NCBI GenBank assembly: GCA_015062435.1
Contig: SUUR01000007.1
Span: 275 to 64,274 of the forward strand
Origin: Alphaproteobacteria bacterium
GTDB taxonomy: Bacteria > Pseudomonadota > Alphaproteobacteria > RF32 > CAG-239
Length of the DNA: 64,000 nucleotides
Direction of reading: 5' to 3'
Shown here: positions 1 through 64,000 of the stretch, one piece after another
How the letters are laid out: the number at the start of each line of letters is the position of its first letter
Numbering within the stretch: position 1 is the first letter of the stretch
Program-made: the position numbers and the translations under genes
Notes under the pieces: generated by a model
Database searches by the model: none
The model's input: the letters and a program-made list of their open reading frames with translations, nothing else
Told to the model about the DNA's origin: nothing

Positions 1-14
1 AGTGAGGCGCTGAT

Positions 15-257
15 TTGACTACCAGTGAAAGGCAGACGGGAGTTTATGGCAATAATCGACCTGATATTGTAGTAGATAATGTAATAATCAATGGAGATTG
101 GGGAGATTTTGACAATTACAAACAAAAATTTGAAACCGATGAGGATTTTATCTTAATAAAGATGAAAGGATTGTTTGTTTTTCTATATGATAACGACACA
201 AGAAGCTGTTTATCTGAGTTTTGTATGCTCCATAAACAGCTTCTTTGTGCTTTATAA
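15..257 (+). CDS. hypothetical protein (doubtful ORF)
   Basis: ORF track only. TTG start without an obvious RBS and no motif I recognise. The last ~20 codons lie inside a 14-bp-stem inverted repeat, so it may be a gene remnant or non-coding. Confidence 0.2.
   Translation: MTTSERQTGVYGNNRPDIVVDNVIINGDWGDFDNYKQKFETDEDFILIKMKGLFVFLYDNDTRSCLSEFCMLHKQLLCAL
200..245 (+). other. long inverted repeat (hairpin)
   Basis: AAGAAGCTGTTTAT (200-213) is the exact reverse complement of ATAAACAGCTTCTT (232-245), with an 18-nt loop. There is no clean U-tract, so a terminator role is uncertain. Confidence 0.4.
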
Positions 258-360
258 AAAACTTACAAATTATTATAACTGTTTACAGTAGATTACGGTG
301 TTTATGCTTACTATTTGCTCACCGGTAAAATCAAAGAGTGAAAAACACAAAATGCTCAGA

Positions 361-388
361 TACAACAAAACCCTAGATTTCTCTAGGG
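361..388 (-). terminator. rho-independent terminator after tRNA-Phe
   Basis: CCCTAGA-TTTC-TCTAGGG hairpin (371-388) immediately 3' of the tRNA on the minus strand, followed by UUUUGUUGU. Confidence 0.55.
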
Positions 389-395
389 TTTGAAA

Positions 396-471
<76 letters not shown>

Positions 472-487
472 ATCAATCACGAAAAGT

Positions 488-516
488 CTTATAACGTATA
501 TTTTTTTAGTTGTCCA
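488..516 (-). promoter_or_regulatory. candidate sigma-70 promoter for tRNA-Phe
   Basis: Minus strand reads TGGACA - 17 nt - TATAAG. The -10 element ends ~15 nt upstream of tRNA position 1. Confidence 0.35.
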
Positions 517-564
517 GTAAAATTTACACTATGGATAACTTTTTTGCAAATAATGATAAAAGAT

Positions 565-603
565 ACAACAAAAGCGTTTCCTTATCTATGGAAACGCTTT
601 TTA
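565..603. terminator. hairpin terminator downstream of the 617..1648 gene
   Basis: AAAGCGTTTCC (571-581) / GGAAACGCTTT (590-600) with an 8-nt loop. T-runs follow the stem on both strands. Confidence 0.6.
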
Positions 604-616
604 TCTTGGCTAGCCT

Positions 617-1648
617 CTACAAACCCAATAACATTTTTTTCAATGTAGGGTTGGCGGCTATTAACGCCTCTAATTTATCTGATAGCTGAGCCCCAACTAA
701 TTGGTTTTGGATAATTGTATCCGCCAATTTTGCGTGCTGGGGACTGTAACCAACCTGTGATAGGTGGTGGAATACAGCATTATCAGATATTTTTTTACCC
801 TCACTAGCCAATATTTTATACTGGTGAAGGTTTAGCTCTTTTTCTGCTTCCACACAAAGTTCTGTGCTTTTGCAGAATTCACGCCACACTTGTGAAGCTT
901 GTGCGTCTTTTGTGGCTTTTACAACTTGTGTTTGTTCAAACACAATCAGTGCTTTTTTTACACAAGGCTGTAAAGAGCTGTTTTTCTTTGAGAACAGGGA
1001 GGCCACCAACTTTGGAGATAGCCCTTTTGTTCTCACCTGTTTCAAAAATATATCTCGGACATTAAAGTCCTGTGATTTCAAAAGCAAAATAGCTTTTTCA
1101 TCACTGAGAGTGTACTTCGCAATATGTCTTTCTATTGCTACATATTTTCTTGAGTGTACCAACCACTCAAACTGACTGGTAGTCAATTTTTTTGTACATA
1201 ATATGTCGCAATATGTTCTCATATCCCAAAGCATGTCAAATGCTTCAGGAGAGAGTGTGTCTAAGTCAACCTCATCAGGGTACTCCTTAAAGAGTTTGAC
1301 CTCTTTTTTAGGAGATCTGATGAGCCACTCCTCTTGCAGTTCCAAAGCAATCTTTTTCTTGCTTATCCAAGGTAAGATGTAGAACACAATTTTCAAATTT
1401 ATAAATTTGAAAATTTGGAAAATGATTGTTGATGGCAACCATTTTGGAGTGTCGTAGTCTTTTAGTAATGACCCGAAAAACCTCGGCCAGATCAATGCCA
1501 AGATAAACCACATCACTGGGTTTAGTAGCAACACTACTAAAATGATTGTTGCCACCTCTTTTAGAGCCGCCAATATAAAGGCTCCAATTGCATAAAGGCA
1601 AAATAGAGCATTTTCTCCTAGTTTTGCCCAAAAACTTTTTCTTCCCAT
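617..1648 (-). CDS. hypothetical membrane protein with C-terminal helical repeats
   Basis: 343-aa ORF. The N-terminal ~100 aa contain 2-3 hydrophobic segments (LFCLYAIGAFILAAL, IILVVLLLNPVMWFILALIW). The remainder shows recurring L[ST]xxxxxxL helix starts (LSPEAFDML, LTTSQFEWL, LSDEKAILLL, LSPKLVASLF, LSDKLEALIA). No family recognised. Confidence 0.6.
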   Translation of the reverse strand: MGRKSFWAKLGENALFCLYAIGAFILAALKEVATIILVVLLLNPVMWFILALIWPRFFGSLLKDYDTPKWLPSTIIFQIFKFINLKIVFYILPWISKKKIALELQEEWLIRSPKKEVKLFKEYPDEVDLDTLSPEAFDMLWDMRTYCDILCTKKLTTSQFEWLVHSRKYVAIERHIAKYTLSDEKAILLLKSQDFNVRDIFLKQVRTKGLSPKLVASLFSKKNSSLQPCVKKALIVFEQTQVVKATKDAQASQVWREFCKSTELCVEAEKELNLHQYKILASEGKKISDNAVFHHLSQVGYSPQHAKLADTIIQNQLVGAQLSDKLEALIAANPTLKKMLLGL

Positions 1649-2008
1649 AATAAAAATTTTTTTAATGGGTTCGCCTCAAAGGTTATAATTGAAGCCTAAA
1701 TCATAATTTGTCCGATAACCTACCGTAATTTACACAGTCGAACAAAGGACTCTTTCAGATTCTATTTTTAAGTTTTTTGCAATCTTTTCTAAAGAGCACG
1801 TTATAAACACTCGTTAGCCATAAATTGTTTTTTACCTAATAAATACATAATCCTTAAATATCCGATAACAAACATAACATAAAACTAATATTGTTGCAAG
1901 ACAAAATTTTTGTCAAAAAAATAATTTAAATTTTTTGATGCAAAATAAAAAAAACTAAATTATGATTTTAAACCTAAAAGTAATAATTATTTGAAAAGGA
2001 GAACCATA

Positions 2009-2353
2009 ATGAACAAATTGCTCTCTACCTCTGTCTTAGGCTTGGTTGCCGGATTTTCTTTTAGTGCGATGGCTGCATTTCACGGTCCGGAAAGTGGAGT
2101 AACCACAGTTGCAGAAGCCCTCAAAATGAGAGATGATTCCCCTGTTGTACTTACCGGTCAAATTGAAAAAAGCTTAGGTAACGAAAAGTACCAGTTTAAA
2201 GATGCAACCGGTACCGTTATAATTGATATTGATAATGAAGACTGGAGAGGAGTAGATGTTACTCCTGCGGATACTATAACGATTCGTGGTGAAGTTGATA
2301 AAGAAATGTTTACTACCGAGATTGATGTTGATTCGGTTGAACTGAAAAATTAG
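2009..2353 (+). CDS. YgiW/YdeI (BOF) family periplasmic OB-fold protein
   Basis: Signal peptide MNKLLSTSVLGLVAGFSFSAMA. Family-typical TVAEALKMRDDSPVVLTGQIEKSLGNEKYQFKDATGTVIIDIDNEDW...IRGEVDKE. I chose the ATG at 2009, preceded by AAAGGAGA, rather than the TTG at 1991. Confidence 0.8.
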   Translation: MNKLLSTSVLGLVAGFSFSAMAAFHGPESGVTTVAEALKMRDDSPVVLTGQIEKSLGNEKYQFKDATGTVIIDIDNEDWRGVDVTPADTITIRGEVDKEMFTTEIDVDSVELKN

Positions 2354-2394
2354 AACTAAAAAATAATTTAATAATAATTTTGGGGTTGTTGATG

Positions 2395-2865
2395 CTAGTT
2401 AAGTACAGCAACCCCAAAACTTAAATAAGTGGCAAAAATCAGCCATAACATATATGGAATTTGTAGAGTTGCAGCAACTTTACTTATAAAAGAAAATCTG
2501 ATTATCATACCGATAACCATTGCAGTTAACAACAATGCTAACCATGCTCCAACCCAATAATATCCTAATCCAAAAAATATCGGGCTCCATAGGTAATTTA
2601 AAGCTAGCTGAATAGAGTAGGGTCGTAAAAAGTAGTTGGGATTATTTTTATTTTTAACCGCTTTAGTATAAACCATCCATGAGCTGATGCCCATAAGCAG
2701 ATATAAAATTGTCCACACAATTGGGAAGACCATTCCTGGCGGACTAAAATCAGGTTGAACAATAGATTTATAGTGTACGGCAATATCTCCGGAGACAAAA
2801 CCGGAAATTTTACCGCCGATTAACGGTAATGCTACAAATAGCAAAAATATTACAGATTTTTTCAT
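2395..2865 (-). CDS. tspO: TspO/MBR family tryptophan-rich sensory protein
   Basis: 156 aa with five hydrophobic helices. Motifs PPGMVFPIVWTILYLLMGISSW and LNYLWSPIFFG are typical of TspO. Confidence 0.85.
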   Translation of the reverse strand: MKKSVIFLLFVALPLIGGKISGFVSGDIAVHYKSIVQPDFSPPGMVFPIVWTILYLLMGISSWMVYTKAVKNKNNPNYFLRPYSIQLALNYLWSPIFFGLGYYWVGAWLALLLTAMVIGMIIRFSFISKVAATLQIPYMLWLIFATYLSFGVAVLN

Positions 2866-2917
2866 CTTACTTCTCCTTCTGCATAAATATAATCACTAAA
2901 AATCACAAAAAAAGAGA

Positions 2918-2962
2918 AAAACGCAAAACAAAACTCCGCATCTCATTTAAGAAAATGCGGAG
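2918..2962 (-). terminator. rho-independent terminator of the FadL-family gene
   Basis: CTCCGCAT (2934-2941) / ATGCGGAG (2955-2962). On the minus strand it is followed by UUUUGUUUUGCGUUUUU. Confidence 0.65.
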
Positions 2963-2984
2963 CTTTGCCTTGTGTGAAAAATTT

Positions 2985-4253
2985 TTAGAAATCGTATTGG
3001 AAGCCTAAGCCGAACATATTACTATATGCTCTGTACTTGGTATCATAATCTCCGTTTACACTATCTCTGATATGAGATTTTTTCATAAACAAATGAGCAT
3101 ACCCCAAATCAAACTGCATATTATCATAACGATAACTAAGTCCGGCAGAAGCCCAAATTCTATCAGAATCAGGGATTCTATGAGTCCGATGCTGATTATC
3201 CGGAGTTGGTGACTGATCCCATGCCGTACCTAAACGTAAAGTCCAGTTGTTATTAAGATAATATTCCATACCGGCAGAAATTGTCCAAGTATCTTCCCAA
3301 GAATAATCAACCGGTTTTAATCTCAAAGTATTTGTAAAACTTGACGTCATATCAAAATCTTTGAAAGAATCACCCCAGCGTGTGAAACGAGCTGAAGCTG
3401 TAAATGCCACTTTTTCAAAAGGTTTATGATATGCTGATAATAAAACGGTTTCCGGTAAATCAGGAGATGCTTTTCCGTCAGGATATATTCCTCCTAACAT
3501 TCCAAGCATTGGAACCATAGATACATATGTCGGATCAAAATTAACCGTATGATCTCCTTTAACTCTTTGTACTGATTTTGGTTTATAAGATAAACCTAGA
3601 CGAGTATTCTCGTTATGCTCATACATAACACCTAAAATTCCGGTATATGTCCATCCGTCTAATTCAAATTTACTGTTTCCGATAGTTGTATTCAGAGCCG
3701 GATGAAAAGATGCTCCATTAATATTATTTGTCATTTTGCCATAGATATAGCGGGCCACAAAGCTGGCACCGAAAGACCACTTAGAATTTAACTTATATGC
3801 TGCAGAAACATTATAATCAATTACCTCTAAAATTGATTTTTTAGCTTTATCGGCAATAAAACTGCTATTTTTATATTTTGTAGCCAAACCATAAGGAGCA
3901 TAAACACCGGCACCGACAAACCATTTATCATTAACTTGATACTGTCCATACACAGATGGCAACGGCACCCCAAAATCCATTTCTGTTTGTTTGCCCTGTT
4001 TATCATTTTGCCCTTTCATTTCTGATGCAACTTCAGCAACCGTAAAACTCAATTGCGCACCTGATTTCTTTAAGGTCATTCCGGCAGGGTTATAAGCAAT
4101 CGCCGAATAATCATCACCAACCACACCGGCACCGGCAAAAGAACGTCCCAAATTAGTAATAGAATATTCATTAAGTTGATAACCCGAAGCGTTGGCAGAT
4201 ACACTCCAAACACAAGTTGCACATAAAGCAGTTGTTGCTAAAAGTTTTTTCAT
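2985..4253 (-). CDS. outer-membrane long-chain fatty acid / hydrophobic compound transporter (OMPP1/FadL/TodX family)
   Basis: Signal peptide. N-terminal GYQLNEYSITNLGRSFAGAGVVGDDYSAIAYNPAGM hatch motif, beta-barrel-like alternation, C-terminal aromatic residue (F). Confidence 0.85.
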   Translation of the reverse strand: MKKLLATTALCATCVWSVSANASGYQLNEYSITNLGRSFAGAGVVGDDYSAIAYNPAGMTLKKSGAQLSFTVAEVASEMKGQNDKQGKQTEMDFGVPLPSVYGQYQVNDKWFVGAGVYAPYGLATKYKNSSFIADKAKKSILEVIDYNVSAAYKLNSKWSFGASFVARYIYGKMTNNINGASFHPALNTTIGNSKFELDGWTYTGILGVMYEHNENTRLGLSYKPKSVQRVKGDHTVNFDPTYVSMVPMLGMLGGIYPDGKASPDLPETVLLSAYHKPFEKVAFTASARFTRWGDSFKDFDMTSSFTNTLRLKPVDYSWEDTWTISAGMEYYLNNNWTLRLGTAWDQSPTPDNQHRTHRIPDSDRIWASAGLSYRYDNMQFDLGYAHLFMKKSHIRDSVNGDYDTKYRAYSNMFGLGFQYDF

Positions 4254-4400
4254 TTTATATACATCCCTAGTTATTAAGTTTAAATTTATTGTTGATTAAT
4301 TGGTAAAACTTTTGCTATAAAATGTAAAGTAAGCACTTGAAAGTGCTATAGTTTCTCGAAAGATACTATTGATAGAAACAATCACTTAGGAGAGAGCCTT

Positions 4401-4742
4401 ATGATTGATGATGTGCAAAAATACATGACCGAAATTACCGCAAAAATTTTAGGGGATCGATGGAAATTGCAGATTCTCCAAAATCTTATGGATGGCACTA
4501 AACGTTTCGGCGAGTTGAAGAAATCTTTAGGCGACATCACTCAAAAAGTTCTTACTTCTAATTTACGTGCGCTGGAAGAAAAAGGTTTGCTTATCAGAGA
4601 AGTTTATGCTCAAATCCCACCTCGTGTAGAATATACCTTAACTGCAGTTGGTTATAGCTTAAGACCGGTTTTAGAATCTTTAATGGCTTGGGGAGCGGAA
4701 TATAGAGAGAATATGTTACTCGGGATAGAAAATCTATCTTAG
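4401..4742 (+). CDS. HxlR-family winged-helix transcriptional regulator
   Basis: RWKLQILQNLMDGTKRFGELKKSLGDITQKVLTSNLRALEEKGLLIREVYAQIPPRVEYTLT matches the HxlR signature. Confidence 0.85.
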   Translation: MIDDVQKYMTEITAKILGDRWKLQILQNLMDGTKRFGELKKSLGDITQKVLTSNLRALEEKGLLIREVYAQIPPRVEYTLTAVGYSLRPVLESLMAWGAEYRENMLLGIENLS

Positions 4743-4874
4743 TGATTATTTTTTAGGGCTGAAATTACCCGCTCTTTTTTATATTTCTAGTTTTTGATTA
4801 AAGAGGCTCCGTGTTTTTCCATTTCTTGACATGCACAATGCTTTAACTTAATCATTAATGCCCAATAGTGAACG

Positions 4875-4899
4875 AAAAAAGGGCTTGCGATGCAAGCCC
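4875..4899 (-). terminator. rho-independent terminator of thrS
   Basis: GGGCTTGC-GATG-GCAAGCCC hairpin (4881-4899), followed on the minus strand by UUUUUU. Confidence 0.75.
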
Positions 4900-4912
4900 T
4901 CGAGTTACTCTC

Positions 4913-6838
4913 TTATCTGTCCTGACTTGGCATTTTGGCTTCTTCAACCATTTTTGCAATAAAGTCATCTAAAGCTATAACTTCTTGCTTATCAGAACCC
5001 AGACGACGTAAAGTTACTGTACGATTTTCTCTTTCTTTTGCACCGACTACGGCGATTACCGGAATTTTTGCAACAGAATGTTCACGAACTTTATAATTAA
5101 TTTTTTCGTTTCTTAAATCTGTTTTTGCGTATATGCCGGATTTACGAAGCAAAGAAGCAACTTCTTCGGCATAATCATCAAATTCACTCACAATCGGAGC
5201 AACCACAACTTGTTCCGGAGACAACCATAAAGGTAATTTACCTGCATGGTGCTCAATCAATATTCCCAAGAAACGTTCGATTGATCCGAACAAAGCTCGG
5301 TGCAACATCACCGGTTGATGTTTTTCACCATCTTCACCGATATAGCTGATATCAAAACGTTGAGGCAAGTTCATATCTACTTGGATTGTACCGCACTGCC
5401 ACTCACGTCCGATAGCATCTTTTAGAATAAATTCCAATTTAGGTCCATAAAATGCACCTTCACCTTCATTGATTTCAAATTCGTATCCATGATTAGTTAA
5501 TGCGTTTGCCAAAGATTTTTCACACAAATCCCAAATCTCATCTGAACCGATTCTTTTTTCCGGACGAGTTGATAAATAAATTTTCACACTATCAAAGCCA
5601 AAATCTTTATAAATATCAAATATCAACTTTAATGTGGTGATACATTCTTCTTCCATTTGTTCAGGTGTGCAAAAGATATGAGCATCATCTTGAGTAAACT
5701 CACGTACACGCATTAACCCCATCAAAGAGCCAGAAGCTTCATAGCGGTTTACTTTGCCAAACTCAGCCATTCTTAATGGCAAATCTCTGTATGAACGAAT
5801 TCCTTGCTTATAAACCAATAATCCGCCGGGACAGTTCATTGGTTTTATACAGAACCATTTTTCATCTTCTGTTTGACCGGAATAATTATGTGCTCCATAT
5901 TTTTCCCAGTGTCCTGATGTTTCCCACAAACATCTATCCATAACTCTTGGGGTGTTTATTTCTATATATCCGTTGTTTTCTTGACGTTTGCGCATATATT
6001 CAATTAACTTACGATAAATTTTATATCCTTTATCATGCCAGAAAACTGCACCAGGTGCATATTCCGGTTCAAAATGAAACAAATCCATTTCTCTGCCGAG
6101 TTTTCGATGATCTCTTTTGGCCGCTTCTTCTAACATTTGCAAATATGCATCTAAATCTTTTTTGTTTGTCCAAGCCGTAGCGTAGATTCTTTGCAACATT
6201 TCTTTAGTAGAATCACCACGCCAATAAGCACCGGCCACTTTCATTAATTTAAAAGCATCACCAACTTTTCCGGTTGATGGCACGTGAGGGCCACGACACA
6301 AATCGGTGAAGTTTCCTTGAGTATACAAAGAAATTGTTTCAGTTTCCGGCAAATCTTCAATAATTTCAGCCTTATAGTTTTCACCCATATCTTTAAAAAA
6401 TTTGATAGCTTCATTTCTGGGCAAAACCTTACGAGTAACTTTTTCATCACGCTTAACAATCTCATGCATTTTTTCTTCGATTTTAGCAAAATCTTCAGTT
6501 GTGAAAGGTTCTTTGCGTGCAAAATCATAATAAAATCCGTTATCAATGGCCGGCCCGATAGTAACTTGAACGTTTGGCCACAATTCTTTAACAGCTTCAG
6601 CCATAATATGAGAGCAAGAGTGACGGATAATATGTAACCCTTCTGCATCTTTACCGGTGATAATTGTTACGGTTGCGTCGGTAGTGATGGGAGTAGTTAA
6701 ATCTTGTAGAGTACCGTTAACTTTAACAGCAATAGCGGCTTTAGCTAAGCCGGAACTGATTTTATCAGCGATGTCTGAACCGCAAACACCACTTTCCATA
6801 TCCATTACACTGCCATCAGGCAATTTAATCGCAACCAT
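4913..6838 (-). CDS. thrS: threonine--tRNA ligase
   Basis: 641 aa. TGS N-terminus, editing-domain HSCSHIMAEAV, class II core (RVREFTQDDAHIF, GAFYGPK), anticodon-binding C-terminus. Confidence 0.97.
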   Translation of the reverse strand: MVAIKLPDGSVMDMESGVCGSDIADKISSGLAKAAIAVKVNGTLQDLTTPITTDATVTIITGKDAEGLHIIRHSCSHIMAEAVKELWPNVQVTIGPAIDNGFYYDFARKEPFTTEDFAKIEEKMHEIVKRDEKVTRKVLPRNEAIKFFKDMGENYKAEIIEDLPETETISLYTQGNFTDLCRGPHVPSTGKVGDAFKLMKVAGAYWRGDSTKEMLQRIYATAWTNKKDLDAYLQMLEEAAKRDHRKLGREMDLFHFEPEYAPGAVFWHDKGYKIYRKLIEYMRKRQENNGYIEINTPRVMDRCLWETSGHWEKYGAHNYSGQTEDEKWFCIKPMNCPGGLLVYKQGIRSYRDLPLRMAEFGKVNRYEASGSLMGLMRVREFTQDDAHIFCTPEQMEEECITTLKLIFDIYKDFGFDSVKIYLSTRPEKRIGSDEIWDLCEKSLANALTNHGYEFEINEGEGAFYGPKLEFILKDAIGREWQCGTIQVDMNLPQRFDISYIGEDGEKHQPVMLHRALFGSIERFLGILIEHHAGKLPLWLSPEQVVVAPIVSEFDDYAEEVASLLRKSGIYAKTDLRNEKINYKVREHSVAKIPVIAVVGAKERENRTVTLRRLGSDKQEVIALDDFIAKMVEEAKMPSQDR

Positions 6839-6852
6839 ATTAAAATTCCTTT

Positions 6853-8022
6853 TTATTTATTATAATTTACCTCATCTTCCGCTAATTCACGGTAGATTTG
6901 GATAGTTTTATCACACATAATTTGTTTTGTGAAGTTTTCTTTTGCATTTTTTTGAGCTTCTGTCGCAATTTTTTTCTTTTCCTCATCACTTAGTTTCAAA
7001 GCCCAATCAAGAGCCTTAGCCAGAGATTCGGCATTTCCGCTCTCAAATAGTTTGCCGGTAACTCCGTCTTTGATGGTATCTAACGATCCGCCGATATTAG
7101 ATGCTACAACAATTTTTCCCATAGCTTGCCCTTCAACGGAGATTCTTCCGAAAGCTTCTGGTTCGATAGCGGTAGAGAGCACAATGGTAGAGGCCTGCAT
7201 TAAAGCCTGAGGGTCAAGCACTTTTCCATAAAAACCGATTCTGTTTTTAAGGCGATATTTTTGTGCCAGTTCTTTAATCTCCTCAACATAGTTAAGCCGT
7301 CCTTGGTCGTCTCCGGCAATAACACAATAATAATTTTTATTTTTCATTTTAGAAAGGGCTTCTACTAAAAGGTGCTGACCTTTCCAACGTGTAATTCTAC
7401 CGATTAAGGTTAATACCGGTTTTTCTTCAGGCAAATTATATTCATTAGAAGCTTTTATAATTCTTTCCTGAGAAACCAGTTCCGGATTAAATTTTTCAAT
7501 ATCCACACATCTGTGAACCAAACGTAATTTATTTTCATCAACTTTATAATTTTTCAAAACGTGATTTTTGATATGATTAGATATAACAATCACTCTTTCA
7601 CCCAGTGTCATTATTTTATTATAAAATTTTTTGATACCGCAAGGACCTAAACCGTATGTACCATGAAATGTTGTCATATAGTGCACACCGGCTTTTTGGG
7701 CTGCCCAATAAGCACTCCAAGCCGGAGCTCTAGAACGAGCATGAACAATATTAATGCCGTTTTCTTTGATAAATTTTGCCAATTCATTTGCATTTTTGCG
7801 CATTTTAAAAATATTTTTTGTTTTGAGAGGCAGCGTCAAATGCTTAACTTTCATTTTGCTTAATTCTTTAGTTAAGCGTCCACCTTGAGAAGCTACAAAA
7901 TTTTTAATTCCTTGTTTTTGGAGTTCCGAAGCAATTTCAATGGTTCCCAATTCCACTCCGCCCATTTCCAATTCAGGTAACACTTGTAGAACAACAGGTT
8001 CGGCTATTTTTGTTTTTGGCAT
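6853..8022 (-). CDS. glycosyltransferase family 4 (GT-B, group 1)
   Basis: C-terminal EPEAFGRISVEGQAMGKIVVASNIGGSLDTIKDGVTGKL is the E-x7-E GT1/GT4 motif. Lies 14 nt upstream of thrS on the same strand. Confidence 0.8.
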   Translation of the reverse strand: MPKTKIAEPVVLQVLPELEMGGVELGTIEIASELQKQGIKNFVASQGGRLTKELSKMKVKHLTLPLKTKNIFKMRKNANELAKFIKENGINIVHARSRAPAWSAYWAAQKAGVHYMTTFHGTYGLGPCGIKKFYNKIMTLGERVIVISNHIKNHVLKNYKVDENKLRLVHRCVDIEKFNPELVSQERIIKASNEYNLPEEKPVLTLIGRITRWKGQHLLVEALSKMKNKNYYCVIAGDDQGRLNYVEEIKELAQKYRLKNRIGFYGKVLDPQALMQASTIVLSTAIEPEAFGRISVEGQAMGKIVVASNIGGSLDTIKDGVTGKLFESGNAESLAKALDWALKLSDEEKKKIATEAQKNAKENFTKQIMCDKTIQIYRELAEDEVNYNK

Positions 8023-8182
8023 TTTCTTTGTCCTTTTAAATATCTAAAAAAACCAAGATAAGACTATCACATCTTTTTTTATCCTCCAAGCAAAAATAAG
8101 CAAGCATAAACAAGATTAGTAATATTGAATTACCCTCATGCTTTATTATTTAAATTTTGAAATGCTAAATTAGGAGGAAAAG

Positions 8183-9325
8183 ATGCAGGCTTTTATCAAA
8201 AATAAGAAAAATTCTATATTGGGAATTATTTTTGCGGCGACGATTACAGGCATAAGTTTATTTTTTTTATCTGCCAGCCGATTAAATGCAACAACATCGG
8301 TTTCTGATATAAGTCTGAATGTTATTCCTCTGCAATCTAAATCTTCAGATATAACAACCTCTCATATCGGTTATGTAACCCCGATCAAATCGGTCAGCCT
8401 GATACCTAATGTTAGCGGTTATATTCAAGATATTTTTGTAAGCGGAGGCCAGCATGTTAGATATGGAGATAATTTATTACTGATTGATCAACGTCAATAT
8501 AAAGCCTCTCTTGATGCCGCTCAAGCCGATGTAACTAAGGCTCAGGCTGATTTGAACAATGCCGATATTTACTATCGCCGTATTCGTAAAGCCGGTTCAA
8601 AAGCCGTGTCTCAAACAGATCTTGATAATGCCAAAGCTCAATATCTTAGTGCGTTAGGAGTGTTGGAAGCTGCAAAAGCCAATAGAGATAAGGCACAAGT
8701 AATGTACGATTATACAGTGTTGCAAGCTTCAATAGACGGTACTGTCGGAAATGTTGATTTAACGGTAGGTAATTATGTATCTCCTGCATCATCACCTTTG
8801 TTGAGTATTATTCAAACAGATCCGATTCGAGTAGTATTTTCTTTACCGAATAAAGACTATCTGGAAATTAAAAATCGTAATCGAGGACAAGATTTTCTTA
8901 ATGATCAAACGATAACCTTAAAACTTGCTAATGGTAAGGTTTATCCGTTGTCGGGAAAGTTTATGTATACGGATAATGCTATTGATAAGTCTACGGGGTC
9001 AATATCTATTTATGCTGATTTTTCCAATCCTGACAATGAATTGGTGTCTGGAGCTTATGTTGATGTATTATTGAAACGCCATATAAAAGACGGTATTTGG
9101 GTTAAACAAAATCACGTATATCTTACCCCACAGGGAGCATACATTTACATAGTTAAGAACAATAAACTCACCAAGCAATCAGTCAATATTATTAGCGAAT
9201 CAGCTGGAGAATATTTATTAAGCAACACATTTGATGATGAAACATATTTAGTTTTGGATAAAGTCAATGATTCGATGCTTACTAAGAATGTTAAAATAAA
9301 AATCAGTTCGGCGGAGGATAAATAA
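8183..9325 (+). CDS. RND efflux periplasmic adaptor (MFP/HlyD-like) subunit
   Basis: N-terminal TM anchor, lipoyl-like [24 protein letters not shown], coiled-coil hairpin ([17 protein letters not shown]...), [22 protein letters not shown]. Confidence 0.85.
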
Positions 9326-12300
9326 TGTTTTCACAATATTTTATAGACAAGCCAAGATTTGCCGGAGTGATTTCAATCATTATGATATTATTGGGATTGT
9401 TGGCAATTGTTGTATTACCGGTATCACAATATCCGCAAATAACACCTCCGCAAATTGTTGTAAAGACAACATATCCTGGAGCTAATGCGCAAGTTTTGGT
9501 AGATACGGTGGCGATTCCTATTGAAAATCAAATTAATGGTGTGGAAGATATGCTTTATATGTCATCAACCTCAGATGACAATGGTTCTTACAATTTAACC
9601 ATAACCTTTGATGTTGGTACAGATCCGGATATTGCTCAGGTAAAAGTTCAAAATCGTTTACAACAAGTCACATCACAACTACCGGATATTGTAAATAAAG
9701 AAGGTTTGGAAGTAAGTACCCAAACTTCCAATATTTTGGGGATGTTGGTTTTGCGTTCTCCGAATAATACTTACAATGATTTATATTTAAGTAATTTTGC
9801 CTATACCAATATTCAAAATCCGCTGAGCAGAATAAACGGAATTGGAGATGTTTCTATTTATGGCCCGCAGTATTCAATGCGCATTTGGCTTAATCCTGAA
9901 AAACTATCATCTCTTGGTCTAGATAGTAATGATGTCATTAATGCTATATCCACACAAAATGTTCAATCAGGAATAGGTACTATCGGGAGTGCTCCCAGTG
10001 CGGACAATACTTCGGTTGTATTATCTTTGACCGCTAAGGGGTTATTGGACAATGTAGATGATTTTAAAAATATCATTGTAACAACTTCACCTGATGGAGG
10101 CACAATAAGAATCAAAGATATTGCCAGAGTAGAGTTGGGAGCAGATACTTATCAGATGAATGCACGTTATAATAATTCACCGTCTGTTATTATAGGATTG
10201 AGTCAAACCCCAAATTCCAACTCTTTAAAAACGATGGAAGCCGTAAAAAAAGAAATTGAAAATTTAAGCAAAACATTTCCCGCAGACATGGAATTTAAAG
10301 TTGCATACGATTCCACAGATTTTGTAAGAGCTTCAATAGAGAGTATTATCGAAACATTAATTATAACATTTTCTTTGGTTATACTTGTGACATATGTATT
10401 TTTGCAAAAAGTACGCACTACTTTAATCCCCTTAATCACCATACCGGTATCACTGATTGCCACTTTTGCGGTAATTTATTTATTGGGTTTTGATATAAAT
10501 ATTTTAACTTTATTTGCCATGATTTTAGCAATCGGTTTAGTTGTAGATGATGCTATAATCGTGGTTGAGCGAGTTGAGTATTTAATGGCGTATGAAAAAT
10601 TAGATGCGGTAGAAGCATCTAAGAAAGCCATGCATCAAATTGCCAGCGCCATAATTGCAACAACATTTGTGTTGTTATCTATTTTTATACCTGTTGGTTT
10701 AATGGCAGGCATTACCGGTAAAATATATCAACAATTTGCGGTTACTATTGCAACGGCAGTAGTTTTTTCTGCTTTTAATGCCTTAACATTATCGCCGGCT
10801 TTATGTGCAGTGTTTTTAAGCAAAGATACAAACGTAAAATCTCATGTTATTTTCCAAAAATTTGATAATATGATAGACTATTTTAAGAATAAATATCTTA
10901 AAGTTGTCGGTTGGTTTTCAACCAATCTCAAAATTACAACCATAGTTATTTTACTGACAATCATGCTAGTATTTATAGGATTTAAATTAACAGCAACATC
11001 ATTTTTACCGGAAGAAGATCAGGGGATAATATTTGCCAATATTCAGTTGCCGGATACGGCCACCATAAACCAAACAAACAATGTGTTGGAAGAAGTTGGT
11101 AAAAATGTATTAAAAATGGAAGGTGTTAAATATTTTATTTCGGTAGCCGGATATTCCATGCTTGGCGGTGGTGGAGAAAACGTTGCTTTAGGAGTAGTAG
11201 GTCTTGCCCCTTGGTCAGAACGCAAATCACAAAATTTGTCATCAGCTTCAATAATTCAGCATCTGACACAAGAATATAAGACATCAGCAAACGCAGAAAT
11301 AAACTTTTTTGCTCCACCGGCAATACCTGGCATCGGTCAGAGTGATGGTTTATCAATGGAGCTGCTGGCAACAGACGGATCAACCACGCCTTCACAATTA
11401 TTCACCGAACTTGAAAAGTTTTTACAAGAATTAAACAAATCTTCAGATTTATCTTATGCATTCAGTACTTTTACTGCCGATACACCGCATATTTATCTTG
11501 ATATAGATAGAACCAAGTTAGAGAGTTATAAGATTCCGGTTTCAAACTTATTTTCTACACTTTCTAATAACTTGGGTTCAAGATATGTTAATAATATAAC
11601 ACTAAGCGGACAAGTAAATAAGGTTATTGTTCAAGCAGATTTTCCTTATCGAAGAAATATAGAAGATGTTCAAAATTTATATGTTAAGACATTAGATAAT
11701 CAATTGATTCAAGCTAAGAGTTTTGCAGATATAAAAGTAACCCTTTCACCCAAAACTGTTTCACGTTATAATCAGTATACTGCAGCTGCGATTACGGCAC
11801 AAACATCTCCGGATACCAGTACCGGTACTGCTATCGATTCTATAATTAACATCAAGAAACAAACACTTCCTGAAACTTATGAAGTGTCATGGACTGGTCT
11901 GAGTTTACAAGAAGTTGAAGCATCAGGAGTTGCAAGCTTCTTGATTGCATTGGCTTTGGTATTTTGTTATCTGTTTTTGGTCGCATTATATGAAAGTTGG
12001 ATGCTTGCTTTTGCTGTAATGTTTTCTACGGTTTTTGCGATATTAGGAGCGCTGGTCGGTTTGCATCTTATGAGCCAATCTTTAAGTATCTATGCACAAT
12101 TGGGATTAATAATGTTAATAGGTTTGGCAGCCAAAAACGCAATTTTGATTGTGGAATTCACCAAGTCATATAGAGAACAAGGTGACAGTATTTTAGAAGC
12201 CTCAAAAAAAGGAGCAGGAGAAAGGTTCAGAGCCGTATTGATGACTGCACTTACATTTATTTTGGGTGTGTTCCCAATGATAATTGCTACCGGAGCCGGT

Positions 12301-12465
12301 GCCTCAAGTCAAAAAGCTATCGGTACATCTGTTTTTTACGGAATGATTGCTGCCACATTTATCGGTATAATATTTATTCCTGCTTTGTTTGCGCTATTTG
12401 AAACCATCAAAGAATGGAGCTACAACAAAGATAAAGAGGGGGAGGGAGAAGATGAAAATAACTGA
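9325..12465 (+). CDS. RND efflux permease (AcrB/AcrD/AcrF family)
   Basis: 1046 aa with 12-TM topology and two large periplasmic loops. Typical [19 protein letters not shown] start and [10 protein letters not shown] motif. Its start overlaps the MFP stop (TAATG). Confidence 0.95.
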
Positions 12466-13885
12466 ATTATGGTTATTAAGTACTGTTGCCGTTATATGTT
12501 CTTGTAGTGTTGGTCCTGATTACAGACGTCCGCAATTTTTTCCGGAAGAAGATGTTGCTGATAGCCTTCGAGCAAGTGGCCAAACACAAGAGATCAATAA
12601 AGAATGGTACAAGCAATTTCAAGACCCGTTTTTAAATACTCTTATCGCTAGAGGCTTACAAGATAGTCCTTCTATTGAAATTGCTGTTCAAAAACTACGG
12701 CAAGCTCGTCACACATTAAGTATTTATGGCGTTAAAAATTTTCCGACAATAGATGGTAGCGGTAGTTATAATTATAATAAAGACAGCATAACTTATGGCA
12801 CATCTGTATCAACAGAATATTTTCAGACCGGATTTGATGTATCATGGGAATTAGATATATGGGGCGGAGGACGCAGGTTGACTGAAAGCGCATTGGCAAT
12901 GGTCAGATCAGCATCTGCAAATTTAGATAACGTTCGTATCAGTTTGATAGCGGAAATAGCTAGCAATTATTACCAATTACGTCAATCACAAGAACAGCTT
13001 AAAATTGCTAAGCAAAGCCTTAAATTACAGCAAGAAATTGCTTCACTTGTAAAAGAAAAACATAAATTCGGACTTGCGGATAATATTGCATTAAATCAAT
13101 CTGAATATTTAGTACAAACCACAAAAATGCAAATTCCTGAATTGGAAACAAACATAGAGCAACTGTTAAATAATATATCCGTTCTCACCGGAAAATTACC
13201 GGGACAAATAAATAATTTATTGATTAATCCTGAAACCAACCCTGTATCAAACAAGTTTGAATATGATATTAAAGGTTTATATGACTTGCCGTTAGATGTT
13301 GTTCGAAACAGACCGGATATCAGAGAAGCAGAAAACAATCTTATTTCTCAAAACGCCAAAATCGGAGAAGCTATATCTCAAATGTTTCCCAACATAAGTA
13401 TCAGCGGATTTTTGGGTTGGCAAAGCAAACATCTGTCAAACATGTTTAATTCTCAAAAAGATGCATATAGTTATTCTCCGACAATATCACTTCCGTTATT
13501 TCATTGGGGAGCGTTAATCAATAATGTGAAATTGCAAAAATCAATAAAAGAAGAACAGTTACAATTGTACAAATCAAGTATTTTAACCGCAATTTCAGAA
13601 ATACGAACAAGTGTTAGTGATATTATGCAAGAATATAAACATAATCAATCTGCTTACCGAGCACAAATAGCACAACAACAGGTTTCAGAGCTGACATTGA
13701 TTAAATACAAACAAGGATTACTTGATTTCTCGGAAGTATTGACAGCTGAACAGAATTTGCTTTCAGCTCAAACCAATACCATCAGCAGTAATACGGACAT
13801 TTATTTAAAACTGATAAGTTTTTACAAAGCTGTCGGAGGAGGATATGCTACCACCAAAAAGGCTCATAATTGTGGTATACATTGA
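12452..13885 (+). CDS. efflux outer-membrane factor lipoprotein (NodT family)
   Basis: Lipobox VICSC followed by VGPDYRRP, and a C-terminal KAVGGGY. I chose the ATG at 12452, preceded by GAGGGGGAGGGAG and overlapping the RND stop by 14 nt, over the track start at 12389. Confidence 0.9.
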
Positions 13886-14288
13886 TGTTTGTAATTTCCG
13901 GTATATGATGGAAACGATGATAATATCCTAAATTTTCCATGCAATCACGATATTCCGCCGGATCAATATCTTGATCATCATGACGAGAATTAACGATTAA
14001 AGGTTGCGCACCGGCATAAGGAATATAACTGGCCCAGATTCCTTTATCAGACTTCCAATCGGCACGAGTATCAAGCTTAACCTCTTCAGTATAGAACCAA
14101 CCGTGAAAATCAGGAATAAACTGAATATCTTTGGCTTCAATCAAACAAGCAGCATGATCTCTTGAAAATTTTTCAACACCGGTATTGGGCCTTTCCCAAT
14201 GAAACACAACTTGCCCATCTCCTTTAGAAAACAAAGTACAAGAGCAAACAAAGCTACAAAGTAAAAATAATTTCATAAATATTTTCAT
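13848..14288 (-). CDS. hypothetical lipoprotein
   Basis: Signal peptide with a lipobox-like FVCSC. No family recognised. Its 3' end overlaps the convergent OMF gene by 38 nt. Confidence 0.5.
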   Translation of the reverse strand: MKIFMKLFLLCSFVCSCTLFSKGDGQVVFHWERPNTGVEKFSRDHAACLIEAKDIQFIPDFHGWFYTEEVKLDTRADWKSDKGIWASYIPYAGAQPLIVNSRHDDQDIDPAEYRDCMENLGYYHRFHHIPEITNINVYHNYEPFWW

Positions 14289-14297
14289 TATTCCTCA

Positions 14298-14963
14298 CTA
14301 AAAATCTAAGTTTGCATAATGTTTAGTTGGTAAAATTCCCCTGATATTATCCTTCAAAATATCCTTAAAAGATGGTCTGGATTTTATTTTAGAATACCAA
14401 ATTTTGGCATTTCTGAATTCCTCCCATGGAATTCCCCCCAAATAATCGATTACGGATAATTGAGCAGCCGCAGACAAATCAGCTAATGATATTGTATCAG
14501 CTCCAAGATATTGTCGTTGTTCCAAAAGCCACTCAATATATTCCAAATGATAATTAAGATTATTCAGTCCGATTTTTATGATTTTTGAATCCGGAGCCAT
14601 TCCGGCAGCAAAACGTTTATGAACTTTCTCATAAACCAGATTTCTATATACTTCTCGATAAAACTTATTATCAAACCAATCAACAAGACGCCTGATTTCC
14701 GCTTTTTGTTCAACAGTACCGAAAATTAAAGATACATCATTTCTGGTTTCTTCCAAATACTCACTGATTGCATAATTTCCGCAAATAACAATACCATCAT
14801 TCAGGAGTATGGGTAATTCACCGGCGGGATTAAGTTTATAAACATCTTCTGATATTTTCCACGGTTCTTCCTCACGCAATACAAAGAGCATTTTTTTTTC
14901 ACTCATTTGCAATCTTATTTTGCGAGCAAAAGGAGAAATCGGATGATGAACAAGCAAAACCAT
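14298..14963 (-). CDS. glutathione S-transferase family protein
   Basis: Thioredoxin-like N-domain (HHPISPFARKIRLQM...LNPAGELPILLNDGIVICGNYAISEYLEE) plus a helical C-domain. Confidence 0.8.
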   Translation of the reverse strand: MVLLVHHPISPFARKIRLQMSEKKMLFVLREEEPWKISEDVYKLNPAGELPILLNDGIVICGNYAISEYLEETRNDVSLIFGTVEQKAEIRRLVDWFDNKFYREVYRNLVYEKVHKRFAAGMAPDSKIIKIGLNNLNYHLEYIEWLLEQRQYLGADTISLADLSAAAQLSVIDYLGGIPWEEFRNAKIWYSKIKSRPSFKDILKDNIRGILPTKHYANLDF

Positions 14964-15023
14964 TTAACTAACCTTTCAAAATATCTGTCATAATAACAGA
15001 TTCGCAACAAAGGTCAACTTGTA

Positions 15024-15869
15024 TTATTTAACAGTTTTTTCAAAATCCGGAGGTACGATTCCGATAGCATCTGCTTCAGCTTGATTAACCAAGTCTATAA
15101 CATTTTTTCTGATTTTTTCTATGTTTTCTGGATTTCTGAGATATTCTGTAAAAATATTATGCAAAGCTTGTCTGTGTCTGGATAATTGTGAGATGCCGAT
15201 AAACATCGGTATTTGCCACAAAGCTTGTTTGGCAACACTTATTTGTCCTCGCAGACCTAATTTTGAAGCTTCTATCAAGCCAAAATACTGGCTGGCTACA
15301 ATATAATCAATTTGGTGAGTAAAGAGCTTTTCAAACAGTTCATAAGAGGTGTTAACCTTTTCCACATTAAAAGCTTGCAGTTTTTCTTCAACGAAATCGC
15401 TGAAATATTCGCTTGCATGTCGGGCTCCTTTAAGTTTCTGCAAATCGTTTATATTTTTTACATCATTAATTCTCGCCGGTAGCATAAATATTGTAATCGG
15501 GTTAGTCAAAACAGCCGGATAAATAAGCTCGATTCCTCCGAAAATTTCTGTTTCATGATATGCACCCAAAAAGATATCTAAGTTTCCTTGTCTTACTGCA
15601 TTAGTAATTTTTTCTAAGTTCGGATTAGTTTTTTCGGAATCCAAAAGCAGCTTTTTTTCTTTAATTAAATCATTAATCATAGGGCGAAATACTGTATGAA
15701 AACTTTTCTTTTTAACATATCCGAAAGGAGGATATTCAGCAAAACCCGTCAATGCCGCATCTGCAAACATAGGTTTTCTGCGATAAACATTTTGAGCAGA
15801 CGTAAAATTACAAAATATAAATAACTCGCAAAATGTTATCAAACATGTTAAAAGTAATTTTTTTTTCAT
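15024..15869 (-). CDS. periplasmic substrate-binding protein (SBP family 3-like), orphan
   Basis: Signal peptide. Two-lobe layout with GFAEYPPFGY and LDIFLGAY resembles amino-acid-type SBPs. No permease or ATPase lies nearby. Confidence 0.55.
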   Translation of the reverse strand: MKKKLLLTCLITFCELFIFCNFTSAQNVYRRKPMFADAALTGFAEYPPFGYVKKKSFHTVFRPMINDLIKEKKLLLDSEKTNPNLEKITNAVRQGNLDIFLGAYHETEIFGGIELIYPAVLTNPITIFMLPARINDVKNINDLQKLKGARHASEYFSDFVEEKLQAFNVEKVNTSYELFEKLFTHQIDYIVASQYFGLIEASKLGLRGQISVAKQALWQIPMFIGISQLSRHRQALHNIFTEYLRNPENIEKIRKNVIDLVNQAEADAIGIVPPDFEKTVK

Positions 15870-15970
15870 TTTCTCAATCCTGATTAATAAAATTTACCAT
15901 TGAGTAACCATAATTGATTATAATCATAAACGAACATTGTTAAAAAAACTTTTATAAGGAAATAGTTTTT

Positions 15971-16345
15971 ATGGATCACTCTCAAAGTTATTCGCAAGTT
16001 CAGGTCAGCGGATTAAAGCAGACAGAGCTTGAAAGTCGGGCATTAGTACGCACGGCGGGTGCTCTTAACTATCTCAAGGAGCACTGGGAAGAACAACAGG
16101 GTGAGCTAAGTGAGGTATTAGAAAAAAACCGCAAATTATGGGCGATTCTGGCTTCAGCCATGAAAGAAGAAGATTGTCCTCAGCCGCTAGAGATAAAAAG
16201 AAACATTCTCAGTTTGGCAGTATTTGTATTCCAGAGAACAGTGGATATTTTGGCAAACCCTGAACCTAAAAAACTTGATGTTTTGATAAACATCAATATG
16301 AATTTGGCCAAAGGATTATCTGGTGATGGTGTTGAAAATAAATAA
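15971..16345 (+). CDS. flaF: flagellar biosynthesis regulator FlaF
   Basis: 124 aa. Its ELESRALVRTAGAL...NRKLWAILASAM...PLEIKRNILSLAVFVFQRT parallels, from memory, Caulobacter FlaF (NRRLWSTLATDC...LRAGIISLSLWV). Confidence 0.7.
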   Translation: MDHSQSYSQVQVSGLKQTELESRALVRTAGALNYLKEHWEEQQGELSEVLEKNRKLWAILASAMKEEDCPQPLEIKRNILSLAVFVFQRTVDILANPEPKKLDVLININMNLAKGLSGDGVENK

Positions 16346-16411
16346 ATTTTAAAATTTATTAAAAAAAATGTTGACGTAACGGATTAAATATATTATCTAT
16401 TGCATCACAAC

Positions 16412-16497
16412 GGGGGTATGGCGGAACTGGTAGACGCGCTAGACTCAAAATCTTGTGGCCTCAGGCCGTGTCAGTTCGAGTCTGACTACCCCTACCA
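16412..16497 (+). tRNA. tRNA-Leu (anticodon CAA)
   Basis: 86 nt. Acceptor GGGGGTA/TACCCCT (G1-U72 wobble), anticodon loop CTCAAAA, long variable arm TGGCCTCAGGCCGT, T arm GTCAG-TTCGAGT-CTGAC, encoded CCA. Confidence 0.9.
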
Positions 16498-16502
16498 ACT
16501 AA

Positions 16503-16535
16503 GGGCTCCTTTAACGGAGCCTTTTTTGTTTTTGG
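16503..16535 (+). terminator. rho-independent terminator after tRNA-Leu
   Basis: GGCTCC-TTTAAC-GGAGCC followed by TTTTTTGTTTTT. Confidence 0.7.
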
Positions 16536-16536
16536 A

Positions 16537-17853
16537 GTGAAATTGTTTAAGCTGAAAAAAACAGTTGATAACTACTTACAACAAGCCACAGATTTTTATT
16601 ATAATGAAGATTATGATAAATCACTAAAAGTGGTAGATGATGGTTTACAAAAATATCCGCAAAATTCACAATTGTTATTTCTTCGTGGAAATATTTTTTA
16701 TTGTTGGCAACAATACGATTCTGCGCTTAAAGCATATCTTCAGGCAAACGAGATAAAATCAGATAATAATTTGCTCATAAACATTGTAGATACTTATATC
16801 AGATTGCAAAAATATCCGGAAGCACAATATTATGTTTCAAAAATAGAGGGATATAATAAATATTTCTTATCGGGAAAAATTGCTTATAATCAATTTGATT
16901 ATTCAGATGCCGAAAAATATTTTGCACAAGCATTAGAGTTCGAAAAAAATGATTGTTGGCTATGGAATATGTTTTCACAAACATTGCAACAAAATAAAAA
17001 ATATTCTCAGTCATTAGATGCGTGTTTGCAGGCAATAAAAGTTAGTAACGGAGCTGATTCTCAACACCTTAATTTAGCTTATGCTTTATACGAAATATCA
17101 TTAGAGGTCGGTATTAAAACTGTATTACCATATTTACAAAAATGGCATGATTTATATCCTGATAATCATATTGTGCAACATAGTTGGAACAGTTTTTATC
17201 CAAATAAAAAATTTGATAGATCTTTATCTCAATACATTGAAGATGTTTTTGATAATTTTGCGGATTCTTTTGAAGAAGTTTTATCTGAGTTATCATATCA
17301 GGCTCCATTGTTGATAACTCAAAAAATAAAACAAATTTTTGCCAAAGATTTATTATCCGAAAAACGGATTCTTGATTTAGGATGTGGCACCGGATTATGT
17401 GCTGAAAATATAAAAAAAAACATGCCTGAATCACACTTTTATGGGGTTGATTTATCATCAAAAATGTTGGAAATTGCATCTCGCAAAAAAATTTATAAAA
17501 AACTGATAAAATCGGATATCGAAACTTATCTTCTGCGAATAAACAAAAAATATGATATAATTGTTGCATCAGACGTATTCACCTATTTTGGAAATCTGGA
17601 AAATATACTGTCATTATGTGCAAAAAATATCTACAAAAACGGAGCAATTTTTTTCACGATAAGTACAGATAAAACAGATAATGATTTTATGTGGAAACAA
17701 CACCTTTCTGGGCGCTTTTTACATAGTCAAAAATATGTCAGAGAATGTATAAAAAAAAGCGGATTCTGTAATGCTGATTTTGCAGATTCCATATTGCGTT
17801 CTGAAGGCGGAAAAAATGTTGAAGGATATATAGTTTTTGCAACTAAAAAATAA
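16537..17853 (+). CDS. TPR-repeat class I SAM-dependent methyltransferase (COG4976-like)
   Basis: N-terminal TPR-like repeats (YNEDYDKSLKVVDDGLQKYPQN...). C-terminal motif I ILDLGCGTGLCAE and DIIVASDVFTYFG. GTG start. Confidence 0.8.
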   Translation: MKLFKLKKTVDNYLQQATDFYYNEDYDKSLKVVDDGLQKYPQNSQLLFLRGNIFYCWQQYDSALKAYLQANEIKSDNNLLINIVDTYIRLQKYPEAQYYVSKIEGYNKYFLSGKIAYNQFDYSDAEKYFAQALEFEKNDCWLWNMFSQTLQQNKKYSQSLDACLQAIKVSNGADSQHLNLAYALYEISLEVGIKTVLPYLQKWHDLYPDNHIVQHSWNSFYPNKKFDRSLSQYIEDVFDNFADSFEEVLSELSYQAPLLITQKIKQIFAKDLLSEKRILDLGCGTGLCAENIKKNMPESHFYGVDLSSKMLEIASRKKIYKKLIKSDIETYLLRINKKYDIIVASDVFTYFGNLENILSLCAKNIYKNGAIFFTISTDKTDNDFMWKQHLSGRFLHSQKYVRECIKKSGFCNADFADSILRSEGGKNVEGYIVFATKK

Positions 17854-17887
17854 CAAAAAAAACTCCGTTTGAAACGGAGTTTTTTTT
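17854..17887. terminator. bidirectional terminator
   Basis: A-run, then ACTCCG-TTTGAAA-CGGAGT, then T-run. Shared by the convergent methyltransferase and DUF2934-like genes. Confidence 0.7.
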
Positions 17888-17909
17888 CTCAATTTTCACT
17901 CAAAAAAAA

Positions 17910-18143
17910 CTATTTTTTAGAAGATTTTTTTGCAGTGGTAGATTTTGTAGAAGCAGAGGATTTCTTAGAGCAAGAAGACTTTTTGCTGGAAGAAGAACTG
18001 CTTTTTTTGCTACAAGAAGACAAGCTGTTGATTTGCTCTACTGCCATAGACCAAAAATACTCATCTTGACCTTGAGGGCAACCGGCATTTTGCCAGATAA
18101 AATAAGCTGCTTCTTGAATAGCTTTTTCATTATTTTTAATCAT
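17910..18143 (-). CDS. DUF2934-like small protein with Ser/Lys-rich tail
   Basis: IQEAAYFIWQNAGCPQGQDEYFWSMAVEQI fits the AYxxWxxxGxPxGxxxxxW pattern of DUF2934. The C-terminal 35 aa are almost only S/K/C/T. I prefer the ATG at 18143, which has a GGAG 9 nt upstream, to the TTG at 18158. Confidence 0.6.
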   Translation of the reverse strand: MIKNNEKAIQEAAYFIWQNAGCPQGQDEYFWSMAVEQINSLSSCSKKSSSSSSKKSSCSKKSSASTKSTTAKKSSKK

Positions 18144-18268
18144 AATCACTAACTCCAAATAAAAGTTCGGTAAACAACACTAATATACAATCAAAAATTA
18201 ATACGTCAACACCTAATCAAAAAAAATGTAATTTTATTAAATATTTTTTATCAGAAGAATCAAAATAC

Positions 18269-18297
18269 TTGCATTTAAATACATTAGAATTTATAGA
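18269..18297 (+). promoter_or_regulatory. candidate sigma-70 promoter of the glgB operon
   Basis: TTGCAT - 17 nt - TATAGA, ~70 nt upstream of the glgB ATG. Confidence 0.3.
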
Positions 18298-18365
18298 ATA
18301 AATATTCAGATGTTTTTTTGCAAAAAAACACTGCTAATTATGTTGTTAATTTTAAGGAATTTCAG

Positions 18366-20558
18366 ATGGAAAACTTATTATCAAAAGAAGAGCTTGAAGC
18401 TGTAATTAATGGTGATCATGGTAATGTTTTTGCAGTACTTGGTATCCATAAAAATAAAGGTAGTAAAGAAGTTTTTATTCGTACATATCAACCCCATGCA
18501 AAAGAGATTGAGTTGGTTGATGCAAACGGAAATTCCTTAGGGCAAATGACTAAAATTGATGCTCGTGGATTTTATCAAATCAATCTTGGTAAAATTGAAA
18601 ATTTTTCCTATAAATTTCGTATCAAAAACGATATGGACGTTGTTTATGAAGTTGAGGATCCTTATCGATTTCCTTCCACATTGGGAGACATGGATGTATA
18701 CCTTTTGGCAGAAGGTAATCACCTTAATATGTATAAAAAGTTGGGTGCGCATCCTATGGAAATTGATGGTGTAAGAGGTGTCGGATTTGCAGTGTGGGCG
18801 CCTAACGCAAAAAGAGTAAGTGTTGTTGGTGAGTTTAACAATTGGGATGGTAGAGCCAATGTAATGCGCAAACATCCGACATGTGGAGTATGGGATATTT
18901 TTGTTCCGAGTATCAATGTAGGTGAATTATATAAATACGAGATAAAGACACATGATGGCTCAATTTTAGTAAAAGCTGATCCGGTTGCTTTTTATTCGGA
19001 AAAAAGACCTAATACGGCATCTATTGTTTATGATATCGATAACTATCAATGGGAAGATGGTAATTGGATGAACTACCGTCAGGAGCACAATTCTTTTGAT
19101 AAGCCGATGTCTATCTATGAAGTTCATTTAGGGTCTTGGCGTCGTAAAGACAACAATGATTATTACAGTTATAGAGAATTGGCAGATACTTTAGTTCCGT
19201 ATGTTGTTAACATGGGGTTTACACATGTGGAATTTTTACCTCTGACAGAACATCCGTTTGATGGTTCTTGGGGGTATCAGGTTATCGGAATGTTTGCCCC
19301 GACCAGTCGTTTTGGAACACCTGATGATTTGCGTTATCTGATAGATAAATTCCATCAAGCCGGCATTTCGGTAATTATGGATTGGGTGCCTGCGCACTTC
19401 CCCAAAGATGGACACGGATTAAATGAGTTTGACGGTACTCACTTGTACGAGCATGCGGATCCTCGTAAAGGTGAACATACTGACTGGGGTACAAAAATAT
19501 ATAATTATGGACGCACTGAAGTTATGAACTTTTTATGTGCCAGTGCGGTATATTGGTTGAAAGAGTTTCATATAGACGGATTGCGTGTAGATGCAGTTGC
19601 TTCGATGTTGTATTTGGATTATTCTCGTAAAAACGGAGAATGGATTCCCAATATTTATGGGGGCAATGAAAATATAGAGGCTATTTCATTTTTGCGCCGT
19701 ATGAATGAGTTGGCATATTCACAAACACAAGGAGCTGTCACCATTGCCGAAGAGTCGACTGCATGGCCGATGGTTTCTCGTCCTACCTCTATGGGTGGAC
19801 TTGGTTTCGGATATAAATGGAATATGGGGTGGATGAACGATACCTTAAAATATATTTCTCATGATCCCGTTCACAGAAAATATCATCATGGTATGCTTAC
19901 TTTTGGTTTGCTTTATGCCTTTAACGAGAACTTTATTTTGCCGATTTCTCATGATGAGGTTGTTCATGGAAAAGGTTCAATGTTATCCAAGATGCCCGGT
20001 GATGAATGGCAAAAATTTGCCAATCTTAGAGCATATTATGGTTTCATGTATACTCATCCCGGCAAAAAACTTTTATTTATGGGATGTGAGTTTGGACAAG
20101 ACTGGGAATGGAATGCAGAACAAGGTTTACGTTGGTTTTTGCTTGATCACCCTATGTATAAGGGAATGCAAAATTGTGTTAGAGATTTGAACCTTATGTA
20201 CAAAGGAAACGCTCCATTATATCAGCAAGATTTTGATTATCGTGGCTTTGAATGGATAGAACATTCTAATTCTGATGATAGCATTATATCTTATATGCGC
20301 AAAGGATATGCACCAGGTGATTATTTATTGGTTATATCCAATTTCACACCGGTTGTTCGTGAAAATTATCGTATAGGTGTTCCTGAAAATTGCCGTTATC
20401 AAGAAATTTTTAACAGTGATGATGTAAATTATTGGGGTAGTGGGGTTAAGAACGAAGGATTTATGCAAGCAACTGAAGGAGAATGGAATGGAAAACCTTA
20501 TTCCATCAGCTTGCGAGTTCCGCCACTGTCAACGATTGTTATAAAACCGATAAGATAG
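18366..20558 (+). CDS. glgB: 1,4-alpha-glucan branching enzyme
   Basis: GH13 motifs DWVPAHFPKD, GLRVDAVASMLY, AEESTAWP, SHDEVVHGK. I chose the ATG at 18366, preceded by AAGGA, over the TTG at 18318. Confidence 0.95.
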   Translation: MENLLSKEELEAVINGDHGNVFAVLGIHKNKGSKEVFIRTYQPHAKEIELVDANGNSLGQMTKIDARGFYQINLGKIENFSYKFRIKNDMDVVYEVEDPYRFPSTLGDMDVYLLAEGNHLNMYKKLGAHPMEIDGVRGVGFAVWAPNAKRVSVVGEFNNWDGRANVMRKHPTCGVWDIFVPSINVGELYKYEIKTHDGSILVKADPVAFYSEKRPNTASIVYDIDNYQWEDGNWMNYRQEHNSFDKPMSIYEVHLGSWRRKDNNDYYSYRELADTLVPYVVNMGFTHVEFLPLTEHPFDGSWGYQVIGMFAPTSRFGTPDDLRYLIDKFHQAGISVIMDWVPAHFPKDGHGLNEFDGTHLYEHADPRKGEHTDWGTKIYNYGRTEVMNFLCASAVYWLKEFHIDGLRVDAVASMLYLDYSRKNGEWIPNIYGGNENIEAISFLRRMNELAYSQTQGAVTIAEESTAWPMVSRPTSMGGLGFGYKWNMGWMNDTLKYISHDPVHRKYHHGMLTFGLLYAFNENFILPISHDEVVHGKGSMLSKMPGDEWQKFANLRAYYGFMYTHPGKKLLFMGCEFGQDWEWNAEQGLRWFLLDHPMYKGMQNCVRDLNLMYKGNAPLYQQDFDYRGFEWIEHSNSDDSIISYMRKGYAPGDYLLVISNFTPVVRENYRIGVPENCRYQEIFNSDDVNYWGSGVKNEGFMQATEGEWNGKPYSISLRVPPLSTIVIKPIR

Positions 20559-20568
20559 AGGTACATAT

Positions 20569-22647
20569 ATGGCAAAGTTCAAAACGAATGCAGGTAAACC
20601 GTTTCCATTAGGTTCTGACTATGATGGTAATGGAGTGAACTTTGCCATATTTTCTGCTCATGCAACAAAAATAGAACTTTGTATTTTTGATGTTTCTGGT
20701 TCAGAAGAACAAGAGCGTTACCTGTTATCACAAAATGATAATAATATATGGCATATTTATCTTGAAGACGCAAAGCCTGATCTGGTATATGGTTATAGAG
20801 TTTATGGCCCATATAATCCCAATCAGGGAATGCGTTTTAATCCCAACAAGTTATTAATAGATCCTTATGGTAAAAAACTGGTAGGAAAACTTATCTGGAA
20901 CAAAGCTATATTTGGCTATGATATTGACAGTCCCGATCAAGATTTATCGTTTAGTAATTTGGATTCTGCCCCTTATGTTCCCAAGTCAGTCGTTGTTGAC
21001 GATAAATATGATTGGGGACATGAAAAACGTCCTGAATATAAGTTTGAAGATACCATAATCTATGAAACCCAATTAAGAGGTTATACCAAACTACACCCTT
21101 CAGTACCGGATTCTAAGAGAGGTACTTTTGCCGGCATGTCTGACAGTTCTGTAATAAATTATCTCAAGTGGTTGGGAGTAACAACCGTAGAATTTTTACC
21201 GATACATGCATTTTTTGGAAACCGACATAAAAAAGGGTTTATTACAGATAATTATTGGGGATATGAAAGTTTTAGTTTTTTTGCTCCGGAACAGTCATAT
21301 CTTTCCGGTAATGATATTTCAGAGATAAAAACTCTGGTAAAGAAAATGCACAATCATGGTCTGGAAGTTATTCTTGATGTTGTTTACAATCATACCGGAG
21401 AAGGCAATCATTTGGGGCCGACACTTTGTTATAGAGGAATAGATAATAGTTCATACTATGTGTTAAATTCTGAAAACCCACGTTATTACTACGATACAAC
21501 CGGCTGTGGGGCATCGTTTAATGTTCAAAATCCCTCATGTTTACGTTTGGTCATGGATTCTTTACGCTATTGGGTTGAGAAAGTTCATATTGATGGTTTT
21601 CGTTTTGATTTGGCACCTACATTATCTCGACGTAACAATTCATTTACTCAACAAAGCGGATTCTTATATGCGATAGAACAGGATCCGGTGCTAAAAAAAG
21701 TTAAAATGATTGCAGAGCCTTGGGATGTAGGTAACGGTGGTTATCAGTTAGGTGCCTTTTTACCGGGGTGGGCTGAATGGAACGATAAGTATCGAGATAA
21801 TATTCGCCGATTTTGGAAAGGAGATAAAAACCAAATAGCCGAGATTGCAAGTCGTCTTACCGGTTCCAGTGATATTTTTAATCACTCTAATCGCAGTATA
21901 TGGAGTTCCGTAAATTTTATCACTGCACATGATGGTTTTAATCTGTGTGATTTGGTCAGTTACAATCAAAAACACAATCAAAGCAATGGTGAAAACAATC
22001 GAGATGGTACGGATTCTAATTGGAGTTGGAATTCCGGTATTGAAGGAGGTACCGACAACCGGTTAATAGAAGAAAACCGTATGATGAGAAGTCGAGCAAT
22101 GCTCGCTACTTTATTAATGTCTTTTGGAACACCGATGATGGTTGCCGGCGATGAGTTTTTAAGAACACAAATGGGGAACAATAATCCCTATTGCCAAGAT
22201 AATGCACTTACTTGGATAAATTGGGAAGGCATCACTGAAAAGCACAAAAAATTTGCTTCATATGTGCGTCAATTGATAAAACTGCGTAAGAAACTTAAAA
22301 TATTTAATCGTACTAAATTTTTTGCAGGTAAACCGATTGATAAGAGTGGTTTTAAAGATATAACATGGTACACCTCACAAGGTCGAGAAATGACTAACTC
22401 CGATTGGCATAATTCGGATCTTAAAAGTTTGTCATATCTGGTGTATGATAGCCATAAATTTGTACTTATTATTTTTAATGCCAATCATCAGGAGCAAGAT
22501 TGGTTGTTGCCGATGTTGCCAGATAAATTAGAATGGAACATGGTCTTAGACAGCAGTGACGGAAAATTTATTTATGATAACTTAAAATCAGGGAAAAAAA
22601 TAAAAGTTCCGGCATGGAGCGTAATCGGTATCGAGATAAAGAAATAA
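20569..22647 (+). CDS. glgX: glycogen debranching enzyme
   Basis: VILDVVYNHTGEG, GFRFDLAPTL, IAEPWD, FITAHDGF, and the PYCQDN signature of GlgX/isoamylase. Confidence 0.95.
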   Translation: MAKFKTNAGKPFPLGSDYDGNGVNFAIFSAHATKIELCIFDVSGSEEQERYLLSQNDNNIWHIYLEDAKPDLVYGYRVYGPYNPNQGMRFNPNKLLIDPYGKKLVGKLIWNKAIFGYDIDSPDQDLSFSNLDSAPYVPKSVVVDDKYDWGHEKRPEYKFEDTIIYETQLRGYTKLHPSVPDSKRGTFAGMSDSSVINYLKWLGVTTVEFLPIHAFFGNRHKKGFITDNYWGYESFSFFAPEQSYLSGNDISEIKTLVKKMHNHGLEVILDVVYNHTGEGNHLGPTLCYRGIDNSSYYVLNSENPRYYYDTTGCGASFNVQNPSCLRLVMDSLRYWVEKVHIDGFRFDLAPTLSRRNNSFTQQSGFLYAIEQDPVLKKVKMIAEPWDVGNGGYQLGAFLPGWAEWNDKYRDNIRRFWKGDKNQIAEIASRLTGSSDIFNHSNRSIWSSVNFITAHDGFNLCDLVSYNQKHNQSNGENNRDGTDSNWSWNSGIEGGTDNRLIEENRMMRSRAMLATLLMSFGTPMMVAGDEFLRTQMGNNNPYCQDNALTWINWEGITEKHKKFASYVRQLIKLRKKLKIFNRTKFFAGKPIDKSGFKDITWYTSQGREMTNSDWHNSDLKSLSYLVYDSHKFVLIIFNANHQEQDWLLPMLPDKLEWNMVLDSSDGKFIYDNLKSGKKIKVPAWSVIGIEIKK

Positions 22648-22660
22648 GGAGATAGTACCA

Positions 22661-24784
22661 ATGTCGGATTTACATAAACTTGCAGATATGTTAGGAATTG
22701 CCACACATTTTTCCGATGCCGGTATGATACAAAAAAATTATTGTGTGAGTGAAGATGTTCTCTCCGCTATGATAAAATCTCTGGGGTTTCAATGTGATTC
22801 TGATGATGAAATAAAATCCTCAATATCTCAAGTGGAAAATCGTCGTTTAAGTATGATTCTGGAGCCGATATATATTTGTTGTCAAGATAATGTTGTATTT
22901 GACATTGTTTTGCCTGAGAATGAAAATATATCAAAAATAACCCTGAAAGATGCAAATCGTCATGTGCTTGACATCAGACTTTCCGAACAGAACAAACAAC
23001 ATTTGTCGGAGAAAAATCTTCAAAAAGTTACATATAAGATTCAAACTCCGATAGAAATAGGTTATTATGATTTAGATGTTAAGATATCAGACAAAAATTA
23101 TAAATCCAAAATAGCAATAGCTCCTCAAAAATGCTATGATATAAATTATCCCGATAAAGGTCTTTGGGGCATGGCAATTCAACTTTATTCCATAAAAAGT
23201 CATCGGAATTGGGGTGTTGGCGATTTTACAGATTTGATAAATTTAGTTGAAATATGTGCTGATTGCGGAGCCGATATAATAGGGTTAAATCCATTAAATG
23301 TCTTATGTCATGATTTTCCTGAAAATGCCAGCCCGTATCAATCTATCAGCAGATTATTTTTAAATCCGATATATATTGATATTGAAAATGTACCCGAATA
23401 TGAGCTATCAGACAAACAAATGATAGAAGGCATATTGGCAGAAGTGCGTTCCGGAGAATATATTCAATACAACAAAGTTTATCCTTTAAAAATAAAAATA
23501 CTGGAAAAATGTTATAACCGATTTAGAGAACAAAAGTTATCTTCTCGAAAAGAAGAGTATAACAGTTTCTGCCGAGAACGAGGAGCAGATTTGGATAACT
23601 TGGCATTATTTCAATGTATTTATGAGAGTGAAAACTCCAAAGTTTGGGGTGGATGGAGAGCTTGGCCACAAGGATTACGTTCTCCGCAAGGAGCAGAAAT
23701 TCCTGATTACATAGAACAACATCAGGAGAGAATAGAATTTTTCAAGTTTATGCAGTTTGAAGCATCACGTCAATTTGATGAAGTAAAAAAGAAAATAGAT
23801 GAAAAAGGGCTAAAAATAGGATTATATCGAGATTTAGCCGTTGGTGTAGGTAAAGACAGTGCTGAATACTGGGGAAATACAAAATTGTTTATCCCTCATT
23901 GTGGTGCCGGAGCTCCTCCGGATGCCTTTTTTCCATGTGGACAACAATGGGGTTTGGGAGCTTTTTCTCCATTGGAATTAAAAGAACAAGGATATGAGCC
24001 GTTTATAAAAATATTGCGTTCAAATATGAAGAATGCCGGAGCTCTGCGAATGGATCATGTTATGAGCCTCATGCGATTATTTATCATTCCGGATAAAGGA
24101 GAATGTGGCACATACTTATATTATAATTTTCAGGATATGTTGAACATTGTAGCTTTAGAAAGTACGCTTAACAAATGTATCATTGTTGGAGAGAGCATAG
24201 GTAATGTTCCTGAAGGCTTTATTGATACTATCAGTAATCGAGATATCCATTCATTGAGTGTTTTGTGGTCAGAAAGATCTCACGCCGGTTGGGGGGGATT
24301 CTATGCACCACAAGATTATCCTAAAGATGCATTTGTTTCAATTGGCACGCATGATATGGCTCCGTTGAAAATGTGGTGGTTCGGTTATGATATAGAATTG
24401 GCCTATACATTAGAGATGATTGATGATAATTCCAAAAAAGAAGCTTATCATAAGCGAGAAACCGATAGAGGTTTATTACTCAGTTCACTTGATGCCGCTG
24501 ATGTATGGCCAAAGGACAAACCTCGTCACAATAATTATATATATGGAGAAGGTTATCCTGAGGGGATTGAAGAAGCCGTTAATCGTTATATGTCAAAAAG
24601 TTCGTCAAAGGTGTTTTTAGCACAATTAGAGGATTTTTTGCATGTTAGTAAACAGCAAAATCTTCCGGGTACAGACAGAGATAAGCACCCCAATTGGAGG
24701 TTGAAACTTCCTGTAAATCTTGAAGATTTGAAAAATGATTGTGCTTTTATTCGTAACGTTTCAGCCATCAGAAAAGAAAGATAA
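22661..24784 (+). CDS. malQ: 4-alpha-glucanotransferase (amylomaltase, long form)
   Basis: GH77 core (WGVGDFTDL, GLYRDLAVGV, GALRMDHVMSL, GTHDMAP) with an N-terminal extension of ~150 aa. RBS AAGGAG. Confidence 0.93.
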   Translation: MSDLHKLADMLGIATHFSDAGMIQKNYCVSEDVLSAMIKSLGFQCDSDDEIKSSISQVENRRLSMILEPIYICCQDNVVFDIVLPENENISKITLKDANRHVLDIRLSEQNKQHLSEKNLQKVTYKIQTPIEIGYYDLDVKISDKNYKSKIAIAPQKCYDINYPDKGLWGMAIQLYSIKSHRNWGVGDFTDLINLVEICADCGADIIGLNPLNVLCHDFPENASPYQSISRLFLNPIYIDIENVPEYELSDKQMIEGILAEVRSGEYIQYNKVYPLKIKILEKCYNRFREQKLSSRKEEYNSFCRERGADLDNLALFQCIYESENSKVWGGWRAWPQGLRSPQGAEIPDYIEQHQERIEFFKFMQFEASRQFDEVKKKIDEKGLKIGLYRDLAVGVGKDSAEYWGNTKLFIPHCGAGAPPDAFFPCGQQWGLGAFSPLELKEQGYEPFIKILRSNMKNAGALRMDHVMSLMRLFIIPDKGECGTYLYYNFQDMLNIVALESTLNKCIIVGESIGNVPEGFIDTISNRDIHSLSVLWSERSHAGWGGFYAPQDYPKDAFVSIGTHDMAPLKMWWFGYDIELAYTLEMIDDNSKKEAYHKRETDRGLLLSSLDAADVWPKDKPRHNNYIYGEGYPEGIEEAVNRYMSKSSSKVFLAQLEDFLHVSKQQNLPGTDRDKHPNWRLKLPVNLEDLKNDCAFIRNVSAIRKER

Positions 24785-25423
24785 ATGATAAAGAATTTAA
24801 TTTTTGATTTAGACGGAACGTTATATCCTATAAGTTCCGGATTAGAGACAGAATGCCAACAAAGAGTGTATGATTTTTTTTCACTGAAGCTATCAGTAAG
24901 TAAATCTGATGCACAAAATATTTCTAAACAATTATTGCAAAAATATCATTATGAAGCACAAGGTGTTGAAAAAGAATTAGGTATTTCGCAAGAAGAATTT
25001 CTGGAATACATATGTGCCGTAAGCACAGATAACTTGTCTCCCAATTATGAACTGAATAAACAATTGTCACAATTGCCTCAGCGTAAGATTATATACACAG
25101 ATAGTACATTTTCACATGTTAGAGATGTTTTAAATAAAACAGAGGTAGATATCAACTTATTTGCAGATATATACGATGCAGCAAAAGGAAACTTTCAATA
25201 TAAATTAAACGCAAATGCTTTCATTAATTTTTGCAATTATTATAAAATAATTCCTTCTGAAAGTATATTTTTTGAAGATCGACAATATAACATATCTTTA
25301 GCCAAATCCGTAGGTTTTAAAACAGTGTTTATTGATGAAGATGAGCAAAATTGTAAAGATGCTGATTATAATTTTAAGTCAATTAATCAGGCATTAATAT
25401 TTCTGAAAGATTATTTGTTATAA
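24785..25423 (+). CDS. HAD-IA hydrolase, pyrimidine 5'-nucleotidase (SDT1)-like
   Basis: Motif I FDLDGTLY, motif II IIYTDS, downstream K and FFEDR. The start abuts the malQ stop. The true substrate could be a sugar phosphate. Confidence 0.7.
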   Translation: MIKNLIFDLDGTLYPISSGLETECQQRVYDFFSLKLSVSKSDAQNISKQLLQKYHYEAQGVEKELGISQEEFLEYICAVSTDNLSPNYELNKQLSQLPQRKIIYTDSTFSHVRDVLNKTEVDINLFADIYDAAKGNFQYKLNANAFINFCNYYKIIPSESIFFEDRQYNISLAKSVGFKTVFIDEDEQNCKDADYNFKSINQALIFLKDYLL

Positions 25424-25486
25424 TATAGAAAAAGTTTAGAAAAAACTTATATAAAAGATATATAACTGATTGCAAAGATAACACCA

Positions 25487-26038
25487 ATGAAGAAAATTAT
25501 ATTTATAATAACTTTAATTTTTTCCTTTCCTGCTCAAGCAGGTCTAAGCGAATATCTTGAGCAGTTAAAAACAGATGTATCTGCCACATGGTCATCATCA
25601 AAATATGATGTTTATATACCGTTATACGCATGGCATAATCGCCTGACATATGATGATGAGCATATTGATAAATATAATGAAAATCCATGGGGATTTGGAA
25701 TTGGTAAATCTTATTATGATAAAGATGGTGATTGGCATGGTTTATATGGAATGGCATTTAAGGACTCCAATAAACACCTTGAAACATTTTTCGGATATGC
25801 TTTTATGAAAAATTGGACATTAGATTCAGATGGTGATTTTAAAATAGGTATAGGCTATACCTTAGGACTGACACAGAGAAGTGAATGGTACTATCTTCCT
25901 GTTCCGGCTCCATTACCCATTGCTGGTATTGAATATAAAAATATTGCAATCCAAGCCGCCTATGTGCCCGGTGTAAAAAATGACGGAAACGTTTTATTTG
26001 TTTGGACAAAAATACCGCTATATCAATTGAATGATTGA
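25487..26038 (+). CDS. pagP: lipid A palmitoyltransferase PagP-like outer-membrane enzyme
   Basis: Signal peptide. YDVYIPLYAWHNRLTYDDEHIDKYNENPWGFGIG...WHGLYGMAFKDSN...YVPG...GNVLFVW is collinear with E. coli PagP as I remember it, including the catalytic His and Asp-Ser positions. Confidence 0.8.
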   Translation: MKKIIFIITLIFSFPAQAGLSEYLEQLKTDVSATWSSSKYDVYIPLYAWHNRLTYDDEHIDKYNENPWGFGIGKSYYDKDGDWHGLYGMAFKDSNKHLETFFGYAFMKNWTLDSDGDFKIGIGYTLGLTQRSEWYYLPVPAPLPIAGIEYKNIAIQAAYVPGVKNDGNVLFVWTKIPLYQLND

Positions 26039-26127
26039 CAGAAAAGACATAAGTCTAAAAAAAACTTGCTATTTTTCAAAAATATGCTAATAAAAAGGCC
26101 TATGCTAAATTTTAGTTAGAGGAAAAA

Positions 26128-27006
26128 ATGGCTGAAATTAAAACTTTTTATCCGCAAAAAACGGTCAAAATCGGCAATTTTGAAATAGGAAATGAATTGC
26201 CGTTGTCTCTTTTATGCGGTCCATGTCAGATAGAAAGTCGCCAACATGCTATTGATATATGTGGTGCAATGTCTGAAATTACTCGTAAACTTGGTATGAA
26301 CTATGTATTTAAGGCTTCTTTCGATAAAGCTAATCGTACTTCTATAAACGGAGCACGTGGTGTTGGCATGGAAGAAGGCATGCGTACCTTTGATGAAATT
26401 AAAAAACTTTATAACAATATCCCGATAGTAACAGATATTCATGAAGTATGGCAGTGTGACGAAGTTGCCAAGCATGTTGATATGTTGCAAATTCCTGCAT
26501 TTTTATGTCGCCAAACAGATCTGGTTGTTGCTGCTGCTAAAACAGGCAAAGTAGTAAACGTTAAAAAAGGTCAGTTTTTGGCACCTTGGGATGTTGCCAA
26601 TATTGTTAAAAAAGTTACAGATAGCGGAAACGAAAATGTTTGCATCACTGAACGAGGAACATCTTTCGGATACAATACATTGGTAGTTGATATGCGCGGT
26701 TTCCCGCAAATGGCTCAAGCTACCGGATGTCCGGTTATTTTTGATGCCACTCACTCAGTACAACAACCCGGTGGTCATGGTACATCAACCGGTGGACAAA
26801 GAGAATTTGCTCCGGTTTTGGCACGTGCAGCTGTTGCTGTTGGTATTGCATCTGTGTTTATCGAAACTCACGAAAATCCGGACAAAGCATTATCAGATGG
26901 TCCTAATACCATTCCTTTGCATGATATGGAAGGTGTGTTGTCCGAACTTATGGAATATGATGCCATAACTAAGAAAAACCAACTTAGAAAGGCTAAAGCC
27001 GTATAA
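26128..27006 (+). CDS. kdsA: 3-deoxy-8-phosphooctulonate (KDO8P) synthase
   Basis: GPCQIES, FKASFDKANRTS, IPAFLCRQTDL, DATHSVQQPGG. Confidence 0.95.
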   Translation: MAEIKTFYPQKTVKIGNFEIGNELPLSLLCGPCQIESRQHAIDICGAMSEITRKLGMNYVFKASFDKANRTSINGARGVGMEEGMRTFDEIKKLYNNIPIVTDIHEVWQCDEVAKHVDMLQIPAFLCRQTDLVVAAAKTGKVVNVKKGQFLAPWDVANIVKKVTDSGNENVCITERGTSFGYNTLVVDMRGFPQMAQATGCPVIFDATHSVQQPGGHGTSTGGQREFAPVLARAAVAVGIASVFIETHENPDKALSDGPNTIPLHDMEGVLSELMEYDAITKKNQLRKAKAV

Positions 27007-27031
27007 TAGATAAAAGAACTTAATGATTGAC

Positions 27032-27066
27032 ACAGGCGGATATAAAATCCGCCTGTTCTTTTTTGA
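27032..27066 (+). terminator. rho-independent terminator of kdsA
   Basis: ACAGGCGGAT-ATAAA-ATCCGCCTGT followed by TCTTTTTTTG. Confidence 0.75.
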
Positions 27067-27120
27067 TTAAAAAAGCTTTTTATTTGACCTTTATAGTTCA
27101 ATGTACTAACTTATTACATT

Positions 27121-27837
27121 ATGAAGTTTACAGATGAAGGCTATATAATCAATCTCTGCAAGCATGGAGAACGCTCACTGATACTTACCGTATTAACTCA
27201 AAATCACGGTAAAATAGTCGGTTATGTCAAGAACTGTCTTTCTAAAAAGAATTTATCAACATATCAACTCGGAAATCATATAAAAATAGATGCATATTCT
27301 CGTTTAGATGAAAATATGCCTACATTTAGAGTAGAGCTTATAACTCCGAGTGCTGTATTTTTTATGCAACAAGAAAGTAAATTACATGCGTTAAGTTCTT
27401 TTTGTGCACTGAGTAATATTTGTATGCCTGAATTTCAAGATATTGAAAATTTTTATATCATAGTAGCTGATTTTTTTAACGGCATAAATACTGAAAATTG
27501 GCTAAAATATTATGTTTTTTTTGAATTTCATCTATTGGAGTTTTTAGGTATAGGTCTTGATTTGTCAGAATGTTCTGCCACCGGCACAACTCAGAATCTT
27601 GCATATGTTTCTCCCAAAACCGGCAAAGCTGTATGTCAAGAAGCTGGAGAACCGTATAAAAACAGATTGTACTTATATCCGAAATTCATTTTAGATAAAA
27701 GCATCATACCGGATTCGTTGTCATTAATCGACGCATTAAAAATGACTTCTTTTTTCCTCAATAAAAATTTTTTTGCCGTACACGGCTTGAAATTTCCAAA
27801 ATGTCGTGATAATCTCGCAACCAATATATATAAGTAA
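27121..27837 (+). CDS. recO: DNA repair protein RecO
   Basis: 238 aa. The N-terminal OB-fold region (DEGYIINLCKHGERSLILTVLTQNHGKIVGYVK) resembles alphaproteobacterial RecO. A Cys-containing motif (CSATG...) sits in the C-terminal half. Confidence 0.8.
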   Translation: MKFTDEGYIINLCKHGERSLILTVLTQNHGKIVGYVKNCLSKKNLSTYQLGNHIKIDAYSRLDENMPTFRVELITPSAVFFMQQESKLHALSSFCALSNICMPEFQDIENFYIIVADFFNGINTENWLKYYVFFEFHLLEFLGIGLDLSECSATGTTQNLAYVSPKTGKAVCQEAGEPYKNRLYLYPKFILDKSIIPDSLSLIDALKMTSFFLNKNFFAVHGLKFPKCRDNLATNIYK

Positions 27838-27859
27838 AGGCACTAAACAGGAATAAAAA

Positions 27860-30082
27860 ATGGCCGAAATTGAAGAAAGAATAAAACCCGTTGCTATGGC
27901 GGAAGAACTTAGTTCTCGATACTTGTCATATGCTATGTCAACCATAGTTTCCCGTTCATTACCAGATGTAAGAGACGGATTAAAGCCTGTTCATCGTCGT
28001 TTGATGTTTGCTATGCGTCAATTACACCTTGATCCTAAATCAGGATTTAAAAAATGTGCACGTGTTGTCGGAGATGTTATTGGTAAATATCACCCGCATG
28101 GTGATAGTGCTGTTTATCAGGCTATGGCACGTTTAGCGCAAGACTTTTCTGTCAGATATCCGCTTGTAGACGGGCAAGGTAACTTTGGAAATATAGATGG
28201 TGATGGCCCTGCCGCCATGCGATATACAGAAGCCAGATTAACCGAGTTTGCCATAGCTCTTATGGAAGGTTTAAATGATGATGCCGTTGATTTCAGAGAT
28301 ACTTATGACGGTGAAGAGTGTGAACCGGTTGTAATGCCGGCAGCAGTTCCTAATTTACTTTGTAACGGTACATCAGGTATTGCGGTAGGAATGGCCACAA
28401 ACATTCCGCCACATAACTTGTCTGAAGTATGTGATGCTTTACTTTTGCTTATCGATAAACCGGATGTGGAAATAGAACCGTTAGTCAGAAAATTAAAAGG
28501 TCCTGATTTTCCGACAGGAGGAGTTATCGTTGATAAGTTTGGTACAATATTAGATGCCTATAAACAGGGAAGAGGCAATTTTCGTATTCGAGCCAAATGG
28601 GAAAAAGAAGATCTCGGAATGGGACAATATCAAATTATTGTAACAGAGATTCCTTATCAGGTGGTAAAGTCAAAATTAATTGAAAAAATAGCTCAATTAT
28701 TGATAGATAAAAAAGTCCCGCTTTTAGCTGATGTCAGAGATGAGTCTGCTCAAGATGTCAGAATTGTTTTGGAACCCAAAAATCGCAATGTCGACGCCAA
28801 TATGTTGATGGAGCTTTTGTTTAAGCAAACTGAACTTGAAAGTAAGTTTGCTCTAAACATGAATGTTCTTGATTCTGACGGAGTACCCAGAGTTATGAGC
28901 ATTAAAGAGGTTTTGGGAGAATATTTACGCCATAGGTTAAATGTTTTGGAACGTCGTTCTAACTATCGTTTGCAAAAAATAAATGCCCGATTGGAAATTT
29001 TATCCGGCTATCTGATTGCGTATCTTAACTTAGATGAAATTATCCGCATTATCAGAGAAGAAGATGAGCCCAAAACGGTTATGATGAATAAGTTCAGCTT
29101 AACCGAAAATCAAGCAGAGGCGATTCTCAATATGAAATTGCGCAGTTTACGTAAATTGGAAGAAAACGAGATACGCAAGGAATATGATGATTTAAGCGCA
29201 GAAAAGGAAACACTGGAAACTTTGTTGTCAAATGAGGGATTGCGTTGGCAAAAAGTTGCTGAAGAAATAAAATTCGTAAGGGAAAAGTTTGGCAAAAAAA
29301 CAGCTCTTGGCAAGCGTAGAACCGAGTTTGCGGAAGTTGCCGATGATATTGAAATATCAATTGAAGCATTAGTTGAAAAAGAGCCTATTACCGTAATTTT
29401 GTCACAAAAAGGTTGGATACGTTGTACCAAAGGGCATAGTTCTTTAACAGATGAATTTAAGTTTAAGGATGATGATACCTTGCTTATGGCAATACATGCT
29501 CAAACCACAGATAAAATTGTTTTACTTGATAATTCCGGTAAGTTTTTTAACATATCAGCTTCAGAAATTCCCAGTGGCAGAGGCTTTGGTCAGCCACTTC
29601 GTCTGATGATTGATTTGGGTAATAATGATAACATTGTAGATATGTTTGTATTTGATTCTTCTGCCAAATATCTGATTGCTTCTAATTCAGGCAGAGGATT
29701 TATTGTTGATGAAAATCATATTATTGCCCAAACTCGTAATGGACGTAAAATTATGAATGTTGCCAATGGCGAATACGTTGTATTTTGCAAGAAGATGGTT
29801 GGAGATATGGTTGCAACCATTGGAGATAATCGTAAACTTTTGGTCTTTAAGGCAGAGGAAATTCCTACAATGGCCAGAGGTCATGGTGTGTTACTTCAAA
29901 AATACAAAGATGGTGGTTTATCAGACATTCAAATTTTTAATGAAACAGATGGCTTTACTTATACCAGAGCCGGAGGAACAAAAACTGAAACAGATTTGTT
30001 AACATGGCTTGGACACAGAGCTCAAGTTGGAAAACTTGCTCCTTTTGGTTTTCCAAAAAGCAACAAATTTTTGAAGGATTAG
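27860..30082 (+). CDS. parC: DNA topoisomerase IV subunit A
   Basis: DGLKPVHRRL, GKYHPHGDSAVY, catalytic AAMRYTE. At 740 aa and with no GyrA-box in the C-terminal domain, ParC is favoured over GyrA. Confidence 0.92.
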   Translation: MAEIEERIKPVAMAEELSSRYLSYAMSTIVSRSLPDVRDGLKPVHRRLMFAMRQLHLDPKSGFKKCARVVGDVIGKYHPHGDSAVYQAMARLAQDFSVRYPLVDGQGNFGNIDGDGPAAMRYTEARLTEFAIALMEGLNDDAVDFRDTYDGEECEPVVMPAAVPNLLCNGTSGIAVGMATNIPPHNLSEVCDALLLLIDKPDVEIEPLVRKLKGPDFPTGGVIVDKFGTILDAYKQGRGNFRIRAKWEKEDLGMGQYQIIVTEIPYQVVKSKLIEKIAQLLIDKKVPLLADVRDESAQDVRIVLEPKNRNVDANMLMELLFKQTELESKFALNMNVLDSDGVPRVMSIKEVLGEYLRHRLNVLERRSNYRLQKINARLEILSGYLIAYLNLDEIIRIIREEDEPKTVMMNKFSLTENQAEAILNMKLRSLRKLEENEIRKEYDDLSAEKETLETLLSNEGLRWQKVAEEIKFVREKFGKKTALGKRRTEFAEVADDIEISIEALVEKEPITVILSQKGWIRCTKGHSSLTDEFKFKDDDTLLMAIHAQTTDKIVLLDNSGKFFNISASEIPSGRGFGQPLRLMIDLGNNDNIVDMFVFDSSAKYLIASNSGRGFIVDENHIIAQTRNGRKIMNVANGEYVVFCKKMVGDMVATIGDNRKLLVFKAEEIPTMARGHGVLLQKYKDGGLSDIQIFNETDGFTYTRAGGTKTETDLLTWLGHRAQVGKLAPFGFPKSNKFLKD

Positions 30083-30089
30083 ACATTTT

Positions 30090-30269
30090 ATGTCGGAAAT
30101 ACTTTTTGAATATATTCGTCAAGGGAGTTATGTCAAAGTAACAGCTATTGAACCGGAAACAAAAACAGAAGCCAGCGTAGTAGTTCCGGCAAGTCTGAAT
30201 CAAGAACAAATGAATCTTCAAGCTTTGCAAAAATTAAATTATGTATTGCGTAAAAAAGTAGAAGAATAG
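30090..30269 (+). CDS. small conserved-looking protein (59 aa, below the ORF-track cutoff)
   Basis: Hand translation: MSEILFEYIRQGSYVKVTAIEPETKTEASVVVPASLNQEQMNLQALQKLNYVLRKKVEE. Starts 7 nt after the parC stop. Resembles small alphaproteobacterial proteins I recall with an ...VKVTAIDP.TG.E..I.GP pattern. Confidence 0.45.
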   Translation: MSEILFEYIRQGSYVKVTAIEPETKTEASVVVPASLNQEQMNLQALQKLNYVLRKKVEE

Positions 30270-30396
30270 TTTACGATAATTCATTTAGTTATCTGTGGAT
30301 AAGTAGATAAGATAACATCAAAGTATTTTCAAATTGAAAATAATGTATTAACATCAACACAGCCTGAGAATAGGCTGGGGAATATTATTTATCAAA

Positions 30397-33300
30397 ATGG
30401 GGAAACATATGTCTAATAAAACCAATGTTGGCCATACAGCAGTATCGGCCGCCAATCTTCCGCAATTTATGAGAGAAACAACAGCTTCTGCCACCATAGA
30501 AGATAAACCATCATGGTTAAATAATAATTTGCATAAGCTGATGATTAGTGTCAGTGTTATTTGGTTTGCCATAGTTTTGATTTACATTACCCAGTTTTTC
30601 GGGTGGGATAATTTATTCTTGATGATGCCTGATGAATTTGGTGGTTTTTTAGCCGGTATAACATTGCCTTTGGCAATAATATGGGTAGTTATGGCCTATA
30701 TAGATAGAGGCACATCATTTAAGCAAGAAGCAAAATTTTTGCGAGCATATATGAATCAACTTGTTTATCCCGAAGATGGTGCGCCACAAACAGCCAAAGC
30801 AATGGCAGATGCAATTCGTTCTCAGGTTGTTGAGCTTCAACAGGTTAGTAAGCTTGCAACAGAGAAAACCGCACAAATAAAAGATGAAATCAGGGAAAAC
30901 ATCACTGAATTTTCAAAACTTATTTCTACATTAGATACATATTCCTCCAAAACCATAGTTGAGCTTAGTGATGGTGTAAAATATCTGACACAAAATTTTG
31001 AAAATATCACCAACAAAGCTCAACAGTCAGCAGAAACATTTTCCGGTTTAAATCGTGAATTTGCTTCCGGAGCAACTGATATCGAGCAAAGTTTAAAACA
31101 ATTGTTTTCAAATTTATTGCCAAAGCTAAAAGAGATTAAAACATCTGCGGAATTATTGAATGACATTTCAAATAATTCCGATGCCAATATTAGTAAAGCC
31201 AATGAAACATTAAGAAAGTTTAATGAGCAAACATCTAATAATCTTCAGCAAATGTCAGAGATGTTGGTGCGCCACTCTCAAAATTTGAATCATATTTCTG
31301 AATTGGCTGTCAATAATTGTGACGTTCTCAAAAAAACAGTATCAACAGAGGTTGAAAAATTAGGAAATACTTTAGAACAACAATCCGTTAAATTGGAACA
31401 TGCAATTTCCGATAGCGGCAATATTATGCGTAGCAAGATAGATGAATTGAGTAAACATACTCAAAACAATATTAATGAAATAAATTCATATATTGCCAAA
31501 GGTATCACTTCTTTAGACGGAGAGCTAGACCGTCAAGTCAAGAAAATTGATACAGCTTTGAGCAAAAACAATCATGAGATGGTAAGTTTAATATCCTCAA
31601 TGGAGAAAAGTGCGGATAACATTAACAAAAAATTATCATCTAATGGTGATGTTTTAGCTCAAGAAATAGATAAACTCATGGTTAGGGGACGCAATCTGGA
31701 AGAGAGTGTTTCTATTCAGGTAAGTAACCTTGCAGATATTTCTTCACAAGCAATTATATCCATGCAAAAGGTTGATAAAGAATTGGAAGATAAAGTGTCT
31801 GCATTACAAAATAAAGCTTCAATCTCAGCCGAAGAAATAAATAATTACATAGACAGGATAGAACAACAAACGTCGGCTTTAAATAATCTTGGTGTAAATA
31901 TCAAAGAACAAACATCTAATATGGCTGATATATTTAAAAATCGCTATAATCTGCTCTCTGAGGCCACAACCGATATTGTAGAGCGTTTAGGTGTTATAAA
32001 TACTGAGATAGACAATACTTCAACGCATCTCTGCCAAAGTTCGGATAATGTTGTTCAATCTATTAACAATGCTGCGGATAACATGAATCGTTATGCCAAT
32101 ACTCTTACGGAAACAACTTCTGTGGTTGTAGCCCAATCTCAAGTTAGTGAAGCTGCTTTGGCACAACAACACAAGAATATTACAACCAGTGCTACTCGGG
32201 TTGAAGAAATTAAAGCAGATTTGCGCAAACAAATAGATGATTTATCAGCCGCATCATCTGAATTGCAAAATGATGCAACATTAGCTGTTGAGAAATTAAG
32301 AACCAACATATCCGCAATGCTCAGTTCATGCAATGATGTTATCAATAAGAGTAGAGCTATTAATGATAATTTGATTGAGCAAGCCAATATGTTTGATACT
32401 TCGGCCAATAGAACATTAGCTAAAGTAACTCAGTTTGAAAATGTGATGACGGTTCAAAATCAAAATATTGATATTTTGGCACAAAACACTTCAGATAAGG
32501 TCTGTGAGATTGAAAATATTTTATCTCGCCAAAATAAAATTATAGAAGAAACCACAACCAAATCATTAGCATCATTCCGTAAAAATGCAGAGGACTTCAT
32601 CGCTCAAAATAAAGCTTTACATGAGATTTCTCGTAGCACGTCAGAGTATACATCAAGCGTTGCACAAGGGTTTGATGAAAAAGCTGCTTCATTAAATATT
32701 TTGTTCAAACAACAAGAAAATGAGTTTTATAATTTCTGTGATAAAATTTCTGACAATGCAGAAAAAATGGGAGAAGCTCTTAAACAACAAGTTAATATTA
32801 TTGAGCAAAGTGCGGATAAAGTATTTTCCAGAATGGTTATGCTTGAAGAAGATACATCACGCCACACGGAGGCCGTAGTAAATAGCAGTCATCGTTCAAT
32901 TGAAAGACTTGCTGAAGTTGAGGCTTTGGTCGGAAGCAAAAATGAACTTGTTAAAAAAATGGTTGATGAGTTTTGTGTCAGCATAGAAGATGTTTCTTCT
33001 AATTTACAAAAGCATGCATTAGATTTCAGTGCAGGAACCAAAAAATTGAATGAAGAAGGTCGACTGGCAGTTGAAAATATGAAAGATAATTGTAGTCAAC
33101 TTACAAAAACAGAAGAAAATTTAAATCAAGCAGCTTCAAATATCAGTAAGCTAATGAATGAACACATAAAAAATATTGATATTGCTGTCACTAAAGCAAG
33201 CAATCAACATCAAGAAATAAATAAGATGCTATCAGTTCAAACCAATAACCTAACCGAAAGTGCCAATACATTGGCCACACAAAGCAGACTTGCCGAAGCA

Positions 33301-34590
33301 TCTTTAGCTCAGCAATATAAATACTTGAGTGACACAACAACAAGTGTTGCCCAAAAAATTAAAGAGATTAACGATAATTTCAAATCCAACACGGATTCCA
33401 TTTTTGACACCACCACCAAATTGGCATATGAATTTGATGTGCTTGGCGATAGATTAATCAAAGCCGGAGAGGATATAAACAAAACCTCTAAAACATCAAT
33501 GAAGAGCCTTGATCAGGTTAATCTGGCACTTTCACAGCATAGTGATGATTTGGACAGCACTGTTAAGCACTCTGTTGAAAAGATAGGAAGTGTATTTGGA
33601 GAATATGAGAAATATATTTCCGGCTTTAATACCGTTACGGCAGAAACCAGTACCGGAGTTATTGAAATAAATAGCCTTATTTCCTCACAAAGGGATAAGA
33701 TGGTACAGATTTCTGAAGATACTAGAAAATTGGTTGACTGCTTTAATACCGTATTGAGTGATACCTCCAATCAATTATCTAACCGAGCCAATCAAGCATA
33801 TGACAAAGTAAAAGGACTAGGTAATGATCTCAAAAACTTAGGCTTACAAATGGAAGAAGCCGCAAAGGTAAGTGCAGCACATATGCTTAACTCAGGAGAC
33901 AAACTCAGAGCATCTGTTGCTGAGATTGCAGCTAATGCCGAGCGTGTATCTAATGATATTCTAAATTCAGGAGAAGTATTCTTAAAACAGTCGACAGCAT
34001 TAGTTGCCACAACAGATGATACCATCACCAAAGTAAATAAAGCAATGGGAACATTATTGGAGGCCAGTAAAGATTTTAGTTTGAGTGGCGATTCTGTAAT
34101 CAAAAATGCATTACGCTTTAATGATATTATCGGTTCTCAAATTAAAGAACTTAATGAACATACTCGCAAAGCTGATGATACTTTGAGTTCCTTAACCACC
34201 ATGTATCAAGGAATCCAGATAGAAGGATTCTTAAAGCAAGCCGGCAGTATTATTGAAAAATTAGAAAGTTTATCCGTAGATATCAATAGGGTATTCAATC
34301 CTAAAGATGAAGATGATTTATGGAAGAAGTTTTATAACGGAGATACCGGAGTATTTGTTCGTTATTTGTCTAAGAATATTACCAAAACTCAAGTTTCTGT
34401 TGTTCGTAAAGCGTTTGAAGATAACACAGATTTCCGTAATCAAATCAATGCATATCTTGCAGAATTTGAGCTACTGATAAATTCAGCTAAAACGCATGAA
34501 CATTCCGGATTATTACTCTCTGTCATCACGGGAGCTGATATTGGTAAGCTATATTATGTCTTGGCCAAAATTATGGATAAATTAGAATAA
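30397..34590 (+). CDS. giant membrane-anchored coiled-coil protein (polarity-landmark-like architecture)
   Basis: 1397 aa. Two hydrophobic segments near the N-terminus (LMISVSVIWFAIVLIYITQFFGW, FLAGITLPLAIIWVVMAYI), then ~1150 aa of heptad-rich, Pro/Gly-poor sequence containing an internal duplication, then a globular C-terminal ~110 aa (DLWKKFYNGDTGVFVRYL...GKLYYVLAKIM). The start could be the ATG at 30397 or at 30409. Confidence 0.8.
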   Translation: MGKHMSNKTNVGHTAVSAANLPQFMRETTASATIEDKPSWLNNNLHKLMISVSVIWFAIVLIYITQFFGWDNLFLMMPDEFGGFLAGITLPLAIIWVVMAYIDRGTSFKQEAKFLRAYMNQLVYPEDGAPQTAKAMADAIRSQVVELQQVSKLATEKTAQIKDEIRENITEFSKLISTLDTYSSKTIVELSDGVKYLTQNFENITNKAQQSAETFSGLNREFASGATDIEQSLKQLFSNLLPKLKEIKTSAELLNDISNNSDANISKANETLRKFNEQTSNNLQQMSEMLVRHSQNLNHISELAVNNCDVLKKTVSTEVEKLGNTLEQQSVKLEHAISDSGNIMRSKIDELSKHTQNNINEINSYIAKGITSLDGELDRQVKKIDTALSKNNHEMVSLISSMEKSADNINKKLSSNGDVLAQEIDKLMVRGRNLEESVSIQVSNLADISSQAIISMQKVDKELEDKVSALQNKASISAEEINNYIDRIEQQTSALNNLGVNIKEQTSNMADIFKNRYNLLSEATTDIVERLGVINTEIDNTSTHLCQSSDNVVQSINNAADNMNRYANTLTETTSVVVAQSQVSEAALAQQHKNITTSATRVEEIKADLRKQIDDLSAASSELQNDATLAVEKLRTNISAMLSSCNDVINKSRAINDNLIEQANMFDTSANRTLAKVTQFENVMTVQNQNIDILAQNTSDKVCEIENILSRQNKIIEETTTKSLASFRKNAEDFIAQNKALHEISRSTSEYTSSVAQGFDEKAASLNILFKQQENEFYNFCDKISDNAEKMGEALKQQVNIIEQSADKVFSRMVMLEEDTSRHTEAVVNSSHRSIERLAEVEALVGSKNELVKKMVDEFCVSIEDVSSNLQKHALDFSAGTKKLNEEGRLAVENMKDNCSQLTKTEENLNQAASNISKLMNEHIKNIDIAVTKASNQHQEINKMLSVQTNNLTESANTLATQSRLAEASLAQQYKYLSDTTTSVAQKIKEINDNFKSNTDSIFDTTTKLAYEFDVLGDRLIKAGEDINKTSKTSMKSLDQVNLALSQHSDDLDSTVKHSVEKIGSVFGEYEKYISGFNTVTAETSTGVIEINSLISSQRDKMVQISEDTRKLVDCFNTVLSDTSNQLSNRANQAYDKVKGLGNDLKNLGLQMEEAAKVSAAHMLNSGDKLRASVAEIAANAERVSNDILNSGEVFLKQSTALVATTDDTITKVNKAMGTLLEASKDFSLSGDSVIKNALRFNDIIGSQIKELNEHTRKADDTLSSLTTMYQGIQIEGFLKQAGSIIEKLESLSVDINRVFNPKDEDDLWKKFYNGDTGVFVRYLSKNITKTQVSVVRKAFEDNTDFRNQINAYLAEFELLINSAKTHEHSGLLLSVITGADIGKLYYVLAKIMDKLE

Positions 34591-34601
34591 TAGGCAGATT
34601 A

Positions 34602-34934
34602 ATGAGCGATTACCGTTTACATAATCATATAAACAAGCTTCATCAACAAATTAACTATTCTGTTGAAAAGTTAAAGCATCGCTCATTATCTTCTTTTGAA
34701 AGTTCATCAGAGGAGCATCTCCACCAGAAATTCCCCTATCAGGTAGAAGGCCATTTGCACCATTTATTGTCAGGAGAGATAAATTGGTCACTTCAAACAC
34801 ATAACTACTCAACAGAAAACAGTTTCCAGTATGTATCATCTTCTTATAGCTATGCTGATAACATATTAAAAGAACCGACGGTACTTATAGATTTTATGTT
34901 TCCTAATAACCAAGAATTTGACTTTAAGGTATAA
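34602..34934 (+). CDS. hypothetical His/Ser-rich protein
   Basis: 110-aa ORF 11 nt after the giant gene. Its stop abuts the dusB ATG. No family recognised. Confidence 0.45.
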   Translation: MSDYRLHNHINKLHQQINYSVEKLKHRSLSSFESSSEEHLHQKFPYQVEGHLHHLLSGEINWSLQTHNYSTENSFQYVSSSYSYADNILKEPTVLIDFMFPNNQEFDFKV

Positions 34935-35894
34935 ATGCAGATATTAGATTTTAAGAGTAATGTATTTTTAGCTCCGATGGCCGGCATAACCGATAAGCCT
35001 TTTCGTAAATTGGTATCCTCATTCGGAGAAGGAAACATTGTATCGGAAATGGTTGCAATAAATGCTCTTTCACGTAAGAATGCCAAAACTTATAAGATTG
35101 CAGATGTCAGAGATGAGAATTATCCTGTAATTGTGCAATTAGTTGGCAGTGATCCGGATCTTTTTTCAGATTCTGCAAAATTGGTTGAAGAATTGGGGGC
35201 TCACTCCATAGATATCAATATGGGGTGTCCGGTAAAAAAGATAGTAGCCAACAAATCAGGCTCTCATCTTATGACAGATATTGCATTAGCATCAAAAATA
35301 ATTTCTTCTGTAAAACAAGCAACATCTTTACCTGTCAGTGTCAAATTTCGTAAAGGTTGGGATTATAATCATATTAACGCCGTAGAATTTGCCAAGATGT
35401 GTGAAGATAGCGGTGCCTCATATATTACAATTCATGGTCGTACACGTTCGGAGTTTTATTCAGGCGTAGCTGATTGGGATATTATCGCAGAGGCCAAATC
35501 ACGAGTAAACATACCTGTTGTAGGTAACGGAGATGTGACTTCTCCGCAAAAGGCTCAAGAAATGCTGGAATATACTAAAGCCGATGGCGTTATGATAGGT
35601 AGAGCAGCACTTGGACAAGTATGGTTGATAAATGATACGCACAATTATCTGACAAAAGGAATTTTGCCTTCTCCTAAACCGATAGAACTTGTTAAATCCA
35701 CATTGCTGACCCATATTAAAGAGTTAGTAGATTATTATGGAGAAAAACTTGCTCTGGGTTTATCACGCAAATACGTATGTTGGTACTGTAAAAACATGAG
35801 AGATGCCCGTAAGTTTAGAGAAACCTATGTCAGAATAGACAATCTCGAAGACGCCTATCGGGAGATAGATGCTTATTTTGATTCGGAGAAATAA
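34935..35894 (+). CDS. dusB: tRNA-dihydrouridine synthase B
   Basis: LAPMAGITDKPFR, DINMGCPVKK, ITIHGRTR. Confidence 0.9.
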   Translation: MQILDFKSNVFLAPMAGITDKPFRKLVSSFGEGNIVSEMVAINALSRKNAKTYKIADVRDENYPVIVQLVGSDPDLFSDSAKLVEELGAHSIDINMGCPVKKIVANKSGSHLMTDIALASKIISSVKQATSLPVSVKFRKGWDYNHINAVEFAKMCEDSGASYITIHGRTRSEFYSGVADWDIIAEAKSRVNIPVVGNGDVTSPQKAQEMLEYTKADGVMIGRAALGQVWLINDTHNYLTKGILPSPKPIELVKSTLLTHIKELVDYYGEKLALGLSRKYVCWYCKNMRDARKFRETYVRIDNLEDAYREIDAYFDSEK

Positions 35895-37253
35895 ATGAAG
35901 ATTATAGTTTGCGGAGCCGGAAGCATCGGACAAAGTATCGTCAGCTATTTGGCTAAAGGAAATAATGATATTGCGGTTATTGATCATAACCAACGTCGTT
36001 TAGATGAGTTATCTAAAGAATATGACATATTGCCTGTTATGGGAGAGGCTTCTCATCCGGATGTTTTGGAACGAGCCGGAGCCAAAGGGGCAGATTTGCT
36101 GTTAGCTGTTACTGATACAGATGAAGCCAACATGATAATATGCCAAATCGCTTATACGCTGTTTAATATTCCACGTAAGATTGCCCGTATAGAAAGTCCC
36201 GTATTTTTAGATCCTATTTGGGGGGCAATGTATAATGATCACCATCTTCCCATAGACTTAATAATATCTCCGGATATTGAAGTTGCTGAAAATATTTTGC
36301 AAATACTTAAGTATCCTGGTTGTTCGGGATTGTTACCTGTTATCGGAGGAGAGGGATATATTCTGACAATAAAGATACCGGAAACCTGTCCGTTATCGGC
36401 CATTCCTTTATCTCAAATTTCTCGTCAAAATGAGAATATAAGTATTGCTGTAATCAATATTTTTAGGGATAACCAATACTTCATTCCGGATAGTTATGAT
36501 GATTTCAAAGGTGGAGATGAAATTAATATTTTCGTAAAAAAAGATGCTGTTTATAATACCATATCAGCATTTTGTGCAGAAAAGCCGAGCAATGAAAGGA
36601 TTTTGCTATTCGGAGGTAATCCGGTATCAAAATATATCTGCCAACGCTTAGAACAAGATGATAGCATTATCAGCACCCGTATAATTGAAGAAGATTTGGC
36701 AAAAGCTCAAAATATGGCCAAAGATCTGTCTACCACAATAGTGATTCAAGGAGAAATGCTTAGTGATGTCATCTTAGATGAAGCAGATATTTCACATATT
36801 GATGCCGCCATAGCTGTTACAGATAACGATAAAGATAATTTATTATCTTCATTGTTGTCAGCTAAAAGAGGTGTTTCATCTACAATATCATTGGTAAATA
36901 CCCCTTCATACAATAATCTTATATTAGATATTGGCAATAGCATTTTAATAGATCGTCGCTCTGTTACCATGTCCAAACTTCTCAAAGAATTGCGCAAAGC
37001 CAAGCTTGAAGAAGCTTATGCCATTAGTCGAGGCAATGGAGAAATTTGGGAGATTAAGATAGATGATGAAGAAAGTGTCATCGGCAAAAAGATAGGAGAA
37101 CTAAATCTTCCCAAACAGAGTAGAATCTTTGTCATTCATCGCAATGGAGAAATCATATATCCAGATCCGACCATTTCTCTAAAATACGGTGATAGTATAT
37201 TGTTGTATGTAGATTCACAAGTTGTCAGACAAGCTGAAAATATTTTTTCTTAA
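35895..37253 (+). CDS. trkA: Trk potassium uptake system NAD-binding protein TrkA
   Basis: MKIIVCGAGSIGQSI Rossmann motif and duplicated RCK N/C domains, 452 aa. Its start abuts the dusB stop. Confidence 0.9.
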   Translation: MKIIVCGAGSIGQSIVSYLAKGNNDIAVIDHNQRRLDELSKEYDILPVMGEASHPDVLERAGAKGADLLLAVTDTDEANMIICQIAYTLFNIPRKIARIESPVFLDPIWGAMYNDHHLPIDLIISPDIEVAENILQILKYPGCSGLLPVIGGEGYILTIKIPETCPLSAIPLSQISRQNENISIAVINIFRDNQYFIPDSYDDFKGGDEINIFVKKDAVYNTISAFCAEKPSNERILLFGGNPVSKYICQRLEQDDSIISTRIIEEDLAKAQNMAKDLSTTIVIQGEMLSDVILDEADISHIDAAIAVTDNDKDNLLSSLLSAKRGVSSTISLVNTPSYNNLILDIGNSILIDRRSVTMSKLLKELRKAKLEEAYAISRGNGEIWEIKIDDEESVIGKKIGELNLPKQSRIFVIHRNGEIIYPDPTISLKYGDSILLYVDSQVVRQAENIFS

Positions 37254-37326
37254 AAATTCTTTACTAATCAAAAAAAATGTAGTTAAAATATAAAAAAGCA
37301 GCAATAATAACAAAAGGAAAAATTAT

Positions 37327-37548
37327 ATGTCTCAAAATGTACAAGAAGATTTTTTAGGAAACATTCGTGATAATGAAGTATCTGTTACTGTATTTTTAGT
37401 AAACGGCGTCAAATTGCAAGGTATAATTACTTGGTTTGATGATAATTCTTTATTGCTGCGCAGAGATGGGCACACACAGCTGATATATAAACACGCAGTA
37501 TCTACCATAATGCCGTCAGAAGCAATAGACCTTAGAGCAGAAAACTAA
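37327..37548 (+). CDS. hfq: RNA chaperone Hfq
   Basis: Sm1/Sm2 motifs: [33 protein letters not shown]...[22 protein letters not shown]. Confidence 0.95.
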
Positions 37549-37549
37549 T

Positions 37550-38836
37550 TTGTCGTTAATTGATTGCAACAAGACATCATCTGCCAAAACTGCAGTTATT
37601 TTTCCTGAAATTGCAGACAGGTATCTTAATGTATCATCGGAATCTCGTTTGGCAGAGGCCGTAGGTCTTGCTCTTGCTATTAATCTTGATGTTGTTCATC
37701 AAGAGATTGTACACCTACGCACAATAAAACCATCAACATTGCTCGGTCATGGTATTTTGGAGCGCCTTCTTCCACAAATAAAAGAACATGAGATCGAGTT
37801 ATTAATAGTTGATAGCAATCTTTCCCCCATTCAGCAACGTAATCTGGAAAAATTTTTACAAATTAAGGTTATTGACAGGACTGCCTTAATTTTAGAAATC
37901 TTTGGAGAAAGAGCCCAAACAAATGAGGGAAAATTGCAAGTAGAATTAGCTCATCTAAGTTACCAACGGAGCCGATTGGTAAGAAGTTGGACTCATCTTG
38001 AGCGACAGAGAGGTGGAGCCGGATTTTTAGGTGGACCCGGAGAAACTCAAATAGAACTTGATAGAAGAATTATTGATGATAAGATTTTACGAATAAAAAA
38101 AGATTTAGAGAAGGTTCGTAAAACTCGCAAAATACAAAGATCTTCAAGACAAAGAGTTCCATACCCTGTTGTAGCACTTGTAGGCTATACCAACGCCGGT
38201 AAATCTTCATTATTTAATTACATGTCTTCAGGAGATGTTTTGGCAAAAGATATGCTTTTTGCCACATTAGATACCACAATGCGTAAGCTGAAACTTCCTT
38301 CCGGACGTACAGTGATTTTATCAGACACCGTAGGTTTTATTTCTGATTTACCACATGAGCTGATAATGGCTTTTAGAGCCACTTTAGAAGAAATTTTAGA
38401 AGCCGATATCATTGTCCATGTTAGGGATATTTCTAATCCTGACAATAAAGAACAACGCCAAGATGTGATAAATGTATTAGAAAGTTTAGGTCTTCAAAAC
38501 ATCACCGAAAAACCTGATTATATAGAATTATTAAATAAATCAGATTTATTATCTTCTGAAGATAAAACCAATCTCGGCAAACAAGATGGAGTTTTAGTTT
38601 CCGCAGTTAGCGGAGAGGGGATTAATCGATTCCTTAGTTTGGTTGATGATAGGTTATCCTCAGACTATAATATTATGCAATTTTCCATACCGGCATCAGA
38701 TGGTAAAACCATTGCATGGATACACGCCAATGCCGAAATAATATCTTCACAAATAGATGGAGATAATCTTGTTTTAAAAATTCGCATTAGCCAAGCAAAC
38801 ACCAACAAACTTCAAAAGATTTTTAAACAAAAATAA
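37550..38836 (+). CDS. hflX: GTPase HflX
   Basis: G1 GYTNAGKSSLFN, G3 DTVGFI, G4 NKSD, and an HflX N-domain (LAHLSYQRSRL...GPGETQIE). TTG start 1 nt after the hfq stop. Confidence 0.93.
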   Translation: MSLIDCNKTSSAKTAVIFPEIADRYLNVSSESRLAEAVGLALAINLDVVHQEIVHLRTIKPSTLLGHGILERLLPQIKEHEIELLIVDSNLSPIQQRNLEKFLQIKVIDRTALILEIFGERAQTNEGKLQVELAHLSYQRSRLVRSWTHLERQRGGAGFLGGPGETQIELDRRIIDDKILRIKKDLEKVRKTRKIQRSSRQRVPYPVVALVGYTNAGKSSLFNYMSSGDVLAKDMLFATLDTTMRKLKLPSGRTVILSDTVGFISDLPHELIMAFRATLEEILEADIIVHVRDISNPDNKEQRQDVINVLESLGLQNITEKPDYIELLNKSDLLSSEDKTNLGKQDGVLVSAVSGEGINRFLSLVDDRLSSDYNIMQFSIPASDGKTIAWIHANAEIISSQIDGDNLVLKIRISQANTNKLQKIFKQK

Positions 38837-38838
38837 TA

Positions 38839-39057
38839 TTATTGTCTCATAAGGTTAAAATATGCATTCCAATCCCTGTTATCGTAGACTTTCACGCTCA
38901 GTGTGCCAATCTTCGGTATAGCGCTCATCACAAGGTTGTCCATATAATAATTAGAAAAGAAGTCATCACAACAAGATATATAACCTATACTGAAAAAGTT
39001 TACATGGCAGAAATGCTTCAAATTATCAGAGCAGCCGGAATAAATGTTGATTTGGCA
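38839..39057 (-). pseudogene. possible degenerate fragment of the Cys-rich module family
   Basis: The frame is open from the stop at 39058-60. There is no ATG, RBS or signal peptide; the track starts it at the TTG at 39021. IGYISCCDDFFSNYYMDNLVMSAIPKIGTLSVKVYDN resembles CCDFSKYQLSATDKIEHAVYDS in the 561-aa protein. Confidence 0.25.
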
Positions 39058-39084
39058 TTATAAACATACCTGTTTAATTTCTTT

Positions 39085-40071
39085 TTATTTTTCTTGACAT
39101 CTTTTGATTCCTGCTAAACTTGAAGAATAATAGTAACACCAAGCAGAATCAGGCCATGGCGTTATTGTATTGTTTGAAATATTAGTGGAATAAGTATATC
39201 CTTGCAATACTTTATAGGTTGCAGTTCCGGGAAATGCATTACTATATTCGGTGATACCGGTAGGCATTTGTGGAGCTTCTCCTGATAAGCCATCGCATTG
39301 TTTAAAAGCAGATGTCATACTTGTTACCGTAGGTGGAATTTCAGGAATATTACCGGTTAGCCCTGTACACCCTTCAAAAGCTGAATTCATACTGGTAATA
39401 CCACTCGGAAGTTCAGGAATATCCCCTGTTAAACCGGAACACCCTGAAAATAAACCATCAATAGATGTTATTGACGGTGGAAGTTTCAATTTAGGTATAC
39501 TTCCGACTGTTGAAACATCACATAATTTAGGTAATTCCTCAAGACTTTGTAATGTAATCGCTTTTACCGATGATATTGCAACATTAGACGCTACCAGATC
39601 TCCATTATATCTTCCATGATATCCTTTAAATTTTTTGAAATTTCCACACAATCTATATTCCATATCACTATTAACAGCAAGAGATCCGCAACCTATTGTT
39701 GTTTCTACTTGTGAATTTATGACTGTTTGTTTTTTGACTATTTGTTTATAATTTGTTCCGCAATCCACAATTGCTTCTGTTACACCTTCAAGATGAAATA
39801 CGACAGATATGGATGAACTCCAACCATTATGCAGTGTAAAAATTAAAGCATCATCTTCTTTACATAAGTAGTCGTCAACCAAACTACTTCCGCCACTACA
39901 ATAAACTTTTGAACTATCAAACGGACAAGTCAGGTATTCGATATCACCACAATCATCGACAGATTTGGTATATCCCAAGCTTTCACAAGATGGCGGTTGT
40001 TGGCATGTTTGAGCGGAGACTGTTGAGGTATAAATCGTGCTTGCAAGCAATGATAAAAGCAATTTTTTCAT
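39085..40071 (-). CDS. secreted Cys-rich protein with BspA/LRR_5-like C-terminal repeats
   Basis: Signal peptide MKKLLLSLLASTIYTSTVSA. Its N-terminal Cys module is shared with the upstream gene. Three ~24-aa repeats span aa ~200-281: SITSIDGLFSGCSGLTGDIPELP / SGITSMNSAFEGCTGLTGNIPEIP / PTVTSMTSAFKQCDGLSGEAPQMP. The start overlaps the upstream stop (ATGA). Confidence 0.75.
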   Translation of the reverse strand: MKKLLLSLLASTIYTSTVSAQTCQQPPSCESLGYTKSVDDCGDIEYLTCPFDSSKVYCSGGSSLVDDYLCKEDDALIFTLHNGWSSSISVVFHLEGVTEAIVDCGTNYKQIVKKQTVINSQVETTIGCGSLAVNSDMEYRLCGNFKKFKGYHGRYNGDLVASNVAISSVKAITLQSLEELPKLCDVSTVGSIPKLKLPPSITSIDGLFSGCSGLTGDIPELPSGITSMNSAFEGCTGLTGNIPEIPPTVTSMTSAFKQCDGLSGEAPQMPTGITEYSNAFPGTATYKVLQGYTYSTNISNNTITPWPDSAWCYYYSSSLAGIKRCQEK

Positions 40072-40436
40072 AATAAGTCTCCTTTGAGTTTCTCGATGAT
40101 TGCATTAAGATTATAACCGCACCAGTAGTTGTCATAATCAATGTAAGTGACTTCACATTGGGCAAATTGATATTGAGTGGTATCTTCACAAGTTATTTCC
40201 AAACATGTGGCATTGGCGGGACATTCGGTTAAGGGATATTCGCTAAAGTCACAAGCCGGACAAAAGACTACGGATAAATCGAACGGGCAACGAACAATCT
40301 CTTTGCCGGCACACTCACTTTCGGTTTGAGTATATCCCATTTCAGCACAAGTAGGTGGAGTAACGCATGATGTTTGAGCCAAAGATATTGAAGTCGATAA
40401 CAATATCATAGCTATGATAAATATGTATAATTTCAT
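40068..40436 (-). CDS. small secreted Cys-rich protein (11 Cys in ~101 mature residues)
   Basis: Signal peptide ending SLA. The module SCVTPPTCAEMGYTQTESECAGKEIVRCPFDLSVVFC is followed by CDFSEYPLT...TTQYQFAQCEVTY. GGAG lies 7 nt upstream of the ATG. Confidence 0.7.
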   Translation of the reverse strand: MKLYIFIIAMILLSTSISLAQTSCVTPPTCAEMGYTQTESECAGKEIVRCPFDLSVVFCPACDFSEYPLTECPANATCLEITCEDTTQYQFAQCEVTYIDYDNYWCGYNLNAIIEKLKGDLL

Positions 40437-40490
40437 CTCATGGCTCCGTTGTTCTTATTTTGTCATGCTCAGGCTCTTCTTTTTTCTGTC

Positions 40491-40513
40491 ATACTCCGGC
40501 TTGACCGGAGTAT
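40491..40513. repeat. short palindromic element
   Basis: ATACTCCGG-CTTGA-CCGGAGTAT, preceded by TGTCAT. Its layout resembles GTCAT-type palindromic intergenic repeats seen in other proteobacteria. Confidence 0.5.
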
Positions 40514-40532
40514 CTCTCTTAAGTTTTATGAG

Positions 40533-40555
40533 ATTGTCCGAACAAGTCGGACAAT
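40533..40555. repeat. short palindromic element
   Basis: ATTGTCCGA-ACAAG-TCGGACAAT, followed by an inverted TGTCAT motif (CAATGACAG). Confidence 0.5.
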
Positions 40556-40571
40556 GACAGTTAGGAGAGCA

Positions 40572-40710
40572 GACATTGTCATTAAAGGTGCCACTTTGGC
40601 GGATATGGACAAGCGGATAAACATGAGACATGTCTTGTGCATATTATGATACCTTAGTGGCACAATTATCTTTCCCATGTTCTAAGATAACATAGGTTTC
40701 GCGACATGTC
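40572..40710. promoter_or_regulatory. three copies of the palindrome GACAT(T)GTC
   Basis: GACATTGTC at 40572-40580, GACATGTC at 40627-40634 (within AGACATGTCT), and GACATGTC at 40703-40710. All lie in the divergent intergenic region. Confidence 0.35.
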
Positions 40711-40782
40711 AATCAAATATCAAAACAGGTGGACGAATTAGAAGAGTGCTTAGTCGATTTCACTAAAATATTAAAATTTTTC

Positions 40783-40810
40783 TTGCCACTCTTTAAATTT
40801 GGGATAATAT
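40783..40810 (+). promoter_or_regulatory. candidate sigma-70 promoter of the response-regulator gene
   Basis: TTGCCA - 16 nt - TAATAT, ~97 nt upstream of the ATG at 40907. Confidence 0.3.
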
Positions 40811-40906
40811 ATTTATATAAAACGCAAGTATTACTTAAATTTTCTGCTGGAGTCATCGGACTAGGACTAAACAAAGCTTTAGCAGTTTAGTATCCGGAGG
40901 AGTTAG

Positions 40907-41533
40907 ATGAAGATTCTTATTGCAGATGACCATGCCTTATTCCGTGATGGCTTAAGCCTTCATGTAGAAAAATTTGCTCCCAAAGCCATAATTTTACAAG
41001 CTGCCAATTTTTCGCAAGCAGTTAAGATTGCGCAATCAACTCCTGATTTGAACTTAATAATCATAGATTTAGACATGCCTGATATGGATTGGGCAGATGG
41101 TATACGTACTTTGCAAGAAACAGCACCAGATACAAGATTAGTCATAATTTCAGCTACGGAAGATGTTCGTAACATCAAAAAAGCATTGGATATGGGGGTT
41201 AGCGGTTATATTCCCAAACGTTCGGATACAAAGGTTATAACTTCAGCGCTTCATTTGATATTAGAGGGAGGAACATATTTACCTCCGTCAATAATGGAGC
41301 AAGCTAGTAAAGTCGTTGCAAGCACACAGAGTAGAAACAACAAACTTCTCACTCCTCGCCAAGAAGAGGTTTTGAGCTATGTTGCAGAAGGTATGTCAAA
41401 TAAACAAATCGCATACAAAATGAGTGTATCAGAGGCAACGGTAAAACTACACATAAACGCACTCTTACGAGCTATTGGTGCCACTAATAGAACTCAAGCT
41501 GTAATTATTGCTCAAAAACGAGGTCTGATCTGA
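40907..41533 (+). CDS. NarL/FixJ (LuxR-type HTH) response regulator, orphan
   Basis: REC domain (ILIADDH, phospho-acceptor context IIIDLDMPDMD, conserved K in GYIPK) plus a LuxR HTH (LTPRQEEVLSYVAEGMSNKQIAYKMSVSEATVKLHINALLRAIG). RBS GGAGGAG. No histidine kinase gene is adjacent. Confidence 0.9.
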   Translation: MKILIADDHALFRDGLSLHVEKFAPKAIILQAANFSQAVKIAQSTPDLNLIIIDLDMPDMDWADGIRTLQETAPDTRLVIISATEDVRNIKKALDMGVSGYIPKRSDTKVITSALHLILEGGTYLPPSIMEQASKVVASTQSRNNKLLTPRQEEVLSYVAEGMSNKQIAYKMSVSEATVKLHINALLRAIGATNRTQAVIIAQKRGLI

Positions 41534-41534
41534 T

Positions 41535-41987
41535 TTATAAATATAAACAATCGATTCCGGCTTCTTTAAACATTTGCTCAGAATAAATTAGTTTATCACG
41601 CCATGTTCCTTTCGGTGTGTTTTCATCAATTTCCACTTTTCTGGTCACAACCATCTTAATTCCGGATTGGATAATTGCTCTGGCACAATCCGGACAAGGC
41701 ATTGCTGTTACATAGATCACACATCCTTTTAGTGATGCACCGATAAGACAAGCATTATAAACCGCATTTCTTTCAGCATGTTCAAAAAAGTCATATTTTG
41801 TCGGCCTTTCCATACGTTCGGGAATATCATCATCAACCCCTCTTACAACGCCGTTATAACCTGTTGAGCGAATTTCTCTATCCGGTCCCACAACCACAGC
41901 ACCGATTTTAGATGAAGTATCCTTAGACCAAGAAGCAACCAATTCTGCGACTTCCATAAAACGTTTATGCCATTTTTCTGAAAACAT
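41535..41987 (-). CDS. deoxycytidylate (dCMP) deaminase
   Basis: Zinc motifs HAERNA and PCPDCARAI, 150 aa. Its stop lies 1 nt from the convergent regulator's stop. Confidence 0.9.
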   Translation of the reverse strand: MFSEKWHKRFMEVAELVASWSKDTSSKIGAVVVGPDREIRSTGYNGVVRGVDDDIPERMERPTKYDFFEHAERNAVYNACLIGASLKGCVIYVTAMPCPDCARAIIQSGIKMVVTRKVEIDENTPKGTWRDKLIYSEQMFKEAGIDCLYL

Positions 41988-42099
41988 AATGTTCTCCTTT
42001 TTTTATTTTTATATATTTTAGCATAATAAAATCTAAAAAACATACAACCATTTTTTATTTTAAGCACAAATCAGGTAAATTACTTGACAATGTGCATAA

Positions 42100-43428
<1,329 letters not shown>

Positions 43429-43444
43429 ATAATTTATATTTTTC

Positions 43445-43488
43445 AAAAAAAAATAAGCACCTTGTTATTTGCAAGGTGCTTTATTTTT
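43445..43488. terminator. bidirectional terminator (eno / glutaminase-like gene)
   Basis: A-run, then GCACCTTG-TTATTTG-CAAGGTGC, then a T-rich run. The stem overlaps the last codons of the minus-strand ORF. Confidence 0.65.
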
Positions 43489-44073
43489 AGTAGTATGTTC
43501 CATGTTTGTCTTAATGAGTGTTGACTTTATCGGACGATATTTTTTTATTTTACGGAAAGGGTTTACCTGATGTTTGTTTTGTTGAGAGCAAATATAGTTA
43601 TTAAGAGCTTCTATCTTTTTAGATGCGTCGGTTTCGGAATTTTTATCTTTGTTTAATTTTAATATCGATAATTTATCAATATCACAATCAAGTGTCCAAC
43701 ACCATTGTTTAAGAGTTGCTAATTTATCTCCGAACAATACCGGATCAGCAACCAAAAATTCGGTTTTATTGCAATCTTTATAAATAGGAACTTCTATAAT
43801 ACAAGCCACATGAAATTCCCACCAAACTTTATTAAATCCTGAATTGTCTTCTAAAGGCATATTAGCAGATACTCCGCCGTTAGGCTCTCTTTTGGAAGAA
43901 AAAGCACAAATTTTATGTGACTTATAACCGTCATTAGTTGCCGCCAGAGCTAACAGATGAGCAAAAGATCCACACATGTTATTTTCATAGGCAAAACATT
44001 GGTTTGGAAATTGTTTTAACCATTTTTTATAATCGCAATTATACTTATATAATTTGTTTGCATCTGTTTCCAT
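43465..44073 (-). CDS. protein-glutamine glutaminase-like (papain-fold Cys-His-Asp) protein with Lys-rich tail
   Basis: NMCGSFAHLL, WWEFHVACIIEV and LVADPVLF mirror, from memory, the Cys, His and Asp motifs of Chryseobacterium protein-glutaminase (DGCYARAHKM, WSYHVAILV, IIDPSLF). GAGG lies 5 nt upstream of the ATG. No signal peptide. Confidence 0.5.
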   Translation of the reverse strand: METDANKLYKYNCDYKKWLKQFPNQCFAYENNMCGSFAHLLALAATNDGYKSHKICAFSSKREPNGGVSANMPLEDNSGFNKVWWEFHVACIIEVPIYKDCNKTEFLVADPVLFGDKLATLKQWCWTLDCDIDKLSILKLNKDKNSETDASKKIEALNNYICSQQNKHQVNPFRKIKKYRPIKSTLIKTNMEHTTKNKAPCK

Positions 44074-44123
44074 ATCAACCTCATATCTTCATATCATAGC
44101 ATAAAAGGTTGCAAAAACCAATG

Positions 44124-44157
44124 AAAAAATCCCCGAGCTGGCTCGGGGATTTTTTTT
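44124..44157. terminator. bidirectional terminator downstream of glgP
   Basis: AAAAAA-TCCCCGAG-CTGG-CTCGGGGA-TTTTTTTT. Confidence 0.8.
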
Positions 44158-44162
44158 AAGAT

Positions 44163-46685
44163 TTATGCTGACATTTTTTTAGGGCTACAAGCCTTACGAG
44201 TTGCTTTTTTTACTTTAGTTTCCGATCCGCAAGGTTTTATGTTCCAGATATTTTTGGCATATTCCATGACTGCTCTGTCAGAGGTGAATTTTCCAATCCT
44301 TGCAACATTAAGAATTGCTTTCTGAGCCCAAATATCTTTATTGAGAAAGTCTTCTTCAACTTCTTCCATCTTTTGGTCAAAAGCTTCCAGATCAGACAAT
44401 ACAAAGAAGTAGTCCCGATTAACTAATTCTTCAAATATCGGTTTAAACAACAACACATAATCTTTCTCGCAAAACATATTAGAATTTACTGCATTTAATA
44501 TACGTTTAATATAGTTATTTTTTTCATAAATATCTCTGGGATTATAACTATTACGTTTTGCTTGAACTTCTTTCTCTGTCAATCCGAACAGATAGAAGTT
44601 TTCTTCACCAACTTCTTCTCTTATTTCAATATTTGCCCCATCAAGGGTACCAATAGTCAAAGCACCGTTAAGAGCAAATTTCATATTACCTGTACCGCTT
44701 GCTTCAAAACCGGCTGTTGAAGATTGTACGCTCAAATCCGCAGCAGGAATAAGAGTTTCAGCCAAAGATACTTTGTAGTCAGGAATAAATACCACTTTGA
44801 GCATATCGCTGACTCTCGGATCATTGTTTACAACATCGGCAACATTGTTAATCAGCTTAATGATTAATTTGGCAAAGTTATAAGAAGGCGCTGCTTTACC
44901 TGCAAAGATATACGTTTTAGGGCATGCCGGACGCACATTATCTTTGATAATATCCAAATAATCACCGATTACTTGTAATATTGTCATTAATTGACGTTTA
45001 TATTCATGAATACGTTTTGCATGAACAATGAACATACTTTCAGGTCTTATCATCACTCCTGTTGATTTAAACACTTTTTGTGCCAATCTCTTTTTATTTT
45101 CTGTTTTAACATCTTGGAAGGATTTGATAAATTTCTTATCATCAACAAATTCTTCCAATTGTCTTAAATCATTTAATTCCGTAATCCAAGATTCACCGAT
45201 TTTAGAACTGATTAAATCAGAAAGAGCCGTATTTGCGTGTAATAACCAACGTCTTGGAGTAATACCGTTTGTTACGTTTGAGAATTTCTCAGGCCATAAC
45301 TCATAAAATTCCGGAACCAATTTTGTTTTTATCAAATCAGAGTGAATTTGAGCAACTCCGTTCACAGAAAAAGATCCGACAATGGAGAGATTGGCCATTC
45401 TGATGATTTGATTATCTCCTTCACCGAATACAATCGCCACTTTATCCAATTTAGCTCTGTCATCACCAAACTTTGATCGGGCAAATTCCATAAAACGACG
45501 ATTAATTTCATATATGATTTGCAAATGTCTCGGCAACATTCTTCCGATAATTCTTGCCGGCCATGTTTCCAAAGCTTCTGGCAATAAAGTATGATTGGTA
45601 TACGCAAAAACTTTAGAAGTGATATCCCAAGCGTCGTTCCATTCTTGTCCGTATACATCAACCAATAACCGCATCATTTCAGCAATTGCGATAGCAGGGT
45701 GAGTATCATTGAGTTGGATAACAACGCTTTCCGGTAATTTGCTGAAATCTTCACTTTTTTCCAAGAAACGCCTTAAAATATCTTGAATAGCACAAGAGGC
45801 AAAGAAGTATTGCTGTTTGAGGCGCAATTCTTTTCCGGATTCTACTGCATCTGAAGGATATAATACTTTTGAAATTGTTTCTGTTTCAATTTTTTCTTTC
45901 ATAGCTTCAATATATCCGCCTTCATTAAAGATATGTATATCCAATTCATCATCGGTTTTTGCAGAGAACAGGCGCAAATAATTTACAGATTTACCGCTAT
46001 ATCCGACAATCGGAAAATCAAAAGGAATACCATATAGAGTCTTGGTATTCATCCACACAAAACTTTTTTGTCCGTTAGGATTATCCAATACTTCGACATC
46101 GCCATATATAGGGATTTTAACCACTCTGTCATGACGAGCAAATTGCCATGGAGAATTTTCAGCCAACCAACTGTCGGCTTGCTCAATTTGATAGCCGTTT
46201 TCAAATTTTTGTTTGAATAAACCGAACTTATAGTCAATCCCATATCCGAAACCGGCCAATCCCAGTGAAGCCATAGAGTCCAAATAACATGCAGCCAGTC
46301 TTCCCAAGCCTCCGTTGCCTAGTGCCGGATCATATTCGGCATCAAAAATTTCTTCCAAAGAAAAATTCGGTAATCCGTCAATTTTAATATCTTTAATAAT
46401 TTCAAACAATCCCAAGTTATGAAGATTATTTTCCAGTGATCTGCCGATAAGGTATTCTATTGATAAATAATACACACGTTTTGAGTTGCATTGATTGTAT
46501 CTGGCGATTGTTTCATACATTTTATCCATGGCAAATTCACGTACTGCCAAAGATATAGATTGAAGAGCCTCTTCTTTGGTAATTTCGCAAGTACGCTTAC
46601 CGATAAAATATTTGATGTAATGTTCAATAGAAAGCTTTAATCTTGCACGATCAATTTCACTAATAATTGTAGAACCTTTATTCAC
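44163..46685 (-). CDS. glgP: glycogen/maltodextrin phosphorylase
   Basis: 840 aa GT35 enzyme. PLP-site EASGTGNMKFALNGALTIGTLDGANIEI and GNGGLGRLAACYLDS. Confidence 0.95.
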   Translation of the reverse strand: MNKGSTIISEIDRARLKLSIEHYIKYFIGKRTCEITKEEALQSISLAVREFAMDKMYETIARYNQCNSKRVYYLSIEYLIGRSLENNLHNLGLFEIIKDIKIDGLPNFSLEEIFDAEYDPALGNGGLGRLAACYLDSMASLGLAGFGYGIDYKFGLFKQKFENGYQIEQADSWLAENSPWQFARHDRVVKIPIYGDVEVLDNPNGQKSFVWMNTKTLYGIPFDFPIVGYSGKSVNYLRLFSAKTDDELDIHIFNEGGYIEAMKEKIETETISKVLYPSDAVESGKELRLKQQYFFASCAIQDILRRFLEKSEDFSKLPESVVIQLNDTHPAIAIAEMMRLLVDVYGQEWNDAWDITSKVFAYTNHTLLPEALETWPARIIGRMLPRHLQIIYEINRRFMEFARSKFGDDRAKLDKVAIVFGEGDNQIIRMANLSIVGSFSVNGVAQIHSDLIKTKLVPEFYELWPEKFSNVTNGITPRRWLLHANTALSDLISSKIGESWITELNDLRQLEEFVDDKKFIKSFQDVKTENKKRLAQKVFKSTGVMIRPESMFIVHAKRIHEYKRQLMTILQVIGDYLDIIKDNVRPACPKTYIFAGKAAPSYNFAKLIIKLINNVADVVNNDPRVSDMLKVVFIPDYKVSLAETLIPAADLSVQSSTAGFEASGTGNMKFALNGALTIGTLDGANIEIREEVGEENFYLFGLTEKEVQAKRNSYNPRDIYEKNNYIKRILNAVNSNMFCEKDYVLLFKPIFEELVNRDYFFVLSDLEAFDQKMEEVEEDFLNKDIWAQKAILNVARIGKFTSDRAVMEYAKNIWNIKPCGSETKVKKATRKACSPKKMSA

Positions 46686-46858
46686 TTTGTAATACTCCTA
46701 TTAAAGATACGGATTTATCCCAAGATTAATCAAAATTGTTTGAAATATGGTTAATATATTTTTTAATTTAATAATTGTTTTTAATAATTCATCTTGTAAA
46801 ATGATTTTAGACTATTTATAATCCGAACTGATTTTAGAACATAAATTGAGGTAATTAA

Positions 46859-48214
46859 ATGAAACAACATTTTTTTGCAGGCGTTGCTGCAATAGCGTTA
46901 TTATCTTCTACTCCGGTATATGGGCAAAATATTTTTGAAGCACTTGGAGAAACATATAATACAAACCCTACTTTACAGGCAGAGCGGGCATATTTGCGCA
47001 GTATAGATGAGAATGTTGCTATTGCAAAATCAGGGTATCGTCCGAACATAGCTTTAACCGGAGGCTATCATGATACCAATGCTGATAATGATAAAGGTTC
47101 AAATAACGGAGATGTAACATCTACAACAATGGCAGCCAAGTTGTCACAACCTTTATTTAACGGCTTTTCTACCGTAAATTCCGTTAAGTCAGCAGATCAA
47201 CTGGTCAGAGCTGGGCAAAACAATTTATATAACGTTGAACAAAATGTATTTTTGGAAGCTTCAACGGCATATCTTGATGTTGTTAGAGATACAGCAATTG
47301 TTGAGCTGCAAAAAAACAATGAAAAATTGCTCAAAAAACGTTTAGATGAAACTCAACAACGTTTTAATGTCGGAGAAGTAACCCGTACAGATGTTTCTCA
47401 AGCCAAAGCCAGATATTCGCAAGCGATGTCAGATCGCATATCATCAGAAGGTAATCTTGAAGCATCTAAAGCTGTATATATAAAAATTATCGGAACAGAA
47501 CCGCAAGATTTAGAAGAACCGATGGCGATTCAAGACTTTTTACCTGAAAATTATGATGAAGCAATTAATATTGCCTTGTCCAACAATTATTCTATTCGCC
47601 AAGCCAAGCATTTATTTAATTCAAAAGGCTATGAAGTTTATGCCAATATGGGCGAGTTACTGCCTCAATTGAGTTTTGATGCATCTGCTTCTAAAGTAGA
47701 AACCGAAAATGATAATAAACTTATTGGAGATAATACTACGGATAGCGTTGAATGGGGGCTTAATTTATCGATTCCTTTATACAATTCCGGAGCTAGCAGA
47801 GCTCGCATACGTCAAAGCAAACACCAAAAATGGCAAGCTCAGGAAGTTGTGCTTGAAACTGAAAGATTTGTAAAAGCTTCTGTTTCGAGTGCTTGGGAAT
47901 ATATGAAATCCAATGAAACAAAGATATCAGCCATTAAAGATCAGGTAAAAGCTAATGAAATTGCATTAGACGGAGTGCAAAAAGAAGAAGCTCTCGGAAA
48001 TCGAACAATACTTGATGTTTTAGATGCTTACCAAGAACTTTTAAATTCCAATGTTAACGAAGTAAAAGCTCGTCGAGATTATTACGTTTCTGCAATGCAG
48101 TTATTGTTATCTATGGGTAAACTTACGGCAAAAGATCTTAAGCTTGGAGTTGACTTATATGATGCAAAAGAGTTTTACAAAGAAACAAAAGGAAAATGGT
48201 TGGCTCTCGAATAA
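46859..48214 (+). CDS. tolC: TolC-family outer membrane channel
   Basis: Signal peptide, then QNIFEALGETYNTNPTLQAERA. Duplicated OEP repeat structure, 451 aa. Confidence 0.9.
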   Translation: MKQHFFAGVAAIALLSSTPVYGQNIFEALGETYNTNPTLQAERAYLRSIDENVAIAKSGYRPNIALTGGYHDTNADNDKGSNNGDVTSTTMAAKLSQPLFNGFSTVNSVKSADQLVRAGQNNLYNVEQNVFLEASTAYLDVVRDTAIVELQKNNEKLLKKRLDETQQRFNVGEVTRTDVSQAKARYSQAMSDRISSEGNLEASKAVYIKIIGTEPQDLEEPMAIQDFLPENYDEAINIALSNNYSIRQAKHLFNSKGYEVYANMGELLPQLSFDASASKVETENDNKLIGDNTTDSVEWGLNLSIPLYNSGASRARIRQSKHQKWQAQEVVLETERFVKASVSSAWEYMKSNETKISAIKDQVKANEIALDGVQKEEALGNRTILDVLDAYQELLNSNVNEVKARRDYYVSAMQLLLSMGKLTAKDLKLGVDLYDAKEFYKETKGKWLALE

Positions 48215-48304
48215 TTAAATCTTTTCAAGAGCTGTAAAAGATACTTGAAACTACATTATTTTTGTGTAAAATGGTTTCTAAAGTTAATAAATAGGAATGT
48301 AAAC

Positions 48305-49342
48305 ATGGCAGAAGAAAACGTTCAAGATATGGAAATGGAAGATATTTTATCTTCAATTAAGAATATTTTGGAAGAAGATCAAGCGATTTCCCAATCTGCG
48401 CCTATAACACAAGCAGATGTTGTTTCAAGTACACCGCTTGAAACACCTTCTCAGTCGGCAGAAATCAATCAAGTTGAAACAGAAGATATTTTAGAGCTTT
48501 CCTCTGACATGCGTTTAGAAGAAACTCCGGTTGTTGAAGAAATCAACATAGATGCTGAGCTTGATAAGGTTGATCAGTTGCCGGATAATATAAATGAAGG
48601 TAACGAAAACGCCGGTGTTACACTTGGTAGTGAAGATCTGGATTCTGATCCTTTTTATGAAACAGATACCTCTATTGAAAATATCGACACAGTTGTTGAA
48701 GATATTGTGCCGGAGACTATAAATAATGTTTCCAATCAAGATACTTCCTCTTTTGTTGAGATGGTAGAACAACCTATATCAGATGGAGTTGAAGAAGTTG
48801 AAAATACAGAAAATTCATTTGCAGATAATATTATTACAGAACAAGAAAGTGTAGAGTTAGTAGAAGAAAACAACATCTCGGTAGAAACTGAACCGGTAAT
48901 ACACACATCTGAACCCCAAATATCTGAAGTTGTAGAACAAGTTGTAGAACAAGTTGAAGAACAAGCACCGGAACAAGAAGCCAAAGCTGATGATGCTGTT
49001 GATGTATCCGCCAGTATTATAAGCAATTTTGCCAAATTATTTTCACAAGAAACTCCAACCGAACAGGAAACAAAAACTATTGAGATGCCGGCCGAACCGA
49101 TAAGAGTTATCGGAGATGCTCAGTCGACTTTAGCCGATATCGTATCAGATGTTATCATGCAAATTATCGGAAAAGATGTTGCAACTCATTGGCAAGAAGG
49201 TCTTGATTATCATGCTCTTGCTCATCAAGAGATTGCACGTCAAACAAAAGAATGGTTAGAATTAAATCTTCCATCTGTTGTTGAAAAAATAGTTAAACAA
49301 GAAATTGAACGAGTGATGGCAAAGGTTGGCAATCATCAATAA
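48305..49342 (+). CDS. popZ: polar organizing protein PopZ (DUF2497) with very long acidic linker
   Basis: N-terminal MEMEDILSSIKNILEED matches Caulobacter PopZ TMEEILASIRRIISED. C-terminal KEWLELNLPSVVEKIVKQEIERV matches KEWLDQNLPRIVETKVEEEVQRI. I chose the ATG at 48305 rather than the track start at 48245. Confidence 0.85.
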   Translation: MAEENVQDMEMEDILSSIKNILEEDQAISQSAPITQADVVSSTPLETPSQSAEINQVETEDILELSSDMRLEETPVVEEINIDAELDKVDQLPDNINEGNENAGVTLGSEDLDSDPFYETDTSIENIDTVVEDIVPETINNVSNQDTSSFVEMVEQPISDGVEEVENTENSFADNIITEQESVELVEENNISVETEPVIHTSEPQISEVVEQVVEQVEEQAPEQEAKADDAVDVSASIISNFAKLFSQETPTEQETKTIEMPAEPIRVIGDAQSTLADIVSDVIMQIIGKDVATHWQEGLDYHALAHQEIARQTKEWLELNLPSVVEKIVKQEIERVMAKVGNHQ

Positions 49343-49369
49343 ACATTGTGCCGACCTCCAATCCTTTAT

Positions 49370-49400
49370 GCCCCCGAGGATAGCCTTGAGGGCTTTTTGC
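49370..49400 (+). terminator. rho-independent terminator of popZ
   Basis: GCCCCCGAGG-ATAG-CCTTGAGGGC (two wobble or mismatch positions) followed by TTTTTGCG. Confidence 0.55.
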
Positions 49401-49436
49401 GTAAAAATGAATTATCACTGAATTGGAATAAATAAA

Positions 49437-52073
49437 ATGTTAGAAAAAAATTATAACCCTAAAGATTTTGAAGAAAGAATTTATAATGATTGGGAACATT
49501 CCGGAGATTTTAAACCGGATATGAGCAAAAACGCAGAAGCTTATGCTGTTGTAATTCCTCCACCGAATGTAACCGGAGTTTTGCATATGGGGCATGCCCT
49601 TGACAATACGTTGCAAGATATTTTAATCAGATATAATCGTATGCTTGGTAAAAAGGTTTTGTGGCAACCGGGAACAGACCACGCCGGTATTGCCACCCAA
49701 ATGGTAGTAGAAAGAAATTTGGCCAAAGATGGAATTAGTCGCCATGATTTGGGAAGAGAGAAATTTATTGAAACTGTTTGGAAGTGGAGAGAACAATCCG
49801 GTGGTACCATTTGTAAACAATTACGTCGTTTGGGAGCATCTTGTGATTGGAGCCGAGAACGTTTTACAATGGATGAGGGGTTATCAAAAGCTGTACGCAA
49901 AATTTTTGTAAGTTTATATAAAGACGGCCTCATATACAAAGCCAAAAAACTGGTTAATTGGGATTCTAAGTTTATGACCGCAGTATCAGATCTTGAAGTT
50001 GTTCAAAAAGAAACTGTTGGCAAAATGTATTACTATAAATATCCCATAGATGGTTCTGATAATGAGTTTATTCATATTGCTACCACCAGACCGGAAACCA
50101 TGTTTGGAGATACGGCAGTTGCAGTCAGTAAAGATAACGAAAAACTCAAACATCTTATCGGTAAAAACGCAATATTACCGATTGCTAATCGCCTTATTCC
50201 GATTATTGCTGATGATCATGCCGATCCGGAGAAAGGAACCGGAGCCGTAAAAATTACTCCTGCACATGATTTTAACGATTTTGAGGTTGGCAAACGTCAT
50301 AATCTTCCTCTGGTAAATATTTTAAACGAAGATGCAACTTTAAATGACAATACTCCTTTTTCCGGTATAGATACTTTAACTGCTCGCAAACTTACCATAG
50401 AGAAACTTGAAGAACTGGGTTTGATGGAAAAAATAGAAGATCACCCGATGGTTATTCCCTATGGAGAACGTTCTGGAGTTATTATTGAACCGCTCATGAC
50501 AGACCAGTGGTTTGTAGATGCTCCGGTTCTGGCCAAAGAAGCTATCAGAGTTGTTGAAGAAGGAGAGATGGAATTTATACCTAAGTCTTACGAGAAAACT
50601 TATTTTGAATGGATGCGCAATATTCAACCATGGTGTATATCTCGTCAACTTTGGTGGGGACACCAAATGCCTATTTGGTATGGTCCTGATGGAACAATCT
50701 TTTGTGAAGAAAATGAAGCAGAGGCTCAATTAGCCGCAGATAAACATTATGGAAAAATGGTTGAGCTTACCAGAGAAACAGATGTTCTGGATACATGGTT
50801 TTCTTCAGGATTATGGGCATTTTCAACATTAGGGTGGCCACAAAATACTGAATATTTGCAAACATTTTATCCGACATCAGTTTTAGTTACAGGGTTTGAC
50901 ATTATCTTTTTCTGGGTGGCCAGAATGATGATGATGAGCATGTACATGATGAAAAGAATACCATTCCGCAAAGTTTATATGCATGGTCTTGTTCGTGATG
51001 AGAAAGGCCAAAAGATGTCAAAATCCAAAGGTAATACGGTAGATCCTATGGAAACTATCGAAAAATACGGAGCAGATGCATTACGTTTCTTTATGGCCGC
51101 AATGGAAACTCAAGGAAGAGATGTAAATCTTAGTGAAACCAGAATAGCCGGATATCGCAATTTTGCAACAAAATTATGGAATGCCGCTCGTTTTGGTGAA
51201 ATGAACAATTGCTCTTCGGTAGAAGGTTTTGAAAGCCATAATATCCAACATGCCGTAAATAAATGGATTATTGCTAAAGCTGAACAAGTAACCAAAGAAG
51301 TAACTGATAGTCTGAACTCATATCGTTTTTCAGATGCGGCTAATGCCATTTATCAATTTACTTGGGGTACATTTTGTGATTGGTACATAGAATTGATTAA
51401 ACCCATGCTTTATGGAGAAGATGAAGTAACTAAAGAGGAAACCAGAGCTACCTTTGGTTGGGTATTGGATAGAATTTTGGTTGTTTTGCACCCGTTTATG
51501 CCATTTATTACAACTGAGTTGTGGAATAATACCGCCAAGCGTAACATCAAATTACTTCATCATAATTGGCCACATACTTCGGTTGGTGATAATCAGGCAA
51601 TGTCAGAAATTGATTGGGTAATTGAACTTATTTCGGTTATTCGTTCTTTGCGTGCAGAAATGAATTTGCCTGCGGGAGCAAAATTAAATGTATTCTTAAA
51701 AGATGCAAATTTGCAGTCGCAACAAAATATTATAGATTTTAAGACTATGATATGTTCTTTGGCTCGACTTGAAAATATTGATGTTTTATCTGGAGATGTA
51801 ACTTCGGATATGGTTCAAAGTGTATTTAGAGAAGCTTCAGTACTTTTACCATTAAAAGGAGTTATAGATTTTTCTGCAGAGCGTGAACGTTTGAACAAAG
51901 AACTTGCAACTCTAAATAAAAATTTAGAAGGATATGCTCGTAAGTTGGAAAACCCCAGCTTTGTAGAAAGAGCTCCACAAGCAGTTGTTGAAGAAGAAAA
52001 ACGTCGTCAGGCAGAGGCATTGGAGAATAAAGCTAAAGTAGAATCTGCATTGAAACGAATAGCTGATTTATAA
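49437..52073 (+). CDS. valS: valine--tRNA ligase
   Basis: HIGH region PPPNVTGVLHMGHAL, KMSKS motif, C-terminal coiled coil, 878 aa. Confidence 0.97.
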   Translation: MLEKNYNPKDFEERIYNDWEHSGDFKPDMSKNAEAYAVVIPPPNVTGVLHMGHALDNTLQDILIRYNRMLGKKVLWQPGTDHAGIATQMVVERNLAKDGISRHDLGREKFIETVWKWREQSGGTICKQLRRLGASCDWSRERFTMDEGLSKAVRKIFVSLYKDGLIYKAKKLVNWDSKFMTAVSDLEVVQKETVGKMYYYKYPIDGSDNEFIHIATTRPETMFGDTAVAVSKDNEKLKHLIGKNAILPIANRLIPIIADDHADPEKGTGAVKITPAHDFNDFEVGKRHNLPLVNILNEDATLNDNTPFSGIDTLTARKLTIEKLEELGLMEKIEDHPMVIPYGERSGVIIEPLMTDQWFVDAPVLAKEAIRVVEEGEMEFIPKSYEKTYFEWMRNIQPWCISRQLWWGHQMPIWYGPDGTIFCEENEAEAQLAADKHYGKMVELTRETDVLDTWFSSGLWAFSTLGWPQNTEYLQTFYPTSVLVTGFDIIFFWVARMMMMSMYMMKRIPFRKVYMHGLVRDEKGQKMSKSKGNTVDPMETIEKYGADALRFFMAAMETQGRDVNLSETRIAGYRNFATKLWNAARFGEMNNCSSVEGFESHNIQHAVNKWIIAKAEQVTKEVTDSLNSYRFSDAANAIYQFTWGTFCDWYIELIKPMLYGEDEVTKEETRATFGWVLDRILVVLHPFMPFITTELWNNTAKRNIKLLHHNWPHTSVGDNQAMSEIDWVIELISVIRSLRAEMNLPAGAKLNVFLKDANLQSQQNIIDFKTMICSLARLENIDVLSGDVTSDMVQSVFREASVLLPLKGVIDFSAERERLNKELATLNKNLEGYARKLENPSFVERAPQAVVEEEKRRQAEALENKAKVESALKRIADL

Positions 52074-52075
52074 AT

Positions 52076-52140
52076 AAAAAAGCGGTATTTAAATGAACTG
52101 TCCTCCAAAAATTTGGACAGTTCATAAAACCGCTTTTTTT
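52076..52140. terminator. two-tier bidirectional terminator (valS / flgL)
   Basis: Outer stem AAAAAAGCGGT (52076-86) / ACCGCTTTTTT (52129-39). Inner stem ATGAACTGTCC (52093-103) / GGACAGTTCAT (52115-25). The T-run reaches the flgL stop codon. Confidence 0.75.
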
Positions 52141-54074
52141 TAATCAAGATAATTAAGTAAAGACATATTCAAAGCATTTTGCAAAACTGAATAAGATGCT
52201 TCAAGATTATATTGAGCAAGAATAGCTTTTGCTGCAGCTTCAGTCTGGTCAACATTCTTAAGAGAGTCGATACTTGTTTGTAAGTTATTTTTCACAAGTG
52301 TCAGATTTTCATCATTGCTCTTTAGCAATACATAGTTAGCACTGAGTTTAGATGTTACAGCATATATACTGGAATTTGTACCTGAGTTAGCAGGTTCGCT
52401 ACTGTCATCAATACCACTTTGCATTAATTGCATAGCCGTATTTACAATATTTTTGGCCTTATTAACATCTATCAAGCCTTCAGCATTGGCAGGATTAGTT
52501 GTATCCACAACATTTCCCTGAGCGATTAAACCCATAGCTCTTATAATTTTTTCAAAACCGGCATCATTGGCAGTGATATCTAAAGTTATTGATTGATTTT
52601 CAGATATTCTGCGCTCAAGATTAAGGTCTCCACCGGTATAATAAGCCATCGTAGACATGCTCCAAGAACTTGAAGCAGCAACATATGTACTATCTGCTGA
52701 AAAATATCCCGGATCGGCTGTTACATTAAGACTTCCATCAGCATTCACACCTGTTACTTGCACTCTTGGGGCAACATTACTCCCCATATTATTCATTTCA
52801 ATTACTGTTCCGATAGGGTAAGATTTGCTGATAGTCACACCGGTCGGATCATCAATTGCCGGTTCATCAACAATATTATGTCCGTCAGTTTTTTCGAAAG
52901 TGATGGTTTTTCCATCAGCAGAAACAGATTTTACAACATAAGAATTATTATTGTTTGCAGTTCCGCTTAATATTAAAGTATCACCAGCTTGTATAGTATT
53001 AAAAGCTCCGTATTCTGTGGCATTAAGAGTGTTTTTATCGGCATCGAACGTAAGTTTTCCTGTTGTTGCCGGAGTAGCACTGATTGACTTTTCTAAAAAA
53101 CCGCCTTCGACATCGGGAGTTATTTTAAATTGATTTCCGCTTATTTTATCAAAAGTAATACCACCGGTTTGTTGAGCAGTTGTTGTTTTATTACATAAAT
53201 TTGCCGCACTGTTATCAGGAAATTTAATATTCACGCCATCATAAAACTCTTGAAACTCAGCCAAATTACTGAATGGAAAGTTGATTGGAGAAACAGTAGC
53301 ATCACCACCGCCGAATAAATACTTTCCGTTAGCAGATACATTGAGGGCATCAACCATCATTTGCAAAGATGTAAAAGCATAATTTTGCAATTCTGTCAGG
53401 TTATGAGCCTGATCTTGATTCATTGTATATGCTTCTCCGGTTTTAACACCGTTTGCAGATAAAATAGTAGATGTACCGTTAATTGTATAATATGGGAACT
53501 TAAACGTTTCTCCATCAAATTCAAATCCGGGATAATCGCCGGTAGGGTCTACTTTATCTTTAAGAGCTTGCATAACTTTTTCAGCATATCCCTCATTTCC
53601 TGAATCAGCAGCAATAGCAGATAAATCAATATTATTACCTGAACCGTCAACATTAGAAAAAGTATATTTTATACCATTTATGGTAATTGTTTTACCAACA
53701 TATGTATCTTCATTATTATCAGTAAAGGTAATTTCACCGCCTGTATAATCCGGAGTTAATGTTTTGGCATCACTTCCGGAAAAATTATTAAGCATTGCCT
53801 GAAAATCAATTGCTGTATCAGTAATGGCGTCCATTGCGGTACTCATAGTAGTTATTTCAATATCAAGCAATTTATTATTTTCTAAAAAATTATTTGTAAC
53901 ATTGTAAGATGCTTCTAAATTTACAATACTATAAGCAGACATTCCGTATCCGGAGTAGGTTGGAGCCTTTAATCCGGTAACGCTTTGAAAGTTATACAAT
54001 TCAAAAGTCTGCTTATTTTTAAGTGTTTGAGTAAGCAATCTCATATTTGTAGAATAAGTAGGAACTCTGGTCAT
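52140..54074 (-). CDS. flgL: flagellar hook-associated protein 3 (FlgL), unusually long
   Basis: Flagellin-type N-terminus (TNMRLLTQTLKNKQ...VTGLKAPTYSGYG) and C-terminus (AAAKAILAQYNLEASYSVLQNALNMSLLNYL). Lies directly downstream of flgK. At 644 aa it has a large Thr/Gly/Asn-rich central insert. Confidence 0.75.
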   Translation of the reverse strand: MTRVPTYSTNMRLLTQTLKNKQTFELYNFQSVTGLKAPTYSGYGMSAYSIVNLEASYNVTNNFLENNKLLDIEITTMSTAMDAITDTAIDFQAMLNNFSGSDAKTLTPDYTGGEITFTDNNEDTYVGKTITINGIKYTFSNVDGSGNNIDLSAIAADSGNEGYAEKVMQALKDKVDPTGDYPGFEFDGETFKFPYYTINGTSTILSANGVKTGEAYTMNQDQAHNLTELQNYAFTSLQMMVDALNVSANGKYLFGGGDATVSPINFPFSNLAEFQEFYDGVNIKFPDNSAANLCNKTTTAQQTGGITFDKISGNQFKITPDVEGGFLEKSISATPATTGKLTFDADKNTLNATEYGAFNTIQAGDTLILSGTANNNNSYVVKSVSADGKTITFEKTDGHNIVDEPAIDDPTGVTISKSYPIGTVIEMNNMGSNVAPRVQVTGVNADGSLNVTADPGYFSADSTYVAASSSWSMSTMAYYTGGDLNLERRISENQSITLDITANDAGFEKIIRAMGLIAQGNVVDTTNPANAEGLIDVNKAKNIVNTAMQLMQSGIDDSSEPANSGTNSSIYAVTSKLSANYVLLKSNDENLTLVKNNLQTSIDSLKNVDQTEAAAKAILAQYNLEASYSVLQNALNMSLLNYLD

Positions 54075-54085
54075 AATTTATCCTC

Positions 54086-56269
54086 CTATACAATATTCAG
54101 CAACATATCCAAAATTTCTTTGGAAGCCGTAAATGCTTGAGCGCAAGCTGCGTAACTTTGTTGGAATATAATCATTTGTCCCAATTCTTCATCAAGATCA
54201 ACTCCGCTGATTTGAGCTTCTTTAGTAGATATTGATTGCGTTAACGTTTGTTGATATTCAAAAGAATTTTGAGCATTACTTGTTTGAGATGCAATATTTC
54301 CGACAAAAGTAGCGGCATAACTTGCTAAATTTGTTTGAGTCTGAGCGATTGTGCCTGACTGTTTAAAGTTTTGTGATAGTGCAAAAACTTCCCCCATTTC
54401 GTTAGCTATTGAATTAGCTGCCGGACTCAATACATATCTTCCGGTAGATTTATTAAATTCAGGAGCACCACCGGCAATCAAACTCGGGTTGGTTGTAATA
54501 TCTTGTCTTACTTTGATTTGTTGAGCAACACCTGCATTTGAAGGAGTTAGTCCCAAACGGCCTAAAAGGTTGTTTCCTTGTGTTTCTGAAATTTCTAATT
54601 GTCCGCCGTTTAGATTCTCTATTCTGAATACATAACCGCTTCCGTTTGGAACCAAAGAAGCCCTTATTGATCTGCTCAAAACCGGATCATCATTGATATT
54701 CTTTACAATTTGACTTAAACTGTCAGAAGGAGATATTGAAATAGTAGCATAATTAAGCCCGTATACTTCATCAGAAAAACTCCAAACAGTAGTTTGATTA
54801 ACACCCAAATTAGCATTCAGATTAACCACATTTGAGTCATAAATATAATCTCTGTTATCATCAACAAAAACATCATTTAACCCGAAGAAATCAGCGAAGC
54901 CTGCATAAGTTTGCCCATATATACCGTTAGCTCCGGCATCAAAAGCGATAACGGCATCTTTTTGTTCAGTTCCCGGAGTAGAAGACATGGTATCAATTAT
55001 AGATAAACCATATTCACTGTCACCGGTAGATATAATCAATTGCCCATCATTATTAAAATAAACTTCAGCTTGCGGTAAATTAGGTCCATTTGCGGAGCGC
55101 AACCAGTTTTGAATTGTCTGAGCCATATCATCAAGACTTCCTTGGGCAAAACCCAATTCACCTTTTAATGTTGTTGTTGCAAATTGTTCACCCTCAGGAG
55201 TAACAATCATCAAGCGAACATCTCCGCTCTCTATTTTAATATTTTGAACATAATTACCGTTATCATCTTGAAGAAATACTTTAGTTCCGGTAAGTGTTGA
55301 AGGCGTATTAGGATAGGCTGTTCCCCGGTTATGTACACTGTTTATGGTATCTTTAAGAGTACCTGAAAGTTCATCAAGTTGGCTTTGTAAAGATGGTAAA
55401 ATAACATCACGAACTTCGATTAATCCTTTTATCTCACCATTTTTGATATAACCTGTTATATCCTTGCCATCAACATAAATTCCTCCGATACCACCGCTGG
55501 CATAAGTAACTGTTGGGCTTGTTTTTGCTACGGCAGCATGAGAAAGTTTATGAGGATCACTATCCAAAAGAGTAATTCCGTTTGTTGTTTGTATAACAAT
55601 AGAACCGTTATCTCTTTTAAAATAGGAAATATCAATCATAGCGGAAAGTTCACGCAAAGCAGTATCACGTTGATCTTGTAAATCAGCAACACCATCATAG
55701 TTAAGCAATTCATATTTAACTAATTCTTCGTTGAGATGATCAATTGTATCCAATAATTTATTAATTTCTTCAACATTTTCGGTTATTTGTAAATCAGCAT
55801 CGCCACGCAAAACTTGAATTTCGGCAGAAACAGAGTTTAGTCGTGCGGTAAGGGTGGTTGCCTGATTTAAAAGATTATATCTGCCGGCAGAAGATGTAAC
55901 ATCGGTAGCCAAGCTTTCAAAAGCAGTTTGCAGATCCGAAACATTTGCAGAAATAGAATTATTACCTTGAGGAGTACCAAGAGTAACTTCTATTTTGCTC
56001 AAATAATCATTTTTTGCAGAATAATTGTTTGTTAAAGAGTTAGAAGATAAATAGCTTTTTAATAACCCTTCATCAACTTGTCTGGTAACATTTCCCAGCT
56101 CTACCCCCATACTTGAGCCGGCTCTGACCACACTATGTTGCTGAGCAGTTTTACGAGAATATCCTTCAGTATCAACATTTGATACATTTCTGCTTATGAT
56201 ATCAAGTTGCCCTTGAGCAGCTTTCATACCTGACAATGAAGTTGTCAAACTGGGAATTAAAGCCATCAC
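54086..56269 (-). CDS. flgK: flagellar hook-associated protein 1 (FlgK)
   Basis: N-terminal SLSGMKAAQGQLDIISRNVSNVDTEGYSRK and C-terminal GVDLDEELGQMIIFQQSYAACAQ. Confidence 0.9.
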   Translation of the reverse strand: MMALIPSLTTSLSGMKAAQGQLDIISRNVSNVDTEGYSRKTAQQHSVVRAGSSMGVELGNVTRQVDEGLLKSYLSSNSLTNNYSAKNDYLSKIEVTLGTPQGNNSISANVSDLQTAFESLATDVTSSAGRYNLLNQATTLTARLNSVSAEIQVLRGDADLQITENVEEINKLLDTIDHLNEELVKYELLNYDGVADLQDQRDTALRELSAMIDISYFKRDNGSIVIQTTNGITLLDSDPHKLSHAAVAKTSPTVTYASGGIGGIYVDGKDITGYIKNGEIKGLIEVRDVILPSLQSQLDELSGTLKDTINSVHNRGTAYPNTPSTLTGTKVFLQDDNGNYVQNIKIESGDVRLMIVTPEGEQFATTTLKGELGFAQGSLDDMAQTIQNWLRSANGPNLPQAEVYFNNDGQLIISTGDSEYGLSIIDTMSSTPGTEQKDAVIAFDAGANGIYGQTYAGFADFFGLNDVFVDDNRDYIYDSNVVNLNANLGVNQTTVWSFSDEVYGLNYATISISPSDSLSQIVKNINDDPVLSRSIRASLVPNGSGYVFRIENLNGGQLEISETQGNNLLGRLGLTPSNAGVAQQIKVRQDITTNPSLIAGGAPEFNKSTGRYVLSPAANSIANEMGEVFALSQNFKQSGTIAQTQTNLASYAATFVGNIASQTSNAQNSFEYQQTLTQSISTKEAQISGVDLDEELGQMIIFQQSYAACAQAFTASKEILDMLLNIV

Positions 56270-56276
56270 ACACCTC

Positions 56277-56729
56277 CTACAAAGTTCTGTTTATGGCTAA
56301 CGCATTCTTGTTATTATCCAACGGAGAATATGTTCCGTGCGCACCATAAGAAGTTGCATTATTGTTGTTTGTTACTTTTGCAATGTTAATGATAGTATTC
56401 ATAACATTTTTGCTTGTTTCCATTCTGGTTTTAAGTAGCAGTTCATTCTCTTTCAAGATTTCATCTAATTCACGAGAAGCTTCTTTGAGTTCAGCCTTAA
56501 GATTTAAATCTGCCATTTTTAAGGATTCCGCATTTTTAATAAAGAATGCGCTTAAAGACCGATATGCTGAAACAGCTTTCATTTTTTGCTCATATAATTT
56601 TCCGACTTCCTCAGCATCAAATTTTTCTAAGGCTGTATTTTCCAATTCCAATATTTCGATAAACCCGTCAATAATATCGAGCAAATCAGCAAGTTTATTG
56701 TTAATTTCATTTACAGATAAATTTTCCAT
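56277..56729 (-). CDS. FlgN/FlbY-like flagellar protein
   Basis: 150-aa helical protein (LELENTALEKFDAEEVGKLYEQK...) in the position that flbY occupies after cheL in the Caulobacter flgI operon. I chose the ATG at 56729, preceded by AAGGAG, over the track start at 56801, which would overlap the upstream gene. Confidence 0.5.
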   Translation of the reverse strand: MENLSVNEINNKLADLLDIIDGFIEILELENTALEKFDAEEVGKLYEQKMKAVSAYRSLSAFFIKNAESLKMADLNLKAELKEASRELDEILKENELLLKTRMETSKNVMNTIINIAKVTNNNNATSYGAHGTYSPLDNNKNALAINRTL

Positions 56730-56740
56730 AGCACTTCTCC

Positions 56741-57073
56741 TTATCCGAGAAACTCTACTGAGTTTTGTTCTTGCATTTCCAAGATTGAACGCATTACCCA
56801 ATCTTTAACGCCGACACCGCCGACTTTAGCCATTTCTTTACCGTATTGGTCTAATAACATTGATCTGTATATTTTTTCAGCATTTCCTCCGCCAAACATT
56901 CCGTTTGTAGAAACACCATCAAACATGCTTTCCATCATTTTTGTTAGAAAAAATGCTTCAAAATCTTCAGCTGATTTTTCTGCTTTTTCTAAATTATTAT
57001 TAACTTTAGGTGCTTTGGTTGCCGAAAGCATATCAGCTTCAAACATGGCCATATTTGTTAACAAATCAGTCAT
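56741..57073 (-). CDS. cheL: flagellar rod-binding protein (FlgJ N-domain-like / CheL)
   Basis: 110 aa. AEDFEAFFLTKMMESMF...GGGNAEKIYRSMLLDQYGKEMAK is the Rod-binding (FlgJ N-terminal) signature. The start overlaps the flgI stop. Confidence 0.8.
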   Translation of the reverse strand: MTDLLTNMAMFEADMLSATKAPKVNNNLEKAEKSAEDFEAFFLTKMMESMFDGVSTNGMFGGGNAEKIYRSMLLDQYGKEMAKVGGVGVKDWVMRSILEMQEQNSVEFLG

Positions 57074-58197
57074 CAGATCACCTCGATTTCAGCCTGTAAA
57101 GCACCGCTTGCTTTGATTGCTTGCAATATACTGATTAAATCACGTGGAGTAACACCTAAAGAATTCAACCCGTCAACTAATTCCTGTAAATTTATACCGG
57201 TATCCAATACCGTAAGTTTAGCATCAGTATCTTCATCAATTTCAATTACAGATGAATTGGTTACGACTGTTTCTCCATTTGTAAAAGGAAGAGGTTGAGA
57301 AACCAACGGAATATCAGTTATTTTTATGGTTAAATTTCCTTGAGCGATTGCCAAGCGATTAATTTTTACTTCTTTACCGATAACTACAATACCTGATCCT
57401 TCATCGATTACTACTTTAGCCAGTTGATCCGGTTGAATTTGCAATTGTTCTACTTTTGTCATAAGATCCACAATCTTACCTTTATAAGATGCCGGAACCT
57501 TCAAAACTATTGTAGCTGAATCAATAGCTTTGGCAGCAGGAGTACCAAGCATTGCATTAACTGCATCAGAAACTCTGCGAGCAGTTGTAAAATCCGGATT
57601 TCTTAAAGCGATGGTAATACTGTTTAAGCTTTCCAATTTAAAAGGAATTTCATTTTCGATAATAGCCCCACTGGGAATACGTCCTGATGTCGGAACACCT
57701 TTAGAAACAGATTGTGTGGCACTGCTGGCACTCACACCACCAACAGCAATTTGCCCTTGAGCAACAGCATAAACTGTTCCGTCTGCACCGCTTAACGGAG
57801 TAACTAACAATGTACCGCCTTGGAGATTTTTAGCATCACCTAGAGCACTGACCATGACATCAATCTTACTTCCCTGACGTGCAAAAGGAGGTAAATTTGC
57901 AGTAACCATAACTGCAGCAACGTTTTTAGACTTAATTTGGCCTCCACGTGCGTTGATACCGATATTATCAAGCATAGAAATCAGGCTTTCTCTGGTAAAG
58001 TCCACAGATTTAATATTATCACCGGTACCGTTCAATCCCACAACCAATCCGTAACCTATTAATTGGTTGTCTCTAATTCCCTCAAAGTCGGCAATATCTT
58101 TAATACGAGACACGGCATTTGCTTCTGATGATTGGAATATCAGAGCCAAAGAAACAAGAGCCAAACTGGCTAATTTTATGGTTTTTGCACGAAACAT
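57073..58197 (-). CDS. flgI: flagellar P-ring protein FlgI
   Basis: Signal peptide, then RIKDIADFEGIRDNQLIGYGLVVGLNGTGD, 374 aa. Confidence 0.95.
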   Translation of the reverse strand: MFRAKTIKLASLALVSLALIFQSSEANAVSRIKDIADFEGIRDNQLIGYGLVVGLNGTGDNIKSVDFTRESLISMLDNIGINARGGQIKSKNVAAVMVTANLPPFARQGSKIDVMVSALGDAKNLQGGTLLVTPLSGADGTVYAVAQGQIAVGGVSASSATQSVSKGVPTSGRIPSGAIIENEIPFKLESLNSITIALRNPDFTTARRVSDAVNAMLGTPAAKAIDSATIVLKVPASYKGKIVDLMTKVEQLQIQPDQLAKVVIDEGSGIVVIGKEVKINRLAIAQGNLTIKITDIPLVSQPLPFTNGETVVTNSSVIEIDEDTDAKLTVLDTGINLQELVDGLNSLGVTPRDLISILQAIKASGALQAEIEVI

Positions 58198-58242
58198 AAG
58201 CCTAAAACCTCAAAAGTTAAACATTAAACTTAAAGGTATATA

Positions 58243-58258
58243 TGCAAATATCGTGCCA
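58243..58258 (-). promoter_or_regulatory. sigma-54 (-24/-12) promoter of the flgI operon
   Basis: Minus strand reads TGGCAC-GATAT-TTGCA, an exact match to TGGCAC-N5-TTGCW. The -12 element ends 45 nt upstream of the flgI ATG, in the 71-nt murE-flgI gap. Confidence 0.7.
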
Positions 58259-58268
58259 ATAAGTCAGC

Positions 58269-59669
58269 TTAGTGTTTTAGGATTTCTTCGTGATCACTGA
58301 ATGGTAATACTTTTCCCATTACATATTGCCCTGTTTCATGACCTTTTCCGGCTATCACCAAGACATCTCCGCTTTCTAATTCTGTTATTGCTGTTTCTAT
58401 GGCAATAGCTCTATCCGGTATATTGATACCTTTGGGGCAAGAGCTTATAATTTGTTCTCTGATAGGAGCAGGGTCCTCAAAACGAGGGTTGTCATCGGTA
58501 ATATAAACCACGTCAGCCAAATCATTAGCAATTTTTCCCATAATCGGACGTTTTCCTGCATCTCGATTACCTCCACACCCAAACACGACTTTTAGTTTGT
58601 TTGTTGTATGAGGACGTAAAGCTTTTAATACATTTTCCAAAGCATCTGGTGTATGAGCATAATCAACATAAATTGCGGCTCCGTTTGATGTTTGTTTTAC
58701 TAATTCTAAACGTCCTTTTGCGCCGATTATTTTTGTAACATATTTTATTGCTTCATCAGGTTTTTTTGTTAATTCTGCAACAATGCCTAATGCACATAAA
58801 ACATTCATTGCCTGAAATTCTCCGGCCAAAGGTATGTTGAGTGATAGTTGTTTTCCATAATAAACGATATCTAACTTTTGTCCGTTTACAGATGGAGTAG
58901 ACTTAAGAAGTTTAATGTCGTTTCCATTTTTTCCGTAAGTTATAATCTTTTTATTACCGCAAGCATTTTTTATTCTCTCGAATACGTCGATATCAGCATT
59001 AAGCACAGCCACTCCGTTATCAACCAAATTTTCTCTAAATAAGATTAACTTAGCTTCAAGATAGTTTTCCATATTCAAGTGATAGTCCAGATGGTCTCTG
59101 GTAAGATTGGTAAATCCGGCAACATTTACTTTAACTCCTCCCAGACGATATTGGCACAACCCATGACTGGAAGCTTCAACAACCAGATGATTATATCCTT
59201 CATCGGTAATTTCTTTTAATTCTCGTTGCAAAACAGCACTTACCGGCGTTGTATTGGGAGATGGGATTGGAGGAAGATTGCCTTTAATCAGTCCGAGAGT
59301 TCCGTTACTTGCGGCTTTATAGTTCATCATTGTTAATATCTGTCGCACAAAATCAGCAATAGATGTTTTTCCGTTGGTTCCGGTAACGGCAGCAATATTC
59401 TCAGGTTGTTTACCATAATATTTTGCGGCAATTAATGCAAATTTTTTGGCAGGGTTATCTGTTCGCAATACAACAATATTATTGGGTACATCAATTTCAC
59501 AATTATGGTTAACCACAACGGCAACGGCACCATTCTCAATAGCATCTGTTATAAACTTGTCATCATTAAGAGAGCCGAATAAAAAACCTTTTTTTACTTC
59601 TCTGGAATCAGCAGTAATTCCGGTAATTTCAATATTTATGTCAGTATTGGTAATTTCATTCAGTCTCAT
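58269..59669 (-). CDS. murE: UDP-N-acetylmuramoyl-L-alanyl-D-glutamate--2,6-diaminopimelate ligase
   Basis: TGTNGKTS P-loop and the DDNPR motif typical of meso-DAP-adding MurE. I prefer the ATG at 59669 (MRLNEITN) to the GTG at 59690. Confidence 0.92.
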   Translation of the reverse strand: MRLNEITNTDINIEITGITADSREVKKGFLFGSLNDDKFITDAIENGAVAVVVNHNCEIDVPNNIVVLRTDNPAKKFALIAAKYYGKQPENIAAVTGTNGKTSIADFVRQILTMMNYKAASNGTLGLIKGNLPPIPSPNTTPVSAVLQRELKEITDEGYNHLVVEASSHGLCQYRLGGVKVNVAGFTNLTRDHLDYHLNMENYLEAKLILFRENLVDNGVAVLNADIDVFERIKNACGNKKIITYGKNGNDIKLLKSTPSVNGQKLDIVYYGKQLSLNIPLAGEFQAMNVLCALGIVAELTKKPDEAIKYVTKIIGAKGRLELVKQTSNGAAIYVDYAHTPDALENVLKALRPHTTNKLKVVFGCGGNRDAGKRPIMGKIANDLADVVYITDDNPRFEDPAPIREQIISSCPKGINIPDRAIAIETAITELESGDVLVIAGKGHETGQYVMGKVLPFSDHEEILKH

Positions 59670-59793
59670 TTTATATTCTCCTTTTTTCACATATATCCCG
59701 ATTTTAGTTCTAAACTCTAAAAAAGTATTTAATTTTTAATTATTATGAATTAAGATTATCTCAAGTCAGATAATTGACCAAAGGAAAGATAAA

Positions 59794-60264
59794 ATGAAAG
59801 TCATAATATTTATTGCAATGTTGTTATTGGGAAACATGGTTCAAGCCAAACCCACAGACTTATACCTGTTTTATAATTCCGGTAGCAATAATATATCAGA
59901 AATAAACATTACGGCAGATGAATTGGCGAAGGTTTTTGATGATCTTTTCGGGCCGGCATCTGATGAACTACCTCAAGAGGTTAAGTATGCTGATTTTTAT
60001 GTGTCAAAATTTGCCGATGGCGCCTATGTTTTTATTTTAAAAGCACCATTTAATTGCGGACAACTTGGCTGTAATACCAAAACATATTACAGAGACCATG
60101 AAGGTGATTTGATACCGGAAGGAGGTTTGTTTCCGGTTAAGTGTGTGGAACACGGTATAGATAAGTTGATATGCACCAAAGGCGGATATAAACCGGAACT
60201 TAAACAAGATCCCAAACCCAAGAAAAGGGGGCCGGTTCATTATCCGGCACCTGTAACAGAATAG
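59794..60264 (+). CDS. hypothetical secreted protein
   Basis: Signal peptide MKVIIFIAMLLLGNMVQA. Contains NCGQLGCNTKTYY and a basic, Pro-rich tail. No family recognised. Confidence 0.55.
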   Translation: MKVIIFIAMLLLGNMVQAKPTDLYLFYNSGSNNISEINITADELAKVFDDLFGPASDELPQEVKYADFYVSKFADGAYVFILKAPFNCGQLGCNTKTYYRDHEGDLIPEGGLFPVKCVEHGIDKLICTKGGYKPELKQDPKPKKRGPVHYPAPVTE

Positions 60265-60271
60265 GGTAATC

Positions 60272-61525
60272 ATGTGGGCAAATAAAAGTAGTTTTTATCA
60301 TATTTACCCATTAGGTTTTTGTGGCTGTACTCCAAATAATGACTACACTTGCCCGCCAACTTCAAGTATTCTCAAAGTATATGATTGGATACCGCATATT
60401 AAATCTCTGGGGTGTAATGCGGTTTATTTTGGACCGGTGTTTGAATCGGTAGCACATGGGTATGATACAAAAGACTATTTTAAGATAGATTGTCGATTGG
60501 GAGATAATCAAGATTTTAAGGCGCTGGTATCCAAACTTCATTCTTGTGATATAAAAGTTGTCTTAGATGGGGTGTTTAACCATGTCGGACGAGATTTTTT
60601 TGCTTTTGAAGATGTAAAACATTATAAGGCATCATCTCAATATTGCTCATGGTTTAAGCTTAATTTTAACCATAATAATCGTTACAATGACGGATTTTGT
60701 TATGAGGGGTGGGACGGTTGTGAAGATTTAGTTAAATTGAATTTGACCAATCCGGAGGTGAAAGAATATTTACTGAGCGCAGTTGCATATTGGATAGATG
60801 AATTTGATATTGATGGATTGCGTTTAGACGTTGCTCATTATCTCACTCCCAGTTTTATACATGAATTAAGAAGTATGTGCTTATCCAGAAAGTCAGATTT
60901 TTGGCTGTTAGGAGAAATGGTGTTTGGCAATTATAATCGCTTGGTAAATCCGGGAATGCTAGATAGTTGCACAAACTATGAATTATACAAAGCTTTATAT
61001 TCATCTTGTAATGATGGTAATTTACATGAACTTTCACATACACTAAACCGCCAATTCGGAGCAAATGGAATATATCGAGGTCTTAATTTATATAGTTTTC
61101 TGGATAATCATGATGTTTCTCGTATTGCTTCCGTTATCAAAAATCCTCTTCGCCTGAAACCTCTTTACGGTCTTTTGTATACATTACCGGGAATTGCATC
61201 TGTATACTATGGTAGTGAGTGGGGCGCAACCGGAGTGAGAGAGCGTAGCGACTCGGAAGTAAGGAACAGTTTTGATGCTCCGCAAACAACAGACTTAACC
61301 ACTCACATTTCTTGGTGGACAAATTTCCGAAACAACTCAAAAATATTATCAAACGGGCAATATCAAGAGCTTGAAGTTCGCAAAGAATTGTTATTTTTCA
61401 AGCGTTACATTGGGGATGAGGAGCTTTATTTTGGAGTGAATATTGGGGCAGAACCTCAGGAAATTTGCTATAAAAATCACAATATAAGTATTCCTGCATA
61501 TTCAATAGAAATAATAAATTTTTGA
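60272..61525 (+). CDS. GH13 alpha-amylase-family glycoside hydrolase (cytoplasmic)
   Basis: GH13 regions DGVFNHVG, GLRLDVAHYL, LLGEMV, FLDNHD. No signal peptide. Lies 7 nt downstream of the preceding ORF. Confidence 0.85.
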   Translation: MWANKSSFYHIYPLGFCGCTPNNDYTCPPTSSILKVYDWIPHIKSLGCNAVYFGPVFESVAHGYDTKDYFKIDCRLGDNQDFKALVSKLHSCDIKVVLDGVFNHVGRDFFAFEDVKHYKASSQYCSWFKLNFNHNNRYNDGFCYEGWDGCEDLVKLNLTNPEVKEYLLSAVAYWIDEFDIDGLRLDVAHYLTPSFIHELRSMCLSRKSDFWLLGEMVFGNYNRLVNPGMLDSCTNYELYKALYSSCNDGNLHELSHTLNRQFGANGIYRGLNLYSFLDNHDVSRIASVIKNPLRLKPLYGLLYTLPGIASVYYGSEWGATGVRERSDSEVRNSFDAPQTTDLTTHISWWTNFRNNSKILSNGQYQELEVRKELLFFKRYIGDEELYFGVNIGAEPQEICYKNHNISIPAYSIEIINF

Positions 61526-61651
61526 CAAATATTAAAAAAATCTAAAAAAAGATTATATTTTTCTTGATTTTAAAATATTTTTTGCTATATTAAACAAAAA
61601 TTAGCGAAAATTTACAAAACGTATTTCAACTCCAAAATAAGGATTAAAATT

Positions 61652-62191
61652 ATGAAAAAGTTTTTAGTATTAACATCAGTAAGCTTGATTTCCGCATGCA
61701 GTTGCATGGATGAAGTTACTCTTTTTGATAATGAACCTGTTGTAGAAGAAAGAGTTCAGGCTCGTCCTCAGAATTGTGATTATTTTGATGGTCAAACATG
61801 TTACCGTTATGTACACCGTGTTCGCCAACAGCCGGTAATCCGTTATCGTGAACCGATGGTTGCATATCAAGCTCCGGTAGTGTCATCACAATCTTGCAAT
61901 TCTTGCAATAAGTGTTCTGTATCTCAAGAGACAAAAACTTGTGAAGACAGCATTCATGAAACCAGAGAACCGGTTGAAGTAATATACAAAAAAACCACAT
62001 ATAAGACTGTATACCAACCGCAAACAACAACATCTGTAAGCTATGAGAGAGTTCCCTATACAACAGCTACACAAGCAATAGAAACCAGAGTTGTTTCAGA
62101 TCCTATTACAATTGTATCTCCGGCTCAAGCTCAGGTAGAAGTTATAACTCCTGTTAATGCCGAAGAAGAAATTCTCCTCAATGTCAAGTAA
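61652..62191 (+). CDS. hypothetical lipoprotein
   Basis: Lipobox LISAC. Gln/Thr/Val-rich with a small CNSCNKC cluster. No family recognised. Confidence 0.55.
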   Translation: MKKFLVLTSVSLISACSCMDEVTLFDNEPVVEERVQARPQNCDYFDGQTCYRYVHRVRQQPVIRYREPMVAYQAPVVSSQSCNSCNKCSVSQETKTCEDSIHETREPVEVIYKKTTYKTVYQPQTTTSVSYERVPYTTATQAIETRVVSDPITIVSPAQAQVEVITPVNAEEEILLNVK

Positions 62192-62210
62192 TCAACTTTG
62201 ACAATCCCCA

Positions 62211-62245
62211 AAAAACTCCTGCTTCCCCAAGCCGGAGTTTTTTTG
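62211..62245 (+). terminator. rho-independent terminator of the lipoprotein gene
   Basis: ACTCC-t-GCTT-cccc-AAGC-c-GGAGT followed by TTTTTTT. Confidence 0.7.
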
Positions 62246-62252
62246 TACTTAA

Positions 62253-62295
62253 AGCAATAAAAAGCAAAGGTCACTTTGATAAGTGGCCTTTGCTT
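62253..62295 (-). terminator. terminator of the 561-aa Cys-rich gene
   Basis: AAGCAAAGG-t-CACTT-tgat-AAGTG-g-CCTTTGCTT, followed on the minus strand by UUUAUUGCUUU. Confidence 0.6.
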
Positions 62296-62307
62296 GATGA
62301 TTATGTA

Positions 62308-63993
62308 TTAAGGTCTGTCAAAACAATTTTCTCTGGTTGTCGGGTTTATACAAGTTCCGTTAATTAATTTACAACCGCCGCCGGTACAACCTGTTAGTAA
62401 GTAATAGGTTGACCCGTTACAAGAACATTCTTTATAATTTCCTTTTTCATTGGGGGTTTGGGTTAATTTACTTACAGAAGTTTGAAGTTCATCTGCGCAG
62501 TAAGATGGGCAATCTGAGATGGATTCATTGTTATTGCTACACTGCTTCTCCCATAGATTATCAGGTATACACCCATTTCCGTTGCAGTCCCATTTAAATC
62601 CATCCGGGCAACGACATTTTGCATAATCCCTTGAACATTCACAGTATTCTTTTATGGCACGTTTGTCATTACAGATTGGGTCATCATCTATATGACTATA
62701 GCCAACACATGATTTAGAACAGTCTTCATAGCACTCTCTGGCATCACCTTCATATCCGTCCTCACATTTTAAGAATTTATATTTGGTAACGTCACCACAA
62801 TTCATTGAATCATACTCTGCATGAGCAATTTTATCAGATGCGGATAGTGTGTATTCACCAAAGTTGCAACATTCTTTACATCTATCCTGACACGGGAAAG
62901 GTTGAGATATTTTACAAACATCACAATTTTTATCTTCCACATCTATACATGGATCTATTTTTATACACCCTCTGGCATTACCTTCATATCCGTCTTCACA
63001 TTTTAAGAATTTATATTTGGTAACACCGGTTCCGTTACAGGTATAGCTATCATATACGGCATGTTCTATCTTATCTGTTGCAGATAACTGATATTTGCTA
63101 AAATCACAACAATTCTTACAATATCCGTTACAAGGACTCAAATGATAATCTTGACAACCGTCATTACAAGTTAAACGTTCAATATTCTCACATGGATCAT
63201 CATTAGTATCGGTATCTTCCTCTGGACATGGAGTGGTGTTCTCTCCATATTTACATCCTGTTTTCTTATATTTGGTTGTGTCATCACCACATCCCGGAGT
63301 ACAACTTTCATACGTTGCATTAGAATCACTTTCGGATGTTAACGTATAACCCGAACAATCTCTTGGCGTACAAGTGTTACATACTTCACACTTACTTGGG
63401 CATTGAGAATAATATGTCATACAACCCAAAGTTCCACATTGTTTGTCCTCTAATCCTGTACATGGGTCAGAATTACATTCTTTACATTTACTTGAGCATT
63501 GAGAATAATATGTCTTACAACCTAAATCTCCACATTGTTTATCCTCTAATCCTGTACATGGGTCAGAATTACATTCTTTACATTTAGTTGAGCATTGAGA
63601 ATAATATGTCTTACAATCCAAATCTCCACATTGTTTATCCTCTAATCCTGTACATGGGTCAGAATTACATTCTTTACATTTACTTGGGCATTGAGAATAA
63701 TATGTCATACACCCCAAAGTTCCGCATTGTTTATCCTCTAATCCTGTACATGAGTCAGAATTACATACTTCGCATTTACTTGAGCATTGAGCATAAGATT
63801 GTTTACACCCCAAATCTCCGCAGTCTAAGCCGGTCAATCCCTCACAAGGATCTTCATCTTCTTTCATAGGTTCACAATCGGTACCTTGCGCATTAAGTGT
63901 ATAATCATCAAAGCATTTTGTTATTTTATAATAAACCATTCCGTCACAATCTTCGCATGTACTGTATTGGGCGTATTGAGGCATTGTATTCAA
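62308..63993 (-). CDS. very Cys-rich modular repeat protein, probably 5'-truncated by the window edge
   Basis: 561 aa in the window with 78 Cys by my hand count. It has five 32-aa tandem repeats, two ~76-aa repeats, and CXXC motifs. The frame stays open upstream to position 64000 and no signal peptide is visible, so the real N-terminus is likely outside the window. Confidence 0.75.
   Translation of the reverse strand: MNTMPQYAQYSTCEDCDGMVYYKITKCFDDYTLNAQGTDCEPMKEDEDPCEGLTGLDCGDLGCKQSYAQCSSKCEVCNSDSCTGLEDKQCGTLGCMTYYSQCPSKCKECNSDPCTGLEDKQCGDLDCKTYYSQCSTKCKECNSDPCTGLEDKQCGDLGCKTYYSQCSSKCKECNSDPCTGLEDKQCGTLGCMTYYSQCPSKCEVCNTCTPRDCSGYTLTSESDSNATYESCTPGCGDDTTKYKKTGCKYGENTTPCPEEDTDTNDDPCENIERLTCNDGCQDYHLSPCNGYCKNCCDFSKYQLSATDKIEHAVYDSYTCNGTGVTKYKFLKCEDGYEGNARGCIKIDPCIDVEDKNCDVCKISQPFPCQDRCKECCNFGEYTLSASDKIAHAEYDSMNCGDVTKYKFLKCEDGYEGDARECYEDCSKSCVGYSHIDDDPICNDKRAIKEYCECSRDYAKCRCPDGFKWDCNGNGCIPDNLWEKQCSNNNESISDCPSYCADELQTSVSKLTQTPNEKGNYKECSCNGSTYYLLTGCTGGGCKLINGTCINPTTRENCFDRP
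62731..63198 (-). repeat. two ~76-aa protein-level repeats inside the Cys-rich gene
   Basis: DPCENIERLTCNDGCQDYHLSPCNGYCKNCCDFSKYQLSATDKIEHAVYDSYTCNGTGVTKYKFLKCEDGYEGNARGC versus DPCIDVEDKNCDVCKISQPFPCQDRCKECCNFGEYTLSASDKIAHAEYDSMNCGDVTKYKFLKCEDGYEGDAREC. Confidence 0.85.
63369..63848 (-). repeat. 5 x 96-bp in-frame tandem repeat
   Basis: Unit boundaries at 63369, 63465, 63561, 63657 and 63753. Units 63465-63560 and 63561-63656 differ at 3 of 96 positions by my alignment. The unit encodes CTGLEDKQCG[TD]L[GD]C[MK]TYYSQC[PS][ST]KCKECNSDP. Confidence 0.9.
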
Positions 63994-64000
63994 ACTATAA

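What the first reader, a model, noticed from the sequence alone, without database searches (positions are those of the whole stretch)
39085..40436. Operon of two secreted cysteine-rich proteins sharing an unrecognised N-terminal Cys module, one tipped with BspA/LRR-like repeats
The 122-aa and 328-aa ORFs are translationally coupled (ATGA overlap) and both have clean signal peptides.

Immediately after the predicted cleavage site both carry the same ~38-aa module: QTSCVTPPTCAEMGYTQTESECAGKEIVRCPFDLSVVFC versus QTCQQPPSCESLGYTKSVDDCGDIEYLTCPFDSSKVYC. The shared pattern is C-x2-PP-[ST]-C-x2-[LM]-GYT-x5-C-x5,6-C-PFD-x-S-x-V-[FY]-C.

The small protein continues with CDFSEYPLT...TTQYQFAQCEVTY. That is the same module repeated in the 561-aa protein 22 kb away (CCDFSKYQLSA...VTKYKFLKCEDGY). 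The larger protein ends in three ~24-aa repeats of the BspA/LRR_5 kind, which host-associated bacteria use as surface adhesins.

I cannot assign either Cys module to a named domain. This multi-paralogue, modular, disulfide-rich secreted family is the best candidate in the window for something undescribed.
Basis: partly seen in the sequence, partly recalled or inferred. Interest (0 to 1): 0.72.

Follow-up and report, generated by a model that had tools for sequence, protein, structure and literature searches.

The report
Multi-copy cysteine-handle adhesin gene cassette
An uncultured gut alphaproteobacterium carries at least seven near-identical copies of a two-gene cassette whose secreted proteins all begin with the same unnamed 38-residue cysteine module but end in different adhesin-like domains; the module marks a large unnamed protein family, and its function is inferred, not shown.

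Summary
Two minus-strand ORFs (122 aa, 40068-40436; 328 aa, 39085-40071) overlap by ATGA. Both have Sec-type signal peptides by inspection, followed directly by a homologous 5-Cys module.

- **Module novelty.** No Pfam, NCBIfam, PHROG, PDB-sequence or Foldseek match covers the module.
- **Family size.** An exhaustive profile search finds it in 1072 protein clusters (293 at E<=1e-10), almost always right after the signal peptide. Every named or genome-placed member is an uncultured gut Alphaproteobacteria MAG.
- **Cargo.** It is fused to interchangeable binding-type domains: BspA/DUF285 LRR, Lcl_C, phage tail collar, PKD. About 100 of 131 members have no Pfam match at all.
- **Repeated unit.** A 224-nt leader, the small gene and the first ~58 codons of the large gene recur at seven or more chromosomal sites in this species. 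Leader identity is 99.6-100% and coding identity 93-99.5%; similarity collapses right after the module.
- **Unpaired cysteine.** The first cysteine is absent from internal copies, and most family members have an odd cysteine count.

My best reading is a secreted adhesin repertoire built on a common N-terminal handle that docks to the co-encoded Cys-rich partner. The docking step is inferred. It is a new variant of a known kind, of moderate interest.

The parts
40437..40660 (-). Conserved 224-nt leader upstream of the small gene. It is part of the repeated cassette.
   Evidence: It is 99.6-100% identical in paralogous loci, including loci whose coding sequence is only 75-86% identical. The RNA fold z-score is -3.9. 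No Rfam family matches. Contigs from 8 other samples break about 260-320 nt upstream of the neighbouring response-regulator gene or inside the small gene.
40486..40560 (-). 75-nt structured element made of two 9-bp hairpins (40491-40513 and 40533-40555) closed by outer arms.
   Evidence: Inverted repeats I1, I7 and I8. The hairpin GGATACTCCGG-N5-CCGGAGTATGAC recurs near module genes in 4 species, with 2 compensatory pairs.
40068..40436 (-). Small gene, 122 aa. Signal peptide 40377-40436; 5-Cys N-module 40260-40376; 6-Cys second module (mod2) 40119-40253; C-terminal helix 40074-40109.
   Evidence: ORF; coordinates. Orthologues and paralogues are 70-100% identical. AF2 mean pLDDT is 72, with the N-module at 79-88.
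40068..40071 (-). ATGA stop/start overlap between the small and large genes.
   Evidence: The same 4-nt overlap occurs in loci L005-L010 and L079.
39085..40071 (-). Large gene, 328 aa: signal peptide, N-module, beta-sandwich, LRR repeats and a C-terminal cap.
   Evidence: ORF. AF2 mean pLDDT is 79.6 and pTM 0.73. Homologues are listed.
39898..40011 (-). N-module of the large protein (QTCQQPPSCESLGYTKSVDDCGDIEYLTCPFDSSKVYC). This is the last part of the constant region.
   Evidence: The first 174 nt of the gene are 93-97% identical to paralogous loci; the next 300 nt are 42-55% identical, which is unrelated-sequence level. Profile hit of 83.8 bits.
39556..39846 (-). Beta-sandwich middle domain (residues 76-172).
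   Evidence: AF2 predicts an all-beta region with block pLDDT of 64-93. The 'DCG/DWGDG ... G.Y.V.L.G' motif is shared with homologues. One homologue hits PKD_4 at 1.3e-4.
39196..39483 (-). Three 24-aa BspA/DUF285-type leucine-rich repeats plus a partial fourth (residues 197-292).
   Evidence: Repeat positions. LRR_5 scores 17.5 bits, below threshold. Homologues match LRR_5 and DUF285. pLDDT is 93-97. Best PDB match is TpLRR 6mlx_B, prob 1.0, E 1.2e-2.
39139..39168 (-). C-terminal cap motif TITPWPDSAW. The equivalent in homologues is 'ITN-DGSWP-AW'.
   Evidence: Alignment A2 has near-invariant W306, A310 and W311. Coordinates.
62308..63993 (-). Cys-rich mosaic protein that carries mod2 repeats. 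It is truncated by the window end.
   Evidence: Translation. mod2 HMM hits at residues 295-345 and 375-423, 68 bits each. No upstream in-frame stop.

Best explanation
This is one copy of a multi-copy two-gene cassette in an uncultured, flagellated gut alphaproteobacterium.

Shown by the sequence and the searches:
- Both products have Sec-type signal peptides with an A-x-A|Q cleavage site, followed directly by a roughly 38-residue module: Q-x-C-x2-[PA]-P-x-C-x2-[LM]-G-[YF]-x5-6-C-x5-7-C-P-[FLY]-[DN]-x5-C.
- No domain library describes this module.
- The small protein is N-module plus a 6-Cys second module (mod2).
- The large protein is N-module plus a beta-sandwich plus BspA/DUF285-type LRR repeats.
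- The constant part (leader, small gene, signal peptide, N-module) recurs at seven or more chromosomal sites. The region after the module is replaced by unrelated domains.

Inferred:
- The N-module is a common N-terminal handle, not the business end. Its four core cysteines form two internal disulfides.
- The extra first cysteine, three or four residues from the mature N-terminus, is left unpaired and is available for an intermolecular bond.
- The handle tethers or oligomerises the cargo with the co-translated Cys-rich partner. In the window species that partner has one [N-core + mod2] unit; in other species it has 3-6 units.
- The variable C-terminal domains (LRR, Lcl_C, tail collar, PKD) bind host or microbial surface ligands.
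- The set of cassettes gives the cell a repertoire of binding specificities under one shared, probably co-regulated, leader.
For: - Anatomy: ORFs, ATGA overlap and ribosome-binding sites. Module homology E=4e-10.
- Family size and position: 1072 cluster representatives at E<=1e-3 and 293 at E<=1e-10. The module starts at residues 20-39 in 159 of the 171 module-bearing proteins held.
- N-terminal signature: C1-C2 spacing is 5 in 135/135 members. A-[QE]-x0-3 precedes C1 in 121/135. A hydrophobic leader is present in 95%. A lipobox is present in 1/144.
- Unpaired cysteine: the first copy has 5 Cys in 150/169 members. Most internal tandem copies have 4: of the 86 scored, 69 have 4, 9 have 5 and 8 have 1-3. 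The mature protein has an odd Cys count in 128/169. In single-module proteins the Cys count downstream of the module is even in 89/113.
- Cargo census of 131 members: Lcl_C 13, Collar 12, LRR_5 3, DUF285 3, PKD 2-3; nothing covers the module.
- LRR fold.
- Cassette copies: a 111- or 122-aa small gene precedes P0004, P0005, P0006, P0013, P0014 and a 160-aa cargo gene at different loci, with a 4-nt overlap in the 122-aa type; P0009's contigs retain only the last 26 codons of an upstream ORF in the same overlap arrangement.
- Identity profile: leader 100%, small CDS 95-99.5%, first 174 nt of the large gene 93-97%, next 300 nt 42-55%.
- Same genome: five loci carry locus tags of one NCBI MAG, E7012_00575, 02735, 04045, 04320 and 06845.
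- Synteny elsewhere: proteins with 3-6 internal 4-Cys cores about 150 aa apart lie directly upstream of N-module cargo genes in L062, L063, L065 and L069.
- Taxonomy: all 66 GTDB loci and all named cluster members are gut Alphaproteobacteria MAGs.
Against: - Nothing shows expression, secretion, disulfide formation or any interaction.
- Disulfide connectivity could not be read because model coordinates are not exposed. The N-module's pLDDT is only 66-73 in the 328-aa model.
- The odd-Cys argument is statistical. LRR cysteines are often free, and 41/169 members have an even count.
- The strict small-plus-large pairing is documented only in the window species. In many other MAGs module genes stand alone.
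- The mod2 signal in the large scaffold-like proteins is weak (E 0.005-0.06).
- How a Sec-exported protein would cross the outer membrane is unknown. The products may stay in the periplasm.
- The 1072 count comes from a 40-column Cys-rich profile, so hits near E=1e-3 may include false positives.
Confidence: 0.5

Rival explanations
1. The N-module is an autonomous small disulfide-stabilised binding or stabilising domain, for example a glycan or mucin binder or an N-terminal cap. It has no docking role. The small protein is another family member, not a partner, and the copies are ordinary recent duplications.
For: In many MAGs module genes occur singly, without a Cys-rich partner upstream. Tandem arrays of 2-6 modules in one chain are typical of avidity-building binding repeats. 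AF2 models the module as a compact unit.
Against: - This reading does not explain the extra N-terminal Cys found only in the first copy, or the odd Cys counts.
- It does not explain the ATGA coupling kept in all 122-aa-type cassette copies.
- It does not explain recurrent synteny with multi-core Cys-rich proteins in distant MAGs.
- The sharp identity cliff at the module end points to cargo replacement, not whole-gene duplication.
Confidence: 0.28
2. The cassettes form a recombination-based variation system. The invariant leader plus constant 5' region serves as homology for gene conversion that shuffles C-terminal cargo between loci, giving antigenic or adhesin variation, possibly with coordinated or phase-variable expression through the leader. 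This can coexist with the best explanation.
For: The leader is 99.6-100% identical even between cassette types whose coding regions are 75-86% identical. There is an abrupt break in similarity after the module. Different cargo follows identical 5' parts. All short-read contigs break inside the constant region.
Against: Every copy has its own leader, ribosome-binding site and complete ORFs, so there is no silent-cassette/expression-site architecture. No recombinase gene lies next to the locus: the neighbours are hfq, hflX, a LuxR-type response regulator, dCMP deaminase and enolase. No flanking inverted repeats typical of invertons were found, only local hairpins. No case was found of the same chromosomal site holding different cargo in different samples.
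Confidence: 0.25
3. The pair is a polymorphic toxin or effector with a cognate small immunity-like or chaperone protein.
For: A constant N-terminal region with swappable C-terminal domains and a small adjacent gene resembles polymorphic toxin loci (established knowledge of CDI/Rhs/MafB-type systems).
Against: No toxin domain occurs among the cargo: the types are LRR, Lcl_C, Collar and PKD. The small gene is upstream, has its own signal peptide, and shares the same module instead of being a cytoplasmic immunity protein. The small protein is nearly invariant while the cargo varies, the opposite of toxin-immunity co-variation. PADLOC was not run.
Confidence: 0.04
4. The genes are phage-derived receptor-binding or tail-fibre genes, or a prophage remnant.
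For: Twelve of 131 family members carry the phage tail collar domain, and one is named 'tail fiber protein' by NCBI. The 328-aa protein weakly hits phrog_9915 through its repeat region (E 6e-6).
Against: No IMG/VR contig encodes the module. Foldseek against BFVD gives nothing. The flanks are housekeeping genes with no phage genes. The products have Sec signal peptides, which is unusual for virion proteins.
Confidence: 0.03

Closest known systems
BspA/TpLRR-type leucine-rich-repeat surface proteins (Pfam LRR_5, PF13306) and DUF285 (PF03382) proteins
   Same: The C-terminal third of the 328-aa protein has 24-aa repeats with the pattern 'LP..[IV]T.....F..C.GLTG.IP'. AF2 predicts a solenoid whose best PDB match is TpLRR. 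Close homologues score above threshold for LRR_5 and DUF285.
   Different: The window protein itself is below both Pfam thresholds. It has only about 3.5 repeats. Its LRR is preceded by a beta-sandwich and by the unnamed 5-Cys N-module, which is not part of any described BspA or DUF285 architecture.
Polymorphic secreted protein families with a constant N-terminus and swappable C-terminus (CDI/Rhs/MafB-type polymorphic toxins)
   Same: A constant 5' region with an abrupt switch to unrelated 3' sequence, multiple loci per genome, and a small adjacent gene.
   Different: The cargo is binding-type, not toxic. The small gene lies upstream, is secreted and is invariant. No dedicated secretion-system domain is present, and export is by a Sec signal peptide.
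Cohesin-dockerin assembly (cellulosome scaffoldins)
   Same: The resemblance is only in logic. Many different cargo proteins carry one short common module, and adjacent genes encode proteins with 1-6 repeated units containing the same core.
   Different: There is no sequence or fold relation. The modules here are disulfide-rich rather than Ca-binding, the module is N-terminal, and no interaction has been shown. This is an analogy, not membership.
Giardia variant-specific surface proteins and Mycoplasma variable lipoprotein families
   Same: Large paralogous families of Cys-rich or repeat-rich surface proteins in gut or host-associated organisms, with a conserved terminal segment and a variable remainder.
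   Different: The organisms and sequences are unrelated. The conserved part is C-terminal in VSPs. Mycoplasma families are lipoproteins, and the lipobox is absent here (1/144). No evidence exists for mutually exclusive expression.
Legionella Lcl adhesin C-terminal domain (Pfam Lcl_C, PF07603) and phage tail collar (PF07484) proteins
   Same: These are the most frequent recognisable cargo domains fused to the N-module in other family members (13 and 12 of 131). This supports a binding/adhesion role for the cargo.
   Different: Neither domain is present in the window proteins. In the described proteins they are not preceded by this module.

Membership tests
Pfam LRR_5 (BspA-type LRR, PF13306) | Whole-protein score at or above the gathering threshold (27.7 bits) | tested here: not met
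   The 328-aa protein scores 17.5 bits, E 0.0039. Five of 10 aligned homologues match at E<=1e-3, best 9.1e-15.
Pfam LRR_5 (BspA-type LRR, PF13306) | Tandem ~23-25-residue repeats forming an LRR solenoid like TpLRR | tested here: met
   Three 24-aa repeats plus a partial fourth at residues 197-292. pLDDT is 93-97. Best PDB match is TpLRR 6mlx_B, prob 1.00, E 1.2e-2.
Pfam DUF285 (PF03382) | Whole-protein score at or above the gathering threshold (25 bits) | tested here: not met
   11.5 bits, E 0.25. Five of 10 homologues match, best 3.6e-13.
PKD domain (PF18911/PF00801) | Profile match over the beta-sandwich | tested here: inconclusive
   The window protein has no hit. One homologue hits PKD_4 at 1.3e-4. 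In the window protein the WGDG-like motif is degenerate (VDCGTN).
Any described domain family, for the 5-Cys N-module | Significant profile, sequence or fold match covering the module | tested here: not met
   Pfam at E<=1 gives 0 hits for the 122-aa protein. No Pfam family covers the module in 141 family members. NCBIfam gives nothing, PHROGs nothing, PDB sequences nothing (best E 1.4). Foldseek against PDB gives best E 3.4 and against BFVD best E 0.57. InterPro member databases other than Pfam and NCBIfam, and AlphaFold DB, could not be searched.
Bacterial lipoproteins (Lgt/LspA substrates) | Lipobox [LVI][ASTVI][GAS]C with the Cys at +1 of the mature protein | tested here: not met
   The sequences before the first Cys are VSAQTC and SLAQTSC. 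A lipobox-like match occurs in 1 of 144 family members.
Sec/SPase I secreted proteins | A positive n-region, a hydrophobic h-region and small residues at -3 and -1 | tested here: met
   By inspection of both ORFs. Family-wide, 95% have a 10-residue window with Kyte-Doolittle hydrophobicity above 1.6, and 121/135 have A-[QE] just before the first Cys. No SignalP run was possible.
Polymorphic toxin-immunity systems | A C-terminal toxin domain with a cognate immunity gene immediately downstream | tested here: not met
   Cargo domains are LRR, Lcl_C, Collar and PKD. Downstream neighbours are convergent housekeeping genes: hflX, der, bioB, gatB.
Cohesin-dockerin systems | Dockerin (duplicated Ca-binding loop-helix) and cohesin (jelly-roll) domains, and a demonstrated interaction | tested here: not met
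   No Dockerin or Cohesin Pfam hits in any scanned member. The interaction cannot be tested with these tools.
Invertible-promoter / shufflon phase variation | Inverted repeats flanking the promoter or cassette, plus a nearby site-specific recombinase | tested here: not met
   Only local hairpins lie in the leader. The adjacent genes are hfq, hflX, a response regulator, dCMP deaminase and enolase. The 13-nt pair I4 (40583-40595 / 40656-40668) was not examined further.

The most novel reading that the evidence does not exclude
The 5-Cys N-module is a docking handle of a previously unknown display system specific to gut Alphaproteobacteria. Cargo proteins with diverse adhesin domains attach through the module, and through its unpaired N-terminal cysteine, to Cys-rich scaffold proteins built from one to six [N-core + mod2] units. 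In logic this is a disulfide-based analogue of cohesin-dockerin assembly. The ultra-conserved structured leader would be a new cis-regulatory element that co-ordinates or switches expression of the whole repertoire.
Probability: 0.2. Interest if true: 0.75.

Novelty: new variant of a known kind. Interest (0 to 1): 0.52.

Why it matters
Gut Alphaproteobacteria of this type are uncultured, and how they interact with the host or with other microbes is essentially unknown. The module marks what may be their main repertoire of secreted binding proteins. It spans more than 1000 sequence clusters, with several copies per genome, across ruminant, chicken, mouse, rabbit and human gut MAGs.

Three practical consequences follow:
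- The module gives a simple sequence tag for cataloguing these proteins.
- It explains why the genomes fragment in short-read assemblies: contigs break in the constant region.
- It offers a testable architecture of handle, partner and swappable cargo.

If the handle proves to be a docking or covalent-tethering device, it would be a new way for a Gram-negative bacterium to mount interchangeable adhesins. If it does not, the outcome is one more domain of unknown function that deserves a Pfam entry.

Tried and rejected
- **Rfam:** a scan of 38800-41000 at E<=1 gave no family, so the leader is not a known riboswitch or leader.
- **Terminators:** the scan found no convincing terminator after the large gene. 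The only hit lies inside the coding region.
- **Genome scan with alignment A3:** It was repeated with A1, whose single narrow pattern biases the 66 loci toward close relatives.
- **Exact look-up of the 328-aa protein:** it is not on record elsewhere, so no second copy of this particular cargo was found.
- **Same site, different cargo:** I tried to test whether one chromosomal site carries different cargo in other samples, using the neighbouring response regulator. All contigs break in the constant region, so the test is uninformative.
- **Fold searches:** Foldseek with the 122-aa model gave nothing against PDB or BFVD. Small disulfide-rich folds are hard for Foldseek, so this is weak negative evidence.
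- **Literature:** three searches (Cys-rich/DUF285/Alphaproteobacteria; RF32 gut genomes; DUF285) found nothing on this module or cassette.
- **Lipoprotein reading:** rejected because there is no lipobox.
- **Phage origin:** rejected.
- **58-aa ORF inside the leader (40455-40631):** considered and set aside. Its conserved peptide 'RDTP.KPEYD' is the translation of the conserved hairpin, and the loop varies while the stem co-varies.
- **Left unused:** the third homologous-protein search and the PADLOC library.
Full report
**1. Checking the observation**

The ATG of the large gene (40071-40069) overlaps the TGA of the small gene (40070-40068), giving ATGA. Each start has a Shine-Dalgarno sequence: GGAG 7 nt upstream of the small gene, AAGGAG 8 nt upstream of the large gene.

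Both N-termini look like Sec/SPase I signal peptides by inspection: MKLYIFIIAMILLSTSISLA|QTSC and MKKLLLSLLASTIYTSTVSA|QTC. SignalP was not available.

- BLASTP of the two proteins aligns the region after the signal peptide at 45% identity over 47 residues, E=4e-10.
- The small protein's second module aligns with two repeats of the distant ORF at 62308..63993 (E=5e-4 and 0.013). An HMM of that module scores 68 bits on each repeat.
- The large protein has three 24-residue repeats and a partial fourth at residues 197-292.

One correction is needed. The '561-aa' ORF has no in-frame stop before the window end, so it is truncated and its real N-terminus is unseen.

**2. What the proteins are made of**

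*Large protein.* Pfam gives only sub-threshold LRR_5 (17.5 bits against a cutoff of 27.7) and DUF285 (11.5 against 25). Its homologues are clearer. Of 10 aligned relatives, 5 match LRR_5 (best 9e-15), 5 match DUF285 (best 4e-13) and 1 matches PKD_4.

AlphaFold2 on a 42-sequence alignment gives mean pLDDT 79.6 and pTM 0.73. The model has an all-beta region at residues 76-172 and a very confident repeat region at 180-280 (pLDDT 93-97). Its best PDB match is the Treponema pallidum LRR protein TpLRR (6mlx_B, probability 1.00, E 1.2e-2).

The C-terminal two-thirds is therefore a known kind: a beta-sandwich followed by a short BspA/DUF285-type LRR, ending in the family's 'WP..AW' cap.

*Small protein.* It consists of the N-module, a 6-Cys second module (mod2) and a short C-terminal helix.

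**3. The N-module is undescribed and defines a large family**

Nothing covers the module:

| Search | Result |
|---|---|
| Pfam, 122-aa protein, E<=1 | no family |
| NCBIfam | none |
| PHROGs | none |
| PDB sequences | best E 1.4 |
| Foldseek of the 122-aa AF2 model vs PDB | best E 3.4 |
| Foldseek of the same model vs BFVD | best E 0.57 |

In that AF2 model the module's pLDDT is 79-88.

A 40-column profile of eight modules (A1) was searched exhaustively against 1.84 billion cluster representatives. It found 1072 proteins at E<=1e-3 and 293 at E<=1e-10.

Among the 171 module-bearing proteins I held locally:
- the first module starts at residues 20-39 in 159;
- C1-C2 spacing is 5 in 135/135;
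- A-[QE]-x0-3 precedes the first Cys in 121/135;
- 95% have a hydrophobic leader;
- only 1/144 has a lipobox.

Pfam scans of 141 diverse members found no family on the module.

The recognisable cargo in 131 members is Lcl_C (13), phage tail collar (12), LRR_5 (3), DUF285 (3) and PKD (2-3). About 100 members have no Pfam match at all. The identifiable cargo domains are all of the binding/adhesin type. That Lcl is a Legionella adhesin, and that tail-collar domains sit in receptor-binding fibres, is established knowledge rather than something tested here.

**4. Taxonomic range**

A pattern scan of one genome per GTDB species returned 66 loci. All are uncultured gut Alphaproteobacteria MAGs, from roe and water deer, chicken ('Candidatus Scatocola'), human, mouse and rabbit. 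Single MAGs hold up to 6-7 loci.

Every cluster member that carries a source name is 'MAG... Alphaproteobacteria bacterium'. NCBI places Scatocola in Rhodospirillales. My recollection, unverified, is that GTDB calls this clade RF32/CAG-239.

No IMG/VR viral contig encodes the module. The scan pattern was narrow, so the true range could be wider.

The window itself is ordinary chromosome: hfq-hflX, enolase, glycogen genes, aminoacyl-tRNA synthetases, flgK and flgI.

**5. The pair is a multi-copy cassette with a constant 5' part and a swappable 3' part**

The closest relatives of the 328-aa protein share its first ~60 residues at 95-97% identity but continue differently:
- P0009 (353 aa, DUF285-like);
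- P0013 (248 aa, unrecognised);
- P0014 (219 aa, three mod2 repeats);
- P0004, P0005 and P0006.

Five of these loci carry locus tags of one NCBI MAG, E7012.

Where the contig reaches far enough upstream, each large gene is preceded by a 111- or 122-aa small gene, with the same 4-nt overlap in the 122-aa type. P0009's contigs start inside the upstream ORF and keep only its last 26 codons. The chromosomal neighbours differ: bioB, a GATase, gatCAB, der, an OmpR-type regulator, and RNase D. In L079 the small protein is 100% identical to the window's.

Region-by-region nucleotide identity to the window:

| Region | 122-aa-type cassettes | 111-aa cassette type |
|---|---|---|
| Leader | 100% | 99.6-100% |
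| Small CDS | 95-99.5% | 86% |
| First 174 nt of the large gene | 93-97% | 75-76% |
| Next 300 nt | 42-55% (unrelated) | 47-51% (unrelated) |

The break falls exactly at the end of the module, around 39890-39898. All short-read contigs from other samples end inside the constant region, on both sides. That behaviour is what a dispersed repeat produces, and only the window's contig spans it.

**6. The cysteine arithmetic**

- The first module has five Cys in 150/169 members.
- Most internal tandem copies have four: of the 86 scored, 69 have four, 9 have five and 8 have one to three. They usually lack the first Cys.
- The mature protein has an odd number of Cys in 128/169.
- In single-module proteins the number of Cys after the module is even in 89/113.

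The simplest reading, which is an inference, is two internal disulfides among C2-C5 and one unpaired Cys three or four residues from the mature N-terminus. The 122-aa protein has 11 Cys (5 + 6) and the 328-aa protein has 15.

**7. Partner genes in other species**

In L062, L063, L065 and L069 (human and other MAGs), N-module cargo genes lie directly downstream of 390-830-aa proteins. Those proteins contain 3-5 internal four-Cys cores about 150 residues apart. P0134 has six cores interleaved with weak mod2-like segments (E 0.005-0.03).

In L018 the upstream gene is a 266-aa Cys-rich protein ending '...YYDPDNYWC'. The window's small protein has the similar motif '...YIDYDNYWC' at residues 98-106.

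On this view the 122-aa protein is a one-unit version of a [core + mod2]n protein. The synteny is suggestive, but it is not universal: many loci have a lone module gene.

**8. The leader**

The 224 nt upstream of the small gene (40437-40660) are more conserved than the coding sequence and fold well (z = -3.9). The region contains a 75-nt element made of two 9-bp hairpins closed by outer arms.

The 3' hairpin (GGATACTCCGG-N5-CCGGAGTATGAC) recurs near module genes in three other species. Two base pairs change on both sides (C-G to A-U, G-C to A-U) and the loop varies. In L064 the hairpin lies in the opposite orientation.

Rfam has no match. I cannot tell whether this is an RNA element, a palindromic operator or a REP-like repeat.

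**9. Mechanism proposed**

*Shown:* gene structure, module homology, family size and position, cargo diversity, cassette repetition, and the identity cliff.

*Inferred:*
- Sec export and SPase I cleavage before Gln.
- Oxidative folding of the module.
- A role for the module as a common N-terminal handle that tethers or oligomerises cargo with the co-translated Cys-rich partner through the free cysteine.
- Ligand binding by the variable C-terminal domains.
- A repertoire function for the set of cassettes under a shared leader.

*Rivals:*
- The module is an autonomous binding or cap domain.
- The cassettes are a recombinational variation system. This can coexist with the main reading.
- The pair is a toxin-immunity system. 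This is unlikely, given the cargo types and the invariant, secreted upstream gene.
- The genes are of phage origin. This is unlikely.

**10. Comparison with known systems and verdict**

The LRR part works like, and is related to, BspA/TpLRR/DUF285 proteins, although the window protein itself is below both Pfam thresholds. The cassette logic resembles polymorphic secreted families and, by analogy only, cohesin-dockerin assembly. It meets the membership criteria of neither.

The N-module and mod2 have no named family in the libraries available. InterPro beyond Pfam and NCBIfam, HHpred and AlphaFold DB could not be searched.

I rate this as a new variant of a known kind: a paralogous secreted adhesin-like family, built on an undescribed handle and an unusual constant-cassette organisation. 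Interest is moderate, because it is well defined and testable but lacks functional data.

Noticed in passing
window 40437-40660 (minus strand); also L001-L010, L079: The 224-nt leader is 99.6-100% identical between paralogous cassettes whose coding regions are only 75-86% identical. The non-coding part is therefore the most conserved part of the repeat. It folds with z = -3.9 and has no Rfam match.
   Followed up: partly
window 40486-40560; L016:186-204; L018:2883-2901; L071:129-147; L064:1551-1569 and 2645-2663: The hairpin GGATACTCCGG-N5-CCGGAGTATGAC recurs near N-module genes in four species, with two compensatory base-pair changes and a variable loop. In L064 it is in the opposite orientation. 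In L018 (1920-1938) a hairpin with the same stem is followed by a T-run, like a terminator.
   Followed up: partly
window 40455-40631 (minus strand): A 58-aa ORF with a CxxxCxCxxC motif lies inside the leader. Its 'RDTPVKPEYD' stretch is the translation of the conserved hairpin, and a similar read-through appears in the database protein P0264. It is probably not a gene.
   Followed up: partly
window 62308-64000 (minus strand): This Cys-rich mosaic ORF runs off the window end. It contains five tandem ~32-aa repeats (DPCTGLEDKQCG.LGC.TYYSQC.SKC.ECNS), then two strong and up to three weak mod2 copies. It has no Pfam or NCBIfam family apart from a sub-threshold Glyco_H_20C_C hit (21.6 bits against a cutoff of 27).
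   Followed up: partly
L062:212-2062, L063:379-2874, L065:960-2831, L069:3-1178; protein P0134: Large secreted proteins with 3-6 internal four-Cys N-cores spaced about 150 aa apart lie directly upstream of N-module cargo genes in other gut Alphaproteobacteria MAGs. They may be multi-unit counterparts of the 122-aa protein.
   Followed up: partly
L018:2028-2828; proteins P0010 and P0007: This is another Cys-rich secreted family, starting '...LPDYQ...' after the signal peptide and built from several small Cys modules. In L018 it sits directly upstream of an N-module gene and ends with the same 'Y.DPDNYWC' motif as the 122-aa protein.
   Followed up: no
L082-L089 and L001-L012, L079-L081 (contig ends): Contigs from at least ten independent metagenome assemblies end inside or at the edge of the constant cassette region. 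This repeat is a systematic cause of fragmentation in MAGs of this species.
   Followed up: yes
window 30397-34590 (+): A 1397-aa ORF has only a weak ATG17-like Pfam hit (45.6 bits against a cutoff of 43) over residues 309-536. It is probably a large coiled-coil protein of unknown function, located upstream of dus and trkA.
   Followed up: no
window 52140-54074 (-) and 617-1648 (-): Two sizeable ORFs (644 aa, next to flgK; and 343 aa) have no Pfam family at E<=1e-5.
   Followed up: no
window 18318-24784, 44163-46685, 60272-61525: The window holds a cluster of glycogen/alpha-glucan genes: a branching enzyme, a debranching-type amylase, 4-alpha-glucanotransferase, glycogen phosphorylase and an alpha-amylase. 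This suggests an active storage-glucan metabolism in this gut alphaproteobacterium.
   Followed up: no

Follow-up and report, generated by a model that had tools for sequence, protein, structure and literature searches.

Several bacterial proteins that are exported and unusually rich in cysteine are thought to be stabilized by disulfides; they include OmcA and OmcB of Chlamydia, the TIGR02232 repeat of Myxococcus, and YTV of planctomycetes. Proteins of the BspA/DUF285 type (PF13306, PF03382) are secreted, multi-copy, variable, and host-associated. Among eukaryotes, the VSPs of Giardia (PF03302) form a variable multi-gene family with secreted, cysteine-rich ectodomains, and EGF-like tandems (Pvs25/Pfs25, MSP1-19), TNFR, the furin-like repeats of R-spondin, and the Entamoeba Gal/GalNAc lectin consist of strings of disulfide-rich modules. 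Secreted cysteine-rich repeats with the spacing Cx6-9Cx5-7Cx8-11Cx7-8CC (CysRReps) have been described in Neocallimastix and other eukaryotes (bioRxiv 10.64898/2026.06.07.730663).

The cysteine-rich gene analyzed here lies at the end of a stretch of 64,000 nucleotides, which is referred to as the window. Its product belongs to a family with a YWLPDY leader and a stalk of R and Y modules, which is defined here and is absent from Pfam, NCBIfam, and PDB. Searches with the protein returned no EGF (for example PF00008, PF07645, and PF12946), furin-like (PF00757), VSP, GCC2_GCC3 (PF07699), TNFR (PF00020), LRR_5, or DUF285 match in Pfam at E ≤ 1, no NCBIfam family at E ≤ 1 (TIGR02232 and other Cys-repeat models included), and no match in PHROGs. 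Sequence searches of PDB with the full protein, the Y profile, and the R profile gave nothing significant (best match, bromelain inhibitor VI, E 0.55). The sub-threshold score of PF18088 on an R module (21.5 bits, cut-off 27, no passing domain) was taken as chance.

The protein matches no NCBIfam or Pfam model of OmcA/OmcB, TIGR02232, or YTV, and its module sequences are unlike theirs; no sign of cross-links between its molecules was seen. In many of its relatives, the same leader and stalk is followed by BspA/DUF285 domains, which are absent from the protein itself; its R and Y modules and YWLPDY leader are outside the described families. With Giardia VSPs it has in common a Cys content of about 12–14%, CXXC motifs, a secreted ectodomain, and membership in a variable multi-gene family; however, it lacks their C-terminal transmembrane helix and CRGKA tail, the family is bacterial, and the 99 Cys of the protein include only ten CXXC motifs. 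The EGF, TNFR, and furin-like ectodomains share with it the design of an elongated rod (here a prediction) of beta-hairpin modules of 30–50 residues with 2–4 disulfides each, but their Cys spacing is unlike that of R and Y. The published CysRRep spacing also fits neither module; the identity was rejected, and no homology is indicated (bioRxiv 10.64898/2026.06.07.730663).

Gene extent and module anatomy

The reading frame had been listed as 62308..63993 with a TTG start. This start is an artifact and the ORF is partial, because the frame is open up to the window edge (the codons TAT AGT 5′ of the listed ORF are stop-free). A partial ORF with 78 Cys in 561 residues (about 14%), as given in the original prediction, is borne out by the count and by the open frame; over the 563 codons that fall within the window, the 78 Cys amount to 13.9%, and the median among window ORFs of at least 200 aa is 0.9%. 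The first ~207 codons lie past the edge, and the missing start was recovered from near-identical metagenome contigs (L002 and L003), whose flanks are 99.4–100% identical to the window. Contig L003, with 99.4% identity over 60127..64000, encodes a complete 768-aa ORF with a signal peptide. The full protein (~83 kDa, pI 4.4, net charge near −60) has 99 Cys and 0.9% His; the Cys number of the mature protein, 98, is even. N-glycosylation sequons occur about as often as chance predicts (6 vs an expected 5.9 ± 2.2). The adjoining gene at the 3′ end is a convergent lipoprotein gene, and no intrinsic terminator-like site was seen between the two (62192..62307). The features of the gene and of a second locus with a related module are as follows:

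62308..64000, minus strand: partial coding sequence, C-terminal 563 codons plus stop (62308-62310); frame open to the window end
63886..63999, minus strand: Y module 1, truncated at the window edge, …YAQYSTCEDCDGMVYYKITKCFDDYTLNAQ; Y HMM positions 9-48, iE 1.9e-10
63373..63852, minus strand: five tandem R modules, each 32 aa long (96 bp) and containing 6 Cys, with the pattern DPCTGLEDKQCGDLGCKTYYSQCSSKCKECNS; TRF and R HMM
63238..63372, minus strand: Y module 2, CTPRDCSGYTLTSESDSNATYESCTPGCGDDTTKYKKTGCKYGEN; Y HMM iE 1.4e-15, AF2 pLDDT 84-90
63109..63198, minus strand: divergent R, first half of the first 80-aa R+Y unit, DPCENIERLTCNDGCQDYHLSPCNGYCKNC; HMM iE 3e-7
62965..63111, minus strand: Y module 3, CCDFSKYQLSATDKIEHAVYDSYTCNGTGVTKYKFLKCEDGYEGNARGC; HMM iE 5.9e-12, pLDDT 82-91
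62869..62955, minus strand: degenerate R, first half of the second R+Y unit, DPCIDVEDKNCDVCKISQPFPCQDRCKEC; R+Y units 58% identical
62731..62871, minus strand: Y module 4, CCNFGEYTLSASDKIAHAEYDSMNCGDVTKYKFLKCEDGYEGDAREC; HMM iE 2e-13, pLDDT 87-91
62311..62730, minus strand: C-terminal tail, 140 aa, 18 Cys; limited to orthologues of the Cys-rich gene
40068..40436, minus strand: 122-aa secreted protein with signal peptide, N-module, and one Y module; Y HMM iE 3.2e-12
39085..40071, minus strand: 328-aa secreted protein with the N-module of the 122-aa protein and a weak BspA-LRR/DUF285-like C-terminal part

The protein had been predicted to contain at least three kinds of modules. Its modular nature stands, and the recurrent kinds are two, R (~31 aa) and Y (~50 aa), followed by the 140-aa tail with 18 Cys. 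The R consensus is D[NP]C-x12-GC-x2-Y[YW]-x-[DEQ]C-[PS][ST]KC, with a Cys spacing of C-x12-C-x6-C-x3-C plus an optional pair; the Y consensus is C-x4-C-x2-Y-x-L…N-A…C..GCG….KYK…C..GY…..C, with 5–8 Cys. According to hhalign, R and Y are unrelated to each other (probability 0.4%). The window holds four Y copies, five tandem 96-bp R copies, and two divergent R copies in the order Y-R5-Y-R-Y-(R)-Y; the order in the full-length protein is RRY-R5-Y-R-Y-R-Y.

The modules described earlier were checked one by one. The fragment at the window edge is indeed a Y module, as is the CSGYTLTS...KYKKTGC module further downstream (module 2). The five 32-aa repeats with 6 Cys each correspond to a 96-bp unit in TRF (63377..63819, period 96, 4.6 copies, 90% matches, score 702) and to five R HMM matches (iE 1.8e-10 to 4.4e-13), and every Cys codon is kept between the tandem copies. 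The two repeats described as ~76 aa long are real and were refined to R+Y units with an 80-aa period (58% identity over 78 aa, E 2e-32). The R half of the second unit remains under the HMM threshold in the window allele, vs iE 3.3e-4 in the L003 allele; the two alleles differ there by a 10-residue mosaic (residues 361-370 of the 561-aa ORF, 0-based).

The C-terminal region contains the 18 Cys previously counted, but its end lies 13 residues and one Cys past the 'GCTGGGCKLINGTC' at which it had been placed. For each relative, the best-scoring stretch among the matches listed stops at or before residue 604 of the query (736 aa); therefore, none of these matches reaches the 140-aa tail. The last ~45 residues of the tail show a predicted four-strand pattern as in the Y module (residues 343-374 of the modeled segment, pLDDT 76–78), and against the Y profile the tail is weakly Y-like (10.5 bits).

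Leader, C-terminal heads, and distribution of the family

The original prediction had suggested that the recovered N-terminus be inspected for a signal peptide or lipobox. In both L002 and L003, it carries a Sec signal peptide that is directly followed by a conserved GVYWLPDY motif (MFVVRYMLLILSLCLFSINTVNA/GVYW), with a predicted cleavage site of the AXA type after VNA. No lipobox ([LVI][ASTVI][GAS]C) was found at the end of the signal peptide; LSLC (residues 11-14) does not fit the pattern, and its Cys is missing from most relatives. The leader pattern [KR/G][VT][YW][WYL]LP[DE][YF] is present in L002, L003, P0001, and P0002; all family members have L28 and P29, and the invariant [KR]VYWLPDY motif that follows the signal peptide is apparently disordered. 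The signal peptide is the sole hydrophobic stretch of the full protein. There is no C-terminal membrane anchor (the C-terminus reads …NPTTRENCFDRP), and neither an outer-membrane anchor nor a secretion-system signal was found in the protein. In L003, the sequence before the ATG contains a ribosome-binding site (GGGAGA) and resembles a promoter, with TTGACG and TATTAT separated by 17 nt and accompanied by TG.

Only 81 clusters of relatives turned up among 1.84 billion representatives. All 50 genomic loci come from MAGs of uncultured Alphaproteobacteria or of a 'proteobacterium', in genomes that hold several paralogues each. The Cys-rich protein shares with its relatives the leader after the signal peptide and the sequence of one or more R modules followed by Y. 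C-terminal to leader and stalk, relatives carry tails that match DUF285 (13 members), LRR_5 (6), Lcl_C (4), or PKD (4), tails without a match to any Pfam family, or no head at all, as in short stalk-only members of about 290–300 aa. One member is named 'BspA family leucine-rich repeat surface protein' by NCBI, and one of 97 relatives matches EGF_MSP1_1 (7e-5). P0002 is an allele of the Cys-rich gene with a different C-terminal cassette. Otherwise near-identical contigs contain 5, 4, 3, or 2 copies of R, in short-read assemblies, which can collapse repeats. No conserved neighbor with a role in secretion, sorting, or immunity was found across the 50 loci, where nothing recurs apart from members of the family and the ORFs in frames overlapping them. 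A scan found no relatives in viral contigs, and a phage origin was dropped.

The window itself carries DUF2497, a Gram-negative-type ParC, PagP, flagellar genes including that of the P-ring, a Mur ligase, and TolC-like proteins; these genes and the naming of relatives as 'Alphaproteobacteria bacterium' agree with the alphaproteobacterial host assigned earlier. The second locus had been linked to the Cys-rich gene by a common module, which the Y HMM recovers in the 122-aa protein. The N-module of this protein (QTSC..PP.C..MGY…CPFD…C) recurs in the 328-aa protein encoded by the gene that overlaps with its own by 4 bases and that scores below the cut-off for LRR_5 (E 0.0039) and DUF285 (E 0.25). 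The 122-aa protein has four relatives, one of them named as an alphaproteobacterial hypothetical protein, and in contig L057 the small-protein gene again precedes a gene for a DUF285/LRR_5 protein.

Proposed disulfide pairing, predicted structure, and alternative readings

We consider it probable, with moderate confidence, that the gene encodes a modular stalk or adhesin-like protein that is exported and stapled by disulfides, is surface-exposed or secreted, and varies in repeat number among strains. The protein would be exported by Sec, cut by signal peptidase I after VNA, and fold, in the oxidizing periplasm, as an extended string of small beta-hairpin modules with two to four disulfides each. 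Across the family, the same leader ([KR]VYWLPDY after the signal peptide) and R/Y stalk bear interchangeable C-terminal heads; in the Cys-rich protein, which has no recognizable binding head, further R/Y modules and the unique 18-Cys tail take the head position. Its most likely role would be that of a protease-resistant stalk, an adhesin, or a ligand-binding protein, whose length may change by gain or loss of the 96-bp repeat. Because the other members of this small bacterial family bear adhesin-type heads, a stalk or adhesin at the surface is preferred to a borrowed eukaryotic protein. The sequence anatomy, the family, its distribution, and its lack of known relatives are results of the analysis, whereas disulfide bonding, localization, and adhesive function are inferred.

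Intramodule Cys pairs are indicated by the even number of Cys and by optional Cys that come and go together inside a module. In R, columns 12 and 30 co-occur (p = 2e-23); in Y, the same is true for columns 14 and 20 (p = 1.5e-20) and for columns 6 and 23 (p = 7e-11). In all, the cysteines would form about 49 disulfide bonds. The mostly anoxic habitat and the lack of Dsb genes within the 64-kb window count against a disulfide-stapled stalk. The missing outer-membrane anchor, secretion-system signal, and conserved partner gene, like the absence of a recognizable head in this member, also speak against the proposed role. The AF2 models, both built on shallow alignments of 21–26 rows, contain beta-hairpins in every module (pLDDT about 80–91), linkers below 50, and a pTM of 0.23–0.31; low values for linkers and pTM would be expected of a rod built like beads on a string.

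That the cysteines bond between molecules instead, making the protein a structural component of a cross-linked wall or coat (as OmcA/OmcB and YTV), is doubtful. Very high Cys content, Sec export, many paralogues per genome, and the headless members would fit such a role, but the even count and the co-variation within modules point to pairs inside each module. In addition, no Pfam or NCBIfam model matches at E ≤ 1, those of the Chlamydia outer-membrane proteins included, and the Mur ligase, PagP, TolC-like proteins, and flagellar P-ring encoded in the window are ordinary Gram-negative envelope functions.

It is unlikely that the cysteines serve as ligands in a periplasmic or secreted thiol-rich metal binder or redox buffer akin to metallothionein. 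A Cys content of 13–14%, the ten CXXC motifs, the strong negative charge, and an anoxic habitat in which disulfide formation is less certain would be in line with this function. By contrast, the modules are predicted to be beta-hairpin units in which aromatic residues and Gly are conserved, their Cys are gained and lost in pairs, no typical His-rich or Cys-cluster metal motif stands out, and the fusion of the stalk to LRR, PKD, and lectin-like heads in relatives suggests a spacer.

A conserved leader and stalk combined with highly variable C-termini, including the other cassette of the P0002 allele, also recalls polymorphic secreted effectors, in which a constant N-terminal region delivers toxic or signaling cassettes, here represented by the 140-aa tail. 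This explanation is quite improbable: the cassettes that could be identified are binding domains (LRR, DUF285, PKD, Lcl_C) and not toxins, the tail resembles further Cys modules, and downstream there is no conserved immunity-like gene but the convergent lipoprotein gene.

The original prediction regarded the protein as furin/EGF/VSP-like and more typical of eukaryotes, which the present results do not uphold; a horizontally acquired surface protein of this kind is very improbable. Cys density and CXXC motifs are reminiscent of Giardia VSPs, and the best Foldseek neighbors are eukaryotic (Pvs25/Pfs25, TNFR1, R-spondin, Entamoeba lectin) but not significant. Searches with both AF2 models against PDB, and with the second model against BFVD, gave no match at E ≤ 1e-3. 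The best match of the models, which are elongated with flexible linkers, is the EGF tandem of Pvs25 (E 0.045, probability 0.18), which falls short of the usual thresholds; TNFR1 (1ext) scores E 0.33 with probability 0.11, and Fu1-Fu2 of R-spondin scores E 1.4; the matches to eukaryotic ectodomains have E values of at least 0.045, probabilities of at most 0.30, and query-length TM-scores of at most 0.15. GC content (36.6%) and GC3 (24.3%) match those of the genes in the window, with no compositional signal of horizontal transfer at the Cys-rich gene. Because its base composition is native, a eukaryotic origin is not supported; the absence of Pfam matches at E ≤ 1 and of PDB sequence matches, the lack of a membrane anchor, and the restriction of relatives to alphaproteobacterial and proteobacterium MAGs also speak against it. 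The family is native to the alphaproteobacterial lineage, and eukaryotic Cys-rich ectodomains are alike in general design only. Finally, a decaying repeat-rich pseudogene or chance ORF is hardly credible, and for the orthologues it is refuted. The window copy is without a start and repeats break assemblies, but several independent metagenomes contain intact ORFs of 672–768 aa that have a signal peptide as well as a promoter-like site and a ribosome-binding site, the repeat copies keep every Cys codon, and there are 26–81 homologous clusters.

Implications for gut Alphaproteobacteria

To our knowledge, gut Alphaproteobacteria of this type are known from MAGs only; where a habitat is stated, the hosts of the family are gut bacteria. 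Should the family prove to be an ordinary repeat adhesin, the gain would be no more than annotating a group of 'hypothetical proteins'. As a lineage-specific, multi-copy exported family with about 49 predicted disulfides, interchangeable heads, and variable repeats, these stalks are plausible colonization factors, and they pose the question of how bacteria fold disulfide-dense proteins in a largely anoxic habitat. The two uncharacterized small disulfide-rich domains are also of interest as stable scaffolds.

More speculatively, and with a rather low likelihood, R and Y may represent new disulfide-rich folds and [KR]VYWLPDY a new sorting or anchoring signal, by which a lineage of gut Alphaproteobacteria would present on its surface a large and fast-changing set of stalked binding proteins. 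The conserved N-terminal motif may be such a sorting signal; if this is true, it would reveal a new surface-display system, without a known secretion-system tag, in barely studied gut bacteria.

Full-length gene and module anatomy

The Cys-rich gene on the minus strand, which extends from 62308 to the right edge of the window, remains open in its frame up to that edge. The codons upstream of the listed TTG start are TAT and AGT, neither of which is a stop, so the ORF is partial, as originally predicted, and the TTG is no genuine start. Cysteine accounts for 78 of the 561 residues first described and for 13.9% of the 563 codons that lie within the window, compared with a median of 0.9% among window ORFs of at least 200 aa. 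An exact-sequence lookup of the neighboring 179-aa protein (61652..62191) retrieved six metagenome contigs that share the gene order of the window (Mur ligase, 156-aa protein, alpha-amylase, 179-aa protein, and, on the other strand, the Cys-rich gene) and have flanks 99.4–100% identical to it. The complete ORF comprises 768 aa in one of them (L003) and 672 aa in another (L002). Its N-terminus, MFVVRYMLLILSLCLFSINTVNA|GVYWLPDY…, is typical of Sec leaders, with a cleavage site of the AXA type; the leader contains no lipobox, and the full-length protein has no hydrophobic segment besides it. The mature protein (745 aa, 98 Cys) is very acidic (pI 4.4), its net charge being near −60. In L003, the ATG is preceded by a putative ribosome-binding site (GGGAGA) and a promoter-like site (TTGACG, 17 nt, TATTAT, with TG). 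Close relatives carry an intact copy of the gene, and nothing points to decay; a pseudogene is essentially excluded.

Hidden Markov models that started from seed copies and were refined iteratively on all six-frame ORFs and fetched proteins resolve two recurrent modules, R and Y. All elements listed in the original prediction were recovered, including a link to the 122-aa secreted protein at 40068..40436, which is matched by the Y model (iE 3.2e-12). The two ~76-aa repeats are real (58% identical over 78 aa) and are each an R+Y unit.

Modules and architecture of the Cys-rich protein
R module: ~31 aa; D[NP]C-x12-GC-x2-Y[YW]-x-[DEQ]C-[PS][ST]KC
Y module: ~50 aa; C-x4-C-x2-Y-x-L…N-A…C..GCG….KYK…C..GY…..C
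Full-length protein, first part: signal peptide, GVYWLPDY motif, two N-terminal modules conserved throughout the family
Full-length protein, second part: R-R-Y, R×5, Y-R-Y-R-Y, 140-aa tail with 18 Cys

The R module has four core cysteines and an optional pair in columns 12 and 30, where both are present in 51 instances, neither in 138, and a single one in 30 (p=2e-23). Optional pairs occur also in the Y module (columns 14/20, p=1.5e-20; columns 6/23, p=7e-11). Such coupled gain and loss is the behavior shown by disulfide partners. The two modules show no kinship to each other in hhalign (probability 0.4%). The 140-aa tail had no match beyond orthologs in the search for relatives and bears only a faint likeness to Y in sequence, although its last ~45 residues are predicted to adopt the four-strand pattern of a Y module.

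Strain variation and predicted structure

Tandem Repeats Finder places a repeat with a 96-bp unit at 63377..63819 (4.6 copies, 90% matches, score 702). The number of tandem R copies, which stems from short-read assemblies in which repeats may have collapsed, is five in the window and L003, four in the orthologous protein P0001, three in contig L001, and two in L002, whereas the contigs are otherwise 99.4–100% identical. The window and L003 differ at 12 amino acids, ten of them in a single 10-residue patch within the degenerate R module, and this clustering suggests a small conversion tract. The allelic protein P0002 carries three Y modules in place of the 140-aa tail. Two antisense ORFs with internally repeated sequence opposite the R repeats (63336-63587 (+), 83 aa; 63588-63869 (+), 93 aa) are not genes but arise as a side effect of the tandem 96-bp unit.

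The AlphaFold2 model of P0001 (736 aa; 26 family rows) has a mean pLDDT of 57, with higher values for the Y-R4-Y block (76–87) and the first N-terminal module (82–86). A second model, of residues 178–563 in the window (21 rows, module-containing segments), reached a mean of 70, with modules at ~80–91 and linkers below 50. Each R is predicted to form one beta-hairpin and each Y one long and one short hairpin; the low pTM (0.23–0.31) is compatible with a flexible rod of the beads-on-a-string type. Foldseek returned no match at E<=1e-3, neither in PDB with either model nor in BFVD with the second. The top neighbors below this threshold are tandem Cys-rich ectodomains of eukaryotes, namely Pvs25/Pfs25 (the best, E 0.045), TNFR1, the furin repeats of R-spondin, the Cys-rich domain of the calcium-sensing receptor, and an Entamoeba lectin. 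This likeness concerns a design in common and does not imply membership.

A putative stalk family with variable C-terminal domains

A word-indexed search of 5.8 billion proteins yielded 26 relatives, and exhaustive phmmer against 1.84 billion cluster representatives gave only 81 with E<=1e-3. For each GTDB species, one genome was scanned by pattern; with tblastn as confirmation, this located 50 genomic loci, all in metagenome-assembled genomes of uncultured Alphaproteobacteria or “proteobacterium”; where titles state a source, it is gut or feces (Hadza human gut, roe-deer cecum, “Candidatus Scatocola faecigallinarum”). Several genomes carry 6–9 loci apiece, frequently at contig ends, as is usual for repeated gene families, which break assemblies. 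The viral contigs scanned contained no relatives, and no family of neighboring genes recurs among the 50 loci.

Members have in common the leader, the N-terminal modules, and an R…R-Y core, downstream of which they diverge. Pfam domains among 97 members comprise DUF285 (13), LRR_5 (6), Lcl_C (4), and PKD (4), with no model covering R or Y; one member is named “BspA family leucine-rich repeat surface protein” at NCBI, and some are short and stalk-only (~290–300 aa). The motif [KR/G][VT][YW][WYL]LP[DE][YF], in which L and P are invariant, comes directly after the predicted signal-peptidase site of all full-length members (residues 24–31 of the L003 protein). All its bearers among fetched proteins, loci, and window belong to the stalk family, in a sample biased by the choice of loci by family. 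The region around it (residues 24–51) is predicted to be disordered in the model of P0001, and the motif may act as a signal for sorting or docking. R, Y, the leader motif, and the family as a whole have no match in Pfam, NCBIfam, PHROGs, or PDB.

Immediately upstream of the Cys-rich gene, past the right window edge, lies another Cys-rich family member (L003:4628-4720, L002:5094-5228), so the two form a tandem pair. Its product ends in …SGNSCVAFSSCSCSGYGSASNEECNAEKHVIIEYCPCNRNYANC before the stop, resembling the beginning of the 140-aa tail (…CVGYSH…IKEYCECSRDYAKC).

A second secreted family has the N-terminal module “signal peptide|QTC..[AP]P.C..[LM]GY……C……CPFD.S…C” and differing C-terminal parts.

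Members of the second secreted family
39085-40071 (-), window
40068-40436 (-), window
6871-8067, contig L007
104-1380, contig L057

The C-terminal part is a Y module in the 122-aa protein, a weak BspA-LRR/DUF285 match in a 328-aa protein, and a phage tail Collar domain (PF07484, E 2.9e-8) in L007, where the gene directly follows a stalk-family gene. In L057, a small member again precedes a DUF285/LRR_5 protein.

Genomic context and proposed function

The window represents ordinary chromosomal DNA from a flagellated Gram-negative bacterium (~36% GC) and also encodes ParC, ValS, ThrRS, enolase, and a DUF2497 protein.

Other features of the window
18318-24784 (+), 44163-46685 (-), 60272-61525 (+): alpha-glucan/glycogen set; GlgB, GlgX, and MalQ consecutive, GlgP apart, a GH13 alpha-amylase-family gene two genes from the Cys-rich gene
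25487-26038: PagP
30397-34590 (+): 1397-aa protein
52140-58197 (-): FlgI, FlgN-like protein, FlgK, 644-aa FlgL/flagellin-like protein
59794-60264 (+): 156-aa exported protein
61652-62191 (+): 179-aa exported protein

The glycogen gene set suggests a starch- or glycogen-using lifestyle, and the flagellar block, PagP, two TolC-like OEP genes, and an RND pump indicate a motile, diderm host. The 1397-aa protein has weak matches alone, to ZorA of the anti-phage system Zorya (NF033914, E 1.6e-11, 43 bits vs a cut-off of 190) and to a coiled coil resembling ATG17 (PF04108, 45.6 bits vs 43); it may be MotA/ZorA-like or else a long coiled-coil protein, and is followed by a 110-aa ORF without family match. 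The two small exported proteins flank the alpha-amylase gene in 6/6 related contigs and have no match in Pfam or PHROGs. Besides a signal peptide, the 156-aa protein contains a stretch (“CGQLGCNTKTYY”) that recalls the R-module core, yet is not detected by the R model; a lipobox (LISAC) and the motif SCNSCNKCS occur in the 179-aa protein.

The Cys-rich gene does not differ from the window genes in GC (36.6% vs 36.3 ± 1.7%) or GC3 (24.3% vs 26.8 ± 3.4%) in a manner that would signal recent foreign origin. A eukaryotic origin is essentially excluded.

The best-supported reading is that of a protein exported via Sec, which disulfides within the modules would staple into a long, protease-resistant rod, and which belongs to a lineage-specific family presenting variable binding heads. 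This member would combine stalk modules with a unique Cys-rich tail, its length varying with the 96-bp repeat. Cross-linking between molecules, as in an envelope protein, a thiol or metal-binding function of the cysteines, and a role as polymorphic effector are each possible at lower probability. The two module types, the leader motif, and the family that carries them appear to be new; variable, repetitive, secreted proteins are already known as a kind among bacteria. BspA-LRR and DUF285 families more widely are associated with adhesion or ligand binding. Published work on DUF285 includes studies of surface and secreted proteins of mycoplasmas and of adhesion by Lactococcus lactis. Together with the head domains of its relatives, these properties lead us to infer that the protein may adhere or bind ligands, either on the surface of the cell or in the surrounding medium.
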